A model generated the notes under the pieces. It was not told the DNA's origin. It saw nothing but the letters and a program-made list of their open reading frames with translations, and did no database searches. A DNA stretch of 64,000 nt from a virus (lineage: Duplodnaviria; Caudoviricetes): the IMG/VR virus record IMGVR_UViG_3300031974_004051, positions 1,991 through 65,990 of that record. One strand, 5' to 3'. The first letter of the stretch is position 1; the number at the start of each line of letters is the position of its first letter. The position numbers were made by a program, and so were the translations under genes. Of the stretch, positions 1-64,000 are shown one piece after another.

Positions 1-1
1 T

Positions 2-832
2 GGGGATGAATTAGGTAAAGGAGATAATAATGGTAGAATTGGTAGTAATAGTGATATAACTAATAGAAACGAATCTTTAGGAAGAAATAAATACGGACCT
101 AATTTTGGGTATGGGATAGAAAATCCGAATGCAATTTCAGATGGGGACGAGTTCGGTAGAGGTGAGAACAGAGGTCAGATAGGTACATTTACAGATATAA
201 ACCAAAGACAAGAACACATCAAGAGAAATACATACACATCAAGTGACTCATACAGTTCTAATCACCCAAATGCGATCTCTGATGGAGATGAATTAGGAAA
301 AGGCGATAACAATGGTAAAGTAGGTGGATTAACGGATAACCAAACGAGAATTGATAATATAAGTCGTAATTTTTATAACGACCAAAATGGTTATGGTGTA
401 AATCACCGAAATGCATTATCTGATGGAGATGATAAAGGGAAGGGTGAGAATAACCAAAATATTGGTTCACTAACAGATATCAATACAAGAACCGATCTTC
501 TAACAAGAAATCAATACAACAACGACCAAAATGGTTATGGTGTAAATCATCCAAATGCGATATCGGATGGGGATGAAAAAGGTAAAGGTGATAATAACGG
601 TAAAGTAGGTGGGTTGACTGATGTTAACACTAGATTAGATAATAAAGCCAGAAATATCTACAACGATCAAAATGGTTATGGTCTAACACACCCTAACGCC
701 ATTTCTGATGGAGACGAGAAGGGACGAGCAGAAAATAATAATAAGATAGGTACACTAACCGATATAAAAGAAAGAACACAACATATAGGGAGAAACAACT
801 ATAATAGTTCAAATGGTTATCCTGATTTTTAA
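2..832 (+). CDS. 5'-truncated repeat protein with at least 6 tandem ~47-aa repeats (HPNAISDGDExGKGxNNxxIGxxTDI...RNxY)
   Basis: Frame 2 is open from the window start to TAA at 830-832; the ORF track shows only the last 72 aa. GDE codons recur at about 2, 143, 284, 425, 569 and 710. Confidence 0.85.
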   Translation, partial: GDELGKGDNNGRIGSNSDITNRNESLGRNKYGPNFGYGIENPNAISDGDEFGRGENRGQIGTFTDINQRQEHIKRNTYTSSDSYSSNHPNAISDGDELGKGDNNGKVGGLTDNQTRIDNISRNFYNDQNGYGVNHRNALSDGDDKGKGENNQNIGSLTDINTRTDLLTRNQYNNDQNGYGVNHPNAISDGDEKGKGDNNGKVGGLTDVNTRLDNKARNIYNDQNGYGLTHPNAISDGDEKGRAENNNKIGTLTDIKERTQHIGRNNYNSSNGYPDF

Positions 833-1521
833 TGAAATTATTTAAGGACATATATAAATTTTTGATTGGAGAACAGTCGGAACCCAAACTACCAAGTAGA
901 CCACGGGCGATCGCCAATGCAATTAAAAAGAGACACCCAATATCCTTTTTTTACAATGGTCCTCGAGGGGAGGTACAACCAGGTCGACGTATAAAAGCGG
1001 AGATGGTTGCATTAGGTTTATCTAAAAAAGGTAAAATGATTGTGAGAGCATGGGTACAACCCCCATCAAGGTCTAAGACGGGTTTTGAAAAGAATAATTG
1101 GAGAACTTTCATTCTTTCAAGAATGAGTCAAATAGAAATTTTTGATCAGGAAACATTCGACCAAAAAAGACCCGGATATAAAGAAGGTGATGATAACTCT
1201 ATGACGGTAACATATGTAACTTCAGATTGGTCCTCTACACCTGAACCCGAGGTTGAACCTCAACCACAACCCGAACCTGCAACTGAACCACAACCCGAAC
1301 CTGCAACTGACACACAACCTGAACCAGAATCTGAACCATCAGCTGAACCTCAATCAAATGAACTACCTCAACCTGAACCAGAAAATAGACCAAGTATTGA
1401 ACCACCTAGAGTCGATAACGACCAAGCTAACGACCAAGATAACGACGAAGATGAAGAAGATAATAACTATGATGGTCTAAATGAAGATATTAAAAGAATA
1501 AAGAAATTACTTTATAATTAA
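832..1521 (+). CDS. WYL-like domain protein with Pro/Glu-rich linker
   Basis: ISFFY...RRI...LG...VRAW...WRTFILSRM matches the WYL pattern (xRxFRLDRI); PEPQ/PEPA repeats at about 1240-1410. Confidence 0.65.
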   Translation: MKLFKDIYKFLIGEQSEPKLPSRPRAIANAIKKRHPISFFYNGPRGEVQPGRRIKAEMVALGLSKKGKMIVRAWVQPPSRSKTGFEKNNWRTFILSRMSQIEIFDQETFDQKRPGYKEGDDNSMTVTYVTSDWSSTPEPEVEPQPQPEPATEPQPEPATDTQPEPESEPSAEPQSNELPQPEPENRPSIEPPRVDNDQANDQDNDEDEEDNNYDGLNEDIKRIKKLLYN

Positions 1522-1557
1522 TAATAATATACTTATATTTTATATAAATTAAAAAAT

Positions 1558-2148
1558 ATGTCAGATAAAAAAGGTACTATAAACGAAAACGATCTAATGC
1601 AGAGATTGGTGGGTGCAAAGAAAGTAATGAACGCCGTTGACGGTAAAACATATAAAACGGGTAATATCGACCCCACTGCATTAACACAATCTAACGATAA
1701 ATTAGTTTCTCAAGTACCAACAACAAATCCAAACTTAAAGAAACCTGTTGGGTCTAACGTTGTCAATGAGGATAAAATAAGAAACTCTAAATTACCTGAT
1801 TCAATCAAAGAGGCAATGATTAAAAACCCAATACCAACGATGGATGAAATATCGTTAAGTGATGGTTTAGATATGTCATTTGTTGAAGGTGCAAAAAAAC
1901 TTATGGAAAGAGAAGGTCTGACAAAAAAACAACCTCAACAAACAATTCAACAACCCACACAAAACACTTCAGATTTGAAGTCCCTTATAAAAGAAACCAT
2001 CAAAGATACTTTGGAGGAGATAGTGGATAGAAAATTAGAATTAATACTTACAGCTTCAAAAACTGCGTCTGTTAATGAAACATTAGTATTAAAAGTGGGT
2101 GATTCAATATTCAAAGGTAAAATTACTGGCGTAAATAAAGCAAAATAA
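1558..2148 (+). CDS. hypothetical protein
   Basis: 196-aa ORF with an A-rich leader, in the gene run. Confidence 0.7.
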   Translation: MSDKKGTINENDLMQRLVGAKKVMNAVDGKTYKTGNIDPTALTQSNDKLVSQVPTTNPNLKKPVGSNVVNEDKIRNSKLPDSIKEAMIKNPIPTMDEISLSDGLDMSFVEGAKKLMEREGLTKKQPQQTIQQPTQNTSDLKSLIKETIKDTLEEIVDRKLELILTASKTASVNETLVLKVGDSIFKGKITGVNKAK

Positions 2149-2151
2149 GGA

Positions 2152-2182
2152 TTGATTTCCTTATTTTATTTTCTTATATTTT
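2152..2182 (+). promoter_or_regulatory. Bacteroidota sigmaA-type promoter (-33/-7)
   Basis: TTG(2152)-N20-TATATTTT(2175) upstream of the GT gene. Confidence 0.55.
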
Positions 2183-2200
2183 GATATATAGTTAGAATAT

Positions 2201-3433
2201 ATGTCAAAGATTAAGATACTCGCAATACCATCAGATTCACATGGTGTTGGGAAATACAGAATTATTGATCCATACACTTTTATTGGAGATAAGTACTCAG
2301 ATGAGGTGCATGTTGATATTGTATTTGATGTACCTGATCAAGACGATTACTTCACAAAATACGACATTGTTGTATTCCATTCATTCATCCACAAAAATAG
2401 TCATGAACAAAATATTAAAAGGATTAAATGGTTAAAAACTAACGGTATTAAAGTCATCATGGATACGGATGACTTTTGGAGAGTTGACCAAAGACATCCA
2501 AACTATGAAACTTTTCAAAGAGGTGAGTTGGCCAAAAAACGTGTAGAATTATTAAGGTTATCTGACCATATAACAACCACAACTCCCATATACGCTAACA
2601 CAATTAAACAACTGTTAGGTTTAAAGAATATTTCTATTTTCCCAAATGCGGTTAATGAGAATGAACCGCAATTTCAATCTAAACCAATAAAATCAGATAA
2701 AGTTAGATTTGGTTGGTTAGGTGGTTCTTCACATCTTCACGATATTGAACTCATGAAAAGTGGTATTTCTATGATTCAAAACCAATATAAAGATAAAACT
2801 CAATTTGTCTTGTGTGGTTTTGACTTAAGAGGAAATATGAGAGAGATTAATAAATTGACGGGTGAAGTCAACACCCGACCAATAAAACCTAATGAAACTG
2901 TTTGGTATAAGTATGAAAAAATATTTACTAACGACTATAAAAGTTTAGATCCAAATTATACTTCCTACCTCAACACATGGACTAAGAATCCATATGAAGG
3001 TGAATTCGATCAACCATATGTGAGAAGATGGACGTTAGATATAAACAAATATGCATCAAATTACAACTATTTCGATATATCGTTAGCACCATTAGTAAAG
3101 AGTGAGTTTAATAAAAATAAATCTCAGTTAAAGGTAATCGAAGCGGGTTTCCATAAGAAAGCGTTAATCGCAACTCAAGAAGACCCTTACACCATTGATC
3201 TTATTGATAGTTTCGACAGGGGAGTTTTTAAAGAGAATGGAAATGCTTTATTAGTGAAAACTTCAAAGAACCATAAACAATGGGCTCAACAAATGAAAAG
3301 ATTAATTGAAAATCCGAATTTGATTGAAGACTTGGGTAATAAATTATATGAAACAGTAAAAGACAAATATTCCCTCTCTACTGTTTCTAAAAATAGAGTG
3401 GAATTATTTAAAACAATTATAAATAAAAATTAA
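2201..3433 (+). CDS. GT-B (GT4-like) glycosyltransferase
   Basis: DTDDFW, FGWLGGSSHLHD, DISLAPL..FNKNKSQLKVIEAG motifs. Confidence 0.8.
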   Translation: MSKIKILAIPSDSHGVGKYRIIDPYTFIGDKYSDEVHVDIVFDVPDQDDYFTKYDIVVFHSFIHKNSHEQNIKRIKWLKTNGIKVIMDTDDFWRVDQRHPNYETFQRGELAKKRVELLRLSDHITTTTPIYANTIKQLLGLKNISIFPNAVNENEPQFQSKPIKSDKVRFGWLGGSSHLHDIELMKSGISMIQNQYKDKTQFVLCGFDLRGNMREINKLTGEVNTRPIKPNETVWYKYEKIFTNDYKSLDPNYTSYLNTWTKNPYEGEFDQPYVRRWTLDINKYASNYNYFDISLAPLVKSEFNKNKSQLKVIEAGFHKKALIATQEDPYTIDLIDSFDRGVFKENGNALLVKTSKNHKQWAQQMKRLIENPNLIEDLGNKLYETVKDKYSLSTVSKNRVELFKTIINKN

Positions 3434-3437
3434 AATT

Positions 3438-3671
3438 ATGTATTATTTAGCAACCGTAGGTTATGAAACAGAACAATTGGACAGAAATGGTAATCCGAGA
3501 GTTCAAAAAGTTAAGTATGTCGTAGAAGCAGAATCTGTAGAAGAAGCGACAATTGTTTTGGCCAATTATAGAAAAGAAGATATGAGGTCAAGTGAAAGTA
3601 TTTCTATCGCCAAAATGGCAATAGAATGTGTTATCGATTCAAAAATTACACCAGAATATTATAAAGGTTAA
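3438..3671 (+). CDS. DUF4494-like small protein
   Basis: Y...V.YE....NG...KVKYVVEAESVEEA resembles the Bacteroidota DUF4494 family. Confidence 0.55.
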   Translation: MYYLATVGYETEQLDRNGNPRVQKVKYVVEAESVEEATIVLANYRKEDMRSSESISIAKMAIECVIDSKITPEYYKG

Positions 3672-3673
3672 TT

Positions 3674-4234
3674 ATGTTAAATAAAGAACAAATAGAAAGA
3701 AATAAGAGTAAATTACTCGAAACATCGGAAAAATATGGGATACTAAATGAAGGTCTTTTAGAATATTTAGGTGAAGATCTTTTTACGTCCCCCGCATCCA
3801 CATCTTTAGATATGTACGGTGCATACCCCGGTGGTTTACTTGAACATATTTTTATCGCGTCAAAATACGCGGTCAAAGTCAATTCAATACTTCCCGAAAA
3901 TTTACAACAAGACGTTTCAAGTATTTTAAAATGTACAATTCTTTCTCAAATAGGAAAAGTATTTCTATTTAAACCAAACGAAAGTGAATGGCACAGAACA
4001 AAACTCGGTAAGATGTATGAATTTAATGACGATTTAGTTTCAATGAGAGTTGGTGAAAGATCATCTTACTATTGTTCTAAATTTGGAGTCACACTTACAG
4101 AAGAAGAATATCAAACAATTGTCAACTCTGATAAGGGCGATGACGATTTACAGTCCAAGTACCATTCAACACCATTAGCTCAAATTGTAAAACAAGGATT
4201 TGAATTAGCAATATTTGAACAAAAACATGGATGA
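3674..4234 (+). CDS. degenerate HD-domain protein
   Basis: PAST...AYPGGLLEH is typical of phage HD proteins, but the HD motif reads LSQIGK. Confidence 0.6.
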   Translation: MLNKEQIERNKSKLLETSEKYGILNEGLLEYLGEDLFTSPASTSLDMYGAYPGGLLEHIFIASKYAVKVNSILPENLQQDVSSILKCTILSQIGKVFLFKPNESEWHRTKLGKMYEFNDDLVSMRVGERSSYYCSKFGVTLTEEEYQTIVNSDKGDDDLQSKYHSTPLAQIVKQGFELAIFEQKHG

Positions 4235-4838
4235 AAAGATTCTAAGATCATATCTCGAAAAATTAGAGAATTTTGAGGAAGTTTTAGGTAACACAGATGA
4301 GGGTGAAGTCGATGATAAGTTTATACAAGACATTGAAAATACCTTATCTCAGTTAAGTAGTGATGTTGGTGCGCATGTAAATTCACAAAGTGACTTACAG
4401 GGTTTCGGTATAAATGTAAAAATAAAACTTATTGATCCTGAAGCTAAATTACCATCATATTCAAAGGATGGTGATGGGTGTGTTGATCTTCATTGTATAT
4501 CGTATGAAATCAATGAACAAACTAATCAGATAACATACAAAACAGGAATTGCATTAGAAATACCACCAAACTACGTTGGATTGGTATTTCCAAGATCATC
4601 AATTAGAAGAACACGACTTTCTTTAAGTAATAGTGTTGGAGTAATTGATAGTGGGTATAGAGGTGAAATAATCGCCACATTTAACATGACAAATTCAACT
4701 GATACAACGATTTATGAAAAAGGTGAAAGAATATGTCAACTTATGATCCTACCATACCCAAAAATAAACTTTATCCCGACTGATGACTTATCAGACACCT
4801 CTCGTGGGACTGGTGGTTTTGGGTCGACGGGTAAATAA
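4227..4838 (+). CDS. dut: trimeric dUTPase with acidic N-terminal extension
   Basis: PRSS, NSVGVIDSGYRGEI, GERICQL and RGTGGFGSTG motifs; ATG at 4227. Confidence 0.95.
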   Translation: MDEKILRSYLEKLENFEEVLGNTDEGEVDDKFIQDIENTLSQLSSDVGAHVNSQSDLQGFGINVKIKLIDPEAKLPSYSKDGDGCVDLHCISYEINEQTNQITYKTGIALEIPPNYVGLVFPRSSIRRTRLSLSNSVGVIDSGYRGEIIATFNMTNSTDTTIYEKGERICQLMILPYPKINFIPTDDLSDTSRGTGGFGSTGK

Positions 4839-4855
4839 ATTTTTATAAATAATTA

Positions 4856-5551
4856 ATGGCTCGAAGAACAGGAGAAAAGAGGTTAACACACAAACAAAGA
4901 ATTAGAGAAATTTTTAAAAAACCTCGAGAAAAATTTTTAACAGAATCTCAAAAAGAGTATTGGGATGTTTTAGATAAAAACGAAATAACTTTATGTTTTG
5001 GACCCGCGGGTGTTGGTAAATCATATATTGCCATGAAAAAAGCGGTGGACCTTTTACATGACGAGAATAATAAATACGAAAAAATTATTATCGTTAGACC
5101 AGCAGTGGAGGCTGAAGAAAAATTAGGTTCCCTACCTGGTGGTTTAGAAGAAAAATTAGATCCATATATTTTTCCATCGTATTATCTTCTAAATAAGATT
5201 ATTGGAAAAGATTGTAGGGAAAAACTAAAAGATGAAGGATTTATAGAAGTTGCGGCACTTGCATATATGAGAGGATGGAATGTCGATAATACAATCTTAG
5301 TATTTGAAGAGGCACAGAACGCGACACCTGCACAAATAAAATTACTATTAACTCGAATTGGTTTTAATTCTAAATTCTTCATTTCGGGAGACTTAGAACA
5401 ATCTGATAAATTTAAAGACATTACAAGAAGTGGATTGTACGACGCAAAGGTAAGATTAGATGGTCTTAACCATGTCGGTATTCATGAATTCGGAACAGAA
5501 GACATTGTGAGAAACCCATTAATTAGTCAAATCTTAAAAAGATACGATTAA
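4856..5551 (+). CDS. phoH: PhoH family ATPase
   Basis: GPAGVGKS, RPAVEA, LPG, YMRG, EEAQN, GDLEQSD, DIVRNPL motifs. Confidence 0.95.
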   Translation: MARRTGEKRLTHKQRIREIFKKPREKFLTESQKEYWDVLDKNEITLCFGPAGVGKSYIAMKKAVDLLHDENNKYEKIIIVRPAVEAEEKLGSLPGGLEEKLDPYIFPSYYLLNKIIGKDCREKLKDEGFIEVAALAYMRGWNVDNTILVFEEAQNATPAQIKLLLTRIGFNSKFFISGDLEQSDKFKDITRSGLYDAKVRLDGLNHVGIHEFGTEDIVRNPLISQILKRYD

Positions 5552-5586
5552 CTTTACTTATAATATTTTATTTATTATATTTTATT

Positions 5587-6237
5587 ATGGAGATTTTTAT
5601 CAGTATAGATGGTGTTTTAAGGAATACAATTGCAAAATTTGATTACCACTACAAAGATTATTACTTAGATTCTGAACCTGAAGAAAAGACGGAGGAGGAA
5701 AATAAGTTTGAATATGGTGTCATCGAACCTGTAAAAAACAATTTTTTACTCGAGAGTTATAAATTCCAATCAAAAGAAGAATTCGATAATTTTACTTTCA
5801 TTGATTACTCAGTCGAAATTTTTGGTCACTCAAATCCGAGTTATCAAAATGTGTTTTTTGAACTTAATAATTTAATTTATCAAAACAAAGAACACAATTT
5901 TACTTTAGTGGGATTGGACCAATTAGGTAAATCTAAACCATCGACTCTTTTCTTTTTATCTAAGAATGGGTTTATGGGTAATAATGTAAAATTTACAATG
6001 TCCTCAGAGATACCGAACCTATGGAAAAAATGTGATCTATGGATTACAGACTCCCAACCAATCATCGACTCAGTACCAAAAAATAAGAAGGTTGTCAAGT
6101 TTAATACTGACTATAACCAACACTTTACAAATAGTTTAGAAATACATAAATTAACAGAAATAGATAAAACATGGTTGAAATCTTCGGAGAATATTATTAT
6201 ATCAACACTAACAAAATTGTTGAATGTTGCGAAATAA
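5587..6237 (+). CDS. HAD/5'(3')-nucleotidase-like protein with degenerate motif I
   Basis: IFISIDGVLRN (SxD instead of DxD), KPSTLFFLSK, DLWITD, FNTDYN. Confidence 0.6.
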   Translation: MEIFISIDGVLRNTIAKFDYHYKDYYLDSEPEEKTEEENKFEYGVIEPVKNNFLLESYKFQSKEEFDNFTFIDYSVEIFGHSNPSYQNVFFELNNLIYQNKEHNFTLVGLDQLGKSKPSTLFFLSKNGFMGNNVKFTMSSEIPNLWKKCDLWITDSQPIIDSVPKNKKVVKFNTDYNQHFTNSLEIHKLTEIDKTWLKSSENIIISTLTKLLNVAK

Positions 6238-6461
6238 ACTATGAAGCAATTAAAAGTAGTGACGAGAAACCAGTTCAAATAGAACAAACAATAAATGTGT
6301 TTAAATATGATACAATAAAACAATGTATTGATACTATACTTACTGAAAACTTACAAGACGATAATGGATTAGGTCTTTTAAATAGTGAGTTATCAATACC
6401 ATTTAAGTTTGCATTTAACACATTGATAAAATATGGGATATTAGTTAAAATAGATGAGTGA
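6171..6461 (+). CDS. hypothetical protein
   Basis: 96-aa ORF overlapping neighbours in an operon-like run. Confidence 0.65.
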   Translation: MVEIFGEYYYINTNKIVECCEINYEAIKSSDEKPVQIEQTINVFKYDTIKQCIDTILTENLQDDNGLGLLNSELSIPFKFAFNTLIKYGILVKIDE

Positions 6462-7524
6462 AGAAAACAAACAAAATATTGACAGATTAGAAGAAGCTGT
6501 CGGTAGATTAGAGAGTAAAAAAAATAAAATATACTTTCTAACTTATGATACAAAAAATAACGCACGTGCTGCGATAAAATACATTTATGACACCGTTGAT
6601 ACTTTAAGAAATGAAGGGTACGATGCTAAAATTTTAGTAGAGGATAAGAACTATGGTGGTGTAAAGTCTTGGTTGGGTGATCGATACTCAGAAATACCGG
6701 TTGTAACAATCAAAGAAGATAAGGTACAAATGGGTATTGATGATATCTTAGTTGTACCCGAATACTACTCCAACGTCTTAGAACAACTTTCTAATGTTAA
6801 GTGTACTAAAGTGATGTTGGTACAACAAGCGGAATATATCTTCGAAACATTACCTGTAGGTAGTAGATGGAGTGATTACGGTTTTGATAAAGTAATAACC
6901 ACAACTGAGACATCTAAAAAATATATTCAGTCAATATTCCCCGAATCTTTGATTTTTATCAATCCACCTAAAATTGGTGAAGTTTTCGGTGAGTCTGATA
7001 AACCAACAAAACCATTTATTGCGATAAGTGCGAGAGATAGGGGACAACACAGAAGAATTATTTCTGAATTTTACCTAAAATATCCTCAGTTAAGATGGGT
7101 TACCTTCAAAGACATGGTTCAAATGACATATACTGAATTTTCTGACCAACTAAAAGAATGTGTATGTTCTGTTTGGTTAGACGATGATTCAACTTTTGGT
7201 ACGTTCCCACTTGAATCAATGAAGTGTGGTGTACCAGTAATTGGAAAAATACCAACAAGAGAACCTGAATGGTTAGATGAGAACGGTATGTGGACTTACG
7301 ATTTGAACAAAATTGTAGAGTTAATCGGGACTTATGTGTTAGCATGGTTAGAGGGTGTAACGATTACGGAAGAGGTTAAGGATAAGATGAAAGAAACTCT
7401 TCTTCCTTATACCGATGATATAATCGATAATAATGTTCTATCAATCTTTAGTTCTCTAAACTCAAGTAGACGTAAAGATATTGGTGAGGCATTAGATAAA
7501 TTAAAAGAAAAAGAAACAGTATGA
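6454..7524 (+). CDS. GT-B glycosyltransferase-like protein
   Basis: DILVVPEYY, STFGTFPLESMKCGVPVIG motif. Confidence 0.7.
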   Translation: MSEENKQNIDRLEEAVGRLESKKNKIYFLTYDTKNNARAAIKYIYDTVDTLRNEGYDAKILVEDKNYGGVKSWLGDRYSEIPVVTIKEDKVQMGIDDILVVPEYYSNVLEQLSNVKCTKVMLVQQAEYIFETLPVGSRWSDYGFDKVITTTETSKKYIQSIFPESLIFINPPKIGEVFGESDKPTKPFIAISARDRGQHRRIISEFYLKYPQLRWVTFKDMVQMTYTEFSDQLKECVCSVWLDDDSTFGTFPLESMKCGVPVIGKIPTREPEWLDENGMWTYDLNKIVELIGTYVLAWLEGVTITEEVKDKMKETLLPYTDDIIDNNVLSIFSSLNSSRRKDIGEALDKLKEKETV

Positions 7525-8306
7525 AAGATATAACAGTAATATTACCGATACATAAATTCGATGACATTTATAGAGAAATGTTTGCGAAAGCGGTATCATC
7601 AGTTGAGGTTTTCCACGATGATGTTACACTTTCTATTGTTGGTCCCAAAAGTGCAGTAGGAGATTTGACAAAAGAAGGGATTAGTGATAAGTTAGATGTT
7701 AATATACACATTAATGAAGGGGAAACTGATTTCTGTTCACAAATAAATTTAGGTATTGAGAAATGTGAAACAACTTGGTTCTCAATCTTAGAAATAGACG
7801 ATGAGTACACACCAAATTGGTTACCATCGTTCAATAAATACCAATCTCTATTCCCTGATGCGGACATATACCTACCAATCGTTAAGGACGTAAATTCTGA
7901 AGGTAAATTAGTTAGTTTTACCAATGAATCGGTTTGGGCTTATGGTTTCACAGAAACACAAGGTGTGTTAGAAAATGAAGTTCTATTAGATTACCAAAAC
8001 TATCAAACTAGTGGTGGTTTATACAAAACTGAGTTAGTGAAAGAGAATGGTTCGTTTAAAGACAATATAAAACTTACTTTTAGTTATGAATTTTTACTTA
8101 GATTAACTCACAATGGAGTAAAAATCGTAACAATACCACAAATTGGTTATAAACATGTAAACTTTAGGGAAGACTCTCTTTTTTGGTCTTATAAAAATGA
8201 TGATAGTGTAAAATTATCTTCTGATGAACCTAAATTTTGGTTAGAAACCGCTAAAAAAGAGTTTTTCTTTAAAAATAAAAGAGAGGTTGAATATATAGAA
8301 AATTAA
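7521..8306 (+). CDS. GT-A (GT2-like) glycosyltransferase
   Basis: ITVILPIH, INLGI, WFSILEIDDEY, YEFLLRL. Confidence 0.75.
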   Translation: MKDITVILPIHKFDDIYREMFAKAVSSVEVFHDDVTLSIVGPKSAVGDLTKEGISDKLDVNIHINEGETDFCSQINLGIEKCETTWFSILEIDDEYTPNWLPSFNKYQSLFPDADIYLPIVKDVNSEGKLVSFTNESVWAYGFTETQGVLENEVLLDYQNYQTSGGLYKTELVKENGSFKDNIKLTFSYEFLLRLTHNGVKIVTIPQIGYKHVNFREDSLFWSYKNDDSVKLSSDEPKFWLETAKKEFFFKNKREVEYIEN

Positions 8307-9007
8307 TGCCGAGAAAGCGAACCCAAAAAATGTATTTTGGGGAGGAGCAAGAAAAAGCGGTAGTACGATACTTAGAATCCGAAAACGAAGAAGAAAAGAA
8401 TAAGATATTCAACGAATATTTAAGAGAACCTCTCAAAATAATGGTGGAGAGTATAATCCGCCGTTACAAACTTTATAGAAAAGATTACGAATTTGAAGAA
8501 ATTCACACTGATACTATGTCATTTTTAATGACCAAGATCAGTAAATTCGATACAACCAAAAACTACAAGGCGTATTCGTATTTTGGGACAATCTGTAAAA
8601 ATTACCTTATGGGTACAATACAGAAAGACCAGAAACACACCAATAGATCTGTATCCTACGAAGACATCTCAACAAGACTTGAGGACAGGGCGGATCTTTC
8701 TTACATTATAGATGAAGAGATTATTGATTATAAAAATGTAGTCAATAAACTCACCGTAGAATTAGAAAAATTTGTCGAGGAAGAGGATCTGAACGAGAAC
8801 GAACAAAAGTTAGGTTATGCCCTAATAGAAGTTTTTGGAAATTTTGAAAAAGTTTTTCAGGTAGGTGAGGGTAATAAGTTCAATAAAAACCTAATTCTTT
8901 TAGCGTTAAGAGAGATGACATCGTTAACGACTAAAGAGATTAGAGTTGCGATGAAAAAATACAAAAAACTTTACGAAGCCCTTAAATTAGATTTTATAAA
9001 TAATTAG
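8306..9007 (+). CDS. phage sigma factor (T4 gp55-like late transcription factor)
   Basis: KFDTTKNYKAYSYFGTICKN corresponds to sigma region 2 (FD....K.AFSYF..I..N) of gp55-like proteins. Confidence 0.75.
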   Translation: MPRKRTQKMYFGEEQEKAVVRYLESENEEEKNKIFNEYLREPLKIMVESIIRRYKLYRKDYEFEEIHTDTMSFLMTKISKFDTTKNYKAYSYFGTICKNYLMGTIQKDQKHTNRSVSYEDISTRLEDRADLSYIIDEEIIDYKNVVNKLTVELEKFVEEEDLNENEQKLGYALIEVFGNFEKVFQVGEGNKFNKNLILLALREMTSLTTKEIRVAMKKYKKLYEALKLDFINN

Positions 9008-9015
9008 AAACAATC

Positions 9016-9023
9016 TATTTATA
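9016..9023 (+). promoter_or_regulatory. TATTTATA phage promoter box, 3 nt before ATG
   Basis: Recurrent motif upstream of structural genes; see findings. Confidence 0.6.
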
Positions 9024-9026
9024 GGT

Positions 9027-9413
9027 ATGAGAAGGAAAAAAAATTTATTATCGTTAGATACTGATTCCGCATTGTCACTAATGCAGGAAATTTACAATGA
9101 TATTGTAGAACAAAAACAGACTGCGAATATGATAACCAAGAAGATGTTAAGTTTCATGAAAGAAGCTGAGGACATGAGTGTTATCGGACCTGTAATTAAA
9201 GAACAACAGAAAATTTTAAATGATTGTACTGAAAAGAAAATATCATTAGTAAAGTTACAAAGTGCTCTTTTAAAACAAATTGGTGGAAGTGGACCTGCAC
9301 AGTCTGGTGGGAAGTTAGATCTTAGTGAGGAAGATAGAATCTTATTAGAAAAACTCATGAAAGAAGATGATGAATCTCCAAACTCAGGAGATACACAAAA
9401 ATACCAAATGTAA
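9027..9413 (+). CDS. hypothetical protein
   Basis: 128-aa ORF, TAATG coupling to the next gene. Confidence 0.7.
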   Translation: MRRKKNLLSLDTDSALSLMQEIYNDIVEQKQTANMITKKMLSFMKEAEDMSVIGPVIKEQQKILNDCTEKKISLVKLQSALLKQIGGSGPAQSGGKLDLSEEDRILLEKLMKEDDESPNSGDTQKYQM

Positions 9414-11308
9414 TGAGTAAGGTAAAAAGACTTAGGAATGAGATAAAATCTAAAATCGAAGTAATCAAAAAGATCAATGACGATCCAAAATTGACTACGG
9501 ACAATTTGTATGATATCTATGCCGACGGTATTACCAAAACAGACAAATTACTTCAAACAAAAATAGATGGTTTAAAATCCAAATTAAAAAAAAAGAAAGA
9601 CAATAAAACCGATATTTTCGGTAGTCTTATAGACGTTGCATCTGGTTTCCTAAGTAATAAATCAAATACTATTGAAGTTAATGATAAATTAATTTCAGGT
9701 AACAAAGTAAAAAAATACGCACTTGACTCGGCAAAAATTACTGTAGAGGATTCCAAAAATATCGTAATGGATTCTGTGAAGAAAGTTTTATTTGTTGATG
9801 ATGAAACAAGTATATGTGGTGTTGATACAACAATGCCATCCGATACTATGACAATATCACCACCCGAGTTCGACTTTATGGAAGTTCTACAAAATGACCC
9901 ATCATCTAAATTGGGGTTAATAATGTACGAAGATCCTAACGCTAATACTGGTGATGTACAAATGAATAGAGAGTTTTATAGTGCATTCTCATCTAATTAT
10001 ACATTCAGTAGTAAATCAGGTACTAGTTTATTTACATTGAATTGGGACACTGCCAGTCAACACTATAATGTGACGGGACTCCAACAAAACGGACCAGTCC
10101 CAAAAGTAAATGATTTCATATCTGATTATTATGATTCTGTTGAAATACCAAACTTAGAGTATATCACAAAAACAGCGATGTTGATGACTTTACAGGGTGA
10201 TAGTGATAACCCATTAGTCTTTGATAAAGCAATGAATGAGTTAAATAAATTATGTCAAAAACTATTCAAAATATGTGGATCACCTTTAGAGGAAAGTGGT
10301 CTTATACAAACGACCAGTCAACAATTTAATGAAAATGATCAGGATATTGAGTCGTATTTTGATTTTAATGATGTGGAGGGTATAGACTTAGATGATGAAG
10401 ATGCTAGATTTAGAAAAGTTTTAAAATTTGTAGATTGTGGTAACTTCGAAGTACCTTCTGATGAATCCAATTTCGAAGATTTTGTGTACTTAAGTGGTGA
10501 TCAAGATCTAAATAGTCTTATTAATTCTACTCTCGAAAAAACAGCGAGAAATGCGGCAATAAAAAGTGATAATTTCGCACCAATCGACAACATACAACTT
10601 GAATTAATTAATCTTTTCATTCTAAACGTACCTAAAGCTTTAATTTCCTCAATAGTTTCACCAAAGTTTATTTTCCCAATTGTGGTGGCATGGAAACAAA
10701 TTAAAGGTTTTATTGGTGACGTGAAAGAACTAATGAAAAAATTGTACAAGTTATTCTATACAATTATTAAAGAGATTTTTTGGAAGTTTATAACCGAGTT
10801 TTGGCAATTTATCAAAAGAGATTTACTTAATTTCTTAAAGGACTTGGCAGCAAAAATCATCGCAAAAAAATTCAAGAGATATAGAAATATAATATTAGCA
10901 ATTATAAATCTTATACGTAAAATATTATCATACGGTATTGATAGTTGTTTTGCTTTATTCCAAGCAATTATACAATCGATAAATGGTGCCCTAAATGCTG
11001 GTGGACCAGTAATAAACATACCGGGAGCCATTCTAAGTTTTGCGAACCTATTACCTGGTTATAGTACTGACAGGGCATTTATGAATGCTAGTGAAAGAAT
11101 GGCCGCGTTAGGTATGAATACAGGACCAATTTATGGTGAAGTAAACGAATTAATGACTTTTGGTAAAAGTATAATCGAGGGTATGTCAGAAGAAGAAGAT
11201 AATAATTCATTTATTGATGTTGTTCTTAAGCCAGGGGTATTACCTGGTCCAACAGGTGGGGCGGTTATACCACCATTTTTGTTAAGGGCAGTAGGAAAAA
11301 AGAGATAA
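9413..11308 (+). CDS. large hypothetical protein, probably virion/baseplate associated
   Basis: 631-aa ORF upstream of the gp5-like gene; hydrophobic helices in the C-terminal third. Confidence 0.65.
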   Translation: MSKVKRLRNEIKSKIEVIKKINDDPKLTTDNLYDIYADGITKTDKLLQTKIDGLKSKLKKKKDNKTDIFGSLIDVASGFLSNKSNTIEVNDKLISGNKVKKYALDSAKITVEDSKNIVMDSVKKVLFVDDETSICGVDTTMPSDTMTISPPEFDFMEVLQNDPSSKLGLIMYEDPNANTGDVQMNREFYSAFSSNYTFSSKSGTSLFTLNWDTASQHYNVTGLQQNGPVPKVNDFISDYYDSVEIPNLEYITKTAMLMTLQGDSDNPLVFDKAMNELNKLCQKLFKICGSPLEESGLIQTTSQQFNENDQDIESYFDFNDVEGIDLDDEDARFRKVLKFVDCGNFEVPSDESNFEDFVYLSGDQDLNSLINSTLEKTARNAAIKSDNFAPIDNIQLELINLFILNVPKALISSIVSPKFIFPIVVAWKQIKGFIGDVKELMKKLYKLFYTIIKEIFWKFITEFWQFIKRDLLNFLKDLAAKIIAKKFKRYRNIILAIINLIRKILSYGIDSCFALFQAIIQSINGALNAGGPVINIPGAILSFANLLPGYSTDRAFMNASERMAALGMNTGPIYGEVNELMTFGKSIIEGMSEEEDNNSFIDVVLKPGVLPGPTGGAVIPPFLLRAVGKKR

Positions 11309-11310
11309 AG

Positions 11311-11511
11311 ATGGAAAACAATAAAATATTAGAAATACTTAAAGACCCTTCTGTTAAATCAAATAAAGATTTAAACGAATGTTTAGAATTTTTAAATAAC
11401 GAATTTGAAAAAACTAAGGATACTATAGTTAAACTGACTCGTTATTTGGATGGTGTAGAGACCTCATATAATAAAGTCAATGAAGAAATTGGTAAGAGAG
11501 TTATAAAGTAA
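11311..11511 (+). CDS. small coiled-coil protein
   Basis: 66-aa ORF translationally coupled to the next gene. Confidence 0.6.
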   Translation: MENNKILEILKDPSVKSNKDLNECLEFLNNEFEKTKDTIVKLTRYLDGVETSYNKVNEEIGKRVIK

Positions 11512-13010
11512 TGAGTAGTATTATAGAATTAGCGATAGTAGATGATAATATTGATCCTAAAGGTATTGGTAGGATTAGGGTTAAACTAACAGGTGACCCT
11601 ACAGGTCCTATTGAAAAATCAACAGATTATGAACCTTGGAGTCAGAATGATCCTTTTATCGCACTACCATTCTTACCAACCAATCTAAATTTTATACCTC
11701 AAAAAGGTCAAACTGTTAAAATCATTAATTATGATCCCGAAAATAAATTAATTAATCGGGAATATATCGCAGGACCATTTACAACTGTTCATGATTTTCA
11801 GAGTCAGATTAACGCAAGGCAAGTAGAAGACACCACTTATGGTGCGAACGTTAAAAAAATGAATGATGTCTTTGGGTCTAACGGTGAATACATCGAAAAA
11901 AAATCTGAAGGTTCATTATCAAAAATATCAGATTATGCAATTTATGGCCCCTACGGTTCTGACATCTTATTAACTGAAAATGGGGTAACTCTAAGAGGGG
12001 GTAAACTATTATCTAAACAAGGTGCGTCCGATAACGAAAGGACTAAAATCATTAATTACCCAATACTTTCAGAAAAAAAATCCATTTTAACTCTTAAAAA
12101 GTTTGGGACAAAACAAGAAGTAGTTGAGGAAGAGTCCAAAACAGAGACAATACCAAACAAAAAATTAGAACATGTAATTGAATATAACATCAGTTCAACT
12201 AACACTAATGAAAGTAGTTACACCATTGATTGGTATATCTATAAGGTGAAAAAGAATTATGGTGATACGTTTGACACCTCCGTCTTTAGTTCAAAATCAG
12301 TACAAAATATACAATCATATTCAAGTAATGTCACATTAATAAATGAGGATGGTACCACAATAACACCAACATTTAGTCAAACTGTTAACTCATACGAATT
12401 AGCATATGTAACTATAAGAAATACCTTGTGTGAACTACATTCAAACGGTGTAAAGAAATTCGCACCAAAGGTTGGTAAAATAAATTTACACCCCTTCTTT
12501 TATAGATCAGTATATACGTTGACTGACAGAACGTTCTTAGATAAAATCAGACCTGGTTGTTTTAATTCACCTGTAAATGGTTCAGGTTTAGTTTTTAGTT
12601 TATCTTCTCCAATACCCAAACCTAAAACTGAAACTAAAAAAAAGAAAGTAGTTAAAGTGGTATCGTCTACTTTGGAACAATCTTTTGCCGGTTTATCATC
12701 AGATAAAATTTATCTATTTTCAAGTGATACTAATTCAGTAGGAAGTAAAAAAATTCCTTTTGATAAATTAAACAAATACGAATATAATCAAGAAGATTTT
12801 TTAACAAGAATAGAACCTAATACTTATGCGACTGTAAGAGGTGAAACACTTATAGAATATCTTGATATTTTAACACGAGTAATCGCGGGTCACGCCCATA
12901 ATCCAACAAAACCAATGGTGAAAGTTGGTTATCCTGATTGGGATAGATTAATCGAACTTAGGAAAACACTTGAAAATGATATCTTAAATAAATCGATTAG
13001 AATAAACTAA
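11511..13010 (+). CDS. baseplate hub/spike (gp5/Vgr OB-fold)-like protein
   Basis: N-terminal VDDNIDPKGIGRIRV...PFLP...P.KGQ.V and C-terminal VRGETL...HAH spike-like motif. Confidence 0.65.
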   Translation: MSSIIELAIVDDNIDPKGIGRIRVKLTGDPTGPIEKSTDYEPWSQNDPFIALPFLPTNLNFIPQKGQTVKIINYDPENKLINREYIAGPFTTVHDFQSQINARQVEDTTYGANVKKMNDVFGSNGEYIEKKSEGSLSKISDYAIYGPYGSDILLTENGVTLRGGKLLSKQGASDNERTKIINYPILSEKKSILTLKKFGTKQEVVEEESKTETIPNKKLEHVIEYNISSTNTNESSYTIDWYIYKVKKNYGDTFDTSVFSSKSVQNIQSYSSNVTLINEDGTTITPTFSQTVNSYELAYVTIRNTLCELHSNGVKKFAPKVGKINLHPFFYRSVYTLTDRTFLDKIRPGCFNSPVNGSGLVFSLSSPIPKPKTETKKKKVVKVVSSTLEQSFAGLSSDKIYLFSSDTNSVGSKKIPFDKLNKYEYNQEDFLTRIEPNTYATVRGETLIEYLDILTRVIAGHAHNPTKPMVKVGYPDWDRLIELRKTLENDILNKSIRIN

Positions 13011-13041
13011 GCGATATTTATATAAGAAAGCTTTAATTAAG

Positions 13042-14415
13042 ATGTCATACTATCGTTCATATTTCGAAAAAAATAATACAATAATCAAGGGTATGAAGGT
13101 TAATACCGCCAAAAATCCTTCATGCGAAATCTTTTACGGTTCAGGTTTTTCTAAATTCTTATTCAAATTAGATTTAGATGGTTTGAAATCAAAGATTGAT
13201 GGTGGAGATTATGTATTAGACAACAACACTAAACATACTCTACACATGACCAATACTATTTTTGGTGATGAAACTTTTTTAGGTGCTAAAAGAGGGTCAG
13301 GTAGGGAAAGAACCACATCATTTAAATTGGTTGTTTTTAAGATTCCTGAATTTTGGGATGAAGGTGTTGGTTTCGATTATGAAGATTCGGGTTACGATTA
13401 TACAACAGGTAACAATACTTTTGATATAAGACCATCAAACTGGTTTATGAGAACGACTCTAAACCCATGGTCTGCTGAAGGTGTCTATTCGGATAACCCA
13501 TACATAGTATCAACTCAAGAATTTGATAACGGCGATGAAGATTTGAATGTAGACATCACTGATTATATAAATGATATATTGACGGGGTCCACTATAGATC
13601 AAGGTTTAGGAGTTGCATTTGACCCGTTATATCAAGATTTGACATCGGAGGTTGATCAATCCGTGGCGTTTTTCACGAAATATACACAAACATTTTTTGA
13701 ACCGTATTTAGAAACAAATTTTTCGGATCGAATTGTGGATGATAGGGAAAACTTCATTGAGAAAACAGATCAAAATTTATTTCTATATGTAAATAAAGAA
13801 ACAAATTTCTTTGACCTTGATAACGTACCTACTGTTGATATTTTAGATTCTACTAAAACACCGATTACAGGACTAACTAATTTAGTTGTTGAAAAAGTAA
13901 GAAAGGGTGTTTATAGGGTCACTTTTGGTATTGATGGATTGGTGTGTGATGGTAAAAAATTCTTTTATGATGTTTGGAAAGGAATTTCTGTTGAAAACAA
14001 CTCTTTCCCCGACATTACTCAAAAATTTGTACCTAAACCGTACTCATCTAAGTTCTCATTAGGTGAAAACCAAAAAGAAGTTAATAAGTATGTTGTACAA
14101 TACTCAGGAATTAAACAAAATGAAAAAATTAAGTCAGGTGAGACAAGAAAGGTTTCGGTGATGTTTAGAACTATATCAAAATCAACTAATGAATTATTCG
14201 ATGAAGTCTACTATAGAATTTATATAAAGGAAGGACACACAAATGTTAATGTTTTTGATTGGACTTATTTAGATGTAACAAATGAGAATAGTTTTATGTT
14301 AGACACCTCAATATTAATTCCAAGAGAATATTATGTTGAGATAAAGGGTATAAAACATAATGAAGAGATATCATACCCAAATGTAATTAAATTTGAGATA
14401 GTATCTGAAAAATAA
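13042..14415 (+). CDS. putative virion structural protein
   Basis: 457-aa beta-rich ORF (WDEGVG, FDNGDEDLNVDITD) with a TATTTATA box at 13015. Confidence 0.6.
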   Translation: MSYYRSYFEKNNTIIKGMKVNTAKNPSCEIFYGSGFSKFLFKLDLDGLKSKIDGGDYVLDNNTKHTLHMTNTIFGDETFLGAKRGSGRERTTSFKLVVFKIPEFWDEGVGFDYEDSGYDYTTGNNTFDIRPSNWFMRTTLNPWSAEGVYSDNPYIVSTQEFDNGDEDLNVDITDYINDILTGSTIDQGLGVAFDPLYQDLTSEVDQSVAFFTKYTQTFFEPYLETNFSDRIVDDRENFIEKTDQNLFLYVNKETNFFDLDNVPTVDILDSTKTPITGLTNLVVEKVRKGVYRVTFGIDGLVCDGKKFFYDVWKGISVENNSFPDITQKFVPKPYSSKFSLGENQKEVNKYVVQYSGIKQNEKIKSGETRKVSVMFRTISKSTNELFDEVYYRIYIKEGHTNVNVFDWTYLDVTNENSFMLDTSILIPREYYVEIKGIKHNEEISYPNVIKFEIVSEK

Positions 14416-14429
14416 ACATATTTATAGAT

Positions 14430-14864
14430 ATGGAATTGAAAGACGTAATTAGAAAACATTTAAGGGATTTACAAGAAGAAAGAACTGAAAACTATATGTT
14501 CTTCAGTAACTTAAAACAAATCCAACGACAGTGTCAAATACTTTTAGATTTAGACCCTATGGTTATAGAGGATATCTTACAAAACGGTCACGATTGGGCG
14601 GACGATCACATTGCAGTGGCGAAAGAGAATGTTGATCAGGTAATGGATTTCCTAATGAATCAAACTAAAGATGAATTACATGAGGGTAAGAAGAAAAAAT
14701 CAAATAAACTTTGTTCAAGGGGAATTTCAGCCGCCAAATCTAAATTCGACGTTTACCCAAGTGCATACGCTAATGGTTATGCGGTACAAGTATGTAAAGG
14801 AAAGATTAAAGGTCTTGACGGTAAGAAAAGGTGTTCAGGTTCATACTGTAAAAAGAAAAAGTAA
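14430..14864 (+). CDS. hypothetical protein with basic Cys-containing C-terminus (FDVYPSAYANGYA)
   Basis: 144-aa ORF; TATTTATA box 3 nt upstream. Confidence 0.7.
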   Translation: MELKDVIRKHLRDLQEERTENYMFFSNLKQIQRQCQILLDLDPMVIEDILQNGHDWADDHIAVAKENVDQVMDFLMNQTKDELHEGKKKKSNKLCSRGISAAKSKFDVYPSAYANGYAVQVCKGKIKGLDGKKRCSGSYCKKKK

Positions 14865-15961
14865 TGAAAGTACAATGTAGGGGTTGTAATTGGAATTGGG
14901 ATTTATCTAAAGGGGGTAATGATCCTTACGTATGCCATAAATGCGGTAAGAATAATACGGACCACTACATCCAAAAAATACGGGTAAGTAAAGAAGATCA
15001 AGAATACATCAATGAGTGTCTCGAATCGGGAGAAGTACTTCAGGAAGATCTTGGTCGTTGGTTTAAAGAAAAGTGGGTTGACGTTTCTCGTAAAATAGAT
15101 GGTAAACACCCACCATGTGGACGTAAAGACGCTGATGGTGACAGTAGTAGGAAAGGATACCCAAAGTGCAGACCATCAAAAAAGGTCTCTAAAAAAACAC
15201 CTAAAACAAGTTCTTCATATTCTAAGAAGGAAAAGAAAAAAATGACTCGTCAGAAAAGACGTGCGGAAAGAAAAAGTAATAAAAGAGGAAAGGGGAACAC
15301 ACCAACATACACGAGTATAGATGAAAACAGAATCATTTCTTTAGTACAAAATAATTTAGGTGTTAAATCCCTTAACATCACGCACCCAACACTTAAAGTT
15401 ATAAATGAAAATAAGATAAATCTTAGTGAAGGTTTATCATATCATATTGATAATAAACTACCAATTGTAGAAAACGTCTATAGAATCTATTCTAAAGAGT
15501 TTTTCAACCTTTATGAAGAAGTACGTAGTCTTTATGAAGAAAACCTCTTAGAACTCACCGGAGTTGATTTAGAATTAATAAAAACAGATCTTGGTAAAAC
15601 AGGTGTGTTTGAGGGTGAGGAAGTGTACTTAGATATTCCCTTTATTGAGAATGAAGAAGAATATCTTGTTGAAGCTAAGTATAGGGGTAGGAATGTGAAA
15701 TTAAATAAACCTTTTAGAACACCTGGTGGACCTAAGAAATTTGCGGTCTATGTAAAAAATCCAAAATCAGGAAACATTAAAAAGGTAACTTTTGGAGACC
15801 CTAATCTAAGAGTTAGAAATAATAATAAATCGGCAGCAAAATCCTTTAGGGCGAGACATAACTGTAAAGACAAGAAAGACCGTACCAAGGCGGGTTATTG
15901 GAGTTGTAACATATCAAGATACCGAAAAGCATTAGGTATCAAATCTTCTAATCCTTGGTAG
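14864..15961 (+). CDS. modular basic phage protein (Zn ribbon, WFKEKWVD and AKYRG...FRARHNC modules)
   Basis: CxxC...CxxC N-terminus; modules separated by LxE motifs. Confidence 0.7.
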   Translation: MKVQCRGCNWNWDLSKGGNDPYVCHKCGKNNTDHYIQKIRVSKEDQEYINECLESGEVLQEDLGRWFKEKWVDVSRKIDGKHPPCGRKDADGDSSRKGYPKCRPSKKVSKKTPKTSSSYSKKEKKKMTRQKRRAERKSNKRGKGNTPTYTSIDENRIISLVQNNLGVKSLNITHPTLKVINENKINLSEGLSYHIDNKLPIVENVYRIYSKEFFNLYEEVRSLYEENLLELTGVDLELIKTDLGKTGVFEGEEVYLDIPFIENEEEYLVEAKYRGRNVKLNKPFRTPGGPKKFAVYVKNPKSGNIKKVTFGDPNLRVRNNNKSAAKSFRARHNCKDKKDRTKAGYWSCNISRYRKALGIKSSNPW

Positions 15962-15962
15962 T

Positions 15963-16460
15963 ATGAAATTACTTGATTTAGTATTGGAGTACTATGATAG
16001 TCCTCCTGATTATCCAGACCCTGATGGTTGGGGTTATTACAACGAAGAATACGATGACGTTGAAAATGAATTCAATTTAGTTTTTTTAGATTCACAGACA
16101 GGTATATTTGTTACTGAACATAAAACAACTAAGAAGAAATACCTTTCTCATACTGATGCAGTTGAAGACGAATTTTATACGTCAGACAAATATTTCGAAT
16201 CAGATTATGATGAAGATGGTCCTTACACTTATGAAAGGTTTGATAAGGACAATATGGTACTTAGTAATGAGAGTTTGACCATGTATGCAACAATTTCATA
16301 CATAAATGAGGATGTCGGAATAGACTTTGATCAGTGGGAGTCGGGTGTTGCACTTATAGAGTTAGGTAATATATTTTTAAGGGATGCGTTCCTACACGAT
16401 AAACATTTATTTAGGAATATATTAAATCAATTTAATAAGTTGAAAATGAAAAATGAATAG
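15963..16460 (+). CDS. acidic hypothetical protein
   Basis: 165-aa ORF. Confidence 0.6.
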   Translation: MKLLDLVLEYYDSPPDYPDPDGWGYYNEEYDDVENEFNLVFLDSQTGIFVTEHKTTKKKYLSHTDAVEDEFYTSDKYFESDYDEDGPYTYERFDKDNMVLSNESLTMYATISYINEDVGIDFDQWESGVALIELGNIFLRDAFLHDKHLFRNILNQFNKLKMKNE

Positions 16461-16462
16461 TT

Positions 16463-16780
16463 ATGGGTTTCAATAAAAAATTACCATTCAGAGAAATCTT
16501 ATCATCAACCTACAGTGTTAGAACTTTCCCCTCAACCACCAAAGAAGAAGACCTTAAATGGCATTTTGATAATGAAGATAGGGAAATAACCTTTCTTCAT
16601 AATACAGATTGGAAATTTCAAATGGACAATGAATTACCTATCGATATACATGAAGGTATGGTAGTTAATATTCCTGAAGGTGAGTATCATAGAATTATTA
16701 AAGGTACGGGTGATCTTAAAGTCAAAGTAAAGAAACTTAATAAAACTCGACTTCTACCCCACACTCAGAAAACAAAATAA
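16463..16780 (+). CDS. cupin-like protein
   Basis: WH.D.E...IPEGEYHRIIKG cupin motifs. Confidence 0.65.
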   Translation: MGFNKKLPFREILSSTYSVRTFPSTTKEEDLKWHFDNEDREITFLHNTDWKFQMDNELPIDIHEGMVVNIPEGEYHRIIKGTGDLKVKVKKLNKTRLLPHTQKTK

Positions 16781-17177
16781 GAGACCTTTCTTGTTGTTCT
16801 AACCACTTATCTTTATTCTTAGTGGTACAATTTTGTTTACATACTATTTTCTTAACCCCTGATTGTATTAATCCCCTCGCACAATCCATACAGGGTAATC
16901 CTGATGTGAGATATACTGTGGATTCTTTTAGTGAAACCCCTATCCTTGCGGCATTGTAGATTGCATTTCTTTCCGCGTGTTCAAACCAAAAATATTTCTC
17001 AGGCCTTTCCTGTCTTTCACTCAATTCGTCGTTTAAACCACGGGGAAATGAGTTATAACCCGTTGTTAATATCTCCTTGTCCTTTCCAACAATTACAGCA
17101 CCTATCTTCGTATTATTATCCTTAGATTTCTCTTTTACTTGTTCTGCAATCGTAATAAAATATTCGTTCCATTCCAT
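16737..17177 (-). CDS. dCMP deaminase
   Basis: SKD..TKIGAVIV, TGYN, HAERNAI, PCMDC motifs. Confidence 0.92.
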   Translation of the reverse strand: MEWNEYFITIAEQVKEKSKDNNTKIGAVIVGKDKEILTTGYNSFPRGLNDELSERQERPEKYFWFEHAERNAIYNAARIGVSLKESTVYLTSGLPCMDCARGLIQSGVKKIVCKQNCTTKNKDKWLEQQERSLILFSECGVEVEFY

Positions 17178-17180
17178 AAT

Positions 17181-17492
17181 TTAACATAATACACATTCTT
17201 CATCCGGCATGATCCAAAGTAGAAAAATCATAAAGAGTATTGCCAAAATAGTTACTAATACTCTAACTGGTCTTGATTGTTTTTCTTTCCAACCTCTAAG
17301 TTTCATTCCCCACTTATAGGAGAATTCACCAGCCCAATCAAACAATCTACCTACCAAATCAAATGGTGGTACTTTCATAATTGTTGCGAAAAATATAAGA
17401 AATCCTTCAAATCCATATCCTTCTTGGGACATCATCCAAATAGATAGTACTAAAAAGTACCAACCTATATATTTTTGTAAGTGTTGTTTCAT
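17181..17492 (-). CDS. small membrane protein
   Basis: 2-3 hydrophobic segments. Confidence 0.6.
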   Translation of the reverse strand: MKQHLQKYIGWYFLVLSIWMMSQEGYGFEGFLIFFATIMKVPPFDLVGRLFDWAGEFSYKWGMKLRGWKEKQSRPVRVLVTILAILFMIFLLWIMPDEECVLC

Positions 17493-17521
17493 AATATAAA
17501 ATATACGAAAAATATGGGTAT

Positions 17522-17551
17522 AAAAAAAGGGGATCGAATCGACCCCCTTTC
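17522..17551 (-). terminator. intrinsic terminator after the major capsid gene
   Basis: GC-rich hairpin followed by a T-run on the minus strand. Confidence 0.75.
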
Positions 17552-17583
17552 ATCTCTATAAATTAGATAACTTTTAGAATAAA

Positions 17584-19299
17584 TTATCTTAAAGTATCCA
17601 AGTTGAATGTTTGTAAACCTGCAACGTTGATTACACCAAAGTATCTGTTGTTGACCATTTTCTTAGCGTATCTGGTCATGATACCTTTGATTGGTGTAAA
17701 GTTGAATGGGTTGTACATTGTAGGTGTAAGTTGTAACGGTACGTATGGTGCGTAAATGTACCCTGCGTCCAATAACGACTTACCTTTGTGTCCTACTAAT
17801 ACTTTCCCTGCTGGGAAGTAAGGATCTCTATACACTTGATATCTACCTGCTAAAGTACCAACTTTCTCAATACCCATATTGTACTGATCTTGTTCTGCAC
17901 CTGCGTTAGATACGTGGAAGTACTCTAAGTCATCGAATACTGCAGAAACTTCTGAAGAAACAACGATCCAGTTAGCACCACCTCTAAGTGTAGTTTTATG
18001 GATTTGAGCCGATAATTGGTTAATCTTAGTGATTAACGTTTGGTTCCAATCCTTTTGAGTGTAACCTTGTAAAGTAGCACCTGAAGTTCCACCATACTTC
18101 CACTCATTGTAGTCCCACTTCAAGTTCCAAGCTGCACCTTTTCTTAAGTCTCTTAAGATCTCTCTATCAACCTCAGCCGCGATTTGCTCAGATAACAATG
18201 CTGTTAACTCAGCTTCTGCGTCGATGTTGTGGAAAGCAGATACGTCTTGTGCCAATTCAGGAGACCAGCTAGCTCTTAATTTTCTTTCAGTTACAGAAAC
18301 AGTTACTGACTCTAAGTCGAAAGAAACCTCACCGATCTCATCTTCGAATTCAAGTGAACTATATTGTCTGTATTTAAGAGCGAAGTCACTTGCAGGAATG
18401 TCAGCAGCTGCTGTTAAACCTGAGTAACCTGCTGATGCAGAATAAGACTCTAAGTCTACGTTTAAGAAGATAGTACCTTCTTCGTCACAGATGTCAGGGA
18501 ATTTACCTGTAACACCTGTTCCTTTACCGCCGTACTCAACGATACCTTTTCCGTATTTCTGAGTTACTACGTTGAATGGTTTAGAAGAACCACCATAAAT
18601 TACTTCTAATGAAGCTAAGAATTCTTCAGTATCCATTTCGTTACCGTTAGGTCCCGCAATTTTACCTTGTCCAGCTTTTGTGAAACCAGAGAATGCAAGA
18701 ATTACACTTGATGCAGTAGCACCTGATGCAACAGCTGTAGCAACACCTGTAGCAACACCGTCAGCGAAAGTAACAGCTTCATGTGAAGTGATACCTGTGA
18801 TTTCAGTAAAGTTCCCTTTTGAATAGTCGAAAAGACCTTCAGAAGCGTCATCACCTTCTTCATAGAATCTATCATATAAGTTTCTACCTCCGTAACCTTT
18901 GTCAGATGCGTCAGCGTTACCTGGCATTCCAAATGGTTCGTTATGACTGTTGTTTGCGTTTCTATCTTGGATGTTTGGTACAAAATAGAATAATTTACCG
19001 ATTGGTAAGTTCATTGCTTGTACAGACACAATGTCGTTCGCTAACAATTTAGAGAATACTCTTCTAATGATTGGGAATACTACAGTCTCGAAAGATCCAG
19101 ATGCATCTGAAACTGCAGCTTCGTTAATCAAATATGAAGCTTGGTTCTCATATAATTGGGCGATATTGTCTTTTTGGTGACCATCAAGTCCATCTAAGAA
19201 CCCTAAGTCATCCCACTTTTTGATGGTATCTTCTTTGATAACTCTTAGGTGTTTTAACCCGATGTTACCAACCATACCACTTTCTAATAATGCTCCCAT
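17584..19299 (-). CDS. major capsid protein (T4 gp23-like)
   Basis: LYENQ, PIIRRVF, VSVQAM..P.G, RKLRASWS.ELAQD, EAEL...L, YAPYVPL, MTRYA motifs. Confidence 0.96.
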   Translation of the reverse strand: MGALLESGMVGNIGLKHLRVIKEDTIKKWDDLGFLDGLDGHQKDNIAQLYENQASYLINEAAVSDASGSFETVVFPIIRRVFSKLLANDIVSVQAMNLPIGKLFYFVPNIQDRNANNSHNEPFGMPGNADASDKGYGGRNLYDRFYEEGDDASEGLFDYSKGNFTEITGITSHEAVTFADGVATGVATAVASGATASSVILAFSGFTKAGQGKIAGPNGNEMDTEEFLASLEVIYGGSSKPFNVVTQKYGKGIVEYGGKGTGVTGKFPDICDEEGTIFLNVDLESYSASAGYSGLTAAADIPASDFALKYRQYSSLEFEDEIGEVSFDLESVTVSVTERKLRASWSPELAQDVSAFHNIDAEAELTALLSEQIAAEVDREILRDLRKGAAWNLKWDYNEWKYGGTSGATLQGYTQKDWNQTLITKINQLSAQIHKTTLRGGANWIVVSSEVSAVFDDLEYFHVSNAGAEQDQYNMGIEKVGTLAGRYQVYRDPYFPAGKVLVGHKGKSLLDAGYIYAPYVPLQLTPTMYNPFNFTPIKGIMTRYAKKMVNNRYFGVINVAGLQTFNLDTLR

Positions 19300-19329
19300 T
19301 TTAATTTGAGTTTTTTTGTGTTTATTTTA

Positions 19330-20688
19330 TTATTTTAATTTTGACATCAAATCCTTCATTCTCTTGAATTGAGGACTTTCATACGCTTTTGTTTCTGAAA
19401 GTACTTCTTGAGATGAAGATGTTGTCGGGGTTGATGCGATCTTATCAACGACCGCTTCAGTAACATTTTTCTTAGAATCTAATTCACTCGCCATTGTTTT
19501 ATAGGTTGATTTAGATTCAGTTAAAGAAGTGACTGAGTCAAATCTTTTCAAAATGTTTAATTTCTCTTGACGAGTTGTTGAGTGTTCAGTGAACAATCTC
19601 GTAGCGTATGCTAAATTTGCATTGAATACAGCAACTTCATTAAGTTTGTCTTTAAATAACACCAACGCTTTCTTGTACTCTGCGTTTTGTTTCTTTAAAG
19701 TTTCAACTTCTTCGTTGATTGCACCCGCTTTGTATTTAGTCTTAGACTTAATACCAGCTCTGTTAGCTCCACCTTTGTCACCATGGACATTAGATTTTGT
19801 TCTAGCCGCTTCGTCAACCTCTTCCTCATGAGACTCTTCCTCTTCAGAGACTTCTTCTTCAGATACCTCTTCTTCGGAAACTTCTTCGGATACCTCTTCT
19901 TCAGAAACTTCTTCTTCTGAGACCTCTTCTTCTGAGACCTCTTCTTCAGATACTTCTTCTTCTGAGACTTCCTCCTCGGAAACTTCTTCTTCAGATACGT
20001 CGTCTAATTCGATTTCATATACAGTTTCATCACCTTCAGAAACTTCTTCTTCCATATCTTCTTCAGATACTTCTTCGTTAGTTTCTTCAGACACTTCTTC
20101 GTCGTAGCCACCTTCGTGAGCTTCTTCGTCATGTCCTTCAGCGACTTCACCTTCTTCGTCATCTAATTTGATGATGTATTCGTCGTCTCCATCTTCGAGT
20201 TCAACGTTATCACCGTCTCTCTTCACAACAATTCCGTCTTCTGGTTTCATTGATTTGAATACCTTAAGAACTTCGTCGTCAGATGCGTCGGTCATATCAA
20301 GGACATCCTCATCATCCTCCATATCGTCTGCAGCTGGTAATTCTAAATCGTCTTCACCATCTATTGATAGTTCATCAGATTCTTCTTCACCACCTTCATC
20401 TTCTAAATCAGGATCTTCGTCGTCCGCTGGCTCGTCGTTTATCGAAGCTTCGTCATCATTTCCTTCCTCGTCATCAATTCCTTGTTCCGAGATTGGCATA
20501 TCTTTTTCGTCTTCTGTAATAGGAGTTTCGTTACCCTCAACTACCTCTTCTTCCACTGTTTCTTTAAGCACTTCGTTTAGTTCTTCCTTCATAGTTGAAG
20601 CAAGTATACCTTTTGCGTTTGCTTTTACTGCCTCTTCAAGATCTTGTACTTGAAGCAATGCTTGTTCTAAAATGGATTTTTTGCTCAT
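19330..20688 (-). CDS. prohead core/scaffold protein (gp22-like)
   Basis: Very acidic; lies between the protease and MCP; LNEVAVFNANLAY motif. Confidence 0.8.
   Translation of the reverse strand: MSKKSILEQALLQVQDLEEAVKANAKGILASTMKEELNEVLKETVEEEVVEGNETPITEDEKDMPISEQGIDDEEGNDDEASINDEPADDEDPDLEDEGGEEESDELSIDGEDDLELPAADDMEDDEDVLDMTDASDDEVLKVFKSMKPEDGIVVKRDGDNVELEDGDDEYIIKLDDEEGEVAEGHDEEAHEGGYDEEVSEETNEEVSEEDMEEEVSEGDETVYEIELDDVSEEEVSEEEVSEEEVSEEEVSEEEVSEEEVSEEEVSEEVSEEEVSEEEVSEEEESHEEEVDEAARTKSNVHGDKGGANRAGIKSKTKYKAGAINEEVETLKKQNAEYKKALVLFKDKLNEVAVFNANLAYATRLFTEHSTTRQEKLNILKRFDSVTSLTESKSTYKTMASELDSKKNVTEAVVDKIASTPTTSSSQEVLSETKAYESPQFKRMKDLMSKLK
19835..20000 (-). repeat. ~11 tandem EEEVS pentapeptide repeats in the scaffold
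   Basis: 15-nt units with synonymous codon variation. Confidence 0.9.
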
Positions 20689-20770
20689 TTTTTTATTTTA
20701 AGTTTATTAATAAATATCTAATATTTTAGAAAAAATAACTTTTATGATATTCTAATCACAGAAAAATTAA

Positions 20771-21454
20771 TTATCGAGATAAAAAACTATCCAACTTACC
20801 CATTAGTCTTGACATTCTTTCGTCGACTATTGGTTTTTCCTCGATTGATTCTTCATATTTTTCTCTGTCAGATGGGTCTTGGAATACATATGCACCAGGT
20901 GTCGATGGTGATGATACTAAATCAAAACACACCAATTCGAAGTCTTCCTGTACGATATTCTGACCCTTTTCTGATTTTAGTGATCCCACTCCTCTTGAAG
21001 AAATACCTAATGTTACCCCATTCATGAGTAACATGGCGGCTTGATCACCTTTTGTACTTACAATACCTGATTTTTTCCAACCCGGAGAAAGGAGTAATTT
21101 TATTTTCCCCATTAAAATTTTACCGTCCCACCATGTTTCTTCGATTGTATGAGAAACTCTATCTAAATCAATTAAGGATGATGATGGGTGATTGAGTTCA
21201 TTTAGTGCAGAACCCTTACCTATAATATTTTGGTATTTATCTACTTCCCTCTTTAAAACTTTCTCAGGGTAGATTCTACCATTTTTATTTGGAGTGTCGA
21301 ATTTTTGTAAAACAGCGTAAAGAACAATGTCTTCAGAAAAGTCAATACCTTTCATTTCTGATATAATGGATTTGTTTTCTTCAGGAGAAATAAATCCCGC
21401 ATCATACTCTATGAGTATACCTTTACCCGTTTCTTTAGGACCTAATACTTTCAT
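20771..21454 (-). CDS. prohead protease (gp21-like)
   Basis: NKNGRIYP, ELNHP, VSH, GISSRGVGS, FDLVSSPSTPGA. Confidence 0.95.
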   Translation of the reverse strand: MKVLGPKETGKGILIEYDAGFISPEENKSIISEMKGIDFSEDIVLYAVLQKFDTPNKNGRIYPEKVLKREVDKYQNIIGKGSALNELNHPSSSLIDLDRVSHTIEETWWDGKILMGKIKLLLSPGWKKSGIVSTKGDQAAMLLMNGVTLGISSRGVGSLKSEKGQNIVQEDFELVCFDLVSSPSTPGAYVFQDPSDREKYEESIEEKPIVDERMSRLMGKLDSFLSR

Positions 21455-21495
21455 GTACCTATAGTTTTATTACTATAAATACATCGTAATCTAAG

Positions 21496-21921
21496 TTATT
21501 TTTTCTTTTTGTTGAAATTAAACAACATTTCATCATTTAAACACGTGTCAATTATTTCTTTTAAAAGAATATCCATGTGTCTTTTTAGTTCCTTATCTCT
21601 AATGTTAATTTGTTTTAAGGTATATAAAGTTATCTCTATATTCATAAAAGATCTCTTTTCCTTAGTGATTCCCTTAGTTCTGACATCTAAGTCCACAATA
21701 GACTCAGGTCTAAACAAATCATACCCCAACGTAAAAATTAATTTTTTGATTTTATTTCTTGCAGTTCTGACGATTCTCTCATAATCGTCACAAGATTCAT
21801 GTGGTTCCAACCACGAGTTTAGAGAAAGATATATTGTTTTTAATTCTTTATGATTTATAGTACCATATCCAATTTTAACATCTTTGTAAATTCCTAATGG
21901 AATAAAACGACCTAATTTCAT
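21496..21921 (-). CDS. hypothetical protein
   Basis: 141-aa ORF. Confidence 0.65.
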   Translation of the reverse strand: MKLGRFIPLGIYKDVKIGYGTINHKELKTIYLSLNSWLEPHESCDDYERIVRTARNKIKKLIFTLGYDLFRPESIVDLDVRTKGITKEKRSFMNIEITLYTLKQINIRDKELKRHMDILLKEIIDTCLNDEMLFNFNKKKK

Positions 21922-22024
21922 TTATATTTAACATATCACTACATTTATGGTGTATACTAAAATATAAACAAAAATATTTACAAAGACAAATTTTTCTAGT
22001 ATATTTATTGATATTAAGAAAAAT

Positions 22025-22216
22025 ATGTTAATAGTAAAAGTAGATAAGGGTGGTGTTGAAAAAGCGATAAAAAAATTACGTTCTAAAGTAAGGAACACCA
22101 AACAAATAAAACAGTTAAGGGAACGACAGGAATTTACTAAACCCTCAGTCAAGAAAAGATTAAAGAAACAAAAGGCTATTTACATTCAAAAACTAAGGGA
22201 TTTAGAAGACAAATAA
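22025..22216 (+). CDS. rpsU: ribosomal protein bS21 (Bacteroidia type)
   Basis: MLIV.V...VEKAIKK...LRERQEFTKPSVKKR...KAIYIQ. Confidence 0.92.
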   Translation: MLIVKVDKGGVEKAIKKLRSKVRNTKQIKQLRERQEFTKPSVKKRLKKQKAIYIQKLRDLEDK

Positions 22217-22244
22217 AAAAAGGTGTCGATTGACACCTTTTTTG
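22215..22244. terminator. bidirectional terminator between rpsU and the convergent gene
   Basis: A-run GGTGTC gatt GACACC T-run. Confidence 0.8.
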
Positions 22245-22976
22245 TTATGATAAACCTTCTAATAAATCTCCTATCCTATATAAATTATATTTGGTTGACT
22301 CCATTTCATGAACCTCTTGTTTGACCTGTTTGGCCTTTTGTTCAAATGAAGGGTCTTCTTTAATTAACTCTTCTAATTTTGTGTCAATTGACTCTCTAAT
22401 TTCTTGGATCTTTTCCTCTACTTCAGATTGTTTCATTGTTGTAATTGACTTGAACTTAGATTTATCTTCTTCAGATAATGTTTTATCAAAACTAACATTA
22501 AAATTATTAACTAATACAGAGTTTAATAAATTCTCATTTACACCTTCTTTTACCTCAAGTGTGTCTTTTGTCTTTGATGTAGTTAAATGTTCCACCAATT
22601 CTTTTTTAGCTACAACTTTAGATGAAATATTACCTAGTTTATCAGGACATGATAAAACATCTAATGACTCATATAATGAGTTTTCATTTGAAGTAATATT
22701 TTCCAAGGATTCGTGTAGTGATTTTAATTCAGTACTAACCTCCTCGTGTTTACCTCTCAAAACTTTAGATAACTCTTCCACATATAATTGTGCGGTTTCC
22801 TTATCATCAAACGTCATTGTTTCGATATCCTCATAAAGTGAATACATTTCTTTTAAAGTTTCACTTTTCATAATTGGTTTGAAAAATTTATTCAAATTAC
22901 CTTTAAATGATTCTTTACCATAAGACTCACTTAAAACTGTTAATATTCTATTTTTAATGTTTCCGAATGTTGCCAT
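22245..22976 (-). CDS. hypothetical head-module protein
   Basis: 243-aa ORF directly downstream of the portal gene. Confidence 0.7.
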   Translation of the reverse strand: MATFGNIKNRILTVLSESYGKESFKGNLNKFFKPIMKSETLKEMYSLYEDIETMTFDDKETAQLYVEELSKVLRGKHEEVSTELKSLHESLENITSNENSLYESLDVLSCPDKLGNISSKVVAKKELVEHLTTSKTKDTLEVKEGVNENLLNSVLVNNFNVSFDKTLSEEDKSKFKSITTMKQSEVEEKIQEIRESIDTKLEELIKEDPSFEQKAKQVKQEVHEMESTKYNLYRIGDLLEGLS

Positions 22977-22978
22977 AG

Positions 22979-24793
22979 TTACTCTTGTATAATGTCTTTG
23001 AGTTTATTTTCTATTTCATAAATATTCTGTTGTGCCTTATCGACATCAAAAAGATCATCAAATTCTTTAGTGTCATCACCCAACATACCTAATATTTTAC
23101 TTTTTTTCGTTTCACTTAGAGGTTCATCACCGGCAGAATCAGGTGGTGGTGGTGCGGAACCTCCGCCTGAACCAAGGTCCATTCCACCCATGTCACCTCC
23201 CTCAGCAGGTGCCATACTATCTTCCATCGCTTGTCTTTCTTCTTCAGGAATTCCATACTTCTTATCAACCTCATCAAACACACCCGTTCTCTTAATGATG
23301 TTTTGCGTAATACCTAATTCGGCACCAAGAGCTCTTTCAAGTCTTTGTTGTTGTAAATCAAGAATTACATCATTATCACTCATACCAAGAATATTCTTTT
23401 TAGCCCACGTATGTGACACAGGTTGAATACCAATCTGTGATTGGTCTGAAGTTGCATCTTTGTAAAGTGTAATTTTTTCTTTCCACTGTTCAATCTTTAA
23501 TAAATCCGATTGTGCGGATGGGTTCGTTAGTGATAGAGTAAAATTGTTTAATTCATCTTCTAACCCTAAAAGATACAGGTGAACTAATGCAATTTTATTT
23601 AATTCCTGTATTAAAGATTTTTGAACTCTATTGATGGTTCTAGCAAAACGGATATCCATTAATGCCAAACTTTTACCTTCACCTACAATTTCTTCAAAAC
23701 CTAAAAACGCCTTTGGTATTCTTAGAGCTGCGAGTAGTTTCTTCTGTATATATTCAATATCCGCAATTTCACCCAAGTTCTGTGCACCAGGTAATGTCTC
23801 GATAGGTGATGACTGAGATGGATCTCTTACAGGTATGAAATAATCTTGGTCAACTGCCATCTGATTATATCTCATATCCACTTGACCATTTCTTTGATCA
23901 ACTATTTGATCTCTTTTAAACTTGTTGGCAACACGTTGTACATATGCTTCAATATCTTTATCATCCATGTTACCCACGAATACCTTGAATACTCTTCTTT
24001 CAGGTGCTCTTGAAGTTCTATAGATTAACATCGCATCTTCAGCAAGTAATAGTTGTTTCCAAATACGTCTAACCTTATCTAACATAGATGTTCCATAAGG
24101 TAGTTTTCTATCATCCCCCAGTAATCTAAAATGTGCGACTTCCCATGCTTGGAATTCCATATCCTTATTTTTCCAAGTAAATCTAAGTTCTCTACTTGGT
24201 AACTTTTCATTTCTTTCTGCCTTATGAACTTGTGATGCCGCACCTTCGTGTCTTTCGATTTCTATGTTTGGTAATTGTTGACAACCAATAACCCCTTTTG
24301 ATGGATCTATTTTTAAATAAACGAAGTTGTCACCATACTTAGCGGTACCTCTACACCACATTTGTAGGTTTGTGTTGATATCAAGAATATCATAGAACAG
24401 ACTTTCTAATATATTTTTAACTCTTTTTGATTCCGAATAGATTGTTAGTATCTGACCTTTTTCGGATAATGTTGTTGACTCTTCTGAATAGATATCTAAA
24501 GCGGCGGATATCTCAGGTGTAAATTCCATGGACTCATAATCGTAGTATGCCGCTAACCTATTTGGCTCATAATAAACTGATTGGTTATAGAGTGACTGGT
24601 CAAGTTTTGCCCATTTATCGGCAATATATTGACTCTGTTGCTGTTGCAACATCTCTCTTTCATAATCTTCCCTACTATCAGTCTTAAGTAACTGATCCCT
24701 ATCAAATTTATATTGGGGTGGTGTTGGTCTTTCCGCTTGAAAACCAAAAACCTTAGTCAACCTTTGATATACTGTTAAATTTTGCTTCGCCAT
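22979..24793 (-). CDS. portal protein (gp20-like)
   Basis: AALDIY.EE, VAHFRL, QLLLAEDAMLIYRTSRAPERRVF, IETLPG, L..ALRIPKAFL. Confidence 0.95.
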   Translation of the reverse strand: MAKQNLTVYQRLTKVFGFQAERPTPPQYKFDRDQLLKTDSREDYEREMLQQQQSQYIADKWAKLDQSLYNQSVYYEPNRLAAYYDYESMEFTPEISAALDIYSEESTTLSEKGQILTIYSESKRVKNILESLFYDILDINTNLQMWCRGTAKYGDNFVYLKIDPSKGVIGCQQLPNIEIERHEGAASQVHKAERNEKLPSRELRFTWKNKDMEFQAWEVAHFRLLGDDRKLPYGTSMLDKVRRIWKQLLLAEDAMLIYRTSRAPERRVFKVFVGNMDDKDIEAYVQRVANKFKRDQIVDQRNGQVDMRYNQMAVDQDYFIPVRDPSQSSPIETLPGAQNLGEIADIEYIQKKLLAALRIPKAFLGFEEIVGEGKSLALMDIRFARTINRVQKSLIQELNKIALVHLYLLGLEDELNNFTLSLTNPSAQSDLLKIEQWKEKITLYKDATSDQSQIGIQPVSHTWAKKNILGMSDNDVILDLQQQRLERALGAELGITQNIIKRTGVFDEVDKKYGIPEEERQAMEDSMAPAEGGDMGGMDLGSGGGSAPPPPDSAGDEPLSETKKSKILGMLGDDTKEFDDLFDVDKAQQNIYEIENKLKDIIQE

Positions 24794-24844
24794 ATTAATA
24801 AATATTACTCTTTATAATATAAGAAATTTTTTTGACATTTTAAA

Positions 24845-26623
24845 CTACCTATACCCTTTTTTACTGAATAACCATCCGTACTCCTTATATTGATCAATTC
24901 CAACAGTATCTTTATTCAAACCGTGTGATGGTTGACCGTCCATAGACATAGAACCAATAGCGTCAAATGCGGTCCCATGAGAATAAAAAGATTTTTTAGT
25001 TTCATAGGTACGTTCAGATAACAACCAAGAATCTAACATAGCTTTATTAGCACTATCATTTCTTTTTAGTTGTGTGAAACATATATCACCCACATACATT
25101 GCGATCGCCATTGCCATAATTGCATCATCGTGTGCCCCTTTCATGTGGTTAGGTCGACCATTTATATAAACGAAAGTGTTTAATTCATTTAGTAATCTTG
25201 AAGATCTAACTACAAAACCATGTCTTAATTGTTCCTCAAAACTTGCAACAATTTGTGTCCTTTTATTGTTAAAGTTTATACCAGGTATTTTATCCTGAGT
25301 TTTTTTATTGTACTGCCAAATATTGTTTGAGGTTACTCCATCAATATACTGATCTTTATAACCCATTTCCTGTAATTTACGTGATGTTGCAATTCCCATA
25401 CCTCCCGTAATATCTGTTGCAACAAACGCTTTGTATAGTGTTCCCCATTTGTAAACAATAGAGGCTAAATCATCGGGTGGAATTTTACCAACATATTCCG
25501 CGACTTGTTCCCCTTCATCAAAATCAATTACACATATCGAAGACGCATCCGCACTATCACCTCTTGAAACATCAACTCCCATGATATATCTATGACCCTC
25601 AACAGGTTCTTTCCATAACCACATAGTACCCTGCATATATTTTTCAATCGGGTCTTTAATCATGGTCTTTCTTATTCTATCTTGTACACTGTTAGGGATA
25701 ACACCGTCACCAGAACCGAGGAAGTCACACTCCAATTCCTGTGCGATCTTTCTTTTATCATATTTGAATTTCTTTGCCATATTCTCAAACCAATGAGAAT
25801 AGGGTTTGTATCCTTGTTCGAGTAATTCCTCATAACCTTCCCAACCTTGTTCTAATATTATCTCATCATCATTGTATTGTTCTCTATTCAACATATAATG
25901 GATAATATCTTCAACTTTAATCCATTTTAGATCACCAGCATATCTTGGGTCTTTAAACCATCTTAAATCGGTTACTTTAAAATCATTCATTCCTCTTAAT
26001 GCTTGATCATAAACACCGTAGTATATTGGATCATAACCGTTAGGTGTTGAGATAAGAATTACTTTACCACCTGTTGAAAGTGATGCCATACATGCCGCCC
26101 AAAAATCTTCACCCGCTTCAATATATGCCGCCTCATCAAACACAAGAACTGTGGGTGTATAACCACGCAATGCATCCGCAGATGTTGCAACGGCTTTTAC
26201 CTCACAACCATTGTTCATTCGATACCTACTTTCAGAGTTTTTATCCGCTGAGAAACCAACATTAATCCATTCGGGCCACTGATCTAAAAATCCACGAATC
26301 TTATTTGCCATTTCAATTGCGGTATCCCTTTTGTTCGCAATGATTAGTATTCTTTCAGGATTGTCAGGACTTGCAGTCTGAATTTTTTTTGATAACCACG
26401 CCGCAGTTACAGTGGATACCCCCGCCTGTCTATACTTACGAGTGATATTTTCATTATAGTTATCATAATCATTAATCAATTGAATTTGATCAGGGAATAA
26501 CTCTAATGGAACATATTTTTTTTGTGTGTTGTCGTATGTTGTTAGATATGTTTTAAGGGCATACGGAGTATCCTTCATTATCTTGGCGTACTCTTTCAAC
26601 TGTAATAATTTCTGTTTGTCCAT
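24845..26623 (-). CDS. terminase large subunit (gp17-like)
   Basis: KYRQAGVST, VFDEAAYI, ISTPNG, QELECDF, GVDVSRG, HDDAIMA. Confidence 0.96.
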   Translation of the reverse strand: MDKQKLLQLKEYAKIMKDTPYALKTYLTTYDNTQKKYVPLELFPDQIQLINDYDNYNENITRKYRQAGVSTVTAAWLSKKIQTASPDNPERILIIANKRDTAIEMANKIRGFLDQWPEWINVGFSADKNSESRYRMNNGCEVKAVATSADALRGYTPTVLVFDEAAYIEAGEDFWAACMASLSTGGKVILISTPNGYDPIYYGVYDQALRGMNDFKVTDLRWFKDPRYAGDLKWIKVEDIIHYMLNREQYNDDEIILEQGWEGYEELLEQGYKPYSHWFENMAKKFKYDKRKIAQELECDFLGSGDGVIPNSVQDRIRKTMIKDPIEKYMQGTMWLWKEPVEGHRYIMGVDVSRGDSADASSICVIDFDEGEQVAEYVGKIPPDDLASIVYKWGTLYKAFVATDITGGMGIATSRKLQEMGYKDQYIDGVTSNNIWQYNKKTQDKIPGINFNNKRTQIVASFEEQLRHGFVVRSSRLLNELNTFVYINGRPNHMKGAHDDAIMAMAIAMYVGDICFTQLKRNDSANKAMLDSWLLSERTYETKKSFYSHGTAFDAIGSMSMDGQPSHGLNKDTVGIDQYKEYGWLFSKKGYR

Positions 26624-26669
26624 ATCCTATAAATACAAAAAAAGTGGTCTTTTAACCACTTTTGATTTT

Positions 26670-27998
26670 TTATACGGTTGGTGTGTCGTCGTCGTCAGGT
26701 GATAGATTAATACCTAAAGATCCTAATAACCCACTTAACCCATCATCTTCATCATCACCATACTCTCTGTCGTACTCATCTTCTTCGTAGTCCTCAGTTT
26801 TGATATCATCAATAATTTGATTTACCATTTTACTTACAATCTCTTTACCGAGTTCAGAACCTCTTAAAATTTCTTTAGCCACTTTAAAAAATTCATTGAC
26901 ATCTAACTGAGTGAATCTCGATATTAAATAGTTCTGTAAATGTTTATACTCATCTTCAGCTAACTTATCTGGGTAGGACTCTCTAAATTTCTCCCAAATT
27001 ACGGGACCTAATCTCAAATCCCATATTTCACCTGCTAATGTATCTGTTTTATCGGTCACCATTTTTTCGGATCTTGGGTCTTCAGGAAGTCCTTTGTTTG
27101 TGATAGACTCCATAACACCTTTAATTAATTCATGTACCAAAACAGGAAAAACTAATCCCCTTGCCTTAATTGTTGGTGGATCAGTTTCGGCATCTAATTC
27201 TTGTTTACCTGCCATAGGACTATTACCTCCCTGTAATTGACCCATAATCATTTCATCATCAAATAACCAATAACCAATATCGGCCATTGACATTACAACA
27301 CCATATTTCGTCACAATGTTAGGATCTCTTTCAGATAATTCATCAGCAACTAATTCGAACATATAGTGACCTTTATTTGAAGCACCTTGGATCATGGCAT
27401 TTATAAATCTTCTTTTCGCCACTTCCGCATCGAATTTTTCAAATGAGGTCATAAAGTTTTCAATATCTTCCTCAGCCTCTTCAGGAGAAACACCAAACTG
27501 TTGTTCAATCTCTTCTTCGGATGGATCTTCACCCTGCATTTTCATACCCCCCAAATCCATATCCTCCATACCTACAAGTTTTGCATCAAATTGGAAAGTT
27601 CCTTCAGGAACGGACATTTCTTTTTTAACAAGTTCAACCGCTAAATTTTCTAAATACTCCTTGTTTTGACTTTCAAATGACCCAATTTCTCTTAGTGTTC
27701 TTTGAACTAATTGTACTAAACCGAACAAATTATCGGTTACATTACCTTCCATTCCCGTATATCTCTTTAGTTTAGTTACGATATCTTTAAATCTTTTTGA
27801 GGCAATTAACTCTTCAAAATTTGAAGGTACCCCATCAGGTACCTCATTTGGTATTGCGGGATTATCTTTAAAGTCGGTATCTCTTCTTGCTAGTTTATCC
27901 TCAATACCAGATTTCATTCTATCAGGAAGATCCCCATAATCAATAGGTGCTTCTTTTAACTTACGAATGTTTTCTAAAAGTTCTTTTTTACTAATCAT
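26670..27998 (-). CDS. hypothetical protein (HELIKG motif)
   Basis: 442-aa ORF followed by a terminator at about 26637-26665. Confidence 0.7.
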   Translation of the reverse strand: MISKKELLENIRKLKEAPIDYGDLPDRMKSGIEDKLARRDTDFKDNPAIPNEVPDGVPSNFEELIASKRFKDIVTKLKRYTGMEGNVTDNLFGLVQLVQRTLREIGSFESQNKEYLENLAVELVKKEMSVPEGTFQFDAKLVGMEDMDLGGMKMQGEDPSEEEIEQQFGVSPEEAEEDIENFMTSFEKFDAEVAKRRFINAMIQGASNKGHYMFELVADELSERDPNIVTKYGVVMSMADIGYWLFDDEMIMGQLQGGNSPMAGKQELDAETDPPTIKARGLVFPVLVHELIKGVMESITNKGLPEDPRSEKMVTDKTDTLAGEIWDLRLGPVIWEKFRESYPDKLAEDEYKHLQNYLISRFTQLDVNEFFKVAKEILRGSELGKEIVSKMVNQIIDDIKTEDYEEDEYDREYGDDEDDGLSGLLGSLGINLSPDDDDTPTV

Positions 27999-28612
27999 TC
28001 CGCCGCTTGTTTAAAATCTAAACCTAATGATTTAAAGGTTAACTCCTTTGGTAACTCCGCCTTAGGTCTCGGACTACGTCTTGGTTCAAACGGATTTTCT
28101 CTTTTGGGTTTGTCAGGTTTTGTGGTTGGTTTCTCCCTAACAGGTGTATCGGTATCAGGTTTAGAGGGTGATGGTTGTTGTTCATCAACATTAAACATAC
28201 TTTGAGCGGCTACTAATCTATCAGCACTATCACTTAAAGAACCAATCATTTCATAAATTTCCTCTTTTGTTGTGACTTCACCATGATAGTTTTTAGTTAC
28301 AACTGATTCGACCCACTCATTCATTTCTTTTTTGGGTTTTTTACCCGCTTTCTTCATTGCTATCGCAATTGCGGCTTGTTGTGCTGCCGAGGACGATTCT
28401 TCTACATCCTCATCTTCCTCAGTCACCTCAATTGTATCATCATCACTGACTTTGTCTTTAATTTGATCTACTTTATCTGCAGATACCTTATAAACCGCTT
28501 CAGATAGAATTCTATCAGATAATTCTTGTAACTGTTTGTCAGTTAAGTTAGAAAGGAATTTTTCACTTAAACCCTCACTAATTAATTTCTTTACTATATC
28601 TTTTCTTTTCAT
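27995..28612 (-). CDS. hypothetical protein, possibly head-internal
   Basis: 205-aa ORF with LSE/ISE motifs. Confidence 0.65.
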   Translation of the reverse strand: MKRKDIVKKLISEGLSEKFLSNLTDKQLQELSDRILSEAVYKVSADKVDQIKDKVSDDDTIEVTEEDEDVEESSSAAQQAAIAIAMKKAGKKPKKEMNEWVESVVTKNYHGEVTTKEEIYEMIGSLSDSADRLVAAQSMFNVDEQQPSPSKPDTDTPVREKPTTKPDKPKRENPFEPRRSPRPKAELPKELTFKSLGLDFKQAAE

Positions 28613-29013
28613 ACCCCTGTATCGAATTTCAGTTCTTCTTTTATGAGTCTAAAACCTCTCGACTCTATTTTTTTATTTACAGATTCAATCGTTTCTGCAA
28701 ACGAAAAAGTAAGTCTTTCGAACTCACTCTCATAATCAAATTTTTCCCAACCTAATGATATAACACCATCAACAGCATCTATGATACCAAAGTAGTCCGA
28801 CTTCTGTACAAGATCTAATTCAATATCACTATTCTTCAAAACACCCACTAAAGAAATATATTCTAAATCAGGTGATAATGGTTCTGTGTATGTAGATGCG
28901 GGGATATGATACCATTCTTCTATATCAAATTCAGTTTGATCACTGAAAATAAATTCATATTGTTTCTGACCTTTATAATCAGAACCAATTTCGTTGATAT
29001 AGATTAGTCTCAT
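28609..29013 (-). CDS. hypothetical protein
   Basis: 134-aa ORF. Confidence 0.65.
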   Translation of the reverse strand: MRLIYINEIGSDYKGQKQYEFIFSDQTEFDIEEWYHIPASTYTEPLSPDLEYISLVGVLKNSDIELDLVQKSDYFGIIDAVDGVISLGWEKFDYESEFERLTFSFAETIESVNKKIESRGFRLIKEELKFDTGV

Positions 29014-29014
29014 C

Positions 29015-30040
29015 TTACTTAAAATATTTACTCAAAGTTTCACCAACGTGTTTGTTGATTTCACCCTTGAGTTCTTCTAAGTCGATTTCTTCTATAGCTT
29101 CTTCTTCAGGAATTTCTTCCTCACGTTGTACACTTAAATCCGCTAAGTCTTCAATTGATTTTTCTTCTAATTCTTCGGATGAGTCTTCATCAACAGTATC
29201 ACCAACAAAACTCTCTAATTTTGCCATTATTTCATCGATCTCACCATCTACTTCTTCATCGCCCATTTCAGGTTCTTCAGCAGGAACGTCACCAATTTCA
29301 TCATCCATTGATGGGTCATCAAAAGACTCCTCATCTTTAGGTTCGAATTTTTCAGCGATGTCTTCTCTATCCTCTTCATCAAGTGCGTCAAGGTCGACGG
29401 CAGATATAACCATATTTAAAACATATTTTATATCATCACTCATCATCTTTTCTTTCACGTCTCTGAGTGCTTGTCCTAACTTACCTGAGAATTTTTGAAC
29501 CTCAGCCATATAGTCTGATCTTTTACCTTCCTCACCTTCATCACCTATTTCAGGTTCTTCAGCAGGAACGTCACCAATAGCGTTATCTTCAGGAGGTAAG
29601 TCATCAACAGGTGCATCGTCTACAGGTAAATCATCTACAGGTTCTGCAGGTACATCTTCCACTGGTGCCTCATCAGCAACAGGTTCTGAAGATTTAGTTT
29701 TTAAAACATATTTTTTTGCTTCCTGTAGTGATTCCTGTCCACTAATTAATTCTAATCTTTTTAGTGCTTCGGAATACGATGAAAACTTATTTTTATTTTT
29801 CATGAAAATACCACCGATATAATCTAAAGAACTTTCATTGAGTCCTTTCTTTACGTAGTACCCATCTTTTTCTTTTACAATACCATAAGTACCGTTTGTA
29901 GATTCTTTTATATACTCAACGTTAGATGATTCATTAATTGTTTGTTTAGGAGTTCTACCATAGTTGGCAATCTCCATGATTCTTTTTAATTTTTCATCAC
30001 CTTGTAGTCTTTCACTACCCAATGGTTTAAGATCTGACAT
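29015..30040 (-). CDS. acidic hypothetical protein, possibly head-internal
   Basis: 341-aa ORF; TATTTATA box at 30074-30081. Confidence 0.7.
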   Translation of the reverse strand: MSDLKPLGSERLQGDEKLKRIMEIANYGRTPKQTINESSNVEYIKESTNGTYGIVKEKDGYYVKKGLNESSLDYIGGIFMKNKNKFSSYSEALKRLELISGQESLQEAKKYVLKTKSSEPVADEAPVEDVPAEPVDDLPVDDAPVDDLPPEDNAIGDVPAEEPEIGDEGEEGKRSDYMAEVQKFSGKLGQALRDVKEKMMSDDIKYVLNMVISAVDLDALDEEDREDIAEKFEPKDEESFDDPSMDDEIGDVPAEEPEMGDEEVDGEIDEIMAKLESFVGDTVDEDSSEELEEKSIEDLADLSVQREEEIPEEEAIEEIDLEELKGEINKHVGETLSKYFK

Positions 30041-30107
30041 ATTAATATATTTGTTAATAACTTATTCTTATACTATAAATACAACAATATCAAGAAAAAA
30101 ATATCGT

Positions 30108-30878
30108 TTACTGTTGTGTTATAGATAATTTATTGTCTGCATTGTGTGTCTGTATGTCCAATAACTTCTTTATATAACCGTTTCTTCTTAATAGTTTGAA
30201 CGCCAAATTTTCGTAAGAATACTCACCCCCACTATCCAGACCACTCTGTCTAAACTTTTTTAATTTTATTTTTAATGATTTAATTTCCTCAGTTACGTCC
30301 TCACCCTTATCAAACCTACTCTTGATATCATCAATATCATCTTCAAAATTTGATGCTTTTTTTATGATTAAATCTTTATTAATTGATTGGATTGTTTTTT
30401 CAGGAACAACTAACCAACTATCATTCAATACGGAGTACAATCCCGACGCGTGATGTTTTTCTTTTACGTCTTGTACATAAATTTCACAGTCAAACCCTTT
30501 TATAGTGATTTCGTGTTGTCTGTTCCACAAACTTCTTTTACTATCAAAAAATCCTTTTAGTAGATCTAAATTATAATCAGTCTCATCATAATCTATCAAA
30601 ATGTGTAAATCAACATCAGAATATTTTGACCAATTATAATTTGCTAAAGAACCTGTTAAAACGACATCATGGATGAAAAATTCAATATCTAAATAATCCA
30701 TGAACTTTTCGGTCACTTCCATTAAACGATCTCTTATCTGATCGTGCATAAAAAATTCACCACCCTCCTCTTTAAAAATATCGGAACACAGTGAATCTTT
30801 AACCTCAAAGGATTTTACAATTTCTTGGTTGTTTCCTAATTCTTCAATTAACTCATCAACAATTTGACTGTTTTTCAT
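30108..30878 (-). CDS. Pol-beta superfamily nucleotidyltransferase
   Basis: LTGSLANYNWSKYSDVDLH (GS...DxD) plus EIYVQD. Confidence 0.75.
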   Translation of the reverse strand: MKNSQIVDELIEELGNNQEIVKSFEVKDSLCSDIFKEEGGEFFMHDQIRDRLMEVTEKFMDYLDIEFFIHDVVLTGSLANYNWSKYSDVDLHILIDYDETDYNLDLLKGFFDSKRSLWNRQHEITIKGFDCEIYVQDVKEKHHASGLYSVLNDSWLVVPEKTIQSINKDLIIKKASNFEDDIDDIKSRFDKGEDVTEEIKSLKIKLKKFRQSGLDSGGEYSYENLAFKLLRRNGYIKKLLDIQTHNADNKLSITQQ

Positions 30879-31120
30879 TTCAATTTCTTGTACTCGTAGG
30901 TCTTTGAAATATTCAAATTAAAAAACCTACCTTGAGATTCCGCCATTCTAAGTTTTGTAAACTTTTCCCACGGAACCTTATAATACTCATAAACACCACC
31001 ACTTTTAAAAGTGACTTGTAATGTTTCGTCTTCAGTATTATAAGACGCAGACTTCAAATTCGACGATTGAATTTCAACAAGAATCTCCTTGCCGTTGATT
31101 TTCTCAGATGTTATTGCCAT
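30875..31120 (-). CDS. KTSC domain protein
   Basis: SSNLKSASY....LQVTFKSG.VYEY.KVP.......AESQGRFFN. Confidence 0.88.
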   Translation of the reverse strand: MAITSEKINGKEILVEIQSSNLKSASYNTEDETLQVTFKSGGVYEYYKVPWEKFTKLRMAESQGRFFNLNISKTYEYKKLK

Positions 31121-31204
31121 AATAATTTATTTTATGTATAATATAACAATTAATCAAAACAAAATCAAGTCTGTCTGATGTACTTAATAAATATCATAGA
31201 AAAA

Positions 31205-31230
31205 ATAAACCCCCAAATTGGGGGTTTTAT
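31205..31230 (-). terminator. terminator after hsp20
   Basis: AAACCCCC aaatt GGGGGTTT hairpin. Confidence 0.75.
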
Positions 31231-31602
31231 TTAACCAATTGAAATGGTTCGTTGTGAGTTCTTCTTTTTTGTTTTTGGAATGGATATTTTTAATATACCA
31301 TTTTGAACCTTTGCCGATATTTTCTTATCGTTCACATCTTCAGGTAAAGTGTAAGTCCTCTCGAATGAATCAATAAAAGTTTTCTCGTTATCGGATTTGG
31401 TGTAGGTGATCTTTAGTAAGTCCTCCTCAACAATAATGTTAATATCATTTTTGGTAAGACCTGGTACAATGAAATCTAAAGTATATTCATTCTCATCTTG
31501 TTTTTTGTACACATTAACATAACCACTCTGTGTCTTATCTGTTCTTGAATCAAAGAACTCATCCACAAACTTTACAAATGGATCATTTCTAAATAAAATC
31601 AT
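31231..31602 (-). CDS. small heat-shock protein Hsp20
   Basis: VPGLTK.DI, FER.YTLPEDV...ISAKVQNGILKISIPK. Confidence 0.93.
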   Translation of the reverse strand: MILFRNDPFVKFVDEFFDSRTDKTQSGYVNVYKKQDENEYTLDFIVPGLTKNDINIIVEEDLLKITYTKSDNEKTFIDSFERTYTLPEDVNDKKISAKVQNGILKISIPKTKKKNSQRTISIG

Positions 31603-31639
31603 AGTTTTTAAATTTTAATTTTTTATTTATTATGTTAAT

Positions 31640-31712
31640 TACAAAATGAGTACCAACGTCTCATTTGAGACATTATGTCACAAATATAACCATTATATGT
31701 GACACATTGTCA
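31640..31712. promoter_or_regulatory. sigma54-like promoter facing hsp20 plus two (T/A)GACA-N3-TGTCA palindromes
   Basis: Minus strand TTGGTACTCATTTTGTA (31656-31640); palindromes at 31668-31680 and 31700-31712. Confidence 0.5.
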
Positions 31713-31715
31713 AAC

Positions 31716-31746
31716 TTGATTTTTGGTATAATTTTGTTTATCTTTA
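31716..31746 (+). promoter_or_regulatory. sigmaA-type promoter of clpC
   Basis: TTG-N20-TATCTTTA. Confidence 0.5.
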
Positions 31747-31763
31747 TGTAAAACAAATAAAGT

Positions 31764-33779
31764 ATGTCTGTAGAATTTTTTGAGGAGGGTACCCAACCCC
31801 AAAGTAAGAGAGGAAAGAAGGGGAGTAAAACTCCTGTTCTTGATAATTTTTCGAGAGATCTCACAACTATCGCGGCTGAAGGTGGTATCGACCCGATTAT
31901 CGGAAGGGATAAAGAAGTACTTCGAATTGCCCAAATTTTATCGAGAAAGAAGAAGAACAATGTCGTTATTGTTGGTGATGCGGGTGTTGGTAAATCGGCG
32001 TTAGTTGAAAAACTCGCCTTGTTAATTAGTGAAGGAAATTGTCCAACTAATTTACTTGATAAAAGAATTATGTCATTGGACTTGACATCCTTAGTTGCGG
32101 GTACCAAATACAGAGGTCAGTTTGAGGAAAGGATTAAAGTTATTTTAAACGAATTACAAGACGCACCGAATGTGATAATTTTCATAGATGAGATTCATAC
32201 TATGGTAGGTGCAGGAAATGCGTCTGGTTCTATGGACGCTGCGAATATATTAAAACCCGCCCTTGCAAGAGGTGAGATACAATGTATTGGGGCAACAACT
32301 TTTGATGAATACAAAAAGAATATTGAGAAAGATGCTGCACTTGTAAGAAGATTCCAAAAGATTATTCTACAAGAACCAACAATATCAGAAACTAAAGACA
32401 TCTTAAAAAATTTAAAAGAATCTTATGAAGATTTTCACAGAGTAGAATACAAAGAAGATGTAATTGAAACTATTGTGAACCTTTCTAAAAAGTATATTAC
32501 AGATAAACAATTTCCCGATAAAGCGATCGATATATTGGATGAGTTAGGTTCTGAGAAAAAGATCAACGTTAAAATTCCTGATATTATTGAAAAACTAAGA
32601 AAGGAATCTGAAAACGTCAAAGTTAGAAAGTTAGAGGTTGTAAAAACTCAAGACTATGAGAAGGCGGCGCAACTTAGAGACGAAGAAAGAAAAATTCTAA
32701 AAAAGTTAGATAACGAAAAAGGTAAGTGGAATCAGGAACAAAAGGAAAATAAAAAACCTGTATATGTTGATGATGTGTATAACATGATAACAAACATGAC
32801 GGGTGTTCCCATAAACAAATTAGATACAAAAGAGACAAAATCTTTACTATCGTTAGAGAAAACCATATCTAAAAACGTGATCGGTCAAGATGAGGCAGTT
32901 TCAATCATCTCTAAATCTATAAGAAGAAATAGAGTTGGTGTTAGAGGTGTAAACAAACCAATTGGATCTTTTATGTTTTTAGGTTCTACGGGGGTTGGTA
33001 AAACACACTTAGCAAAGACTTTGGCTAATACTCTATTTGGTGATCCTGAAAAAATAATTAGGGTGGACATGAGTGAGTTTATGGAGAAACATAATGTATC
33101 CAAACTTATTGGATCCCCACCAGGATATGTTGGGTATGATGAAGGGGGACAACTCACCGAAAAAATAAAAAATAACCCATTCTCAGTAGTGTTATTCGAT
33201 GAAGTTGAGAAGGCACATAAGGACGTGTTTAATATATTACTCCAAATTCTTGATGAGGGTCATCTAACAGATTCCTTTGGTAGAAAAGTAAATTTTACGA
33301 ATACACTGATTATCATGACATCCAATGTCGGAGCGAAAAAAGTTTCAGATTTTGGTGCGGGTGTTGGGTTCACTGATGGAACTAATAGAGATAAAGTAAA
33401 GGATTCTATTATACAGAAGGCATTAAAACAACAGTTCTCACCTGAATTCTTAAATCGAATTGATGATATTATAGTCTTTAATAAATTAGATAAGAAGTCA
33501 CTTAAAAAAATCGTAAGTATAGAATTATCAAAACTAAACGATCGACTAAAAGATAGTGGTTATAAGATTACTTTCGATAATACAATCGTAAATGAAATAT
33601 TAGAGAAGAACTCTGAAGAAGATTATGGTGCAAGACCAATAAAAAGAATAATTCAGAATTTGTGTGAAGATTTTATCAGTGATAGTATTTTAACTGGAGA
33701 TATAAACGAAGAAAGTGACGTTATATTAAAAATAAATGAGGGAAAAATGGAAATTTCCAAAAATATTCCCCTCATTTAA
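31764..33779 (+). CDS. clpC: ClpC-type AAA+ ATPase lacking the N-terminal domain
   Basis: Two AAA modules ([16 protein letters not shown]), UVR-type middle domain ([11 protein letters not shown]), VGF ClpP-docking loop. Confidence 0.9.
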
Positions 33780-33810
33780 TTAAAATCTGAACTTTTTTAA
33801 AAAATATATA

Positions 33811-33923
33811 TATTTATACATCAAAGGTTCTCTTTGCCGATTACCTTTTCGTTTTTTCTCGTTAAATTATTGGTGTTGAAACCAATATAGACCTAAAACC
33901 CCAGCAACCTGTTGGGGTTTTTT
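33811..33923 (+). ncRNA. putative ~100-nt small RNA A (or structured clpC 3'UTR)
   Basis: TATTTATA at 33811, no ORF, internal hairpin, terminator at 33895-33923 whose G-U pair favours the + strand; complementary to RNA B. Confidence 0.55.
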
Positions 33924-33924
33924 A

Positions 33925-34806
33925 TTACAAACTAAGTAACATATCAATAAGTTCCTTTTGTGGGAACATATCAACTTTGTCTTTTCTTGTGTTTGTGTGT
34001 GTCCATAGTCCTTTTATTTTACCATAGTACGCATCCTCATTAAATTCAAATGCCGAAACACCTATTTTTCTAATAGATTCAGGTAAACCTTTACGAACAT
34101 CTATCGAATCCCTCTCAGCGATGTATAATATCCATTTTCTTAACGATTCAATCTGAGAATCAGAATAACGGTGCCAAGTTTTATGACCTCTAAATTCTTG
34201 ATCAAGAGTTACTAATTGACTTTCATGTACTCTAGTACCAGCATATGTTTTACCATCTTTTACCCAACCGAAGTTACATACTTCAATACCAACAGAATGG
34301 GTGTGCATATGTTGTGAACCATTTTTACCTAAATGCCAACCATATCCACCCTCAGGTATACACTGCACCATTTCTCCATCATATTTGTCATCATTTCCCT
34401 TAACTGAAGGACCACCTAAAACAAATTCAGTTGCAACCGCACCTCTACTATCTCTCGCCCATTGATCTATACAATTATATGGATTGTGCCACCCCGCTGT
34501 GTGATGTAAAAAAACATACTCTTTGTCTGTGGGACCTTCTTTGTATTCACCAACAGGTAAGAAATGTCTATTTATGACCAATCCATTCTCCGTAACATAA
34601 GTTTTCTCTGAATTATCTGTTGTGGCTAGACCCATAGTGTCCCATGTAGATGGACCTACTATTCCGTCCACGTCAAGTCCATTCAATTTTTGGAATTCTT
34701 TTACTGCCTCAGCCGTACCAGGTCCAAAAATACCATCAGCACCTATTCCAAGAAATTCTTGAAGTTCTTTAACTTCTTTTCCTCTTGATCCTACTTTTAA
34801 TAACAT
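33925..34806 (-). CDS. endolysin: PG-binding domain plus N-acetylmuramoyl-L-alanine amidase
   Basis: ADGIFGPGT.EAVKEFQK..GL.VDGIVGP.TW; LHHTAG, SVGIEV, THT....K.D. Confidence 0.88.
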   Translation of the reverse strand: MLLKVGSRGKEVKELQEFLGIGADGIFGPGTAEAVKEFQKLNGLDVDGIVGPSTWDTMGLATTDNSEKTYVTENGLVINRHFLPVGEYKEGPTDKEYVFLHHTAGWHNPYNCIDQWARDSRGAVATEFVLGGPSVKGNDDKYDGEMVQCIPEGGYGWHLGKNGSQHMHTHSVGIEVCNFGWVKDGKTYAGTRVHESQLVTLDQEFRGHKTWHRYSDSQIESLRKWILYIAERDSIDVRKGLPESIRKIGVSAFEFNEDAYYGKIKGLWTHTNTRKDKVDMFPQKELIDMLLSL

Positions 34807-34817
34807 AATTTTTTTAT

Positions 34818-35045
34818 TTACTCTTTTTTACCAAAGATTTTTCCTACCTCGGCAATCCCAAATGATCCGAGTGTTATTACTACAAATGAATTATAGATAA
34901 ATTCTTGTATTACTAAGTCTTTACCTACAAATCCTGTAATGATATCTGCCGCTGCGAATACCACCATAATTGCGAACGACGCAAAACCAACTACTGATTT
35001 TTCATTAATGTCGTTCTCATCTTTAAAAATGTCTTTAAATGCCAT
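34818..35045 (-). CDS. putative holin (2 TM)
   Basis: 75 aa, two TM segments, charged C-terminus, immediately upstream of the endolysin. Confidence 0.6.
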   Translation of the reverse strand: MAFKDIFKDENDINEKSVVGFASFAIMVVFAAADIITGFVGKDLVIQEFIYNSFVVITLGSFGIAEVGKIFGKKE

Positions 35046-35157
35046 AATTTCAATTTTTTACTTTTTATAAACCTTTTGTGGTTCTTATATAAATAGTTTG
35101 TTATACGAATGATTACCATTTGATTATTGTAAAATTTTTCTGTATTATTTATATTGC

Positions 35158-35247
35158 ATGGTCAAAAGAATTAAGGAATACTTGATTATTAAAACGATAA
35201 GACTTTGGTTCCCAATTAAAAAAGTGAGGTTATGGAGAATCATTTAA
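35158..35247 (+). CDS. 29-aa cationic amphipathic peptide MVKRIKEYLIIKTIRLWFPIKKVRLWRII
   Basis: TATTTATA at 35146-35153, 4 nt before the ATG; its stop overlaps the next start (TAATG). Not in the ORF track. Confidence 0.55.
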   Translation: MVKRIKEYLIIKTIRLWFPIKKVRLWRII

Positions 35248-35741
35248 TGAGTAATAGGAGAGAAATATTGGTATTTACGTTTGTAATATTGGCGATAATA
35301 CTAAGGTTATTACCTCATCCACCTAACTTCACCCCATTGACCTCACTATCTTTGTTCGGTGGTGTGATGTTCAAGAATAAATGGGTTGGTATGTCATTAC
35401 CAATAGTAGTAATGTTTACATCTGATATAGTTTTAGGTTTTTATAGTATTTCCTTTTGGGTCTATGGATCCTTTATTTTGATAAGTTTCATGGGTACTAT
35501 GTGGAAAAAAATGGATCTAAAAAATATTGTGTTATCAACACTGATCTTTTTTATTATCACGAATTTAGGGGTATGGATAATGGGTTACCCATTAACAGTA
35601 AATGGTTTAATTATGTGTTATACATTGGCACTCCCATTTTTGTTGAACTCATTGTTAGGTGACTTATTTTTTGGATATTTACTTAAATGGACGTTTAAGT
35701 TTTTTGAAAGGAAACTAATGCTCGGTTCGTCTATCGGTTAG
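35247..35741 (+). CDS. DUF6580-like multi-pass membrane protein (S-component-like transporter)
   Basis: RLLPHPPNFTP, SD...GFY, FFIITNLGVW, CYTLALPF, GDLFF. Confidence 0.75.
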   Translation: MSNRREILVFTFVILAIILRLLPHPPNFTPLTSLSLFGGVMFKNKWVGMSLPIVVMFTSDIVLGFYSISFWVYGSFILISFMGTMWKKMDLKNIVLSTLIFFIITNLGVWIMGYPLTVNGLIMCYTLALPFLLNSLLGDLFFGYLLKWTFKFFERKLMLGSSIG

Positions 35742-35791
35742 GACTTCAGGTTTTCATCCTGGCAAGAGGGGTTCGATTCCCCTACCGAGTA
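35720..35791 (+). tRNA. tRNA-Glu(TTC)
   Basis: Cloverleaf with GCTCGGT/ACCGAGT acceptor stem, TTC anticodon, GGTTCGATTCC T arm. Confidence 0.92.
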
Positions 35792-35793
35792 CA

Positions 35794-36219
35794 ACTATTG
35801 TTCTTTGACATAATTAAAATTTAAAATTTAAAAACATGGAAAATTTAGAATTTATTTTAGGTGCGCTCAGTATGATCGGTTTGTTCGGATTAGGATATGC
35901 TGTTATGGGTGTATTTAAGGTCACAAAACGTTCCGATGGTTTCGATGAAGCTATCAATGGAATATTCCACGATTTGGAAGATAAGTACAAGGAACTTCAC
36001 CTTCGAATAGACGGTGAAATAGATAGAGTAGATAAACTACACGATGATAATGTTCGATACACTGATCAATTATCTCAGGAATTGTATCGTTACATCGATA
36101 GTAGGTTTGATAAATTTGAAAATCGATTGAAAAAAATCGATAAAGATGGGTGTGAACCCGTTAAAAAATCTAAACAACTCTTGACTGATTAGTCAAAATA
36201 AACGTTAAAGAACAATAGT
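35794..36219 (+). repeat. 16-bp inverted repeat, containing boxA-like GTTCTTTGACA, that flanks a CDS
   Basis: ACTATTGTTCTTTGAC (35794-35809) pairs with GTTAAAGAACAATAGT (36204-36219), with one G-U pair. Confidence 0.8.
35836..36192 (+). CDS. single-pass membrane coiled-coil protein
   Basis: N-terminal TM segment, then heptad-like D/R-rich helices. Confidence 0.75.
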   Translation: MENLEFILGALSMIGLFGLGYAVMGVFKVTKRSDGFDEAINGIFHDLEDKYKELHLRIDGEIDRVDKLHDDNVRYTDQLSQELYRYIDSRFDKFENRLKKIDKDGCEPVKKSKQLLTD

Positions 36220-36247
36220 AAACCCCACAGAAATGTGGGGTTTTTTT
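36220..36247 (+). terminator. intrinsic terminator
   Basis: CCCCACA gaaa TGTGGGG followed by a T-run. Confidence 0.85.
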
Positions 36248-36267
36248 ATTTATATGGGGTAGGGGGG

Positions 36268-36298
36268 TTGATTTTCAATTATTTGTTTCTTAAATTTA
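36268..36298 (+). promoter_or_regulatory. sigmaA-type promoter for tRNA-Leu/Arg
   Basis: TTG-N20-TAAATTTA, just upstream of the tRNA. Confidence 0.55.
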
Positions 36299-36304
36299 TC
36301 CCAT

Positions 36305-36390
36305 GCCTCGGTGGTGGAATTGGTAGACACGCCGGACTTAAAATCCTGTGGACAGTAATGTCCGTGCCGGTTCGACCCCGGCCCGAGGTA
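36305..36390 (+). tRNA. tRNA-Leu(TAA)
   Basis: GCCTCGG/CCGAGGT stem, TAA anticodon, long variable arm. Confidence 0.93.
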
Positions 36391-36395
36391 CAACC

Positions 36396-36469
36396 GCACC
36401 CGTAGCTCAATTGGATAGAGCATCTGCCTTCTAAGCAGACGGTTATAGGTTCGAGTCCTATCGGGTGTA
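36396..36469 (+). tRNA. tRNA-Arg(TCT)
   Basis: GCACCCG/CGGGTGT stem, TCT anticodon. Confidence 0.93.
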
Positions 36470-36484
36470 CTAAATTTTTTAAAT

Positions 36485-36883
36485 ATGAATTACACAAATA
36501 GATACGGAGATGAATACACTTTTTTACTAAACGAAAATGGTAACATTCAGTGGAGTGGTAATTTTGAACATTCACGCTGTGGGTTTGATAATGTGTATAA
36601 TGATGCATACAATGAATTTAAGAAAGATGGTGGTACACTTTCTATAGAAGAGTTCATTAAGGAAGTTCACCACTACGATGAGGAAACTCATAAACCATCA
36701 AAAATTGCGAAAACCTATGGTAATTATGTCTATTCTGATTGGGATACAATTACTATGGTAGATCCTTCAGGAGGTCCTTATATTAGTAAAGGAATGGATA
36801 TGAAATATTACGGATTTGACGGTAAAATTGTTACCAGTTTTACACCCAATAATGATGGATACGAGATAGTTGTAGAAAAATGA
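36485..36883 (+). CDS. hypothetical protein (VDPSGGPYI motif)
   Basis: 132-aa ORF. Confidence 0.7.
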   Translation: MNYTNRYGDEYTFLLNENGNIQWSGNFEHSRCGFDNVYNDAYNEFKKDGGTLSIEEFIKEVHHYDEETHKPSKIAKTYGNYVYSDWDTITMVDPSGGPYISKGMDMKYYGFDGKIVTSFTPNNDGYEIVVEK

Positions 36884-37110
36884 AAGCAATATTAGAGTTT
36901 AATTTACCTGAAGACAAACAAGAGTTCAACCTTGCAACTAAAGCGTCTGATTGGTGGTATGTCTGTTGGCAAATGGATCAATACCTTCGTAAAAGACTTA
37001 AGTACGATAACGGTATCACTGAAGAACAACGTGAGGTGTATGAAGATACGAGAGGTGAACTTTGGAGAATGATGAATGAGAGTGGTGTAAGTTTAGATGA
37101 TGCAGGATAA
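36880..37110 (+). CDS. hypothetical protein (MKAILEFNLPED type)
   Basis: 76-aa ORF, ATGA overlap with the upstream gene. Confidence 0.7.
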   Translation: MKAILEFNLPEDKQEFNLATKASDWWYVCWQMDQYLRKRLKYDNGITEEQREVYEDTRGELWRMMNESGVSLDDAG

Positions 37111-37117
37111 TAACGTC

Positions 37118-37191
37118 GGACTCTTAGCTCAGTTGGTCAGAGCACCGCACTCATAATGCGATGGTCGGGGGTTCAAGTCCCTCAGGGTCCA
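37118..37191 (+). tRNA. tRNA with CAT anticodon, probably Ile2 (lysidine) rather than Met
   Basis: GGACTCT/AGGGTCC stem, CTCATAA loop; overall pattern resembles bacterial tRNA-Ile2. Confidence 0.85.
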
Positions 37192-37212
37192 CAAAATAAA
37201 ATCCACATATTT

Positions 37213-37353
37213 ATGGAAAGTATGAGTTTAAAAAAGAAAGTTTTGGAAAAAATTGTTAAACTGAAGTTTGAAAAGCAAACACAGGAGATAAAAAAACAAA
37301 TCCAAAAATTACAACAATCATTAAGTGATTTTACAAATGGGTCTAACGAGTAG
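37213..37353 (+). CDS. small basic coiled-coil protein
   Basis: ATG downstream of the tRNA; the ORF-track start inside the tRNA is spurious. Confidence 0.5.
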   Translation: MESMSLKKKVLEKIVKLKFEKQTQEIKKQIQKLQQSLSDFTNGSNE

Positions 37354-37522
37354 TGACTTATTGGAAGAGTTATTTTATGAAGCACATCGATTAGGTGTTG
37401 CGGATGAATTAAGGGATAATGTCTCCAAGAGACACACTAAACCTACCCCCACCGCATACGACATGTTACCACTGTACGAAGAAGAATTTCTACAAATCAA
37501 AAAAAGGCTTGATAATAAATAA
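37337..37522 (+). CDS. hypothetical protein
   Basis: ~61-aa ORF from ATG at 37337. Confidence 0.55.
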   Translation: MGLTSSDLLEELFYEAHRLGVADELRDNVSKRHTKPTPTAYDMLPLYEEEFLQIKKRLDNK

Positions 37523-37630
37523 TAAAAAGTTTATATTTTATATGTAACACCTTTTATTGAGAAATAAATCTCTATAATTGGTAACTTAAGTTCGAAAAGA
37601 GAGGTCGGTTAATTCCGACCTTTCATTTAT
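37509..37630 (+). ncRNA. putative structured leader/attenuator or sRNA
   Basis: TTG-N20-TATATTTT promoter, nested hairpin, then GAGGTCGG/CCGACCTT terminator-like stem before the GT gene. Confidence 0.4.
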
Positions 37631-37640
37631 ATAAATCGTT

Positions 37641-38306
37641 ATGAGTACAATTACTGTCGTTTGTTCAACACGTAAAATTGAGGATGAATATGTTAAACAT
37701 GTGAGGAAATTCTTTTCTCACCCTAAAAACGAATACTTCTTCGTGGAAAATAATGGTGATAGATCTTTGACTGAAGTTTACAATGAGTATTTAGAGAAAT
37801 CGTCTAATGATATCGTTGTTTTTATACATGATGACCTTGAGTTCGAAACTAAAAACCTCACACCCAAAATAATAAAACTGTTTGAACGTAATCCTGAGTA
37901 TGGTATTTTAGGTTTAGCGGGTTCTAATAACCTCTTATCAGGACAGTGGTGGCAAGATAGGGATTCAATGCAAGGTCAAGTAGGTCATATTAATGGTAGT
38001 AAAAGATATATGTCAAAGTACTCAAATTCTTTTGGTGATAAAATTAAAGAAGTAATTGTTATCGATGGGTTATTTATGATGGTCCACAAAAAAAGAATTA
38101 AGAAAACTTTTGATGAACAATTTAAAGGTTTCCATTTTTATGATCTTCCGATTTGTCTACTTAATTATTTAGAGGGAGTGAAAGTAGGTGTTACAACAAG
38201 AATTAAACTTTACCACAAATCCATCGGTGAGGTTGATAAGAAATGGGCGAAGAACAAATTGTTTTTTGAAGCTTTATATGAAAAGCACCTCCCATTAAAG
38301 GTTTGA
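37641..38306 (+). CDS. glycosyltransferase-like protein (GT-A)
   Basis: SL...YN, VFIHDD, G.LGLAG, IDGLF, FDE.F.GFHFYD. Confidence 0.8.
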   Translation: MSTITVVCSTRKIEDEYVKHVRKFFSHPKNEYFFVENNGDRSLTEVYNEYLEKSSNDIVVFIHDDLEFETKNLTPKIIKLFERNPEYGILGLAGSNNLLSGQWWQDRDSMQGQVGHINGSKRYMSKYSNSFGDKIKEVIVIDGLFMMVHKKRIKKTFDEQFKGFHFYDLPICLLNYLEGVKVGVTTRIKLYHKSIGEVDKKWAKNKLFFEALYEKHLPLKV

Positions 38307-38351
38307 CAAAAACCATAATTTTATCTATATTTATTAAGTAAAATAAACATT

Positions 38352-38582
38352 ATGAAAAAAGTTATTGCATTTTTTAAAAGATTATTCGGTATTAAGGATG
38401 AGGTACCTACACCCGTAGTTACTCCAAAACCAAAACCGAAAAGAAAACCAAGACCAAAGAAACCTTCAGGTACGGGAACTCCCCATTATTATAATGATAA
38501 ATGGAATCAAGTTGATAAATCCCCTGTCAGAAGAAAACCAAAAAAAGGTGGGTCTAACGATTCCCTTAAAGAAGTTAAGTAA
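38352..38582 (+). CDS. small Lys/Pro-rich protein
   Basis: 76 aa; sigmaA-like promoter at 38302-38333. Confidence 0.6.
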   Translation: MKKVIAFFKRLFGIKDEVPTPVVTPKPKPKRKPRPKKPSGTGTPHYYNDKWNQVDKSPVRRKPKKGGSNDSLKEVK

Positions 38583-38589
38583 TTAACAT

Positions 38590-38976
38590 GGGGGTGACTT
38601 GGAATTGATTGGCGTAGTCAATTATAGCAGGGCACGTAGTGAGATATTTCCTATCACTTAAATCTATGGAGATAATTTTTAAACGGAAACGTTTATTCAC
38701 AGATGGAATTAATGGGTCTTGTATCTGTTGATTCTAAAGTAGCGGTAGCCTAAGGAAACCTCTACAACGGGTCGGGACATATAACCTAGGAACAGAAGTC
38801 TTACAAAGGTGGAGAAACGACTGAATCGGAAATCGAGTCGTACATCTATTGGTGATGGAGGATGTAAAAATTCAATCACATATTTCGGAATATTGAGAAT
38901 CGATATTGTCCTAAACGTGTAGTCCTTTATGGTTGGGACGAGCAAGACGAGGGTTCGAAACCCTCCACCTCCACCA
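38590..38976 (+). ncRNA. ssrA: tmRNA; predicted tag (A)GNVYSQMELMGLVSVDSKVAVA at 38685-38753
   Basis: GGGGGTG/CACCTCC acceptor stem with G3-U70, GGTTCGAA T arm, encoded ACCA, internal tag ORF, terminator at 38979-39000. Confidence 0.93.
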
Positions 38977-39010
38977 ATAGGGATCTTCGGATCCCTTTTT
39001 TATTATCAAT

Positions 39011-39295
39011 ATGAAATTACCAATAGTAGTAGTATACAGAACAATCTATAGAAAGAAAGAGAAACTACATCTCGAGGTATTTCATGGTGTGTATGTCGAT
39101 GATCTTATAGATACCAATAAACGAAAACCTTTAATCCCTAAAGATGCCGACATATTAGAGATAGGTGTTGGGACCTCATTTGAGGAGAAATATTTGAAAA
39201 AATATAAAATGGAAAAGAGTGTGAAGGGTGAGAATACAAACGATAAAATACTGAAAGAATTAAAAAAGGTTGTAAACGAACAAAGAGGTCGTTGA
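39011..39295 (+). CDS. hypothetical protein
   Basis: 94-aa ORF. Confidence 0.6.
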   Translation: MKLPIVVVYRTIYRKKEKLHLEVFHGVYVDDLIDTNKRKPLIPKDADILEIGVGTSFEEKYLKKYKMEKSVKGENTNDKILKELKKVVNEQRGR

Positions 39296-39388
39296 CCCCT
39301 TTGCCGAGATAAAAATTACACTCTCCTTTCGTTATTTTTCGTTTATCAAACAGTACCGACCAAAGTATTGTTCTCATACATATAAATA
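39275..39388 (-). ncRNA. putative ~100-nt RNA B / short non-stop mRNA
   Basis: Upstream terminator at 39404-39428, TATTTATA box at 39388-39381, ATG 3 nt later, terminator hairpin 39303-39281 whose G-U pair favours the - strand. Confidence 0.55.
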
Positions 39389-39456
39389 CTTTATAAGCAT
39401 AAAATAACCCTCATTTAGAGGGTTAATTTTTGTTATTTTTTCGTAAGTTTTTTTAC

Positions 39457-40110
39457 TTATTTATCTGCGACTTGTTTGTAGGCTTTTGGTATCACGTCAC
39501 ACACAACCTCAGCCATTTTCTCACCAAAATCAGATGCTCTAAAGTATTCAAATACCGCATTTCTGAACAGCGGTCCCGCATAACTATCTTTTTCAATATC
39601 ATACATCATGTACTTAGCAATACCTTCTGTCATTGCATCCATCACGGGTGCACCATATTGTTTACAATTATTACCACCTCTGAACATTGCAATTAAGTAT
39701 CTTAGGTCTAAATCCGCTAAAGAAGATGCAAATGCTTGTGAGAGTCTATTTTTAAAACCTAATAAACTCAAACCATACGTGATTAAATATTCCCTAACTC
39801 GTGAAGTAATACCTGAACTAACCTTAGAAGTAAAATCCCCTACACCAGGGTTTATCCCTTCCTTAGACGATGATTGATCTTGTCCAGGTTTAAGGAATTT
39901 ATTAAGAAACTCTCCAACACCTTCACCAATATGACTATCAATTTCTTCGTCACTTTTACCCTTGTCTTGTAAATCAGCTAATGCGTCCGCAATTTTGTTA
40001 AACTTATCTGTGTCCGACATTTCTTCATTCTCAACAATTAAGTTTAGTTTGGTATCGATCTCATACCTTTCATTTAATGTTGATCTAACTATGTTATTAA
40101 TGTTATCCAT
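39457..40110 (-). CDS. hypothetical protein, possibly head-internal/ejected
   Basis: 217 aa; N-terminal ..STLNE propeptide-like segment. Confidence 0.7.
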   Translation of the reverse strand: MDNINNIVRSTLNERYEIDTKLNLIVENEEMSDTDKFNKIADALADLQDKGKSDEEIDSHIGEGVGEFLNKFLKPGQDQSSSKEGINPGVGDFTSKVSSGITSRVREYLITYGLSLLGFKNRLSQAFASSLADLDLRYLIAMFRGGNNCKQYGAPVMDAMTEGIAKYMMYDIEKDSYAGPLFRNAVFEYFRASDFGEKMAEVVCDVIPKAYKQVADK

Positions 40111-40120
40111 TTTTTCTTTT

Positions 40121-42289
40121 TTAAGTGTTTGCGTTAGAGAAATCTACGAAACTATTATTATCATCAATTTTGTTCATACGAGCCCAATTACGTGCAACTC
40201 GTCTAGCGTCTCTTGAATCTGCTACCCAAACATATTCAGTCTTTCTACCCTTTCTCCTATCATAACTATAGTTAATGTGACTCATATGTTTATTAATTAT
40301 ACTTAATTGGTCTTCAGATAGATCGGCTCTTACATCAATAACGAATCTACCGTTTTTAAACCTCATATATTTTGTCAGAATTTCAGATATCGTTAAACCA
40401 CCTACAGTCATGTTTTTCAAATTTTCAAGAGCTTCTTTTCCATTCTTCTGTAACATCGCTTCCGTATCCAACTTAACTATTGGTTTTTTCTCAATATTTG
40501 TTACTGGCTTAACTGTTTCTCTTTCCTTATCATCTTTAGATGATTTTTTTACAGGAACAACCTCACTATCACCACTCGATTTTTTTCCACAATTATCCAT
40601 CATTGTGTCATATACTTTCTTAGTGATTTTTGCGTCATCCTTATCATTATCAGCAAATATATTTTGATCTAACATTGCCTTTTTAGTTATAGGACCATAA
40701 TAACCATCAACCTTTAAATTTGCGGTTGGGTTAAGACATCTCTGAATATTCTTAATCTTATCACTGATACAACCAACTGACATTGGGAAATCATCACATG
40801 GTTTGTATTTAGTACTACCACCTGATCCTCCTGATTTATTGTCATCCCATATAACTGTTAAGTGTGAAGTATTGGTTCTTCCCGAACCTTCCTTATCAGA
40901 TTGTGTTCCCTCAGTATCTTTAGAAGGTTTACCTATAATTTGTAAAAATTCTTTTTTAGCTTCAATACCCTCAAAATCCAAATTGGTTAAATTCTCTACG
41001 TGGTCAGCCAATTCCTTACGTTTGATTTTTGGGTAATTACTAACAATAACTTTAACCGCATCTACTCCTTTATATGTCTTACCAACAACACTTTTTAAAG
41101 CTCTAAGTGCGTCCTTCATATCAGTACTATCACCATCCAAGAAATCACCACTTAATTGGTCATCCAATTCATCAATAACTCTACTTATTTCTCTCGCACT
41201 TAAATCACTGGTTGACACAGTCTCAGATTGTTCGTTAAGTTCTTTGATTGCGGTTTGGTTACATTCCCATTTACCTGTATCACCATTTTTGGTCGATACT
41301 CTGTAATCACTATAGAATTGTATCCAACCACCTGTCTTCTTACCTGCAAACTCATCCATATCTACTCTGACAAAAACACCTTCATCGTCATTACCTGCAG
41401 TTGCGTTATTCTTACCTTCTAATGCATCTACAATACATTTTTTCCAATCCTTAACTGAATCGGGTACATCGTTTGGATCAATATCATCTAAATCAGGTAG
41501 ATCGTCAATTCCTAATGCCGCCTGTATCATATCATAAAAGACATATCCTACAAAACCTAATGCCAATAAAGATGTAATACCGATCCCTTTAGCACCTAAT
41601 TTAGTAAATTTCCAAATTCGAGATGTTGTTTTTACAGTCTCAGGAGTAACTTTAATTTTTGGGGAATTCTTACCCCCCTTAAATATTCTTCCAAAAGTCT
41701 TATCCCATACTTTCCTACCCCCCGCAGCAATGGCTGAAACACCCTTTTCACTTGCGGTTGCCGCTGTTTTCGCGTCTTGACCAACTGATTTAACACCCCC
41801 CTCAACACCTTGAGCCGCGGCCTTAGATGACCGAGCAGATATTTGAGCATCTTTAAATGCGAGTTTCGCATCTTTTGAGGTTGCATCTACAATTTCTTTT
41901 ACTTTGGTTTTAGTAAGTGCCTTCTCCCCCGCTTTAGTTGCGTTGTGTAATCTTATAATCGCAAGTTCTTTCGACGCGAGTTTAAGACTTTCAGGTAGTT
42001 GATTACCGAGTGCCTCCAATGTTGCAAGATCTGCATTTTTTACAAAATTCTTTGATTTTGTTTTGAGACTGTTAAGTGCCTGTTGTTCAGTTCTCTTAAG
42101 TGCCCCTAAAACAATTTTTGTACCCGCTTCACCTTCGAGTTTAAATACCATTTTAAGTTTATCTATATACTTAGAATGTTTTAACCCTTTTGCAATTGTA
42201 ACTGGTTGCTCATTGGTTTGTATTTCATCTTCAAATAGAAGATTTATCATCGATAAATTATTACTCATTCCTTTTCTTTTAATTTTCAA
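40121..42289 (-). CDS. large protein with TM segment and peptidoglycan-binding domain
   Basis: GIGITSLLALGFVGYVFY TM; IQRCL...LKVDGYYGPIT PG-binding motif. Confidence 0.7.
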   Translation of the reverse strand: MKIKRKGMSNNLSMINLLFEDEIQTNEQPVTIAKGLKHSKYIDKLKMVFKLEGEAGTKIVLGALKRTEQQALNSLKTKSKNFVKNADLATLEALGNQLPESLKLASKELAIIRLHNATKAGEKALTKTKVKEIVDATSKDAKLAFKDAQISARSSKAAAQGVEGGVKSVGQDAKTAATASEKGVSAIAAGGRKVWDKTFGRIFKGGKNSPKIKVTPETVKTTSRIWKFTKLGAKGIGITSLLALGFVGYVFYDMIQAALGIDDLPDLDDIDPNDVPDSVKDWKKCIVDALEGKNNATAGNDDEGVFVRVDMDEFAGKKTGGWIQFYSDYRVSTKNGDTGKWECNQTAIKELNEQSETVSTSDLSAREISRVIDELDDQLSGDFLDGDSTDMKDALRALKSVVGKTYKGVDAVKVIVSNYPKIKRKELADHVENLTNLDFEGIEAKKEFLQIIGKPSKDTEGTQSDKEGSGRTNTSHLTVIWDDNKSGGSGGSTKYKPCDDFPMSVGCISDKIKNIQRCLNPTANLKVDGYYGPITKKAMLDQNIFADNDKDDAKITKKVYDTMMDNCGKKSSGDSEVVPVKKSSKDDKERETVKPVTNIEKKPIVKLDTEAMLQKNGKEALENLKNMTVGGLTISEILTKYMRFKNGRFVIDVRADLSEDQLSIINKHMSHINYSYDRRKGRKTEYVWVADSRDARRVARNWARMNKIDDNNSFVDFSNANT

Positions 42290-42294
42290 ATTAT

Positions 42295-43500
42295 TTAAAG
42301 TTCATCAAATGGATCTTTATCACCATAAAGTTCGTCATAGACCTGCATAGTTTTTTCAAAATTTTCAGCATCTTCTGCAGATATACCTGTGTATGCTTCA
42401 ATACCCTTTTCAATACCGTAAACAAGTGCCCCCGAGGTAGTACCGGCCTTGACACCTCTTACTAATTTTTGTTTTGCTGTTAATCCTGTAGTATCAGGGA
42501 ACATTTTTATGACGAAGTCTTTTATTTTTTTGACTGCCTTACTTAAAAAACCAGTAATTTTATTGATAAACTTATCTAATGCACTCCATTTACCTTTTAG
42601 TTTACCAAGAACCGATTTAATTTTAGATGTTATCCATTGGGTTCCACCTTTTATTTTTTTGATTATATTCATAAACGCCTTATTACCACTCATTACTTTT
42701 TTAACTTGTGATATCGACCTAACTCCCTTAAACAATCCTCTTGCACCTTTAGCGGCTAACCCCGCACCAAGTAAACCAATAAGATCACAGACAAGGTCTA
42801 ATATTTTCATCCACATTGGAGTCCCTTCAGGATCCCAATCACCACTTATTAATTGGTAGACATCTAATCCAGTTACTAATCCCCAGAATACCATTTGTGG
42901 GACTTTTCCAATACCCGTTGCAATTAAAATTGCATCAACTATAATACCTATGGTGGAGTAAGCAGCGGCCTTAAACTTCCTTAAAATCCAAAGTAATCCA
43001 CGTCCAAGAGCATTCCAAACATCTTTCCATTGTAAGTTAGATAGTTTTGCCCCAAATTCAGCTAACTTCTTTTTCGCTTCAGAGTAAAAATCAGAAATAC
43101 CTTTTCCCGCAGCTTTGACTTTTTTACCTAACCATGAATTACTGATCCATTCACCAAAACCTTCTTCTAAAAAGAAATCTCTTAACTCATATAAATTTTG
43201 ATCGGTACTTTCTACTAAGGGTGATGATAAAACACTTTCTCTGATCTCACCAAACTCTTCAGTATCATTCTCCACATTTGAAAAGATCGTCTTAAATACA
43301 CTCATAGACTCCCATAGATACCCCAAATTCGTCTTTTCTTGAATATCTATGACATGATCATTTAAAATAAAATATCTTTCGTCACAAGTGATGAATGCTT
43401 CAAATACAACACCTGGTTCTTTTGGACTACTGACATGACCACTATAATTAAGTATTTGATTATGTCTTTCTAATAATATACCTTGTCTTTGTACTACCAT
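42295..43500 (-). CDS. hydrophobic helical protein, possibly ejection/membrane-inserting
   Basis: Gly/Ala-rich hydrophobic hairpins followed by basic helices. Confidence 0.7.
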   Translation of the reverse strand: MVVQRQGILLERHNQILNYSGHVSSPKEPGVVFEAFITCDERYFILNDHVIDIQEKTNLGYLWESMSVFKTIFSNVENDTEEFGEIRESVLSSPLVESTDQNLYELRDFFLEEGFGEWISNSWLGKKVKAAGKGISDFYSEAKKKLAEFGAKLSNLQWKDVWNALGRGLLWILRKFKAAAYSTIGIIVDAILIATGIGKVPQMVFWGLVTGLDVYQLISGDWDPEGTPMWMKILDLVCDLIGLLGAGLAAKGARGLFKGVRSISQVKKVMSGNKAFMNIIKKIKGGTQWITSKIKSVLGKLKGKWSALDKFINKITGFLSKAVKKIKDFVIKMFPDTTGLTAKQKLVRGVKAGTTSGALVYGIEKGIEAYTGISAEDAENFEKTMQVYDELYGDKDPFDEL

Positions 43501-43514
43501 ATCATATATAAATA

Positions 43515-43754
43515 TTAATAAAGTGGGTTAGCTTTACCTCTACTCACTGATTGACCTACAATTTCAGACCACTTAGTAACAGCGATCTGATTTGCAGGAC
43601 CCCTCGTAACACCACTTTCCCATTGTTTACTACCAGCTGTGGTAGAACCCTCTGGTTCGCTGGTACCTGTATCGGTACCATCTTGTTGTTCTTCAATTTC
43701 TTTATACGTTTCAGCTATCATTGATAACTGTTTTTCAGATACTATCATCTTCAT
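43515..43754 (-). CDS. small protein with propeptide-like N-terminus and two W..GVTRG.AN-like repeats
   Basis: MKMIVSEKQL; TATTTATA box 4 nt upstream. Confidence 0.7.
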   Translation of the reverse strand: MKMIVSEKQLSMIAETYKEIEEQQDGTDTGTSEPEGSTTAGSKQWESGVTRGPANQIAVTKWSEIVGQSVSRGKANPLY

Positions 43755-43785
43755 GATATATAAATATCAAAAAAAATATTTGAAA

Positions 43786-43818
43786 TTTGTATTAATATCA
43801 AAAAAAATACTATATTTG
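43786..43818 (+). promoter_or_regulatory. Bacteroidota sigmaA promoter
   Basis: TTTG-N21-TATATTTG, a full match to the -33/-7 consensus. Confidence 0.7.
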
Positions 43819-43839
43819 TACAAGTAAAACTCTTGAGAT

Positions 43840-44406
43840 ATGAAAAAGTTATTTATAATATTCTTATTTTTAATATTTGGTTGTGAAGTCTATGAGGAAC
43901 CAAGTAACCCCCAACTTAATCTAAATGGTAGGTGGGACGTAGTAGATATTGATGTAATCATTGATAAAGTCAACTATAATAGTGATGTAATTGTAACTAA
44001 TGAAGAACAGGCTTCGGTCTCAAACTTCTTCGTTGTGGGTGTCAATGAGAACGGTGATTTAATATTAACCCAAGATTTCGAAGGAACCATTATAAATCGT
44101 AGATTTGATGAGAACTCAACTCAATGGGAATTTGATTATCATAATTTAATTATTGGTGATCACATATCTACAGAAATGATGGATGTATGGTTTCCTTGTA
44201 CCTATTGTACAGAACAAACCATCATTGAAACCGATTATATGGGTGAAAAAACAAGATACACATTTACTACTGACACCTATGGTGCAATGCCGTCAAATGT
44301 CCTTAAATTAACCTCCCAAGTCTTCTATACAAATATTTTAATAGATGGTAATCAATATGACAAAGCCATCGAATCACACTTAGAAATAACATTACATAGA
44401 TTTTAA
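43840..44406 (+). CDS. lipoprotein (lipocalin-like, LNGRWDV)
   Basis: Lipobox LIFG-C after a short signal peptide. Confidence 0.7.
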   Translation: MKKLFIIFLFLIFGCEVYEEPSNPQLNLNGRWDVVDIDVIIDKVNYNSDVIVTNEEQASVSNFFVVGVNENGDLILTQDFEGTIINRRFDENSTQWEFDYHNLIIGDHISTEMMDVWFPCTYCTEQTIIETDYMGEKTRYTFTTDTYGAMPSNVLKLTSQVFYTNILIDGNQYDKAIESHLEITLHRF

Positions 44407-44408
44407 TT

Positions 44409-44777
44409 ATGAAAGTACATCCTTATGTATATGTTGGGTTGAATAGTCAAACTCAAGCAACATTTAAAAAGAGTAAACATAATAATATCAATCCCAATAC
44501 TGTACTTAAAATTGTGTCTCAAAAAACAGGTGTCACAGTAAATGAAATACTGTCAAAATCAAGAGTGAGAGAAATATCTGATGCGAGACAGATGTTTTGT
44601 TATATAATGAGGGAAAAGTATGGTATGAGATACTCTAAAATAGGTAAGATAATCGGTAGAGATCACGCAACAGCAATTCACTCTTGTAGATCACATAAAG
44701 ACAAATGTGATGTACTAAGAGAATATAGGGAATTAACTAAAGTAACGTGTGAACTCGTTAGAGAGTCTGAGTTCTAA
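44409..44777 (+). CDS. stand-alone DnaA C-terminal (domain IV) HTH protein
   Basis: ILSKSR.REI..ARQM..YI.RE......IGK..GRDHATAIHS. Confidence 0.85.
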   Translation: MKVHPYVYVGLNSQTQATFKKSKHNNINPNTVLKIVSQKTGVTVNEILSKSRVREISDARQMFCYIMREKYGMRYSKIGKIIGRDHATAIHSCRSHKDKCDVLREYRELTKVTCELVRESEF

Positions 44778-44999
44778 TTACCTCGTTGTAGCCGTATGTA
44801 GGACAAACAGGATCATACCTGATAATAAGATACCTAAAATAGTCTTATCATTTTGTGTAACCTTTGGATTGTCCTTGATGTTTAGTTTATCGAATAAACT
44901 TGTAGAAGGTCTCTTTTTCTCCCAACTTGGTTTATTGGATGCACAACTACCAAATAGGAATATACTACATAACATCAATGCAACTATTTTTCTTTTCAT
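44778..44999 (-). CDS. small lipoprotein with C-terminal TM segment
   Basis: LFGS-C lipobox plus a hydrophobic C-terminus. Confidence 0.6.
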   Translation of the reverse strand: MKRKIVALMLCSIFLFGSCASNKPSWEKKRPSTSLFDKLNIKDNPKVTQNDKTILGILLSGMILFVLHTATTR

Positions 45000-45037
45000 A
45001 CTGAGAAATGTTGTTGATTTATACGATGAATGATATT

Positions 45038-45409
45038 CTATTCATCATAAATTGTACTATCCATCTTCGAGTACAATTTAATAAACTGTCCCGCTTTTGA
45101 GTTTGCCTCATCTTCTATTTCACCACCAATATCAGGTGGTTTGGGACCGTCTAAACGACCTTGTTCATATTGTGAGTGATGTACTAACTCATGTGCAATA
45201 CTTCTCATAATATCAACAATATGTCTATTTTTTGAGTTTACTTTAATAACTTTTGTGGGTTGGGAATAGTTGTAATGTGCTGTCGTTTTAAGATCACCTC
45301 TACCATTCAATAGTTTAATTGAAGGCATAGTTTTAATACCTAACTCATCTTTAACGAATTTTACAAATTCTACAATCCTATTTTTATCCCTTTCCTCTAA
45401 GAAACTCAT
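45038..45409 (-). CDS. zincin-like metalloprotein
   Basis: RSIAHELVH...EDEAN (HExxH plus E). Confidence 0.7.
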   Translation of the reverse strand: MSFLEERDKNRIVEFVKFVKDELGIKTMPSIKLLNGRGDLKTTAHYNYSQPTKVIKVNSKNRHIVDIMRSIAHELVHHSQYEQGRLDGPKPPDIGGEIEDEANSKAGQFIKLYSKMDSTIYDE

Positions 45410-45423
45410 ACTAATAAATATAC

Positions 45424-45765
45424 CTATTCAATAATAATCTTAGTTTCTTCTAAAATTACACCTTCAGAGGATAAAGACAATTTAAACTCACCCTTAGGTA
45501 ATGATTTAGTATAAATGGTTTTGGTATTTAACCCTAAAAAGGGTTGGAATGTTTCTTTTGATACTGTAGATCCATTAAGATATGAAATAACTAATTGATG
45601 TTTCTCTATACTCAAAACCTCAAATGAAAATTCTTGTCCGTCAACCACATTGGATATCGATTCTTCAAATATCATTTCATATTGTGGATATGGTTCAACA
45701 ACCATCAGTTCATCCTTTTGACAAGAGAATAAAATTAGTAATACGACTACCCAAAGTTTTTTCAT
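45424..45765 (-). CDS. lipoprotein with T9SS C-terminal-domain-like fold
   Basis: LFS-C lipobox; LPKGEFKLSL...ETKIIIE ending. Confidence 0.6.
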   Translation of the reverse strand: MKKLWVVVLLILFSCQKDELMVVEPYPQYEMIFEESISNVVDGQEFSFEVLSIEKHQLVISYLNGSTVSKETFQPFLGLNTKTIYTKSLPKGEFKLSLSSEGVILEETKIIIE

Positions 45766-47813
45766 TTTATTATTACATTTATTGTGTTAGCATTCTTATC
45801 AACCACTTCTGATTTTTTCACCGATACCAATCCTAATGTAGAATCAAATGATTGTATTGGTTTGAAATAAATTTTATATTGAACACCATCATTTAAGTTC
45901 ATAGAACCATCTACCGATATAGAACCTACCTTAATATAAGAACTTCTCTTAGCATCAAAACTACTCATCATTGAGGTAGTTTCTAACTTATCATATTCTA
46001 CTCTTTCGTTATCAAACCCAATTCTAAATTCAGAACCGACTAAATTGAAATTATTTTTGGGTAGATCTAAAGTAATGATCATATATTCTTCAGTTTTTTC
46101 AATATCTAAGTCAACCTCTAACAAAGTATTATTTTGAGTAGATGAATTTCTTACACTCATTATTCTTGCTGAAGAAGTTGTTTGTGTTGTTTGAGGTGCA
46201 GAATGTGAAAGGTTTACATCACCCAAGAATGAAACTTTATATTCTAATGTTTGTAGTGTATCCTTTATACCAAATAAAATACTTGTTGATGGTGAATAGG
46301 TAGTTTGTGTACTCCAATTTGAAGTTGTAGTTCCATCATATTCTGATTTAGGTACAATTCTCATTATCTCTGATAGATACCCATTGAAACCTATATCATT
46401 ACCTTGTAAAAAGTTTAACCCTATTTGTGTATCTTGGAAATCAAAATTCTTATCTCCATTTATATCTGCGTTTTGTAATTGAACTCCATTCAAATCTCCT
46501 TTGAATCCACCATTGATTCCACCACCAGCTAATTCACTAAACCCAGCAACTACATCAGCAACCGTAATGTAATCATCCATAAATTCTTCTGCAGTCCATT
46601 GTTCAATACTATTAGATGGATTCATAAAAGTTACTTTATGTCCTTTATAGATTTCATTGTCTACAAAAGTAAATTCTGCTTTTATTCCATAGAATCCATT
46701 TGCATCTCTGATATAAGTTGAAGAAGATGAGTTGGTAAAATCAAATTGAGTATCGGTATTAATATAATACTCTGCCCAATATTGGTCATCTGATTTATAT
46801 TCTACTACATCATCCCACAAATCAAATAGTTGTAGTTTTTTCAAATCACTAAAAGTAAATCCACTCGCAAATTCTCTTTTATCAATACCAACTCTATATC
46901 TTTTATTTGTAGAATCGTAATCATAAATCACACACCACTCAACTGAACCACCAATTGTTGTTCCCTTTTTACCATCTGCCATTTTTAATGTGTTTATGTA
47001 ATCGGTAATATCTTTACTACCATCATCATCTAAATAATAAGATGAGTTCATTGTAGATGTATTTAACCACTCAGTACCAGTTTGAGCAGAAGTTCCATCA
47101 TAATAAACTCTGAATCTATATTGTTCTGGTGCTAATTGAGAATGGAATTCTAAATCTAAATCTACTTCAGGATTTGTTGAACTACTTCCACCACTTGGGT
47201 CTACATTTGTCCAAGTTCCGAATTGATGATTAGTACTAATTTGATTATATATTGGAGAACTTGAATTTGCTGGTATTGAATAATAAAAATTATAATATGC
47301 TCCACCACCATATTCTTGGTATCTAAATTCAAATTCATACCACTTAGTTTTATCTAAAGTTGCAGTTCCATATACCCAAGAACAACAACCCCATTGATAT
47401 GTCATTGTTTGCCACTCAGTAGTTCCTACTTCTCTATATCGACTTTCAGAAGAATCATCTGCAACTGTTCTAATATTATAAGTTCCACTTTTATTTGGTT
47501 TGAACCAACCAGAATAAACTACCGCATAAAAATCATTTCCCCAACGAGATGGTAACCCACCTGCTAAACCAGTTGAACCATAAGGTGATACTTCCCCACT
47601 ATGAGTTAGGGTTGTACCAGGTTGGTTTGTATCAACCATTGCATCAAATTCTGCAGTTGAATTTGCTCCACCACTATATGATACTCCATTGTAAGTTGAG
47701 GATGAACCACTTCCATAGTGAGTTTTGTAGGATTTATAATTTATATATCCTTCTCCACTTTGTCCAAATACTAAAGATGGTAATAACAATAATATGTAAA
47801 GAAGTTTTTTCAT
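45762..47813 (-). CDS. secreted PA14-like plus dockerin-like plus cohesin-like protein
   Basis: Signal peptide then Q; YSGWFKP..SGTY...ADDSS and YQEYGGG (PA14); ADINGDKNFDFQD (dockerin loop); GSEFRIGFD (cohesin-like). Confidence 0.65.
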   Translation of the reverse strand: MKKLLYILLLLPSLVFGQSGEGYINYKSYKTHYGSGSSSTYNGVSYSGGANSTAEFDAMVDTNQPGTTLTHSGEVSPYGSTGLAGGLPSRWGNDFYAVVYSGWFKPNKSGTYNIRTVADDSSESRYREVGTTEWQTMTYQWGCCSWVYGTATLDKTKWYEFEFRYQEYGGGAYYNFYYSIPANSSSPIYNQISTNHQFGTWTNVDPSGGSSSTNPEVDLDLEFHSQLAPEQYRFRVYYDGTSAQTGTEWLNTSTMNSSYYLDDDGSKDITDYINTLKMADGKKGTTIGGSVEWCVIYDYDSTNKRYRVGIDKREFASGFTFSDLKKLQLFDLWDDVVEYKSDDQYWAEYYINTDTQFDFTNSSSSTYIRDANGFYGIKAEFTFVDNEIYKGHKVTFMNPSNSIEQWTAEEFMDDYITVADVVAGFSELAGGGINGGFKGDLNGVQLQNADINGDKNFDFQDTQIGLNFLQGNDIGFNGYLSEIMRIVPKSEYDGTTTSNWSTQTTYSPSTSILFGIKDTLQTLEYKVSFLGDVNLSHSAPQTTQTTSSARIMSVRNSSTQNNTLLEVDLDIEKTEEYMIITLDLPKNNFNLVGSEFRIGFDNERVEYDKLETTSMMSSFDAKRSSYIKVGSISVDGSMNLNDGVQYKIYFKPIQSFDSTLGLVSVKKSEVVDKNANTINVIIK

Positions 47814-48355
47814 TAAAATTTATTCTTTGTATTATCTAATCTGAAATAAATTGATGCACCAACATAAGGATATAATTTACTTACACCTGTTTCTGCATCT
47901 AATAAATCGTTTCTTAAACCAACATCCAATGAGAACATTTTATCACTTTTAAATTTGTGTAAAAGTTTGATATCAGTTCCACTAAAGTAATTATCTTTAT
48001 CAAATTTATATCCAAATCCTAAATACCATTTTGATTCAGGTAAGATATAATCAGGTACTTTTACTTCGTATGGTTTATCTACATAAACTGTTTTGATTAT
48101 CTCAATTGGTTTTTCTACAATTACTTCTTTTACTACTTCTATTTCAAGTGTATCTGTGATTGTGTTTGTGATATATTTTGGTACAAATATTTCCTTTTCT
48201 ACGATTCTATCTACATAGATACTATCGATTAATGTCTGAAATTTTTCTATTTCTACATACTCGATTTTAGGTGCTCTGTAATATTGGTTAAAGTATCCAA
48301 CTGCCCATGCTACTACGATTAATAAACTAATTATAATTATGTGTTTTCTTTTCAT
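47813..48355 (-). CDS. membrane-anchored protein with V/I/E/K-rich stalk and C-terminal beta-strands
   Basis: N-terminal TM, repeats such as VVKEVIVEKP, amphipathic strands ending IYFRL. Confidence 0.65.
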   Translation of the reverse strand: MKRKHIIIISLLIVVAWAVGYFNQYYRAPKIEYVEIEKFQTLIDSIYVDRIVEKEIFVPKYITNTITDTLEIEVVKEVIVEKPIEIIKTVYVDKPYEVKVPDYILPESKWYLGFGYKFDKDNYFSGTDIKLLHKFKSDKMFSLDVGLRNDLLDAETGVSKLYPYVGASIYFRLDNTKNKF

Positions 48356-48367
48356 ATTTTTATCTCC

Positions 48368-50080
48368 TTAAAAGGGTAACTTTGCTCCTATCATAAATGA
48401 ATTCATCAAAGGAACAAATTCGTTACTACTATAAATTAATGTCCACCCCGCATTGAACGAAAATCTCTGTGTTAATTGTATTGTAAAGGTATTTGCGAGT
48501 ATACCTATAAAATCTTTTGTTGTACTTGTGAAAGAATCAAAATCATTTAACTTTTGTGTGTATGTTATTGGATTCTGTGCACCGATCAAAGCTGGTGAAT
48601 ACATTATCCTATCGTTTATTTTTATCATATTTGCATATAAAATATTATACCCTAAAGACGCCATATTTGGGAATCTCTCACCAAATTGATCCTTACCAAA
48701 CATATATGAGTAGTTGATACCTACACCAACCGTTCCCCACTTACCTAATGGTTTCATTCTACTAAGAGCCCCTGTTAATGCATTCATTTTAAAATTTCTC
48801 ATATAAGATATTGATGCCCCATCAACCCACGTCACCTCGTAATTTTCATTCATAGTTACTTTAGAGATATTTGTGGAAAGTGATACTTGTTTAATATTAT
48901 CCCATATCATCATATTAACACCATATGACACATCACCGTAAATTGACGATTGACTCGCACCTATATTCAAAACTTGATTATAATCCAATGTTAAAGATTG
49001 CATAGACATTAAATCGGCTTTAAGTTGAATGGGCATAAATCTCTTTTCTTTTTCTTCCTCATCTTCATCTTCTTCATTATCACCCTCTTCAGATTCTTCC
49101 TCAGATTCCTCTTCACTTTCTTCCTCGGATTCTTCTTCACTTTCCTCTTCTTTCTCTTCCTCTTTCTTTTCTTCTTCTTTCTCTTCCTCTTTCTTTTCTT
49201 CTTCTTTTACTTCTTCTTCTTTATCATCGGATTTCTCTTCGGAGTTATCGTCACTTTCTCCCCCATTATCCTCTTCGCTGTCCGATCCATCTTTTGAATC
49301 CCCTCCATTGTCTTTTTCCTCACCTGAATCTCCTCCATCTCCACCATCTCCTGACGTGTCATCGCCATCACCTGAATTGTCTCCCGAATTATCATTCGAT
49401 TCTCCCGAATCTCCACCATTATCTCCTCCTGACGAATCAGACGATCCCGACGAATCTGAATCGTTTCCTCCATCTGAACCCGATCCCGACGAATCATTTG
49501 ATTGAGAAGATCCACTGCCGTCCCCAGAAGAACTATCTGACCCACCACTCGATGAACCTGAAGAACCTGAATCCGAACCACTCGACGAGCCAGATGAATC
49601 AGAACCCGAACTCGAAGACGACCCACTACTCGAAGAACTACCCGAGCTCGATGAATTATTTGATGCATTGTTTCCATTAGAACTTGTATTACCTTGTGAT
49701 GTGGTGTTTGTTGATCCTGTATTGGTAGAATTAGTTGCATTTGTGGCGGAACTACTAGCGTTATTCGCAGCGTTAGACGCATTTTGGGCGGTTTGTTGTG
49801 CTTGTGTTGCTTGTGTTTGTGCTTGTGAACAGGGTGATAATGCGACCCACCACGCATATTTAGATGCTAACCATTGTTGTAATTCACCATTTACAAAATC
49901 TTGATATGTGAATAATTTCACTTCATTATAAAATGAGACTACTGCAGAACCTGTTTGAAAGTTAGCGGTAACTACCTGAACCTCACCAGTACATCTATCT
50001 ACGAATGTCTGTGTAAATGTTTGTCCGTAACTCTCAAAAGAGAAGATAAAAAATAAGATTGCGGTAATGAGTAATCGCAC
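48368..50080 (-). CDS. secreted protein with Ser/Gly/Asp and Glu/Lys low-complexity linkers and a probable C-terminal OM beta-barrel
   Basis: Signal peptide then Q; ~250 aa of low complexity; alternating strands ending in Phe. Confidence 0.7.
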   Translation of the reverse strand: MRLLITAILFFIFSFESYGQTFTQTFVDRCTGEVQVVTANFQTGSAVVSFYNEVKLFTYQDFVNGELQQWLASKYAWWVALSPCSQAQTQATQAQQTAQNASNAANNASSSATNATNSTNTGSTNTTSQGNTSSNGNNASNNSSSSGSSSSSGSSSSSGSDSSGSSSGSDSGSSGSSSGGSDSSSGDGSGSSQSNDSSGSGSDGGNDSDSSGSSDSSGGDNGGDSGESNDNSGDNSGDGDDTSGDGGDGGDSGEEKDNGGDSKDGSDSEEDNGGESDDNSEEKSDDKEEEVKEEEKKEEEKEEEKKEEEKEEESEEESEEESEEESEEESEEGDNEEDEDEEEKEKRFMPIQLKADLMSMQSLTLDYNQVLNIGASQSSIYGDVSYGVNMMIWDNIKQVSLSTNISKVTMNENYEVTWVDGASISYMRNFKMNALTGALSRMKPLGKWGTVGVGINYSYMFGKDQFGERFPNMASLGYNILYANMIKINDRIMYSPALIGAQNPITYTQKLNDFDSFTSTTKDFIGILANTFTIQLTQRFSFNAGWTLIYSSNEFVPLMNSFMIGAKLPF

Positions 50081-50089
50081 ATTAAACGG

Positions 50090-50806
50090 TTAATTTTCGA
50101 AAATACCTCTTCTTATCATTCTTGAGACAATTCTAGCAGATGCCGTTTCCAACGCTTTTCTTGTTGTAACACCAATAGATGATTGTCTGAAATCTATTTC
50201 TTCTAAATCATTTAATAAACCCTCAGTTTTTTTAACAGTATTAGCCTCACCTAAACCACTACCAACATAATAGGTACCGTTAGTGGCGTTTGTGAATCTC
50301 ACCTGTAACCCCAATCGTGTCGTTTGTGTTTGAGTGACACCGTCCTTCAATGCAATTACTTCATCTTCAGATACAGAAAAATCATAGATTTCGATCGTCA
50401 CAAAATATTCAGCCAATTTTATTTTCCCAAAACCATAGACTTCATTTTCTGAGACACCTTTCTTTGATGCTTTCCACTGAGTTTTCATTCTTTCTTTTAT
50501 ATCGTCTTTTTCTTCAACGAACTCAAACCTGTTAGTCCAATCTAAGTATTCAATAACCATATTCGTAACACCTAAACCTATTCTTGCATCTTTCAACTCC
50601 GGCCACATTTCATATACTTCATCTGATGCGGAAATCTTTAAAAGTGCAATAGGTATCATCGGTCCCCAATAGTCAGATACATCATCAATCGATTTTTTCT
50701 TTTCAAATTCCGCTTGATAAGTTTCTGATTTTATTGAACCTATTTTTTGACTATAAGTGGTCTGTGTAAAAAACACACACACCACTATTAATAATAATTT
50801 TTTCAT
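50090..50806 (-). CDS. CsgG/HfaB-like protein
   Basis: Signal peptide then Q; LGVTNM..EYL..TNRFEFVE, IYDFS, RLGLQVRF.NA..G, KALETA. Confidence 0.7.
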   Translation of the reverse strand: MKKLLLIVVCVFFTQTTYSQKIGSIKSETYQAEFEKKKSIDDVSDYWGPMIPIALLKISASDEVYEMWPELKDARIGLGVTNMVIEYLDWTNRFEFVEEKDDIKERMKTQWKASKKGVSENEVYGFGKIKLAEYFVTIEIYDFSVSEDEVIALKDGVTQTQTTRLGLQVRFTNATNGTYYVGSGLGEANTVKKTEGLLNDLEEIDFRQSSIGVTTRKALETASARIVSRMIRRGIFEN

Positions 50807-50829
50807 TCCCAATAATTTTAAACTTATGG

Positions 50830-51021
50830 TTAACAACAGTAATCAAATACTCCAAATGTAGCATTTGCAACATCAGCTTCTCCTGATATTAAACCATACA
50901 TAACTGTTGCAAAACCTAATACAAACATGAATAACAAACCTGTTATCCAAATTTTGAATATATAGTCCATAATCACATAGTCCGATAATTTGTCTTTCCA
51001 AATCTCTACTAAAAAATTCAT
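50830..51021 (-). CDS. small membrane protein
   Basis: 63 aa, one TM segment. Confidence 0.55.
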   Translation of the reverse strand: MNFLVEIWKDKLSDYVIMDYIFKIWITGLLFMFVLGFATVMYGLISGEADVANATFGVFDYCC

Positions 51022-51044
51022 AATATAATTTCCTTTTTAAAATG

Positions 51045-51272
51045 TTAATGTGTCTCCTTGACACTCTTTGGTAATCTCCACCCGTGTTTTCTCATCTGCC
51101 ATGAGTACCACCCCGCACCACCAAAGAATAATACTAACCAACCAACGGCTAACCACTCATTAGTTTGCATTTCATCCGATAGTATGATGAAATAGAGATT
51201 CAAAACCACAATGAGACCTATAAAACCCCATGCTTGACCCCAAACTTTCCACCATTTATTAAAACCTTTCAT
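51045..51272 (-). CDS. small 2-TM membrane protein
   Basis: 75 aa, Trp-rich. Confidence 0.6.
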   Translation of the reverse strand: MKGFNKWWKVWGQAWGFIGLIVVLNLYFIILSDEMQTNEWLAVGWLVLFFGGAGWYSWQMRKHGWRLPKSVKETH

Positions 51273-51296
51273 ATTGTTTTTTTTAAGTTTAGTTTA

Positions 51297-51599
51297 TTAC
51301 CAATCCAAATCCTCTTTTTCTTTAGGTTTTGGTTTTGGTGCCACATATATCTTTTTTACAACAGTGTCTTTTTTCTGTTCAGGTATATTGATCACTATTT
51401 CGGGACCAGTCACGTTTACCGTTTGGTTATTTTCCTGTTTAACTGTCTCTACAATCTCTTCTTCATCACCGCCAATACCTACAATGGTTTTTACTTCGTC
51501 TATAAAGACTGTACCTAATGTTGTTAATATCACACCAACTCCCGCAATGATTTGATTTTTTAATTCACCAAAAAACCCGTTTTTTTCTTCTTTACTCAT
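51297..51599 (-). CDS. single-pass membrane protein
   Basis: TM IIAGVGVILTTLGTVFI, then a low-complexity tail. Confidence 0.65.
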   Translation of the reverse strand: MSKEEKNGFFGELKNQIIAGVGVILTTLGTVFIDEVKTIVGIGGDEEEIVETVKQENNQTVNVTGPEIVINIPEQKKDTVVKKIYVAPKPKPKEKEDLDW

Positions 51600-51602
51600 A
51601 TT

Positions 51603-51980
51603 TTATTGAACTACAAAACTTGTTATACCTAATATCTCATTCACATTATTATGGAGTTCAATAGTATATCCATCATTTTCTAATGTGTTGACGTAAACCT
51701 TTAATAGGTTATCACCTTCCTTCCCATTGACCTTTTCTTGTGAGATTAGGTTTTTACTTATGTCTCTTATCTTGACTCTATATTCACCAGTATATGGTAA
51801 TTTAATATTCATCCTAACTTCATCAGATACTATCACAGATTCTAATTTTATACCCATTAAATCATCGATTACCAAAGATTCGGGTACAACCACATCATCT
51901 ATAGGTGTTAGTATATCATCGTCTTTCATACACGACGTTATTGATAATGTTACTATAAGTGTTAATAATAATTTTTTCAT
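51603..51980 (-). CDS. lipoprotein with T9SS C-terminal-domain-like fold
   Basis: ITS-C lipobox; YRVKIRDI.KNLI...G.N.....LENDGY.I.L. Confidence 0.6.
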   Translation of the reverse strand: MKKLLLTLIVTLSITSCMKDDDILTPIDDVVVPESLVIDDLMGIKLESVIVSDEVRMNIKLPYTGEYRVKIRDISKNLISQEKVNGKEGDNLLKVYVNTLENDGYTIELHNNVNEILGITSFVVQ

Positions 51981-51985
51981 ATTTT

Positions 51986-53704
51986 TTAATTCATTATAAA
52001 GTTAATTTGTGTTCCATCCGCCTTAACTCCTTCGTTAACCTTAAATGTTATCAAACCTGATGTATTGTTTAATTCTACAGTTGGTGTAAAGATTAACTTA
52101 TAAGGAGTTCCTGTTTTCACAGTCGCTTCGAAGTTTTGGTCAAATGAACCAATGTTTATTTTTCCATCTTCTTCTAAGTGATTAGAGAAGTTTGTCATTG
52201 TATTACCAGTATCAAATATTACATTATCTAATACTAATCTTGTTCTATCATATACAATATTAAATTGCGAACCAATCATATCTGCGACATCCGAATTAAT
52301 TGAGAATATTACTTGTCCATCCACCAATTCAGACACTAAATCAATATTTGCTTGTTCTGCTTGATATTTCTCTCCCGCCGCCATACTCATTCTTGCAACT
52401 GAAGCATTTGCTTGAGTTGATGCGGGTATCGTGGTGCCTTCAGTATCAGGTTCCCAAGAGTGTGAGAAGTTAACGTCACCCATAAGAGCATGTACGAAGT
52501 TGAATGATTTATTAGAATCGGTTGGTTTGAATGTTGCATCAATACCGGCAAAATAACTCCCATTATTATCTACCGTACCAAATGTTGATTTGTTACCACC
52601 AGTTTGTAATGCTCTACCTTTGTAAGTTATATAATTTGTGTTTCCACTTGTTACACCTTGTAGGTAAGCAAGTATCTCATATGAATCCGAAAAGTCAATC
52701 TTACCGTCAAACGCTTCATCGTGATATACATTTGCGAGGAATGTTTGAATGTAGTAATCAAATGTAGTTGAAGTACCATTTGGTGTTGATCCCGCCCCGA
52801 TTGCTTCTGCAAATACTAAAGCTAAATCAGATACAGTTACTACATTATCCATATAATCTTTTGTTTGATCAACCCAATTCCAAACAAAGTATTCCACATC
52901 ATTTTCTAAACCAGTTACAATTGCTTGACCTGATGCATCATATGTACCTTCTGCAACAATACTTGCTCCTTCATTTGGTTGGTTACCACTACCGATATCT
53001 GATTTGTTATAAATCTTATAAGTAAAGTGAGTACCATCTCCAATATTATCAGCAATGATATTTGTTGAAATATTAAGAGTTACATTTCCTGCATCACCAC
53101 CTTGAATTGAACCTAAATCAGTTAGAGTTGAATTACCAGTTACACCCACTTGAGTACCATCTGATTCTTTATAGTTCGCCCAATTGGCATTTAATATGTT
53201 AGAGTAATTTGTATAATTTGTATTTGCTTTATCTTTAATAATAAACTCATACTTAATGAACTCAGCACCTGTTTCCAATGCGGTCACATCTTGATAAGTT
53301 ATCCTTTCAACTGACCAATCAGAGTTTGATGAGTATGATGCATCATTGGATAACCAACTAGCATATTGTCCGTCATAATCATTTTGATTCTTTTCTGAAT
53401 CGGGTGTAAACTTATACCCATTCCAAGTATTGTACGCCTTTTGAGCTGAAGTTGATGTTGGTTGCCAAGTTCTTGATATTAAGTTTAATAACTTATTGTT
53501 GTACTGAAAATCAAACTGATACAATGTGGGTGCGATTGCAGTATTGTTTGCATCCTTACCTTCAAAGTACTGAAGTTTAACTGTCAATGTATCACCAACT
53601 TTTGTTACAGTATTCACCGCAGAATACGCAAGTTGAGCATCCGTCTGACCGTAGACACTTATTGTACAAAGTACACTAACTAATAATGTTAAAATTTTTT
53701 TCAT
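51986..53704 (-). CDS. secreted cohesin-like plus dockerin-like plus cohesin-like protein
   Basis: Signal peptide then Q; KVGDTLTV, YQFDFQYN; TVSD...DGKIDFSDSY; GDVNFSHS; GSQFNIVYD. Confidence 0.65.
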   Translation of the reverse strand: MKKILTLLVSVLCTISVYGQTDAQLAYSAVNTVTKVGDTLTVKLQYFEGKDANNTAIAPTLYQFDFQYNNKLLNLISRTWQPTSTSAQKAYNTWNGYKFTPDSEKNQNDYDGQYASWLSNDASYSSNSDWSVERITYQDVTALETGAEFIKYEFIIKDKANTNYTNYSNILNANWANYKESDGTQVGVTGNSTLTDLGSIQGGDAGNVTLNISTNIIADNIGDGTHFTYKIYNKSDIGSGNQPNEGASIVAEGTYDASGQAIVTGLENDVEYFVWNWVDQTKDYMDNVVTVSDLALVFAEAIGAGSTPNGTSTTFDYYIQTFLANVYHDEAFDGKIDFSDSYEILAYLQGVTSGNTNYITYKGRALQTGGNKSTFGTVDNNGSYFAGIDATFKPTDSNKSFNFVHALMGDVNFSHSWEPDTEGTTIPASTQANASVARMSMAAGEKYQAEQANIDLVSELVDGQVIFSINSDVADMIGSQFNIVYDRTRLVLDNVIFDTGNTMTNFSNHLEEDGKINIGSFDQNFEATVKTGTPYKLIFTPTVELNNTSGLITFKVNEGVKADGTQINFIMN

Positions 53705-54195
53705 AATAAATCGTTTATAATATTTTCACATACTCTTTTTAGGGCGATACTCGCTGTTTGTTGATTAAATGTACCGTCAGAACCAACTATTAAAGTAGAG
53801 TTAGAAATTTCTTTACTCTGACCCTTTTGAGTGGTCCTTTTTTTCACTTTTCCATCCACAACAAGTTCACCGATTGCCACTATCTGTGTGACCGATAGTT
53901 TATTATGGTATACCCCGAAAGATTTACCAATATTTTTTACATCAAAAAAGACCAACTTCACATTAATCTGTGTAGTTGATCTATCTGATAAGTCATAATC
54001 TAAGTCTAATAGAATTTCTTCAAGGATGTTTCTCACACCCATTGATAGGTTTCGATTACCCGCAAATTTACCCATTCGGATTTCGTTAGTGACCTCACCT
54101 ATTTTAATCGGGTTTTGTCTATTTTCTCCTAACGGAAAAAGTAGGAATAGACATATAAAGAATATCTTTACGACGTTTAATGTCGCTATTTTCAT
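53701..54195 (-). CDS. exported alpha/beta protein (CsgG/LptE-like fold)
   Basis: N-terminal hydrophobic segment; IGEVTN..GNRNLSMGVRNILEE, FNQQTASIALK parallel the CsgG-like gene. Confidence 0.55.
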   Translation of the reverse strand: MKIATLNVVKIFFICLFLLFPLGENRQNPIKIGEVTNEIRMGKFAGNRNLSMGVRNILEEILLDLDYDLSDRSTTQINVKLVFFDVKNIGKSFGVYHNKLSVTQIVAIGELVVDGKVKKRTTQKGQSKEISNSTLIVGSDGTFNQQTASIALKRVCENIINDLL

Positions 54196-54297
54196 TGTAA
54201 CACCTTTTATTGTTTTATGATTAGATGGTAGTTCGAAAACCATCTTTCATCTATTTACTTTTCTTGAGTCAGTTACCTAACTCATTTACTATAAATA
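54196..54297 (-). promoter_or_regulatory. TATTTATA promoter and structured 5' leader of the exported-protein operon
   Basis: Box at 54297-54290; GAGUUAG-GUAA-CUGACUC and AGAUGGU/ACCAUCU hairpins. Confidence 0.5.
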
Positions 54298-54383
54298 GTT
54301 TTTTAGCGTAAAAGGGTACAAAAAACATTAGTTTTTGCTAAAAAAAAATATTTAATGTTCTTAGGGTCAAAAACTGAAGTATT

Positions 54384-54620
54384 TTAAAGATACTCCTCTT
54401 CAGGTAGGGAATTGTCTTTAAAATATTCTTCTAATAATTCTATGATGAAGTCCTGATCACAATCAATAACATCTTCCTCTTCAATGATCAGTGGGTAATA
54501 TGAAAGTATATCCTCTAAACTTAATTTTAAATTTCGATACAAATCTTCATTGTCACTATCAGTGAATAGTATATCTAATACTTGTTCAGTATCATCATAA
54601 TAAAATTCAACTATTTCCAT
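54384..54620 (-). CDS. small acidic protein
   Basis: 78 aa, very D/E-rich. Confidence 0.6.
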   Translation of the reverse strand: MEIVEFYYDDTEQVLDILFTDSDNEDLYRNLKLSLEDILSYYPLIIEEEDVIDCDQDFIIELLEEYFKDNSLPEEEYL

Positions 54621-54658
54621 AATAATTACAGTATAAACAACTATAATTATTAGGTTTT

Positions 54659-55294
54659 TTAGGAAAGTCTACCGTGTACTTTTTGTGGGTCTACCGCTCT
54701 TTTGTTAATATGTACCGCATAGTGAAGATGTGGTCCCATAGAATTCCCCTTATGAGGGTCTCTACTTCCACCACCTGTGTAACCAATTAATTGACCTTTC
54801 GAGACTTCTTGTCCTTTACTTACAACCCACCTTCTTACGTGACAGTAAATAGTCTCGTATTCACCGTGTTTGATTTTTATTAAACCACCACATTTACCTT
54901 TATCATCATAAGCCTTAGTAACAACACCATTTGCGGGTGAATAGATAGGTGTGCCCGATCTTGCTCTTAGATCAACACCCTTATGAAACTTTGTGGCGTT
55001 ACCCCCAATATTTCTCGGACCGAAAGGACTGTTGATTTTTGTGTTATTAATGGGCCACATGTCTATAGTCTCAAAATCCTTTAAATCCATATTTTCGAAA
55101 TCGAATTCAGGATTCATAACAATTTTATCAAAAAATGCCTTACCAAGTGTCAGGTCTGTATCGTTTTCAGCGTCTTTTTTCAAACCAGCCCATGTGGTCA
55201 AAAAATCGGTCAGTGCGTCTTTTTTGTCCTCTTTAAGAACATGACCCTTTTTGATAATATTTATAAGTTGAGACTCTTTTAGTTTAATTACCAT
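54659..55294 (-). CDS. M23 family peptidase with propeptide-like N-terminus
   Basis: HKGVD, YCH, GPHLHY motifs. Confidence 0.9.
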   Translation of the reverse strand: MVIKLKESQLINIIKKGHVLKEDKKDALTDFLTTWAGLKKDAENDTDLTLGKAFFDKIVMNPEFDFENMDLKDFETIDMWPINNTKINSPFGPRNIGGNATKFHKGVDLRARSGTPIYSPANGVVTKAYDDKGKCGGLIKIKHGEYETIYCHVRRWVVSKGQEVSKGQLIGYTGGGSRDPHKGNSMGPHLHYAVHINKRAVDPQKVHGRLS

Positions 55295-55337
55295 ACTAAT
55301 AAATATACAATTAAATATTAAATGTGTACATTTTAGT

Positions 55338-55658
55338 ATGTTGAACTGGAGAAAAATAAAGGAGGTCTATCCTCGTTCTTATGGTAAGTTTGTTGAAACC
55401 ATGTTTCCTTATGTTGGTGTTATTGGTTTCACATCGCTTAGTTTGTTCGAAGTGAAGAAGTTATACTATTTTTTTGATAAAAATGGTATCTACTTAACAA
55501 TAGAACGAATAGGTCCAAGTCAATGGTTATACACAATATCTTTAAATGATGGTAGTGTATTATGTCCAAAACAATCATCTAAACAAACTAGAGAAGATGT
55601 TGAATTAGATGGTTTTATGGAATGCTTCAGAACTCTTAACGAGAGATCAATATTTTAA
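55338..55658 (+). CDS. hypothetical protein
   Basis: 106-aa ORF. Confidence 0.6.
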   Translation: MLNWRKIKEVYPRSYGKFVETMFPYVGVIGFTSLSLFEVKKLYYFFDKNGIYLTIERIGPSQWLYTISLNDGSVLCPKQSSKQTREDVELDGFMECFRTLNERSIF

Positions 55659-55663
55659 CATAC

Positions 55664-55948
55664 ATGAAAATAACTCTTAATTTTCTTTTACAGGCAACCA
55701 GAGTACTACATATTGGAAATTATGATGATGATGAACTTAACTTAATCTATAACTTCATAACTAAGGTTGACAATGAGGTTTTAATTCATTATCTTAATTC
55801 TAAGACAGTTTTATCCTACGATTCTGATTTAGAATTATATGTAGAAATTGTTGACGCACTCATAAGTATTTATGAGGATAGTGAAGAATATGAGAAGTGT
55901 GATCAACTTAAACGTAAACGGATCGAAGCAATAAATTATTTAAAATAG
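55664..55948 (+). CDS. hypothetical protein with UVR-like C-terminus (EEYEKC..LK)
   Basis: 94-aa ORF. Confidence 0.6.
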   Translation: MKITLNFLLQATRVLHIGNYDDDELNLIYNFITKVDNEVLIHYLNSKTVLSYDSDLELYVEIVDALISIYEDSEEYEKCDQLKRKRIEAINYLK

Positions 55949-55955
55949 TATTATT

Positions 55956-56099
55956 ATGTCAGTATTTGGTATGTCAGATGAGGAAAAGAAGAAAATCCTC
56001 GAAAAACACAAGACAGCAACAAAAAATCATTATACAAAACAAAATGATTTAAAAAAGGGTATTCAGGTACCTGAAAAAAAAGAGAAACCCTCAGAGTAA
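55956..56099 (+). CDS. 47-aa protein MSVFGMSDEEKKKILEKH...
   Basis: ORF not in the track; ends in a terminator at 56085-56112. Confidence 0.55.
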   Translation: MSVFGMSDEEKKKILEKHKTATKNHYTKQNDLKKGIQVPEKKEKPSE

Positions 56100-57182
56100 G
56101 AGGGTTTTTTTTATGAATGTAAGTGCGGATTCAATAACATCGTCCATATCATAATATTTATATTCCGCCAACCTACCACCGAAATAAACATCCTTTTCTT
56201 TATCTGCCAATTCTTTATACTTGTTGTATATTTCAGTATTTTCATCATCATTGACTGGATAATATGGTTCTGTTTCTTTTGCATTGTAGTCAATCGGAAA
56301 TTCCCATGTTACCCAAGTGGAATCTGATTCCACATTCTCAAAGTGTTTATGTTCTATAGTTCGTGTAAATGGAATTTCTTTATCGGTATAATTCATCATT
56401 ACTACACCTTGGTAGTTATCAGTATCTATTTTTTTATGTTCAAATCGTGTTGTTTTATATTCTAACTCACCAAACTTATAATCAAAATATCTATCGATTG
56501 GACCTGTGTAAATAACTTTATTGTGATTTGGTAAATTGGAACCAAAATAATCAGTGTCTAATCTCACATCAATACCATCTAATAATTTTTCAAAGATTTG
56601 GGTGTACCCCCCAATTGGAATCCCTTGGTACTTATCATTGAAATAATTGTTATCATAAGTAAATCTTACAGGTAATCTTTTTATAATTTCTTTAGGTAAG
56701 TCCTTCGCATCTTTTCTCCATTGTTTTTCTGTATATCCTTTGATTAGTTTTTCATATACGTCCGTACCAACAAGTTTGATTGCCTGTTCTTCTAAATTTT
56801 TTGGATTATCTATATGAGAACTTTGTTCTTCTATAATTTCTTTTACTTGTTGTGGATGTGACACACCCCACAACTTTGAGAATGTCCACATATTAAAAGG
56901 TAAGGAATAGACCTCACCCCTGTAGTTAGCAACCGGTCTTAAAGTAAAATTATTAAATTCGACATATTGATTTATCCATTTCCAAACTTCTTCGTTCGAT
57001 GTGTGAAAGATATGGGGACCGTAATCATGTACATTAATACCATCTCTGTTAGAAGTATAACAATTACCACCAATATGATTTCTGTTTTCAATTACACAAA
57101 CTTTCTTACCACTATCTGTAAGTTCTCTTGCACATATTGAACCAAAAAATCCACTACCAACTATTAAGTAGTCATAAATCAT
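56091..57182 (-). CDS. glf: UDP-galactopyranose mutase
   Basis: YLIVGSGFFG, HIGGNCY, YGPHIFHT, RLPVRFTYDNNYF, EPYYP, GRLAEYKYYDM. Confidence 0.96.
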   Translation of the reverse strand: MIYDYLIVGSGFFGSICARELTDSGKKVCVIENRNHIGGNCYTSNRDGINVHDYGPHIFHTSNEEVWKWINQYVEFNNFTLRPVANYRGEVYSLPFNMWTFSKLWGVSHPQQVKEIIEEQSSHIDNPKNLEEQAIKLVGTDVYEKLIKGYTEKQWRKDAKDLPKEIIKRLPVRFTYDNNYFNDKYQGIPIGGYTQIFEKLLDGIDVRLDTDYFGSNLPNHNKVIYTGPIDRYFDYKFGELEYKTTRFEHKKIDTDNYQGVVMMNYTDKEIPFTRTIEHKHFENVESDSTWVTWEFPIDYNAKETEPYYPVNDDENTEIYNKYKELADKEKDVYFGGRLAEYKYYDMDDVIESALTFIKKTLLL

Positions 57183-58530
57183 AGATCCCATAAATTTGGA
57201 AAAGACATTTTTCAAAATCTAAACACGCATGAGGGTAGACCCCCACACTAACTAATGAATGTATTTTTTGGTAGAACTCAATCGGATGTTTCTTTATTAA
57301 CCTTCTACTGATGATGTGTTGTGCCCCAGGTACATTGTAGGATGGGAAACTAATACTAATACCCATAGTTTCACCAAAAGATCTCATTTCATTATCAATA
57401 CCCTCATACTCCATATTATATCTACTTATATTCCCCAATGGTAAAAATTCTTGTTTAAAATCAAATTTATTTATTTGATCAACCACATTATGACAATGGT
57501 CAAAGGGGTTTCCTTGTACAAATGCCATGTAATTAGGTAAATTATCGTAGTTATCTATAATATATGTGAGAAATGTATGTGTTTCTCTCCCCACATTTGG
57601 TAGGTTGTGTTCAAAATGATCACTATCAGATTCATTTTTATTATACACTATATGATCGTGTTTTAAGTATGCTGTCCAACTTATATCCTCATTGTATTTC
57701 GCAACAATGACTTTTAAATTTTTGTCACTCGTAAATAAATCGATGTATTCTCTCCACCCACATTGAATCAAATTGTATTTCTCAGGATCTCTAAGGTATA
57801 GAAAATCAAACATCTTTTCGTCACTACCTACGTATCCGTTATTGATCGACTGATTAACAACATCTTCAAATTCCACACAAACTTTTTCTACACAACTTTT
57901 AGGTACAAATACAGAACCCCCCTGTATGTACCTCATTTGAGATAATGCGTGTTGTTCGTAATATTCCTCACCAACCCTAACATAGGGATGGTGACAAAAG
58001 AAAGTTACTTTCTTATTATCTAATTCATTAATTTTTTGAGTATCTGGCCAACTGATACCTAATTCAGGTTTATCATTTCTGAGTACACCCGCGTCTGCCC
58101 ATACAAATAAATCAGTATTAAATAGATTTCTTTTATGTGCATCTAAAATGTAATATAATTTGGAAAACATAACCACATTGTAAAGTGGTTTAGTCATCTC
58201 AGGGACTTGGAATTGAATCTTTGATTTGAATTCTTCGCTCGACATTAGAGTATTAAGAGGGTTGAAGAATTTTTTATATCCTAAAATATTCTCTAAAGGT
58301 TCAATCACAATAATTGTCTTCTCTAAATCGGGGTCAACTTCTTTTCTAAATTCAATAATTTGTTTTTTGAATTTATCTTCGGTATAGATAACCATGTTAG
58401 TATCTAAAAACAATATGTTCCTCATCCACATAAGATAAGTGTGGTAAGACATAGTGAAATTATCCCAATTATCTCTACCAATATCAAATATTGCCGTTAC
58501 AATTGTTGTGTTTTTTATATCCATGCCCAA
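57172..58530 (-). CDS. HtrL/WlaTC-like glycosyltransferase fused to a DUF3431-like domain
   Basis: TIVTAIFDIGR, WADAG; C-terminal VAKYNEDISW, LPNVGRETHTFL, FVQGNPFDH. Confidence 0.75.
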   Translation of the reverse strand: MGMDIKNTTIVTAIFDIGRDNWDNFTMSYHTYLMWMRNILFLDTNMVIYTEDKFKKQIIEFRKEVDPDLEKTIIVIEPLENILGYKKFFNPLNTLMSSEEFKSKIQFQVPEMTKPLYNVVMFSKLYYILDAHKRNLFNTDLFVWADAGVLRNDKPELGISWPDTQKINELDNKKVTFFCHHPYVRVGEEYYEQHALSQMRYIQGGSVFVPKSCVEKVCVEFEDVVNQSINNGYVGSDEKMFDFLYLRDPEKYNLIQCGWREYIDLFTSDKNLKVIVAKYNEDISWTAYLKHDHIVYNKNESDSDHFEHNLPNVGRETHTFLTYIIDNYDNLPNYMAFVQGNPFDHCHNVVDQINKFDFKQEFLPLGNISRYNMEYEGIDNEMRSFGETMGISISFPSYNVPGAQHIISRRLIKKHPIEFYQKIHSLVSVGVYPHACLDFEKCLFQIYGIYDL

Positions 58531-59276
58531 TCAACCACTATATTCTTATGCCAAATTCTATTGTTTTCAAAATCGAACAGATTTGATGTATCTTCCGATG
58601 TTATCAGACTACTAATTTTCATACCATGTAAATTAAGTACAGTCGGTACGAAACCCTCACCATACCCATGATAACCCTCATTGTTTAACTCAACAAGTTT
58701 CTTCATCGCTCGATTAGAATATCGGACTGTTGGGAAAAAGGATCCAAACCACTCAGTGACCTCACTCGGTAATGTGTCACCATCACCAGGAAACCTCTCT
58801 AACCACATGTGTGAAGATGTTGTTCTACCATCAATAACAGGGACATTTGGTTGACTCTCAACACCAGGTTTTTTAAAAACAAAATAAGATATGAAATCTG
58901 AATCATCCTCATCAGTTTGTGACAAAAACTGATTCCAATCATCTATCCTAACATCATCGTCAAAAAACCAATAGTATTCATAATTAGGATTCGATAAATA
59001 AAAATTTATCATTCTTAAATGTGCGTGGAACCATATGATGTTTCGATTACCTTGACTATTCCAATAATGTTTTTTACTAACCTCGTGTGGGAAGTTTAAA
59101 TTATCCCTAACATCTTTTTCAGTGTATGTAAAACCCTTCTCAAATGATTGGTCTCTTGTGATGTCGATAATTAAATCTTTATCATAACCCTCTTTAGTAA
59201 TTAATGGTAACCATTCCTCATCCAATTTATTGTGTTGGTGAGAAACTGTACACATACAAGCAATTCTTTTATTCAT
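58515..59276 (-). CDS. glycosyltransferase-like protein
   Basis: YEYYWFFDDDV, FFPTVRYS; located in the glycan cluster. Confidence 0.6.
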   Translation of the reverse strand: MNKRIACMCTVSHQHNKLDEEWLPLITKEGYDKDLIIDITRDQSFEKGFTYTEKDVRDNLNFPHEVSKKHYWNSQGNRNIIWFHAHLRMINFYLSNPNYEYYWFFDDDVRIDDWNQFLSQTDEDDSDFISYFVFKKPGVESQPNVPVIDGRTTSSHMWLERFPGDGDTLPSEVTEWFGSFFPTVRYSNRAMKKLVELNNEGYHGYGEGFVPTVLNLHGMKISSLITSEDTSNLFDFENNRIWHKNIVVDWAWI

Positions 59277-60096
59277 ATTCTTTAGTCAAAATTTCTTTCC
59301 ATTCTTCAATCCTATTGAATTGGTGAACCATACAGTATTTATTATTTGTTCTACTATTATAGACACAACCATCCTCTTTTAATTCGGGAATTCCATATCC
59401 TTTGTTGAGAATGTTGTTTTTCATTCCCCAACCCTCAAAAAATTGTGTTGGTCCTGATGTCGCACAATGCATCGCCCAACCCTCATCCAAGTCAAAAATT
59501 CTTAAATTTTCAATCCAATTGTCTTTTACTAAAACAATTAGTGCCGCTTGATCTTTTATGTTGTGACCGTCTTCACTATTCTCACACATTTCATACATTT
59601 TATCATATAATTTGATAAATGCGTCTTTTTTACCCGCCATAATTCCCGAACATACAATTTCAGTTTCCATACAAGAGTTAACTTCATTTGGGAATGTTTT
59701 TCTTAGTACATCTGCATTCCACGGCTCTTCCCTAACTAAAATACCTTCTCTACTAAACCAAATGTCGTAGTTATCGGTATCTAATTTTTCAAAAGGGTCT
59801 GAATGAAAGAGAACATCGAACACATCTGTTGCCAAAAATAAATCAGCGTCGTAGGACTCAATGAAATTTTTGGTGTGTATTAATCTCTGATGATTTATTC
59901 TCCAAGTGTCGGTCTCAGTTACCTCAACATAATCAATATTAAGATCGGATAAAACCTGTCTATCATCATCGGTAGCATTGGCGGCGATGAGTACAATGTC
60001 AGCATCGGAGTGTTTTCTAAAACTCTCAACCCACCATTTAATTTTACCTTTGTGGTCGGATATATTATTACAAAATCCTGTTAATACTTTTTTCAT
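59269..60096 (-). CDS. glycosyltransferase-like protein
   Basis: TDVFDVLF..DPF, CSG..AG, DQAAL, VHQFNR. Confidence 0.7.
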   Translation of the reverse strand: MKKVLTGFCNNISDHKGKIKWWVESFRKHSDADIVLIAANATDDDRQVLSDLNIDYVEVTETDTWRINHQRLIHTKNFIESYDADLFLATDVFDVLFHSDPFEKLDTDNYDIWFSREGILVREEPWNADVLRKTFPNEVNSCMETEIVCSGIMAGKKDAFIKLYDKMYEMCENSEDGHNIKDQAALIVLVKDNWIENLRIFDLDEGWAMHCATSGPTQFFEGWGMKNNILNKGYGIPELKEDGCVYNSRTNNKYCMVHQFNRIEEWKEILTKEYE

Positions 60097-61349
60097 AGTT
60101 GTCCTTCTAATTTTTCTAACCAACCATTAGTCTTTGAATGTGGCCAAACAATCCACTTGGTTGGTTTCTCCTCTACTTGGAACTCTCTCCAAATTTTTAT
60201 AAAATCATCTTTAGTAGATAAGTATCCTTTTATTTGTGCTTCATTAGCGTCAGTTCTATTAATTGTTTCACCTCTATCATTTTCGAATATCACCGCCCAA
60301 AAATCATAGTCTTCATCCTCTTTTAGTCCTCCTCTGTGTAAGTCAATACAGTGTTTAAATATGGACATGAATGATTGTTCCAATTCCTCACCATATAACG
60401 GTGGGTTTGGTGCAAAGTTATTATCTAACGTATATTTCTGAACCGCCCTCTTTTTAAATGATACCCCCGCATATCTTTCATAATCCTCTAAAGTTCTAAC
60501 AGTACCAAAATCGTAAATACCAAAATCAATATCTTTTTCAAGACCATCCATTTCAAATAGTTTTCTATTTCTTAAATGTGAATCGGTATTTTTTACGTGC
60601 CATGATTTATCGTCATCCCATTGTTTTGTTCTACCCTTTCTTGTGTATTCGTGCCACGCAATAATTTTATGTGGGTGGAAAAGATCATAACCGTGGGTAT
60701 AAGCTCTAACCGCGATACTAATCTCCTCACCATGAAAATAATATTCAGGATCATGAGGAACCTCCACCACAAAAGAACCTAAACTAAACGTAAAATGGGC
60801 AGAATAAAACCTTGCGGGTATTGGTTCGGTACGAGTTTCCCAATCAGGTATTGTTGCTGGTAGAAAGAATATAGCACCTTCAGGAATAAATCTATCAAAG
60901 TTCATTAACCACGGAACTTGAGTTCTCCCCTTAGGGTCGGTTTCAGGATTATATGAAGAAATATAAGAAGTCAGTAATGGTTTTTCATGTCCCTTTGTTC
61001 TTAAATCCTCTAACATGTTTATCAACTCGGTATCCCAACCCTCAATAAATCTATGATGTGAATCTAATTGAAGTGTGTATTGTTCACCATCATACTGTTG
61101 TTGTAGGGTATTTCTCGCCCAACAAGCACCTTTTGATTCTGTGTAATCAACATCGATTATTTTAAACCTTGAATCGTCCTTAAACTCATCAAGATTATCC
61201 CATTCGTCATCTTTTGAATGTTGCCAACAAATACTAAACACAAGGTTATCAGGATTATCAGACTTTTCAATACAATCACGTAGTGTGGGGATTAACTCAG
61301 GGTCTCTATAAGACGCTATCTGAATAAATATTTTTTTGTTTTCTTCCAT
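60093..61349 (-). CDS. GT60-like (Skp1-type) GlcNAc transferase
   Basis: IFIQIASYRDPEL, GACWAR, LQLDSHHRF, FHGEEI...RAYTHGYD. Confidence 0.85.
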   Translation of the reverse strand: MEENKKIFIQIASYRDPELIPTLRDCIEKSDNPDNLVFSICWQHSKDDEWDNLDEFKDDSRFKIIDVDYTESKGACWARNTLQQQYDGEQYTLQLDSHHRFIEGWDTELINMLEDLRTKGHEKPLLTSYISSYNPETDPKGRTQVPWLMNFDRFIPEGAIFFLPATIPDWETRTEPIPARFYSAHFTFSLGSFVVEVPHDPEYYFHGEEISIAVRAYTHGYDLFHPHKIIAWHEYTRKGRTKQWDDDKSWHVKNTDSHLRNRKLFEMDGLEKDIDFGIYDFGTVRTLEDYERYAGVSFKKRAVQKYTLDNNFAPNPPLYGEELEQSFMSIFKHCIDLHRGGLKEDEDYDFWAVIFENDRGETINRTDANEAQIKGYLSTKDDFIKIWREFQVEEKPTKWIVWPHSKTNGWLEKLEGQL

Positions 61350-61442
61350 TATACATTAAGTATTCTTTTTATGTGAATATTTGATATATCACTTGTAAAG
61401 AATATAAATAAAATATAGTTTTTTATAAAGTCTTATGGGGGG

Positions 61443-61473
61443 TTGACTTACTAAAATATTTCCTGTATATTTT
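61443..61473 (+). promoter_or_regulatory. sigmaA-type promoter
   Basis: TTG-N20-TATATTTT. Confidence 0.55.
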
Positions 61474-61477
61474 ATTT

Positions 61478-61843
61478 ATGTCATTCGATGATTCATATAA
61501 AACCCCACAAATAGTAGAACACCATTTATCTGCTATAATTGGTGGTTTAGAGGAATCTCAATTCTTCACTGATTTCGGTATAAATGATACATTTGCTAGA
61601 AAAGTATTCACACAACTACTCATGGAGATTTATGTTAATGATCCTTCAATGGATCAACAAGATTTCTTTTGGAGTGAGGAAGAATTTGAAGAAACCCTAC
61701 AGAAAATTATAACAGGATCTATTATGTATGAATTAAAAGAAGAAGGTATTTTAAATTCATATGAAGATGAAAATACCACCGAAACTTTCTTTCTCACAAA
61801 AAAAGGTAAGGGAGTTGTAAAAGGATTAAAAAACCTACCTTAA
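61478..61843 (+). CDS. hypothetical protein (winged-helix-like C-terminus)
   Basis: L.EEG.L......FFLTKKG. Confidence 0.6.
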   Translation: MSFDDSYKTPQIVEHHLSAIIGGLEESQFFTDFGINDTFARKVFTQLLMEIYVNDPSMDQQDFFWSEEEFEETLQKIITGSIMYELKEEGILNSYEDENTTETFFLTKKGKGVVKGLKNLP

Positions 61844-61862
61844 TTTTTAAAAACACAGACAT

Positions 61863-62894
61863 ATGTTATTTGATTTTGATGATCTTTTGATCCAACCTGC
61901 GGGTCTGAGTTCAATCCGATCTCGTTCTGAGACGTACCCTTATTATGGAAATGATTTACCATTAATGACCGCACCAATGGATACAGTTGTTGATGGAAAA
62001 AACCATCATTACTTCACTAATTTAGGTATAAAGGTGGTTTTTCCCCGCATTAACCAACCTGATAATACTCATATAAGTTACGATCATTTCCTATCCTATA
62101 GTCTTACTGATTTCGATCGATTATTCTTAGAAAACACTATCGAGATTCCCCAAGACCACCAAGTTTATGCTCTAATAGATATTGCGAATGGACATATGGA
62201 AGATCTATTTAAAAGTACAAAAAGAGGTAAAGAAAAATATGGTGACCAACTTGTACTTATGGTTGGTAATATTGCAAATCCCACAACATTTTACCAATAT
62301 TGTTTAACGGGTGTCGATTATATTAGAATCGGTATTGGAAATGGTGGTGGTTGTTTAACCACAGTCCAAACGGGTGTCGGGTATCCAATGGCTAGTTTGA
62401 TTGATGAGTGTAATAAAATAAGAAGAAGAAATACCCACATTAAAACTAAAATCGTTGCCGATGGTGGGTTTAAGAAATATTCCGATGTTGTTAAAGCACT
62501 TGCATTAGGTGCGGATTATATCATGTTAGGTTCCATCTTTAATAAAGCATTAGAGAGTTGTGGGGAAACAACAATTGAAAACGGAGATATAATTGATCAA
62601 TATTCTCAAGACGCATTGAATCGTTTTAATGTCGATATCCCACTCTATAAAGTTTTCAGAGGTATGAGTACCAAAGAAGTTCAAAAATCGTGGGGTAAAG
62701 AAGAATTAAAGACTTCTGAAGGTGTTGTAAGAAAACATAAAGTAGAATACACACTTAAAGGGTGGGTTGATAACTTCACCTCATATCTTAAATCTGCAAT
62801 GAGTTATACCGATAATAGGAAACTCACCGACTTTATTGGTGGTGTAGAGTATAATTTAATTTCCCAAAAATCTTTTGATAGATTTAATAAGTGA
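61863..62894 (+). CDS. IMP dehydrogenase / GMP reductase family protein
   Basis: FDDLLI.P, APMDTV, DIANGH, GIGNGGGCLT, ADGG, KALALGAD, FRGMS, SEG. Confidence 0.9.
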   Translation: MLFDFDDLLIQPAGLSSIRSRSETYPYYGNDLPLMTAPMDTVVDGKNHHYFTNLGIKVVFPRINQPDNTHISYDHFLSYSLTDFDRLFLENTIEIPQDHQVYALIDIANGHMEDLFKSTKRGKEKYGDQLVLMVGNIANPTTFYQYCLTGVDYIRIGIGNGGGCLTTVQTGVGYPMASLIDECNKIRRRNTHIKTKIVADGGFKKYSDVVKALALGADYIMLGSIFNKALESCGETTIENGDIIDQYSQDALNRFNVDIPLYKVFRGMSTKEVQKSWGKEELKTSEGVVRKHKVEYTLKGWVDNFTSYLKSAMSYTDNRKLTDFIGGVEYNLISQKSFDRFNK

Positions 62895-63131
62895 TTAACC
62901 GATATTAAATCCTTTATCGTCCGCAGTAAAATCCTTATCTCTCTTCATACCATCTTTGATGTATGATCTAATTAATTTAGAGACTGTCATATTTTTCTTG
63001 TCGGCAACCTTTTCGATCTCTTTGAAATATGCGGGTACAATTCTAAAAGACAACATTTGTATTAGTTGTTGATTTTTAGGTTTGTCTGAACCTTGTGGTT
63101 TCTTTGGTTCTTTTGATTTTTTAGATGCCAT
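62895..63131 (-). CDS. ribbon-helix-helix DNA-binding protein
   Basis: MLSFRI....KEIEKVA....MTVSKLIRSYI. Confidence 0.7.
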   Translation of the reverse strand: MASKKSKEPKKPQGSDKPKNQQLIQMLSFRIVPAYFKEIEKVADKKNMTVSKLIRSYIKDGMKRDKDFTADDKGFNIG

Positions 63132-63164
63132 ATATCTTTGTTTTATAATAAATATTTAAAACTT

Positions 63165-63944
63165 TTAAATAAGTCCGTCGTCTTTAAATTTGTTGAGTAT
63201 AATATCTGATATGATTTTATTACCTGAAATGGATAGATGGAAATCAACATAATAACCATCTGTCTCATCAACTATCTGCATTTTATTTTTAACAGCCCAT
63301 TCACCCATACTTTCAAGTATAAAATTCGGTAAGGTTTTCAATTGTTTATCCCAAGGTAGAAAGTATATTGGAATATCATTTTGATTACTGTACGAATATA
63401 ACAATTCGGACACCATACTAAGTTTTTGTTCTTCGTAATTTATGTTCGTATAGTGTAACAAAGAATCCAAATAATGTTTCTTTAAATTATCTAGTTCCTT
63501 ATCATAAAGATGATCGGCAATAGTACCCTTATCATTTTCATCAAAAATGTTTACTTGGTTAAAGTCATTCAAACCTTGTAACCTGTAAAATTTATGAGTT
63601 CTCTCATCCCAATAATATTTCCTTACGGGAAACGACCATTGTACAATGTGTATTGTTTTTGGGGTTGATATATTAGACCATAAATCATAAAGTATTTTCT
63701 CATTATTATTAGCGGTGGTCGAAAAATTCATCATGTCACAACCTAATTTATCCGAAATAATATTAGAGAATCTAAACGAGTTGGAGAATTCTAATGCGGT
63801 CGATGGTTCGTTACTAACCTTAGTACCGTTTTGTTTGTTATACCACTCAATGTAAGAATGATTGTTGAGTCCTCCACCATCAGAAAAACTACAACCGTAA
63901 AAGTATATTTGATTATGATATTTTAAGGAGTCTGTATGTTCCAA
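63165..63944 (-). CDS. SGNH-hydrolase-like protein
   Basis: GCSFSDG, VQWS, D.HLS..GN. Confidence 0.6.
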   Translation of the reverse strand: MEHTDSLKYHNQIYFYGCSFSDGGGLNNHSYIEWYNKQNGTKVSNEPSTALEFSNSFRFSNIISDKLGCDMMNFSTTANNNEKILYDLWSNISTPKTIHIVQWSFPVRKYYWDERTHKFYRLQGLNDFNQVNIFDENDKGTIADHLYDKELDNLKKHYLDSLLHYTNINYEEQKLSMVSELLYSYSNQNDIPIYFLPWDKQLKTLPNFILESMGEWAVKNKMQIVDETDGYYVDFHLSISGNKIISDIILNKFKDDGLI

Positions 63945-64000
63945 CCTACTTGTCTTTATCAGTTTTTTTTCTTATATTTTATATAAATAGTAAAAGTAAA

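Follow-up and report, generated by a model that had tools for sequence, protein, structure and literature searches.

The genome of an uncultured marine giant phage carries two genes for small non-coding RNAs, A and B, which flank its tRNA/tmRNA island. The units, each predicted from the sequence to encode an RNA of about 100 nt, have gene-like anatomy, conserved RNA structure and conserved synteny, and their complementarity to each other is conserved among related phages and co-evolves between cognate partners. On balance we favour the reading that A and B are a pair of small RNAs that pair in trans, and that this pairing is a selected function; both the pairing in the cell and its effect are what we infer as most likely. 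A preliminary description of this DNA had already read the two units as a trans-acting pair, and that part is supported by the co-evolving complementarity, the RNA structure and the synteny, whereas the type I antitoxin-like control that it had also offered has found no support.

Gene anatomy and setting of the two units

Both units have the coordinates and sequences previously assigned to them in the window, the 64,000-nt stretch of DNA analysed as a whole. Each is predicted to have its own phage-type promoter, marked by a TATTTATA box, and its own intrinsic terminator. The units and their neighbours are as follows.

33811-33927, plus strand: unit A, with TATTTATA box and orientation-specific terminator
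39388-39272, minus strand: unit B, with TATTTATA box and orientation-specific terminator
31764-33779, plus strand: gene of a ClpC/ClpB-like AAA+ ATPase (clpC; Pfam AAA_2, 2.6e-70; PHROG 4871)
38590-38976, plus strand: phage tmRNA gene (Rfam RF00023, 72.7 bits; ARAGORN)

Unit A lies directly downstream of clpC on the same strand, an order also found in the relatives G002 and G003, and its terminator abuts the stop codon of an endolysin gene on the opposite strand. Unit B converges on the 3′ end of the tmRNA gene, as it does in most relatives; the tail of its terminator overlaps the final codons of a plus-strand gene of 94 aa, and downstream of it lie only the antisense strands of the small gene and the tmRNA gene. 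In relatives the interval between A and B measures 3-17 kb, is variable in content and holds tRNA genes. The position of the units by clpC and the tmRNA gene, first noted in this genome, is one of conserved synteny, as A always follows clpC and convergence of B on the tmRNA gene is the usual arrangement. RNA-labelled runs yielded contigs that cover the tmRNA gene and certain others; none of them covers A or B, which counts against the reading favoured here.

Relatives were drawn from IMG/VR phage contigs, which hold about 42 distinct A and 40 distinct B sequences; 26 A units and 24 B units were aligned. Neither A nor B matches a known family in Rfam, and the two together may form a two-piece structured RNA that likewise matches none of the known families. 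On unit A the score for CopA is 17.7 bits where 60 are required, so CopA is no match either. The elements of A are listed below, where helices 1 to 3 are those predicted to form with B.

33806-33818, plus strand: promoter box ATATATATTTATA, with core TATTTATA at 33811-33818
33825-33846, plus strand: hairpin 1, stem AGGU/ACCU and UC/GA, UUUGCC presented in the loop
33831-33840, plus strand: seed UCUUUGCCGA, A side of helix 1
33845-33863, plus strand: single-stranded tract CUUUUCGUU-UUUUCUCGUU, A side of helices 2 and 3
33870-33886, plus strand: hairpin 2, conserved loop GUUGAA; 5/5 pairs changed on both sides, 98.5% of cells paired
33890-33893, plus strand: single-stranded GACC, invariant in 26/26 A units, complementary to GGUC in the loop of the B 5′ hairpin
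33895-33927, plus strand: intrinsic terminator and U-tail (hairpin plus U-tail 33895-33923); the stem covaries

The 26 aligned A units show compensatory changes in 14 of 21 pairs with 97.4% of cells paired, a level reached by none of 500 shuffles, and versions in which the partner strand was slid are 28-55% paired. In hairpin 1 covariation is seen at pair 25/41, which is either U-A (15) or A-U (8), and 97% of the stem cells are paired. The terminator contains G-U pairs at two positions (9/26 and 7/26 sequences), which would read as C-A on the other strand and so mark its orientation. The single-stranded GACC may pair with GGUC in the B 5′ hairpin loop, although a 4-nt match is weak. The corresponding elements of B are these.

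39381-39388, minus strand: promoter box TATTTATA, TATTTAT invariant in 24/24 aligned B units
39351-39370, minus strand: 5′ hairpin with invariant loop UUUGGUC; 6/7 pairs changed on both sides
39325-39344, minus strand: single-stranded purine tract AAACGAAAAAU-AACGAAAGG, B side of helices 3 and 2
39306-39324, minus strand: central hairpin GAGAG...UCUC, predicted in the close-relative fold
39298-39307, minus strand: UCGGCAAAGG, B side of helix 1, made of a 4-nt single-stranded toehold and the base of the terminator 5′ arm
39272-39303, minus strand: intrinsic terminator with tail UUUGUUCGUUU (hairpin 39303-39281); 12/12 stem pairs 100% paired

Compensatory changes are seen in 10 of 19 pairs across the 24 aligned B units, whose cells are 98.7% paired. 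The 5′ hairpin has a U-G closing pair in 19/24 sequences, and the strand of the terminator is fixed by G-U pairs found in 23/24 and 22/24 of them. The inner stem of this terminator covaries freely, but the stem base that faces A is nearly fixed in the 24 sequences, whereas the terminator of A itself drifts freely by comparison. Within the helix 1 tract AUCUCGGCAAAG, C97 and A98 never vary and adjacent positions vary in 1-5 of 24 sequences. The central hairpin, an extra segment of B that would add one more arm to the A:B complex and make it a three-way junction, is predicted in the close-relative fold and is lost from the 24-sequence consensus.

The window holds 22 copies of the box TATTTATA where 11.7 +/- 3.5 would be expected (0/100 shuffles reach 22), and the box precedes many genes on the same strand, with TATTTAT at most 45 nt upstream in 13/63 ORFs. 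This enrichment, and the invariance of TATATTTAT in the A box (26/26) and of the B box (24/24), agree with the earlier view that both units start from a phage promoter. The terminator G-U pairs that had served as an orientation marker are seen in both alignments, and covariation, G-U pairs and the invariant box all support the orientations assigned. Judged by these alignments, A and B are conserved, independently structured small-RNA genes in their predicted orientations.

Complementarity within and between genomes

RNAduplex pairs A 33829-33863 with B 39343-39296 at -31.4 kcal/mol, through helices of 11 bp (12 with the end pair), 4 bp (UUAC/GUAA), 9 bp and 3+5 bp, in that order, while unpaired B stretches of 8 nt and 5 nt surround GUAA. 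The helices first described are thereby reproduced, and the core helix does reach the base of the 5′ arm of the B terminator, which it had been said to cover. The A tract 33845-33863 and the B purine tract, which leads into a Shine-Dalgarno-like GGAG, are both unpaired in their consensus folds and are paired with each other by RNAduplex.

It is the comparison with relatives that raises this match above chance. The 10-nt core of helix 1 was counted over 24 distinct genome pairs and is paired at 10/10 in 19 of them, at 9/10 in four and at 8/10 in one; the A seed is identical in 18/24 paired genomes and has one to few changes in the others. Helices 2 and 3 differ between lineages and match within each genome, so that the lineage-variable A tract fits its cognate B and the B tract co-varies with its cognate A. 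For instance, the linker of G037 reads CCAG in A and CUGG in B, and that of G027 reads CGUUUAAAAUU in A and AAUUUUAAACG in B. Over 25 distinct pairs the cognate mean for helices 2 and 3 is -16.0 against -12.4 kcal for non-cognate combinations (0/20,000 permutations, kinship ignored). With one representative per linker type (n=17) the means are -15.5 and -12.4 kcal, and none of 50,000 permutations, in which kinship was again ignored, reaches the observed difference. Ten mutually diverged linkers of one clade show the cognate preference by themselves (p = 1.4e-4, permutation, kinship ignored), and it is absent from the five-lineage "AGU" clade (p = 0.68, permutation). The lengths of the U-run and A-run in helix 2 (3 or 4) agree in 22/25 pairs by hand count. 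Short matches are cheap, as a "perfect" 5-bp A/B match found by eye proved to be non-cognate. A is present in 28/43 of the B-bearing records searched and in 11/12 of those of at least 100 kb (hand count); two incomplete records, G001 (181 kb) and G017 (97 kb), have B without detectable A. Helix 1 thus keeps 8-10 of its 10 bp, and the complementarity of the linkers co-evolves.

Proposed pairing and its alternatives

In the explanation that we propose, A and B would be diverged copies of one DNA segment, produced by duplication, and their RNAs would be complementary because the copies are transcribed from opposite strands. The RNAs would pair in trans via collinear helices. First contact would involve the helix 2 and 3 tracts, which are single-stranded in both partners (A CCUUUUCGUU... 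with B ...AACGAAAGG), and pairing would then extend to helix 1, between the loop-presented A seed and the toehold and terminator arm base of B. One tentative but quite possible consequence is that A and B titrate or destroy each other. A second candidate, which we hold somewhat doubtful, is antitermination, where A bound to nascent B would prevent the B terminator from forming; it is plausible because A reaches the 5′ arm of that terminator, and transcription of B would then read on, in antisense, into the small gene next to it and the island of tmRNA and tRNA genes.

The alternative that survives best, although we consider it unlikely, is that A and B act independently, as two separate small RNAs or as a 3′ element of clpC and an element on the tmRNA side, descended as antisense copies from one ancestral segment. 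Each would act on targets of its own, for example mRNAs of the host or the phage or an RNA-binding protein common to both, and complementarity would be a by-product of descent and parallel constraint. Such a history fits the weak match of the A covariance model to the antisense of B loci (14-17 bits) and the separate, fixed synteny partners of A and B. It also fits two lineages in which the B partner site has changed and the A seed has not: in L364 GG became AA in B, leaving two C-A mismatches, and in L322 C became A, both uncompensated, so A may have another target. Elsewhere, likewise uncompensated and counting against pairing, the end pair is lost (G027, G042) or helix 2 is changed for the worse on both sides (g08), and G-U mismatches are not clearly in excess over C-A (hand count). 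Moreover A is CU-rich, and many purine-rich coding stretches pair with it about equally well. However, independent RNAs would not be predicted to have variable linkers that match within and not between genomes, nor run lengths that agree in helix 2, and the seed has just one further exact match in the window, in the hsp20 gene (31309-31317), which relatives do not retain.

We regard as improbable that the blocks act as DNA, as protein-binding, insulator or recombination sites that gene conversion keeps similar, with direct repeats bracketing the variable tRNA/tmRNA island. The shared blocks are indeed direct repeats on one DNA strand that always flank this region, and the two G027 copies are identical across 15 nt. 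But the blocks are just 5-12 nt long, and the similarity of A to the reverse complement of B ends at the helix borders; this, with an insert in B that separates helices 1 and 2 by 12-17 nt where A has a spacing of 2-5 nt, disfavours simple gene-conversion tracts. The surrounding hairpins covary, and their numerous G-U pairs are to be expected only of an RNA read from the stated strand. A and B also carry separate boxes and U-tailed terminators that point in opposite directions, and lineage-specific linkers would require a co-evolving protein as well.

That two unrelated, AU-rich intergenic transcripts should be complementary by chance is already disfavoured and in our view very improbable. Within this genome alone the match exceeds chance only modestly: the full cores pair at -40.0 kcal against -26.0 +/- 4.3 for dinucleotide shuffles, 4/1000 of which reach the observed value. 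When A was scanned against 8526 windows on both strands, B was the best non-self match at -32.6, ahead by only 0.9 kcal of the next sites (-31.7 and -30.8), and the reverse scan from B ranks A first (-32.5 vs -30.8). The energy comparison suggested earlier accordingly gives a top rank by a small margin, and the net cofolding gain of A and B, in which their own folding is counted, is no outlier (-8.8 kcal, where 1420 background windows give -5.6 +/- 4.2). Against chance stand the retention of helix 1 in 24/24 distinct pairs, the co-variation of helices 2 and 3, and the finding that in two diverged genomes, in the window and G002, A and B each have the other as best non-self duplex partner, by margins of 1-3 kcal; in G003, where another site scores slightly better, B is second for A.

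Hardly credible is a type I toxin-antitoxin system of the par type, with B as a toxin mRNA whose Shine-Dalgarno is sequestered and A as the antitoxin RNA, since a conserved ORF is absent from both RNAs: B does contain a near-perfect Shine-Dalgarno-like AAGGAGGU, of a kind found in only 3/63 genes of the phage, but no AUG, GUG or UUG at a usable distance from it, its sole frame starts at AUC, has 7-20 codons and is shifted among relatives by indels of 1-3 nt in the terminator loop, AUCUCGGCAAAG is constant at all codon positions, unlike coding sequence, and the units share no terminator and lie 3-17 kb apart.

Comparison with known RNA pairs

The trans-pairing that we favour for A and B has partial counterparts. 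In par of pAD1, a type I toxin-antitoxin system, RNA I and RNA II are transcribed convergently across DNA direct repeats, which gives complementary separate blocks, and one of the RNAs carries a Shine-Dalgarno held in an intramolecular stem (PMC7472228). A and B are similarly complementary at several separate blocks via DNA direct repeats; unlike the par RNAs, they have no conserved toxin ORF, their genes are distant from one another rather than overlapping, with no shared bidirectional terminator, and their setting is a lytic-type giant phage. Phage-encoded anti-sRNAs, such as AgvB and AsxR of EHEC prophages, and sRNA sponges bind the seed of another sRNA and block it by target mimicry (PMC4104026). 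In a comparable way CUCUUUG is common to the A seed and the 3′ arm of the terminator of B itself; in those cases the partner belongs to the core genome of the host, depends on Hfq and has known mRNA targets, whereas here both partners are phage genes.

The c4 RNA of P1/P7 and the CI RNA of P4 are short phage antisense immunity RNAs that use at least two short separate blocks, take as target a transcript from elsewhere in the same phage genome and affect transcription termination, causing premature termination or blocking mRNA translation. A differs from them in that its putative target B is a small RNA with a terminator of its own, and the expected effect of pairing would be to counteract termination. 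CopA/CopT and ColE1 RNA I/RNA II are cis-antisense kissing pairs; the partners of each derive from a single locus and are for this reason complementary throughout. Their seed sits in a hairpin loop, and from a first contact pairing spreads into the stems. A and B come from separate loci and are complementary only block by block, but A has in common with these pairs a hairpin loop that presents its seed.

Genomic setting and architecture of the two units

The window represents 64 kb of a 65,990-base IMG/VR virus record, which CheckV rates as 21% complete. Its G+C content is about 33%, and its genes include those for a capsid, portal, terminase, endolysin and ClpC/ClpB-like ATPase together with four tRNA genes and one tmRNA gene. 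We found no cultured close relative; megablast of positions 33000-40500 against GenBank phages returned a tRNA-Arg match alone, and the 217-aa gene upstream of unit B has no relatives among viral contigs. Protein searches with the endolysin gave identities of at most 34%, with weak matches to Tenacibaculum phages, and a Shine-Dalgarno-like 4-mer occurs at -20 to -4 in just 3 of the 63 ORFs of the window; together, these two features hint at a host of Bacteroidota type. The two predicted small RNA genes and their surroundings are arranged as follows.

31231-33779: hsp20-like gene and ClpC/ClpB-like ATPase gene (clpC)
33725-33786: long hairpin spanning the clpC stop codon, followed on the - strand by AUUUUUAAU
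33811-33927 (+): unit A; after the promoter box, a 5' hairpin whose loop presents UUUGCC, an unpaired tract rich in U, hairpin 2 with loop GUUGAA, an invariant GACC, and a terminator (33895-33923)
38590-38976: tmRNA gene, encoding the short tag VDSKVAVA
39011-39295 (+): 94-aa ORF between the tmRNA gene and unit B
39388-39272 (-): unit B; after the promoter box, a 5' hairpin with the invariant loop UUUGGUC, then GAUAA, an unpaired purine tract that ends in AAACGAAAGGAGG, and AUCUCGGCAAAG running into a separate terminator (39303-39281)
22209-22320 (-): another hairpin-plus-terminator unit, weakly matched by the B model (19-23 bits)

The coordinates and sequences of both units agree with the preliminary description. 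The hsp20-like, clpC and tmRNA genes make up a proteostasis and ribosome-rescue cluster that is bracketed by the two RNAs. The long hairpin at the end of clpC could end endolysin transcripts reading through the antisense of unit A. The unit at 22209-22320 is kept in close relatives (L006 13601-13694, L008 18091-18196 and L009 8548-8653, the codes denoting related IMG/VR loci) and could represent one more small RNA gene, located in the intergenic gap that precedes the portal-side genes.

Structure alignments of 26 A and 24 B sequences show compensatory changes in 14 of 21 stem pairs of unit A and in 10 of 19 of unit B, the covariation score of unit A was reached by none of 500 shuffles, and the frequency of G-U pairs settles, for each unit, which strand is transcribed. 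No Rfam family reaches its gathering threshold over either unit; the best sub-threshold match on unit A scores 22.7 bits where 100 would be needed, and on unit B there is none at E up to 10. The core TATTTAT, a putative promoter element, is invariant upstream of both (26/26 and 24/24). The box TATTTATA occurs 22 times in the window against 11.7 +/- 3.5 expected, and 13 of the 63 ORFs have TATTTAT in the 45 nt preceding them, often 3-6 nt ahead of the ATG. Examples of TATTTATA 3-6 nt before an ATG are found at 14430, 24845-26623 and 42295-43500, and should the box act as a -10-like promoter element, such genes would have leaderless or near-leaderless mRNAs. Unit B also carries a near-perfect Shine-Dalgarno-like AAGGAGG(U) (39325-39317, -), conserved across the family, which the phage's own genes almost never have. 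Among four RNA-labelled runs, available as assembled contigs only, exact-match contigs cover 35761-36012, 37349-37499 and the tmRNA gene, and none covers unit A or B.

The arrangement recurs in relatives. In the window and in records G002 and G003, clpC is followed immediately by unit A, both on one strand, and in all genomes whose strands were checked (window, g06-g08, G002-G007, L322, L344 and L364) units A and B are convergent, 3-17 kb apart with tRNA genes in between. In most loci unit B and the tmRNA gene also converge, with 42-500 nt (1.5 kb in a few cases) between unit B and the tmRNA 3' end. The 94-aa ORF is a conserved gene whose product aligns end to end in L007 and L216 at 70-78% amino-acid identity; in the window clade its final codons are antisense to the B terminator 3' arm and tail, and lineages in which 42-85 nt separate unit B from the tmRNA gene lack it. 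In roughly a dozen loci (e.g. L008 6686-8900, L344, L385, L393 and L401), some of which have tRNA genes nearby, ARAGORN detects no tmRNA gene near unit B; either the tmRNA gene was lost or diverged there, or the link between unit B and tmRNA is not obligatory. The same program reports a CUA-anticodon tRNA, which it labels Pyl, at L251 8390-8464, in record G003, and at L437 7266-7340, a possible amber suppressor that hints at TAG recoding in relatives.

Distribution and conservation of the complementarity

The endolysin adjoining unit A has 191 relatives in IMG/VR, and only the closest five loci carry unit A, three of the five also having unit B. The set was widened by pattern scans and covariance models. 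The first search pattern for unit A was too loose, returning at least 120 mostly unrelated stretches. Weak B-model matches in L026, L028, L030, L045, L048 and L055 (20-38 bits) were all dropped; the one in L028 lacks the box and extends over the 3' end of a coding region, and those in L030 and L026 align likewise. A second TCTTTGCCGA in G010 was rejected as resembling coding sequence, and the idea that G001 and G010 are pieces of one phage was discarded, as they share no DNA. With nhmmer we obtained 42 distinct A and 40 distinct B sequences, leaving out one A match of 20.5 bits and two B matches of 18-19 bits; A and B from one record could be paired in 33 cases, of which 25 are distinct. Of 43 B-bearing records searched, 28 also contain unit A; among those of 100 kb or more, our own count gives 11 of 12. 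Unit B was sought in three A-bearing records and by a pattern scan of the whole collection. Blastn of either unit against GenBank phages gave no match. The family has a wide distribution among uncultured phage contigs, most of them large, and IMG/VR contains some 40 distinct versions of each RNA.

Within the window, RNAduplex reproduces the pairing first described, at -31.4 kcal/mol, and the complementary segments are direct repeats on the DNA that are transcribed from opposite strands. Taken in this genome alone, the energy is only modestly unusual, being reached by 4 of 1000 shuffles. Unit B is the best non-self target of unit A among 8526 windows, though by a margin of just 0.9 kcal, and a reverse scan with unit B again ranks unit A first. 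Once the folding of each RNA on its own is allowed for, the net gain on cofolding is -8.8 kcal, inside the background of -5.6 +/- 4.2, so that at equilibrium the energetics are unremarkable. A third exact complement of the A seed, inside the hsp20 gene (31309-31317), was rejected as chance, since it lacks nucleotide-level conservation in four relatives.

The comparison of relatives carries the case for pairing. Helix 1, between UCUUUGCCGA of unit A, its hairpin loop seed, and UCGGCAAAGG of unit B, is kept at 8 or more of 10 bp in all 24 distinct genome pairs (10/10 in 19, 9/10 in four and 8/10 in one). Its variable positions are mostly wobble-compatible, with an A/G switch in unit B opposite U and a C-to-U change in unit A opposite G, and disruptive uncompensated changes number four: L364, L322, and the end pair in G027 and G042. 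In the B terminator the stem base that faces unit A is nearly fixed and the inner stem covaries, and unit A's own terminator drifts freely.

The tracts that form helices 2 and 3 are unpaired in both consensus folds, and they are lineage-specific yet match within genomes, striking examples being CGUUUAAAAUU with AAUUUUAAACG in G027 and CCAG with CUGG in G037. For these segments the mean energy of cognate partners, from one genome, is -16.0 kcal against -12.4 for non-cognate ones, a difference reached in none of 20,000 permutations over the 25 distinct pairs, by a test that ignores phylogeny. With one representative of each of 17 linker types, none of 50,000 permutations, again ignoring phylogeny, reaches the observed value, and a clade of 10 diverged linkers shows a cognate preference (p = 1.4e-4, phylogeny likewise ignored). 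A 5-member clade sharing one core shows none (p = 0.68). Intermolecular covariation, which had been proposed as a check, is borne out by permutation tests that set phylogeny aside, though one sub-clade gives no signal.

Three further contacts were considered and dropped. A helix 3 seen by eye between an L192-type A (AUCAU) and an L206-type B (AUGAU) was rejected when the true partner of that A, in G044, proved to be a different B. A fourth helix, between hairpin 2 of unit A and the 5' hairpin of unit B, is not conserved, being predicted by RNAduplex in g06, g07, g08, G002, G005 and G003, with just 3 bp in G006 and not at all in the window. For a loop contact of GACC with GGUC, both 4-mers are invariant, and a hand reading found no covariation at the flanking positions.

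Similarity between unit A and the reverse complement of unit B ends at the helix borders, and unit B has an insert of 12-17 nt between helices 1 and 2; both features argue against conversion tracts. The A covariance model gives weak matches of 14-17 bits on the antisense of B loci, which fit an old duplication. We conclude that units A and B are real, and are two new predicted phage small-RNA families, widespread and with co-evolving complementarity; that the two RNAs pair in trans is the best explanation and probably the right one.

Possible consequences of pairing

The layout suits an antiterminator role of unit A, acting in trans on unit B. Helix 1 covers the UCGG toehold and the base (CAAAGG) of the terminator 5' arm, and the A seed and the terminator 3' arm share CUCUUUG. 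RNA A, made just behind clpC, would dock on nascent B through the single-stranded tracts of helices 2 and 3, which come first on B; its loop would then capture the terminator 5' arm before the 3' arm is transcribed, and transcription of B would continue into the antisense strand of the tmRNA gene and of the tRNA island. Unit A would in that case be a trans-acting antiterminator in a timed RNA-only switch coupling a ClpC-type unfoldase to phage trans-translation and tRNA supply, a proposal that we regard as unlikely. What lies downstream of unit B, however, is solely the antisense strands of the 94-aa and tmRNA genes, with no further minus-strand terminator-like site before them, and the equilibrium energetics are likewise unremarkable. 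Mutual titration or degradation of the two RNAs is equally likely. Type I antitoxin-like control, also suggested initially, does not hold: although units A and B converge across direct repeats as in systems of the par/Fst type, a conserved ORF is lacking, unit B has no canonical start codon behind a Shine-Dalgarno site, its AUC-initiated frame changes length and phase between relatives, and two separate terminators stand in place of a shared bidirectional one.

Relation to known systems

If pairing in trans is correct, both partners of a co-evolving pair would be small terminated RNAs of one phage, an unusual regulatory unit, and their position at both ends of the tRNA/tmRNA island, by clpC and the tmRNA gene, would point to RNA-level control of a phage translation-rescue and proteostasis module. 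Both sequences are short and clean and are suited to in vitro termination and pairing assays. Most phage small RNAs known so far act on RNAs of the host or on mRNAs of the phage itself. The c4 RNA of P1 and the CI RNA of P4 are among the closest known designs. Phage anti-sRNAs also belong among these (PMC4104026). So does par of pAD1, in which convergent transcription across direct repeats yields complementary RNAs (PMC7472228); units A and B are likewise convergent over direct repeats, but they are 3-17 kb apart.

Follow-up and report, generated by a model that had tools for sequence, protein, structure and literature searches.

A conserved leader–trailer helix with a boxA-like motif encloses the gene for a small predicted membrane protein in phages of Bacteroidota

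The two flanks of a gene for a 118-aa protein in the window (the whole 64,000-nt stretch of viral DNA that was analysed) are complementary to one another, and their long-range pairing is a conserved, co-varying leader–trailer helix that recurs around relatives of the gene. Judged by sequence match, the 5′ strand of this helix carries at its inner end the motif that occupies the boxA position in the rRNA operons of the host phylum. We propose, with a probability of roughly 0.55, that the helix defines and protects the ends of the mRNA and that the boxA probably recruits host Nus factors during transcription.

The features of the unit in the window are as follows.

35720..35792, + strand: tRNA-Glu, anticodon UUC (ARAGORN; the Rfam match, RF00005, spans 35720–35791)
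35794..35809, + strand: leader (5′) strand of the closing helix, ACTATTGTTCTTTGAC, paired in the minimum-energy and centroid folds
35800..35812, + strand: boxA-like core GTTCTTTGACATA, in the loop-proximal part of the 5′ strand (GTTCTTT in 48/50 flank sets, described below)
35810..35835, + strand: A/U-rich translation leader of 26 nt, from the helix to the ATG, not paired to the 3′ arm in the fold
35836..36192, + strand: CDS, 118 aa (ORF list)
36204..36219, + strand: trailer (3′) strand of the closing helix, GTTAAAGAACAATAGT, 11 nt past the stop codon
36220..36250, + strand: intrinsic-terminator-like hairpin (10 pairs; 36220–36243) and T run, abutting the closing helix

The sequence-only reading had described this order of tRNA-Glu, arm, 118-aa ORF, arm and terminator, and every element was recovered at its place. 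It had also described a 16-bp stem with a single G-U deviation, and this too was borne out: the arms, which have 394 nt between them, are complementary at 15/16 positions, and the only deviation, G35807 opposite T36206, gives a G·U pair in + strand RNA. A single nucleotide separates the 3′ end of the tRNA-Glu from the 5′ arm. Both strands of the helix lie in untranslated regions, with 26 nt between the 5′ strand and the ATG and 11 nt between the stop and the 3′ strand. When the 458-nt unit RNA was folded, the 16-bp closing helix was present in both the minimum-energy and the centroid structures (z = −7.8 relative to shuffled sequences). A search of the whole window against Rfam at gathering score returned four tRNAs and one tmRNA only, with no family on the unit. 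The window is itself part of a 66-kb viral record that CheckV estimates to be 21% complete.

Taken in this window alone, the inverted repeat is no rarer than chance. Two 16-nt inverted repeats with ≤1 mismatch and a loop of 100–600 nt occur in the window, against a mean of 1.6 in 30 first-order Markov simulations, and the arm pattern with ≤3 mismatches has two matches where 1.6 are expected. Hence, the case for the helix rests on its conservation in relatives. The second 16-nt inverted repeat (55120/55470) is A/T-rich and lies across a divergent intergenic region; we took it to be a chance occurrence.

The product of the gene is predicted to be a small protein with a single membrane pass and a coiled coil. 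A hydrophobic N-terminal stretch was read from the sequence at about residues 5–27, and the AlphaFold model consists of one long helix (residues 2–104; pLDDT 83). The window protein has a long coiled-coil-like helix and a C-terminal DKDGCEPVK tail; common to the proteins of its relatives are an invariant DSRFDKFE motif, the hydrophobic N-terminus and the long helix. Comparison of the 118-aa protein with Pfam and PHROGs gave nothing above threshold, and the nearest clusters in an Atlas search were viral and hypothetical. Atlas also returned a weak match (score 0.86) to a Mu-like releasin.

Relatives were collected by scanning viral contigs with a pattern and with tblastn using the 118-aa protein, and the best 80 of 105 confirmed hits, with 29–77% identity, were kept. 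Among deposited phages searched by tblastn, the gene was found only in the Flavobacterium phages vB_FspM_immuto (four records from three isolates, one record being the RefSeq copy). In the complete immuto genome it comes after an annotated tRNA-Cys, and the endolysin gene is found ~1.4 kb further downstream. A blastn search of the region against the phage collection gave tRNA matches only, and a pattern scan with the neighbouring DUF6580 gene gave no bacterial relative. We conclude that the gene is carried by many phages of Bacteroidota (Flavobacteriia). The carriers comprise dozens of uncultured marine and freshwater phages and one cultured Flavobacterium phage.

Flanking sequences were taken from the window, from the best 80 of the 105 viral loci and from phage immuto, which left 50 distinct flank sets once duplicates had been removed. 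Two loci in which the ORF runs off the locus (L007, L013) and two with a 3′ flank of <40 nt (L057, L058) were not included. When the 42 nt upstream of each ORF were folded against the 48 nt downstream, a duplex between the 5′ and 3′ flanks was obtained in 50/50 sets, with energies from −20.4 to −32.7 kcal/mol. For 17 clade representatives, the mean duplex energy was −24.9 kcal/mol with each flank's own partner but −12.8 kcal/mol with swapped partners. Consistent with this, the sequence of the outer helix is wholly different between clades, yet in each it is complementary to its own partner, as in the strand pairs ACTATCG / CGATAGT, ATACTAAAAGGAATA / TTTCCTTTTTAGTAT, CGGTTGTT / AACAACCG and ATATCAATGTA / TACATTGATAT. 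Across clades there is a single helix of 16–30 bp, and the distance from its end to the ATG is 17–26 nt in 14 of the 17 representatives, with 9, 20 and 30 nt in the others.

Pair counts were made on clade alignments (A2, A4), together with anchored duplex folding; a global alignment of 55 sequences (A1) was left out of these counts because its 3′ arms were misaligned between clades. In the clade with 90-aa proteins (35 sequences), 95.2% of cells were paired, whereas controls in which the partners were slid by 1–3 columns gave 38–69%. Three pairs in this clade have changes on both sides, one of which is a C-G to U-A change in 15 sequences. RNAalifold predicted the outer helix of the 90-aa clade unaided, and placed the inner 3′ strand in a small local hairpin rather than in the helix. 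The inner, boxA-bearing pairs are without two-sided covariation, because their 5′ side almost never varies. The window clade (11 sequences) had 98.9% of its cells paired; the sole double change is the window's own T35799/A36214 (U-A), which is C/G in all relatives, and one further pair is unpaired in 2/11 sequences. Conservation and covariation of the arms around homologous genes had been set beforehand as the test of the helix, and the 50/50 flank sets and the clade pair counts pass it. We conclude that the long-range pairing of the flanks is a conserved, co-varying leader–trailer helix.

The pattern of variation also indicates the molecule in which the arms pair. All three pairs in the window clade that vary on one side only do so on the 3′ strand, giving G·U or U·G. 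More widely, the 3′ partner of the near-fixed 5′ core has at least 11 variants (15 categories), among them ..AGAAC, ..AGAAT, ..GGGAC and ..AGAGC. The duplex is more stable as + strand RNA in 34/50 flank sets, and this advantage reaches 9–14 kcal/mol in five lineages (L001, L006, L014, L068 and L077). Because the one-sided variation, which falls mostly on the 3′ strand, gives G·U pairs, we conclude that the pairing acts in the sense RNA. The earlier claim of RNA-level pairing therefore holds, since one-sided changes keep the pairing through G·U, unlike in DNA terminal repeats.

These data bear directly on whether the arms could instead act as DNA, either as terminal inverted repeats of a mobile cassette or as the sites at which a switch is inverted by recombination. 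Invertible segments typically have inverted repeats on either side of a few hundred bp, and the gene with its arms does occur in several contexts, including tRNA arrays and positions after the terminator of a protein-coding gene. However, one-sided changes are tolerated only where a G·U results in sense RNA, and one arm is constrained in sequence while the other is not. Arm length and arm sequence follow the gene's own phylogeny, the ORF is co-oriented with neighbouring tRNAs in 21/21 tRNA-holding loci, and no target-site duplication is visible. Moreover, the enclosed ORF has no Pfam or PHROG match above threshold and no sign of being a recombinase, although it could be one of a new kind. We consider a role of the arms as DNA highly unlikely.

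The position of the unit relative to other genes is variable, and its internal arrangement is kept. Where there is an upstream tRNA, the helix starts 1–3 nt after it; elsewhere, a promoter-like site or an upstream terminator precedes it by a few nt. The 3′ end of the helix adjoins a terminator or the next tRNA. ARAGORN, run on 81 loci, called in 13/81 a tRNA on the same strand that ends ≤120 nt from the ATG and in 15/81 one that starts ≤160 nt after the stop; the window and immuto have one more upstream tRNA each. The same tRNA-Glu as in the window precedes the unit in five loci (L008–L011, L013). In four others (L072–L074, L080) the unit fills the gap between two tRNAs, with the helix 1–6 nt from each; in large phages, tRNAs abut the unit on both sides. 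By eye, promoter-like hexamers were recognized directly before the arm in L001, L006, L012 and L014, and the terminator directly after the unit is kept in L001–L014. In three loci, a second copy of the motif (GTTCTTTGAC in L002, GTTCTTTGACAT in L003 and L005) stands after the terminator and follows a promoter-like site; in L003 and L005 this copy precedes a called tRNA-Leu array, and L002 ends before any tRNA. In the 90-aa clade (56 loci) the unit comes after the terminator of the gene before it and there is no nearby tRNA, and hence the tRNA is not an obligatory part of the unit.

The near-constancy of the inner 5′ strand lies in a short motif: GTTCTTT is present in 48 of the 50 distinct flank sets, and the exact 11-mer GTTCTTTGACA in 27. 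An unpaired ACATA after the helix is conserved too. As a reference for boxA in the hosts, 80 Bacteroidota 16S loci were obtained with a published 16S probe. In the region from −220 to −40 of 16S leaders, GTTCTTTGACA with ≤2 mismatches was found in 48/62 Bacteroidota, as compared with 5/62 for the reversed motif; in Bacteroidota spacer windows, it was found with ≤1 mismatch in 34/44, against 0/44 for the reversed control. The spacer forms include GTTCATTGACA (23/44) and GTTCTTTGACA itself (8/44, exact). The boxA of Flavobacteriaceae rRNA is mostly GTTCATTGACA, one base off the phage motif, and in five Flavobacteriaceae genomes 7/9 GTTCWTTGACATA sites lie 116–157 nt upstream of the 23S gene on the same strand. 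The phage 11-mer agrees at 10/11 positions with the consensus GYTCTTTAANA as given in the suhB report (PMC5725501), a gamma-proteobacterial consensus and not that of the host phylum. The boxA-like match extends to 13–14 nt (GTTCTTTGACATA). On the + strand of the window, the motif starts 8 nt after tRNA-Glu and ends 25 nt before the ATG. The label of boxA given earlier to the 5′ arm is thus supported, GTTCTTTGACA being the motif found in the 16S leader and before the 23S gene of Bacteroidota.

In phage records the motif is specific to this locus, with one to two copies in record G000 and in the complete immuto genome. A general role as a phage promoter or leader signal was considered for GTTCTTTGA and rejected; each phage record has only 2–8 occurrences, a frequency close to that of the reversed control. 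In 4/5 Flavobacteriaceae genomes, the leader of the host gene for RNase E/G has a boxA-like motif as well, which indicates that boxA on mRNA leaders exists in this group.

The place of the motif within the unit differs from that in rRNA. The boxA of host 16S leaders precedes the leader–trailer helix, immediately on its 5′ side, whereas that of the phage unit forms the inner part of the 5′ strand, and so is not a single-stranded boxA outside the helix. Transcription of the 3′ strand would end the period in which the phage motif is free. The sequence-only reading held that the phage treats its message like a pre-rRNA; the conserved, co-varying arms and the boxA motif agree with this, but the boxA lies inside the helix and the tRNA is dispensable. 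In addition, two loci (L072 and L076) keep the helix and have no boxA-like core, indicating that boxA is not needed for the helix.

Given this last observation, the helix might be an element of RNA processing or stability only, in which case GTTCTTT would be kept for pairing or for another factor (as the site of an endonuclease, for instance) and the resemblance to boxA would be a coincidence or a relic of an rRNA spacer. That two clades keep the helix without boxA speaks for this reading, as does the fact that the core is paired and hence doubly constrained, and the motif differs at one position from the boxA of Flavobacteriaceae rRNA. Against it, the match of 13–14 nt is identical to the motif in the spacers of several Bacteroidota, variation is much greater in the 3′ partner than in the 5′ strand (at least 11 partners, as compared with the exact 11-mer in 27/50 flank sets), and conservation extends to the unpaired ACATA past the helix. 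We think it improbable that processing or stability is the whole function of the unit.

Our preferred reading, in which the helix secures the ends of the mRNA and boxA attracts host Nus factors, could operate as follows. The boxA would emerge first from the polymerase, single-stranded, and would be bound by host NusB–NusE. The 5′ strand would then travel with the polymerase for ~400 nt, to the point where the trailer strand emerges; there the helix would close, hiding the boxA and locking both ends of the mRNA in a duplex. This duplex could protect ends produced by the processing of tRNAs, or by transcription initiation and termination, against 5′-end-dependent and 3′-exonucleolytic decay. It might also be a site for host RNase III, which would trim the message out of a tRNA precursor; 16 bp is short for a strong RNase III substrate. 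The A-rich leader and the start codon would stay open in the loop. RNase III cleavage, Nus binding and stabilization of the message are steps that we infer. Two features of the unit bear on the part played by Nus factors. Since the boxA lies inside the helix, unlike in host rrn operons, the closed helix should exclude NusB/E. Furthermore, the enclosed RNA in the window is a translated one with a terminator immediately behind the unit, such that the classical purpose of antitermination is not evident there. More tentatively, it is possible that a host polymerase modified by Nus factors through the rRNA-type boxA transcribes the phage mRNA and brings the two strands together as a chaperone, with closure into a panhandle burying the boxA and so ending the modification just before the terminator.

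Host factors for this scheme are encoded in the likely host family, NusB and RNase III each being present in 5/5 Flavobacteriaceae genomes; neither was found in the five phage records (0/5), four of which are incomplete. The RNA runs (X15, X16, X17 and X20) consist of contigs that are mostly tRNA matches from other organisms; such contigs cannot show ends or strand and may hold DNA, and most of the ORF and the 3′ arm is uncovered. A 252-nt contig from an RNA library is identical to 35761–36012 and bridges tRNA-Glu, the arm and the start of the ORF, which is weak support, and contigs of a relative in two RNA runs of one study have GTTCATTGAA at the motif, a weak hint.

It had also been suggested that the message is circularized, the paired ends being joined into a circular RNA. 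Only the geometry of the adjacent ends favours this. The RNA contigs, which are poor evidence on this point, contain no back-joint over the unit, and we found no ligase or permuted-intron signature and no Rfam family at the unit. We regard circularization as barely credible.

An alternative function for boxA and helix would be negative control, in which NusB/E bound ~25 nt before the start codon represses translation, or RNase III destroys or silences the message, so that the membrane protein is kept low or is timed. icaR is a precedent for an RNase III target that destroys or silences a message. A boxA within 50 nt of a start codon has been linked, in the suhB report, to repression by Nus factors (PMC5725501), and the phage motif ends 25 nt before the ATG. 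The small membrane protein is potentially toxic and its gene adjoins the endolysin gene, and the boxA-like motif on the host RNase E/G leader (4/5 genomes) may also be counted in favour of such control. However, the leader and start codon are unpaired and the helix lies outside the likely ribosome footprint, as suits a translated message, and the unit often has its own promoter-like site and is then followed by a strong terminator. We therefore consider negative control unlikely, and favour the proposal that the helix defines and protects the message and that boxA serves to recruit Nus factors.

Helices of the leader–trailer type, together with boxA, belong to the textbook picture of rRNA operons. 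The processing-stalk helices of the E. coli rRNA operons have been described along with their boxA (PMC10250234). The phage unit resembles rRNA operons in that flanking complements form a long-range helix around a functional RNA, boxA is on the leader side, a tRNA can lie directly upstream as in the 16S–23S spacer, and the host has NusB and RNase III. It differs from them in that the helix encloses a translated 0.36-kb mRNA rather than an rRNA, and in that boxA is inside the helix at its inner end rather than just 5′ of it. The boxB and boxC elements of the E. coli leader are absent from the phage unit, as judged only from the 1-nt gap between the tRNA and the arm. Lambdoid phage nut sites consist of boxA and boxB with the protein N. 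In both cases, the transcript of a phage bears a boxA-type signal of the host, but no boxB hairpin or N-like protein was identified in the present case, the motif is enclosed by a helix, and the phages and hosts are unrelated. Similarly, mRNAs are released at flanking structured elements by tRNA punctuation of mitochondrial transcripts and in the RNase III-cut early mRNAs of T7; the flanks of the phage unit differ in pairing with each other, and its cleavages are hypothetical.

To our knowledge, there are very few examples, among them hbs, of a bacterial mRNA whose two ends pair with each other. [quoted passage not shown] Both are long-range duplexes between the two UTRs of one short mRNA, and the hbs mRNA is reported there to be highly expressed. 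The hbs pairing, as far as that account describes it, overlaps an RNase Y site, involves no boxA, is part of a cellular gene and does not form a portable unit, whereas the phage helix is at the very ends of the transcript. Like the phage unit, the suhB leader of E. coli and Salmonella has its boxA a few tens of nt before the start codon of a protein-coding transcript; the effect reported for it is repression, and in the account of that leader its boxA is not paired with a 3′ complement (PMC5725501). A full-text search of the literature, covering main article texts, gave no description of a unit of the present kind on a phage or bacterial mRNA.

The phage unit would be a widespread, portable version of the leader–trailer/boxA design of rRNA operons, with a protein gene of a phage at its centre. 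Phage immuto is in culture and, together with its host, offers a system for direct tests of our proposal. If the more tentative idea of panhandle closure by a Nus-modified polymerase is true, the unit would be a self-limiting module for antitermination and end-clamping that travels with its gene, and it may be one case of a wider use of boxA on Bacteroidota mRNAs, as the leader of host RNase E/G suggests. If the proposal that the helix guards the ends of the message and boxA recruits Nus factors is true, it would show how an mRNA can survive inside a tRNA precursor, and would extend Nus/boxA biology to the mRNAs of phages in a phylum that departs from the E. coli model in both translation and RNA decay.

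The boxA-like motif varies among relatives of the window. In two metatranscriptome runs from one study (X16 and X17), contigs of ~515 nt represent a relative of the window region, aligned at 35735-35864, and carry GTTCATTGAA where the window has GTTCTTTGAC; GTTCATTGAA is the motif in its Flavobacteriaceae rRNA form. At three viral relative loci (L002, L003 and L005), a promoter-like TTGATT-N17-TATATTTG lies 3' of the unit's terminator and is followed by a second GTTCTTTGAC motif, which reads GTTCTTTGACAT in L003 and L005. The promoter-like site and second motif are at ~3440-3500 in L003 and L005, and near the locus end in L002. In L003 and L005, tRNA-Leu and a 7-8-tRNA array come immediately after the second copy. 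Unlike these three loci, the window has no second motif after the unit's terminator.

The features around the unit and elsewhere in the window are as follows.

33925-35045, minus strand: endolysin (PHROGs peptidoglycan-binding and amidase matches) and adjacent 75-aa hydrophobic ORF
35232-35741: DUF6580 membrane-protein ORF (Pfam E = 1.5e-43)
36268-36298: promoter-like TTGATT, 16 nt, TTAAAT (or TAAATTTA), just 5' of tRNA-Leu, read by eye
38590-38976: phage-encoded tmRNA, downstream of the tRNA cluster
55120-55135 and 55470-55485: second 16-nt inverted repeat, ≤1 mismatch

The site at 36268-36298 may be a Bacteroidota-type promoter; it was not among the predictions listed by the sigma-70 scan. 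The DUF6580 ORF extends 22 nt at its 3' end into tRNA-Glu, and the gene and tRNA therefore overlap on the same strand. The endolysin and the 75-aa ORF, which likely constitute a lysis pair, are located ~0.8 kb upstream of the unit, and in the cultured Flavobacterium phage vB_FspM_immuto the endolysin is likewise near the unit, ~1.4 kb away. The tmRNA encodes the tag peptide VDSKVAVA and is conserved in relatives, including L001 and L008. The repeat at 55120/55470 probably arose by chance, since its sequence is A/T-rich and it lies across a divergent intergenic region.

A search allowing ≤1 mismatch to GTTCTTTGACA also identified the boxA-like motif ahead of a host gene. In four of five Flavobacteriaceae genomes it occurs at an equivalent position, preceding the RNase_E_G domain by 530-565 nt (host loci L204, at G004:C1:2345300-2346800, and L205-L209). 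In G004, the one genome in which the gene start was examined, the motif follows a terminator and precedes the start of RNase E/G by ~115 nt. The upstream motif may be a host mRNA-leader boxA in Flavobacteriaceae.
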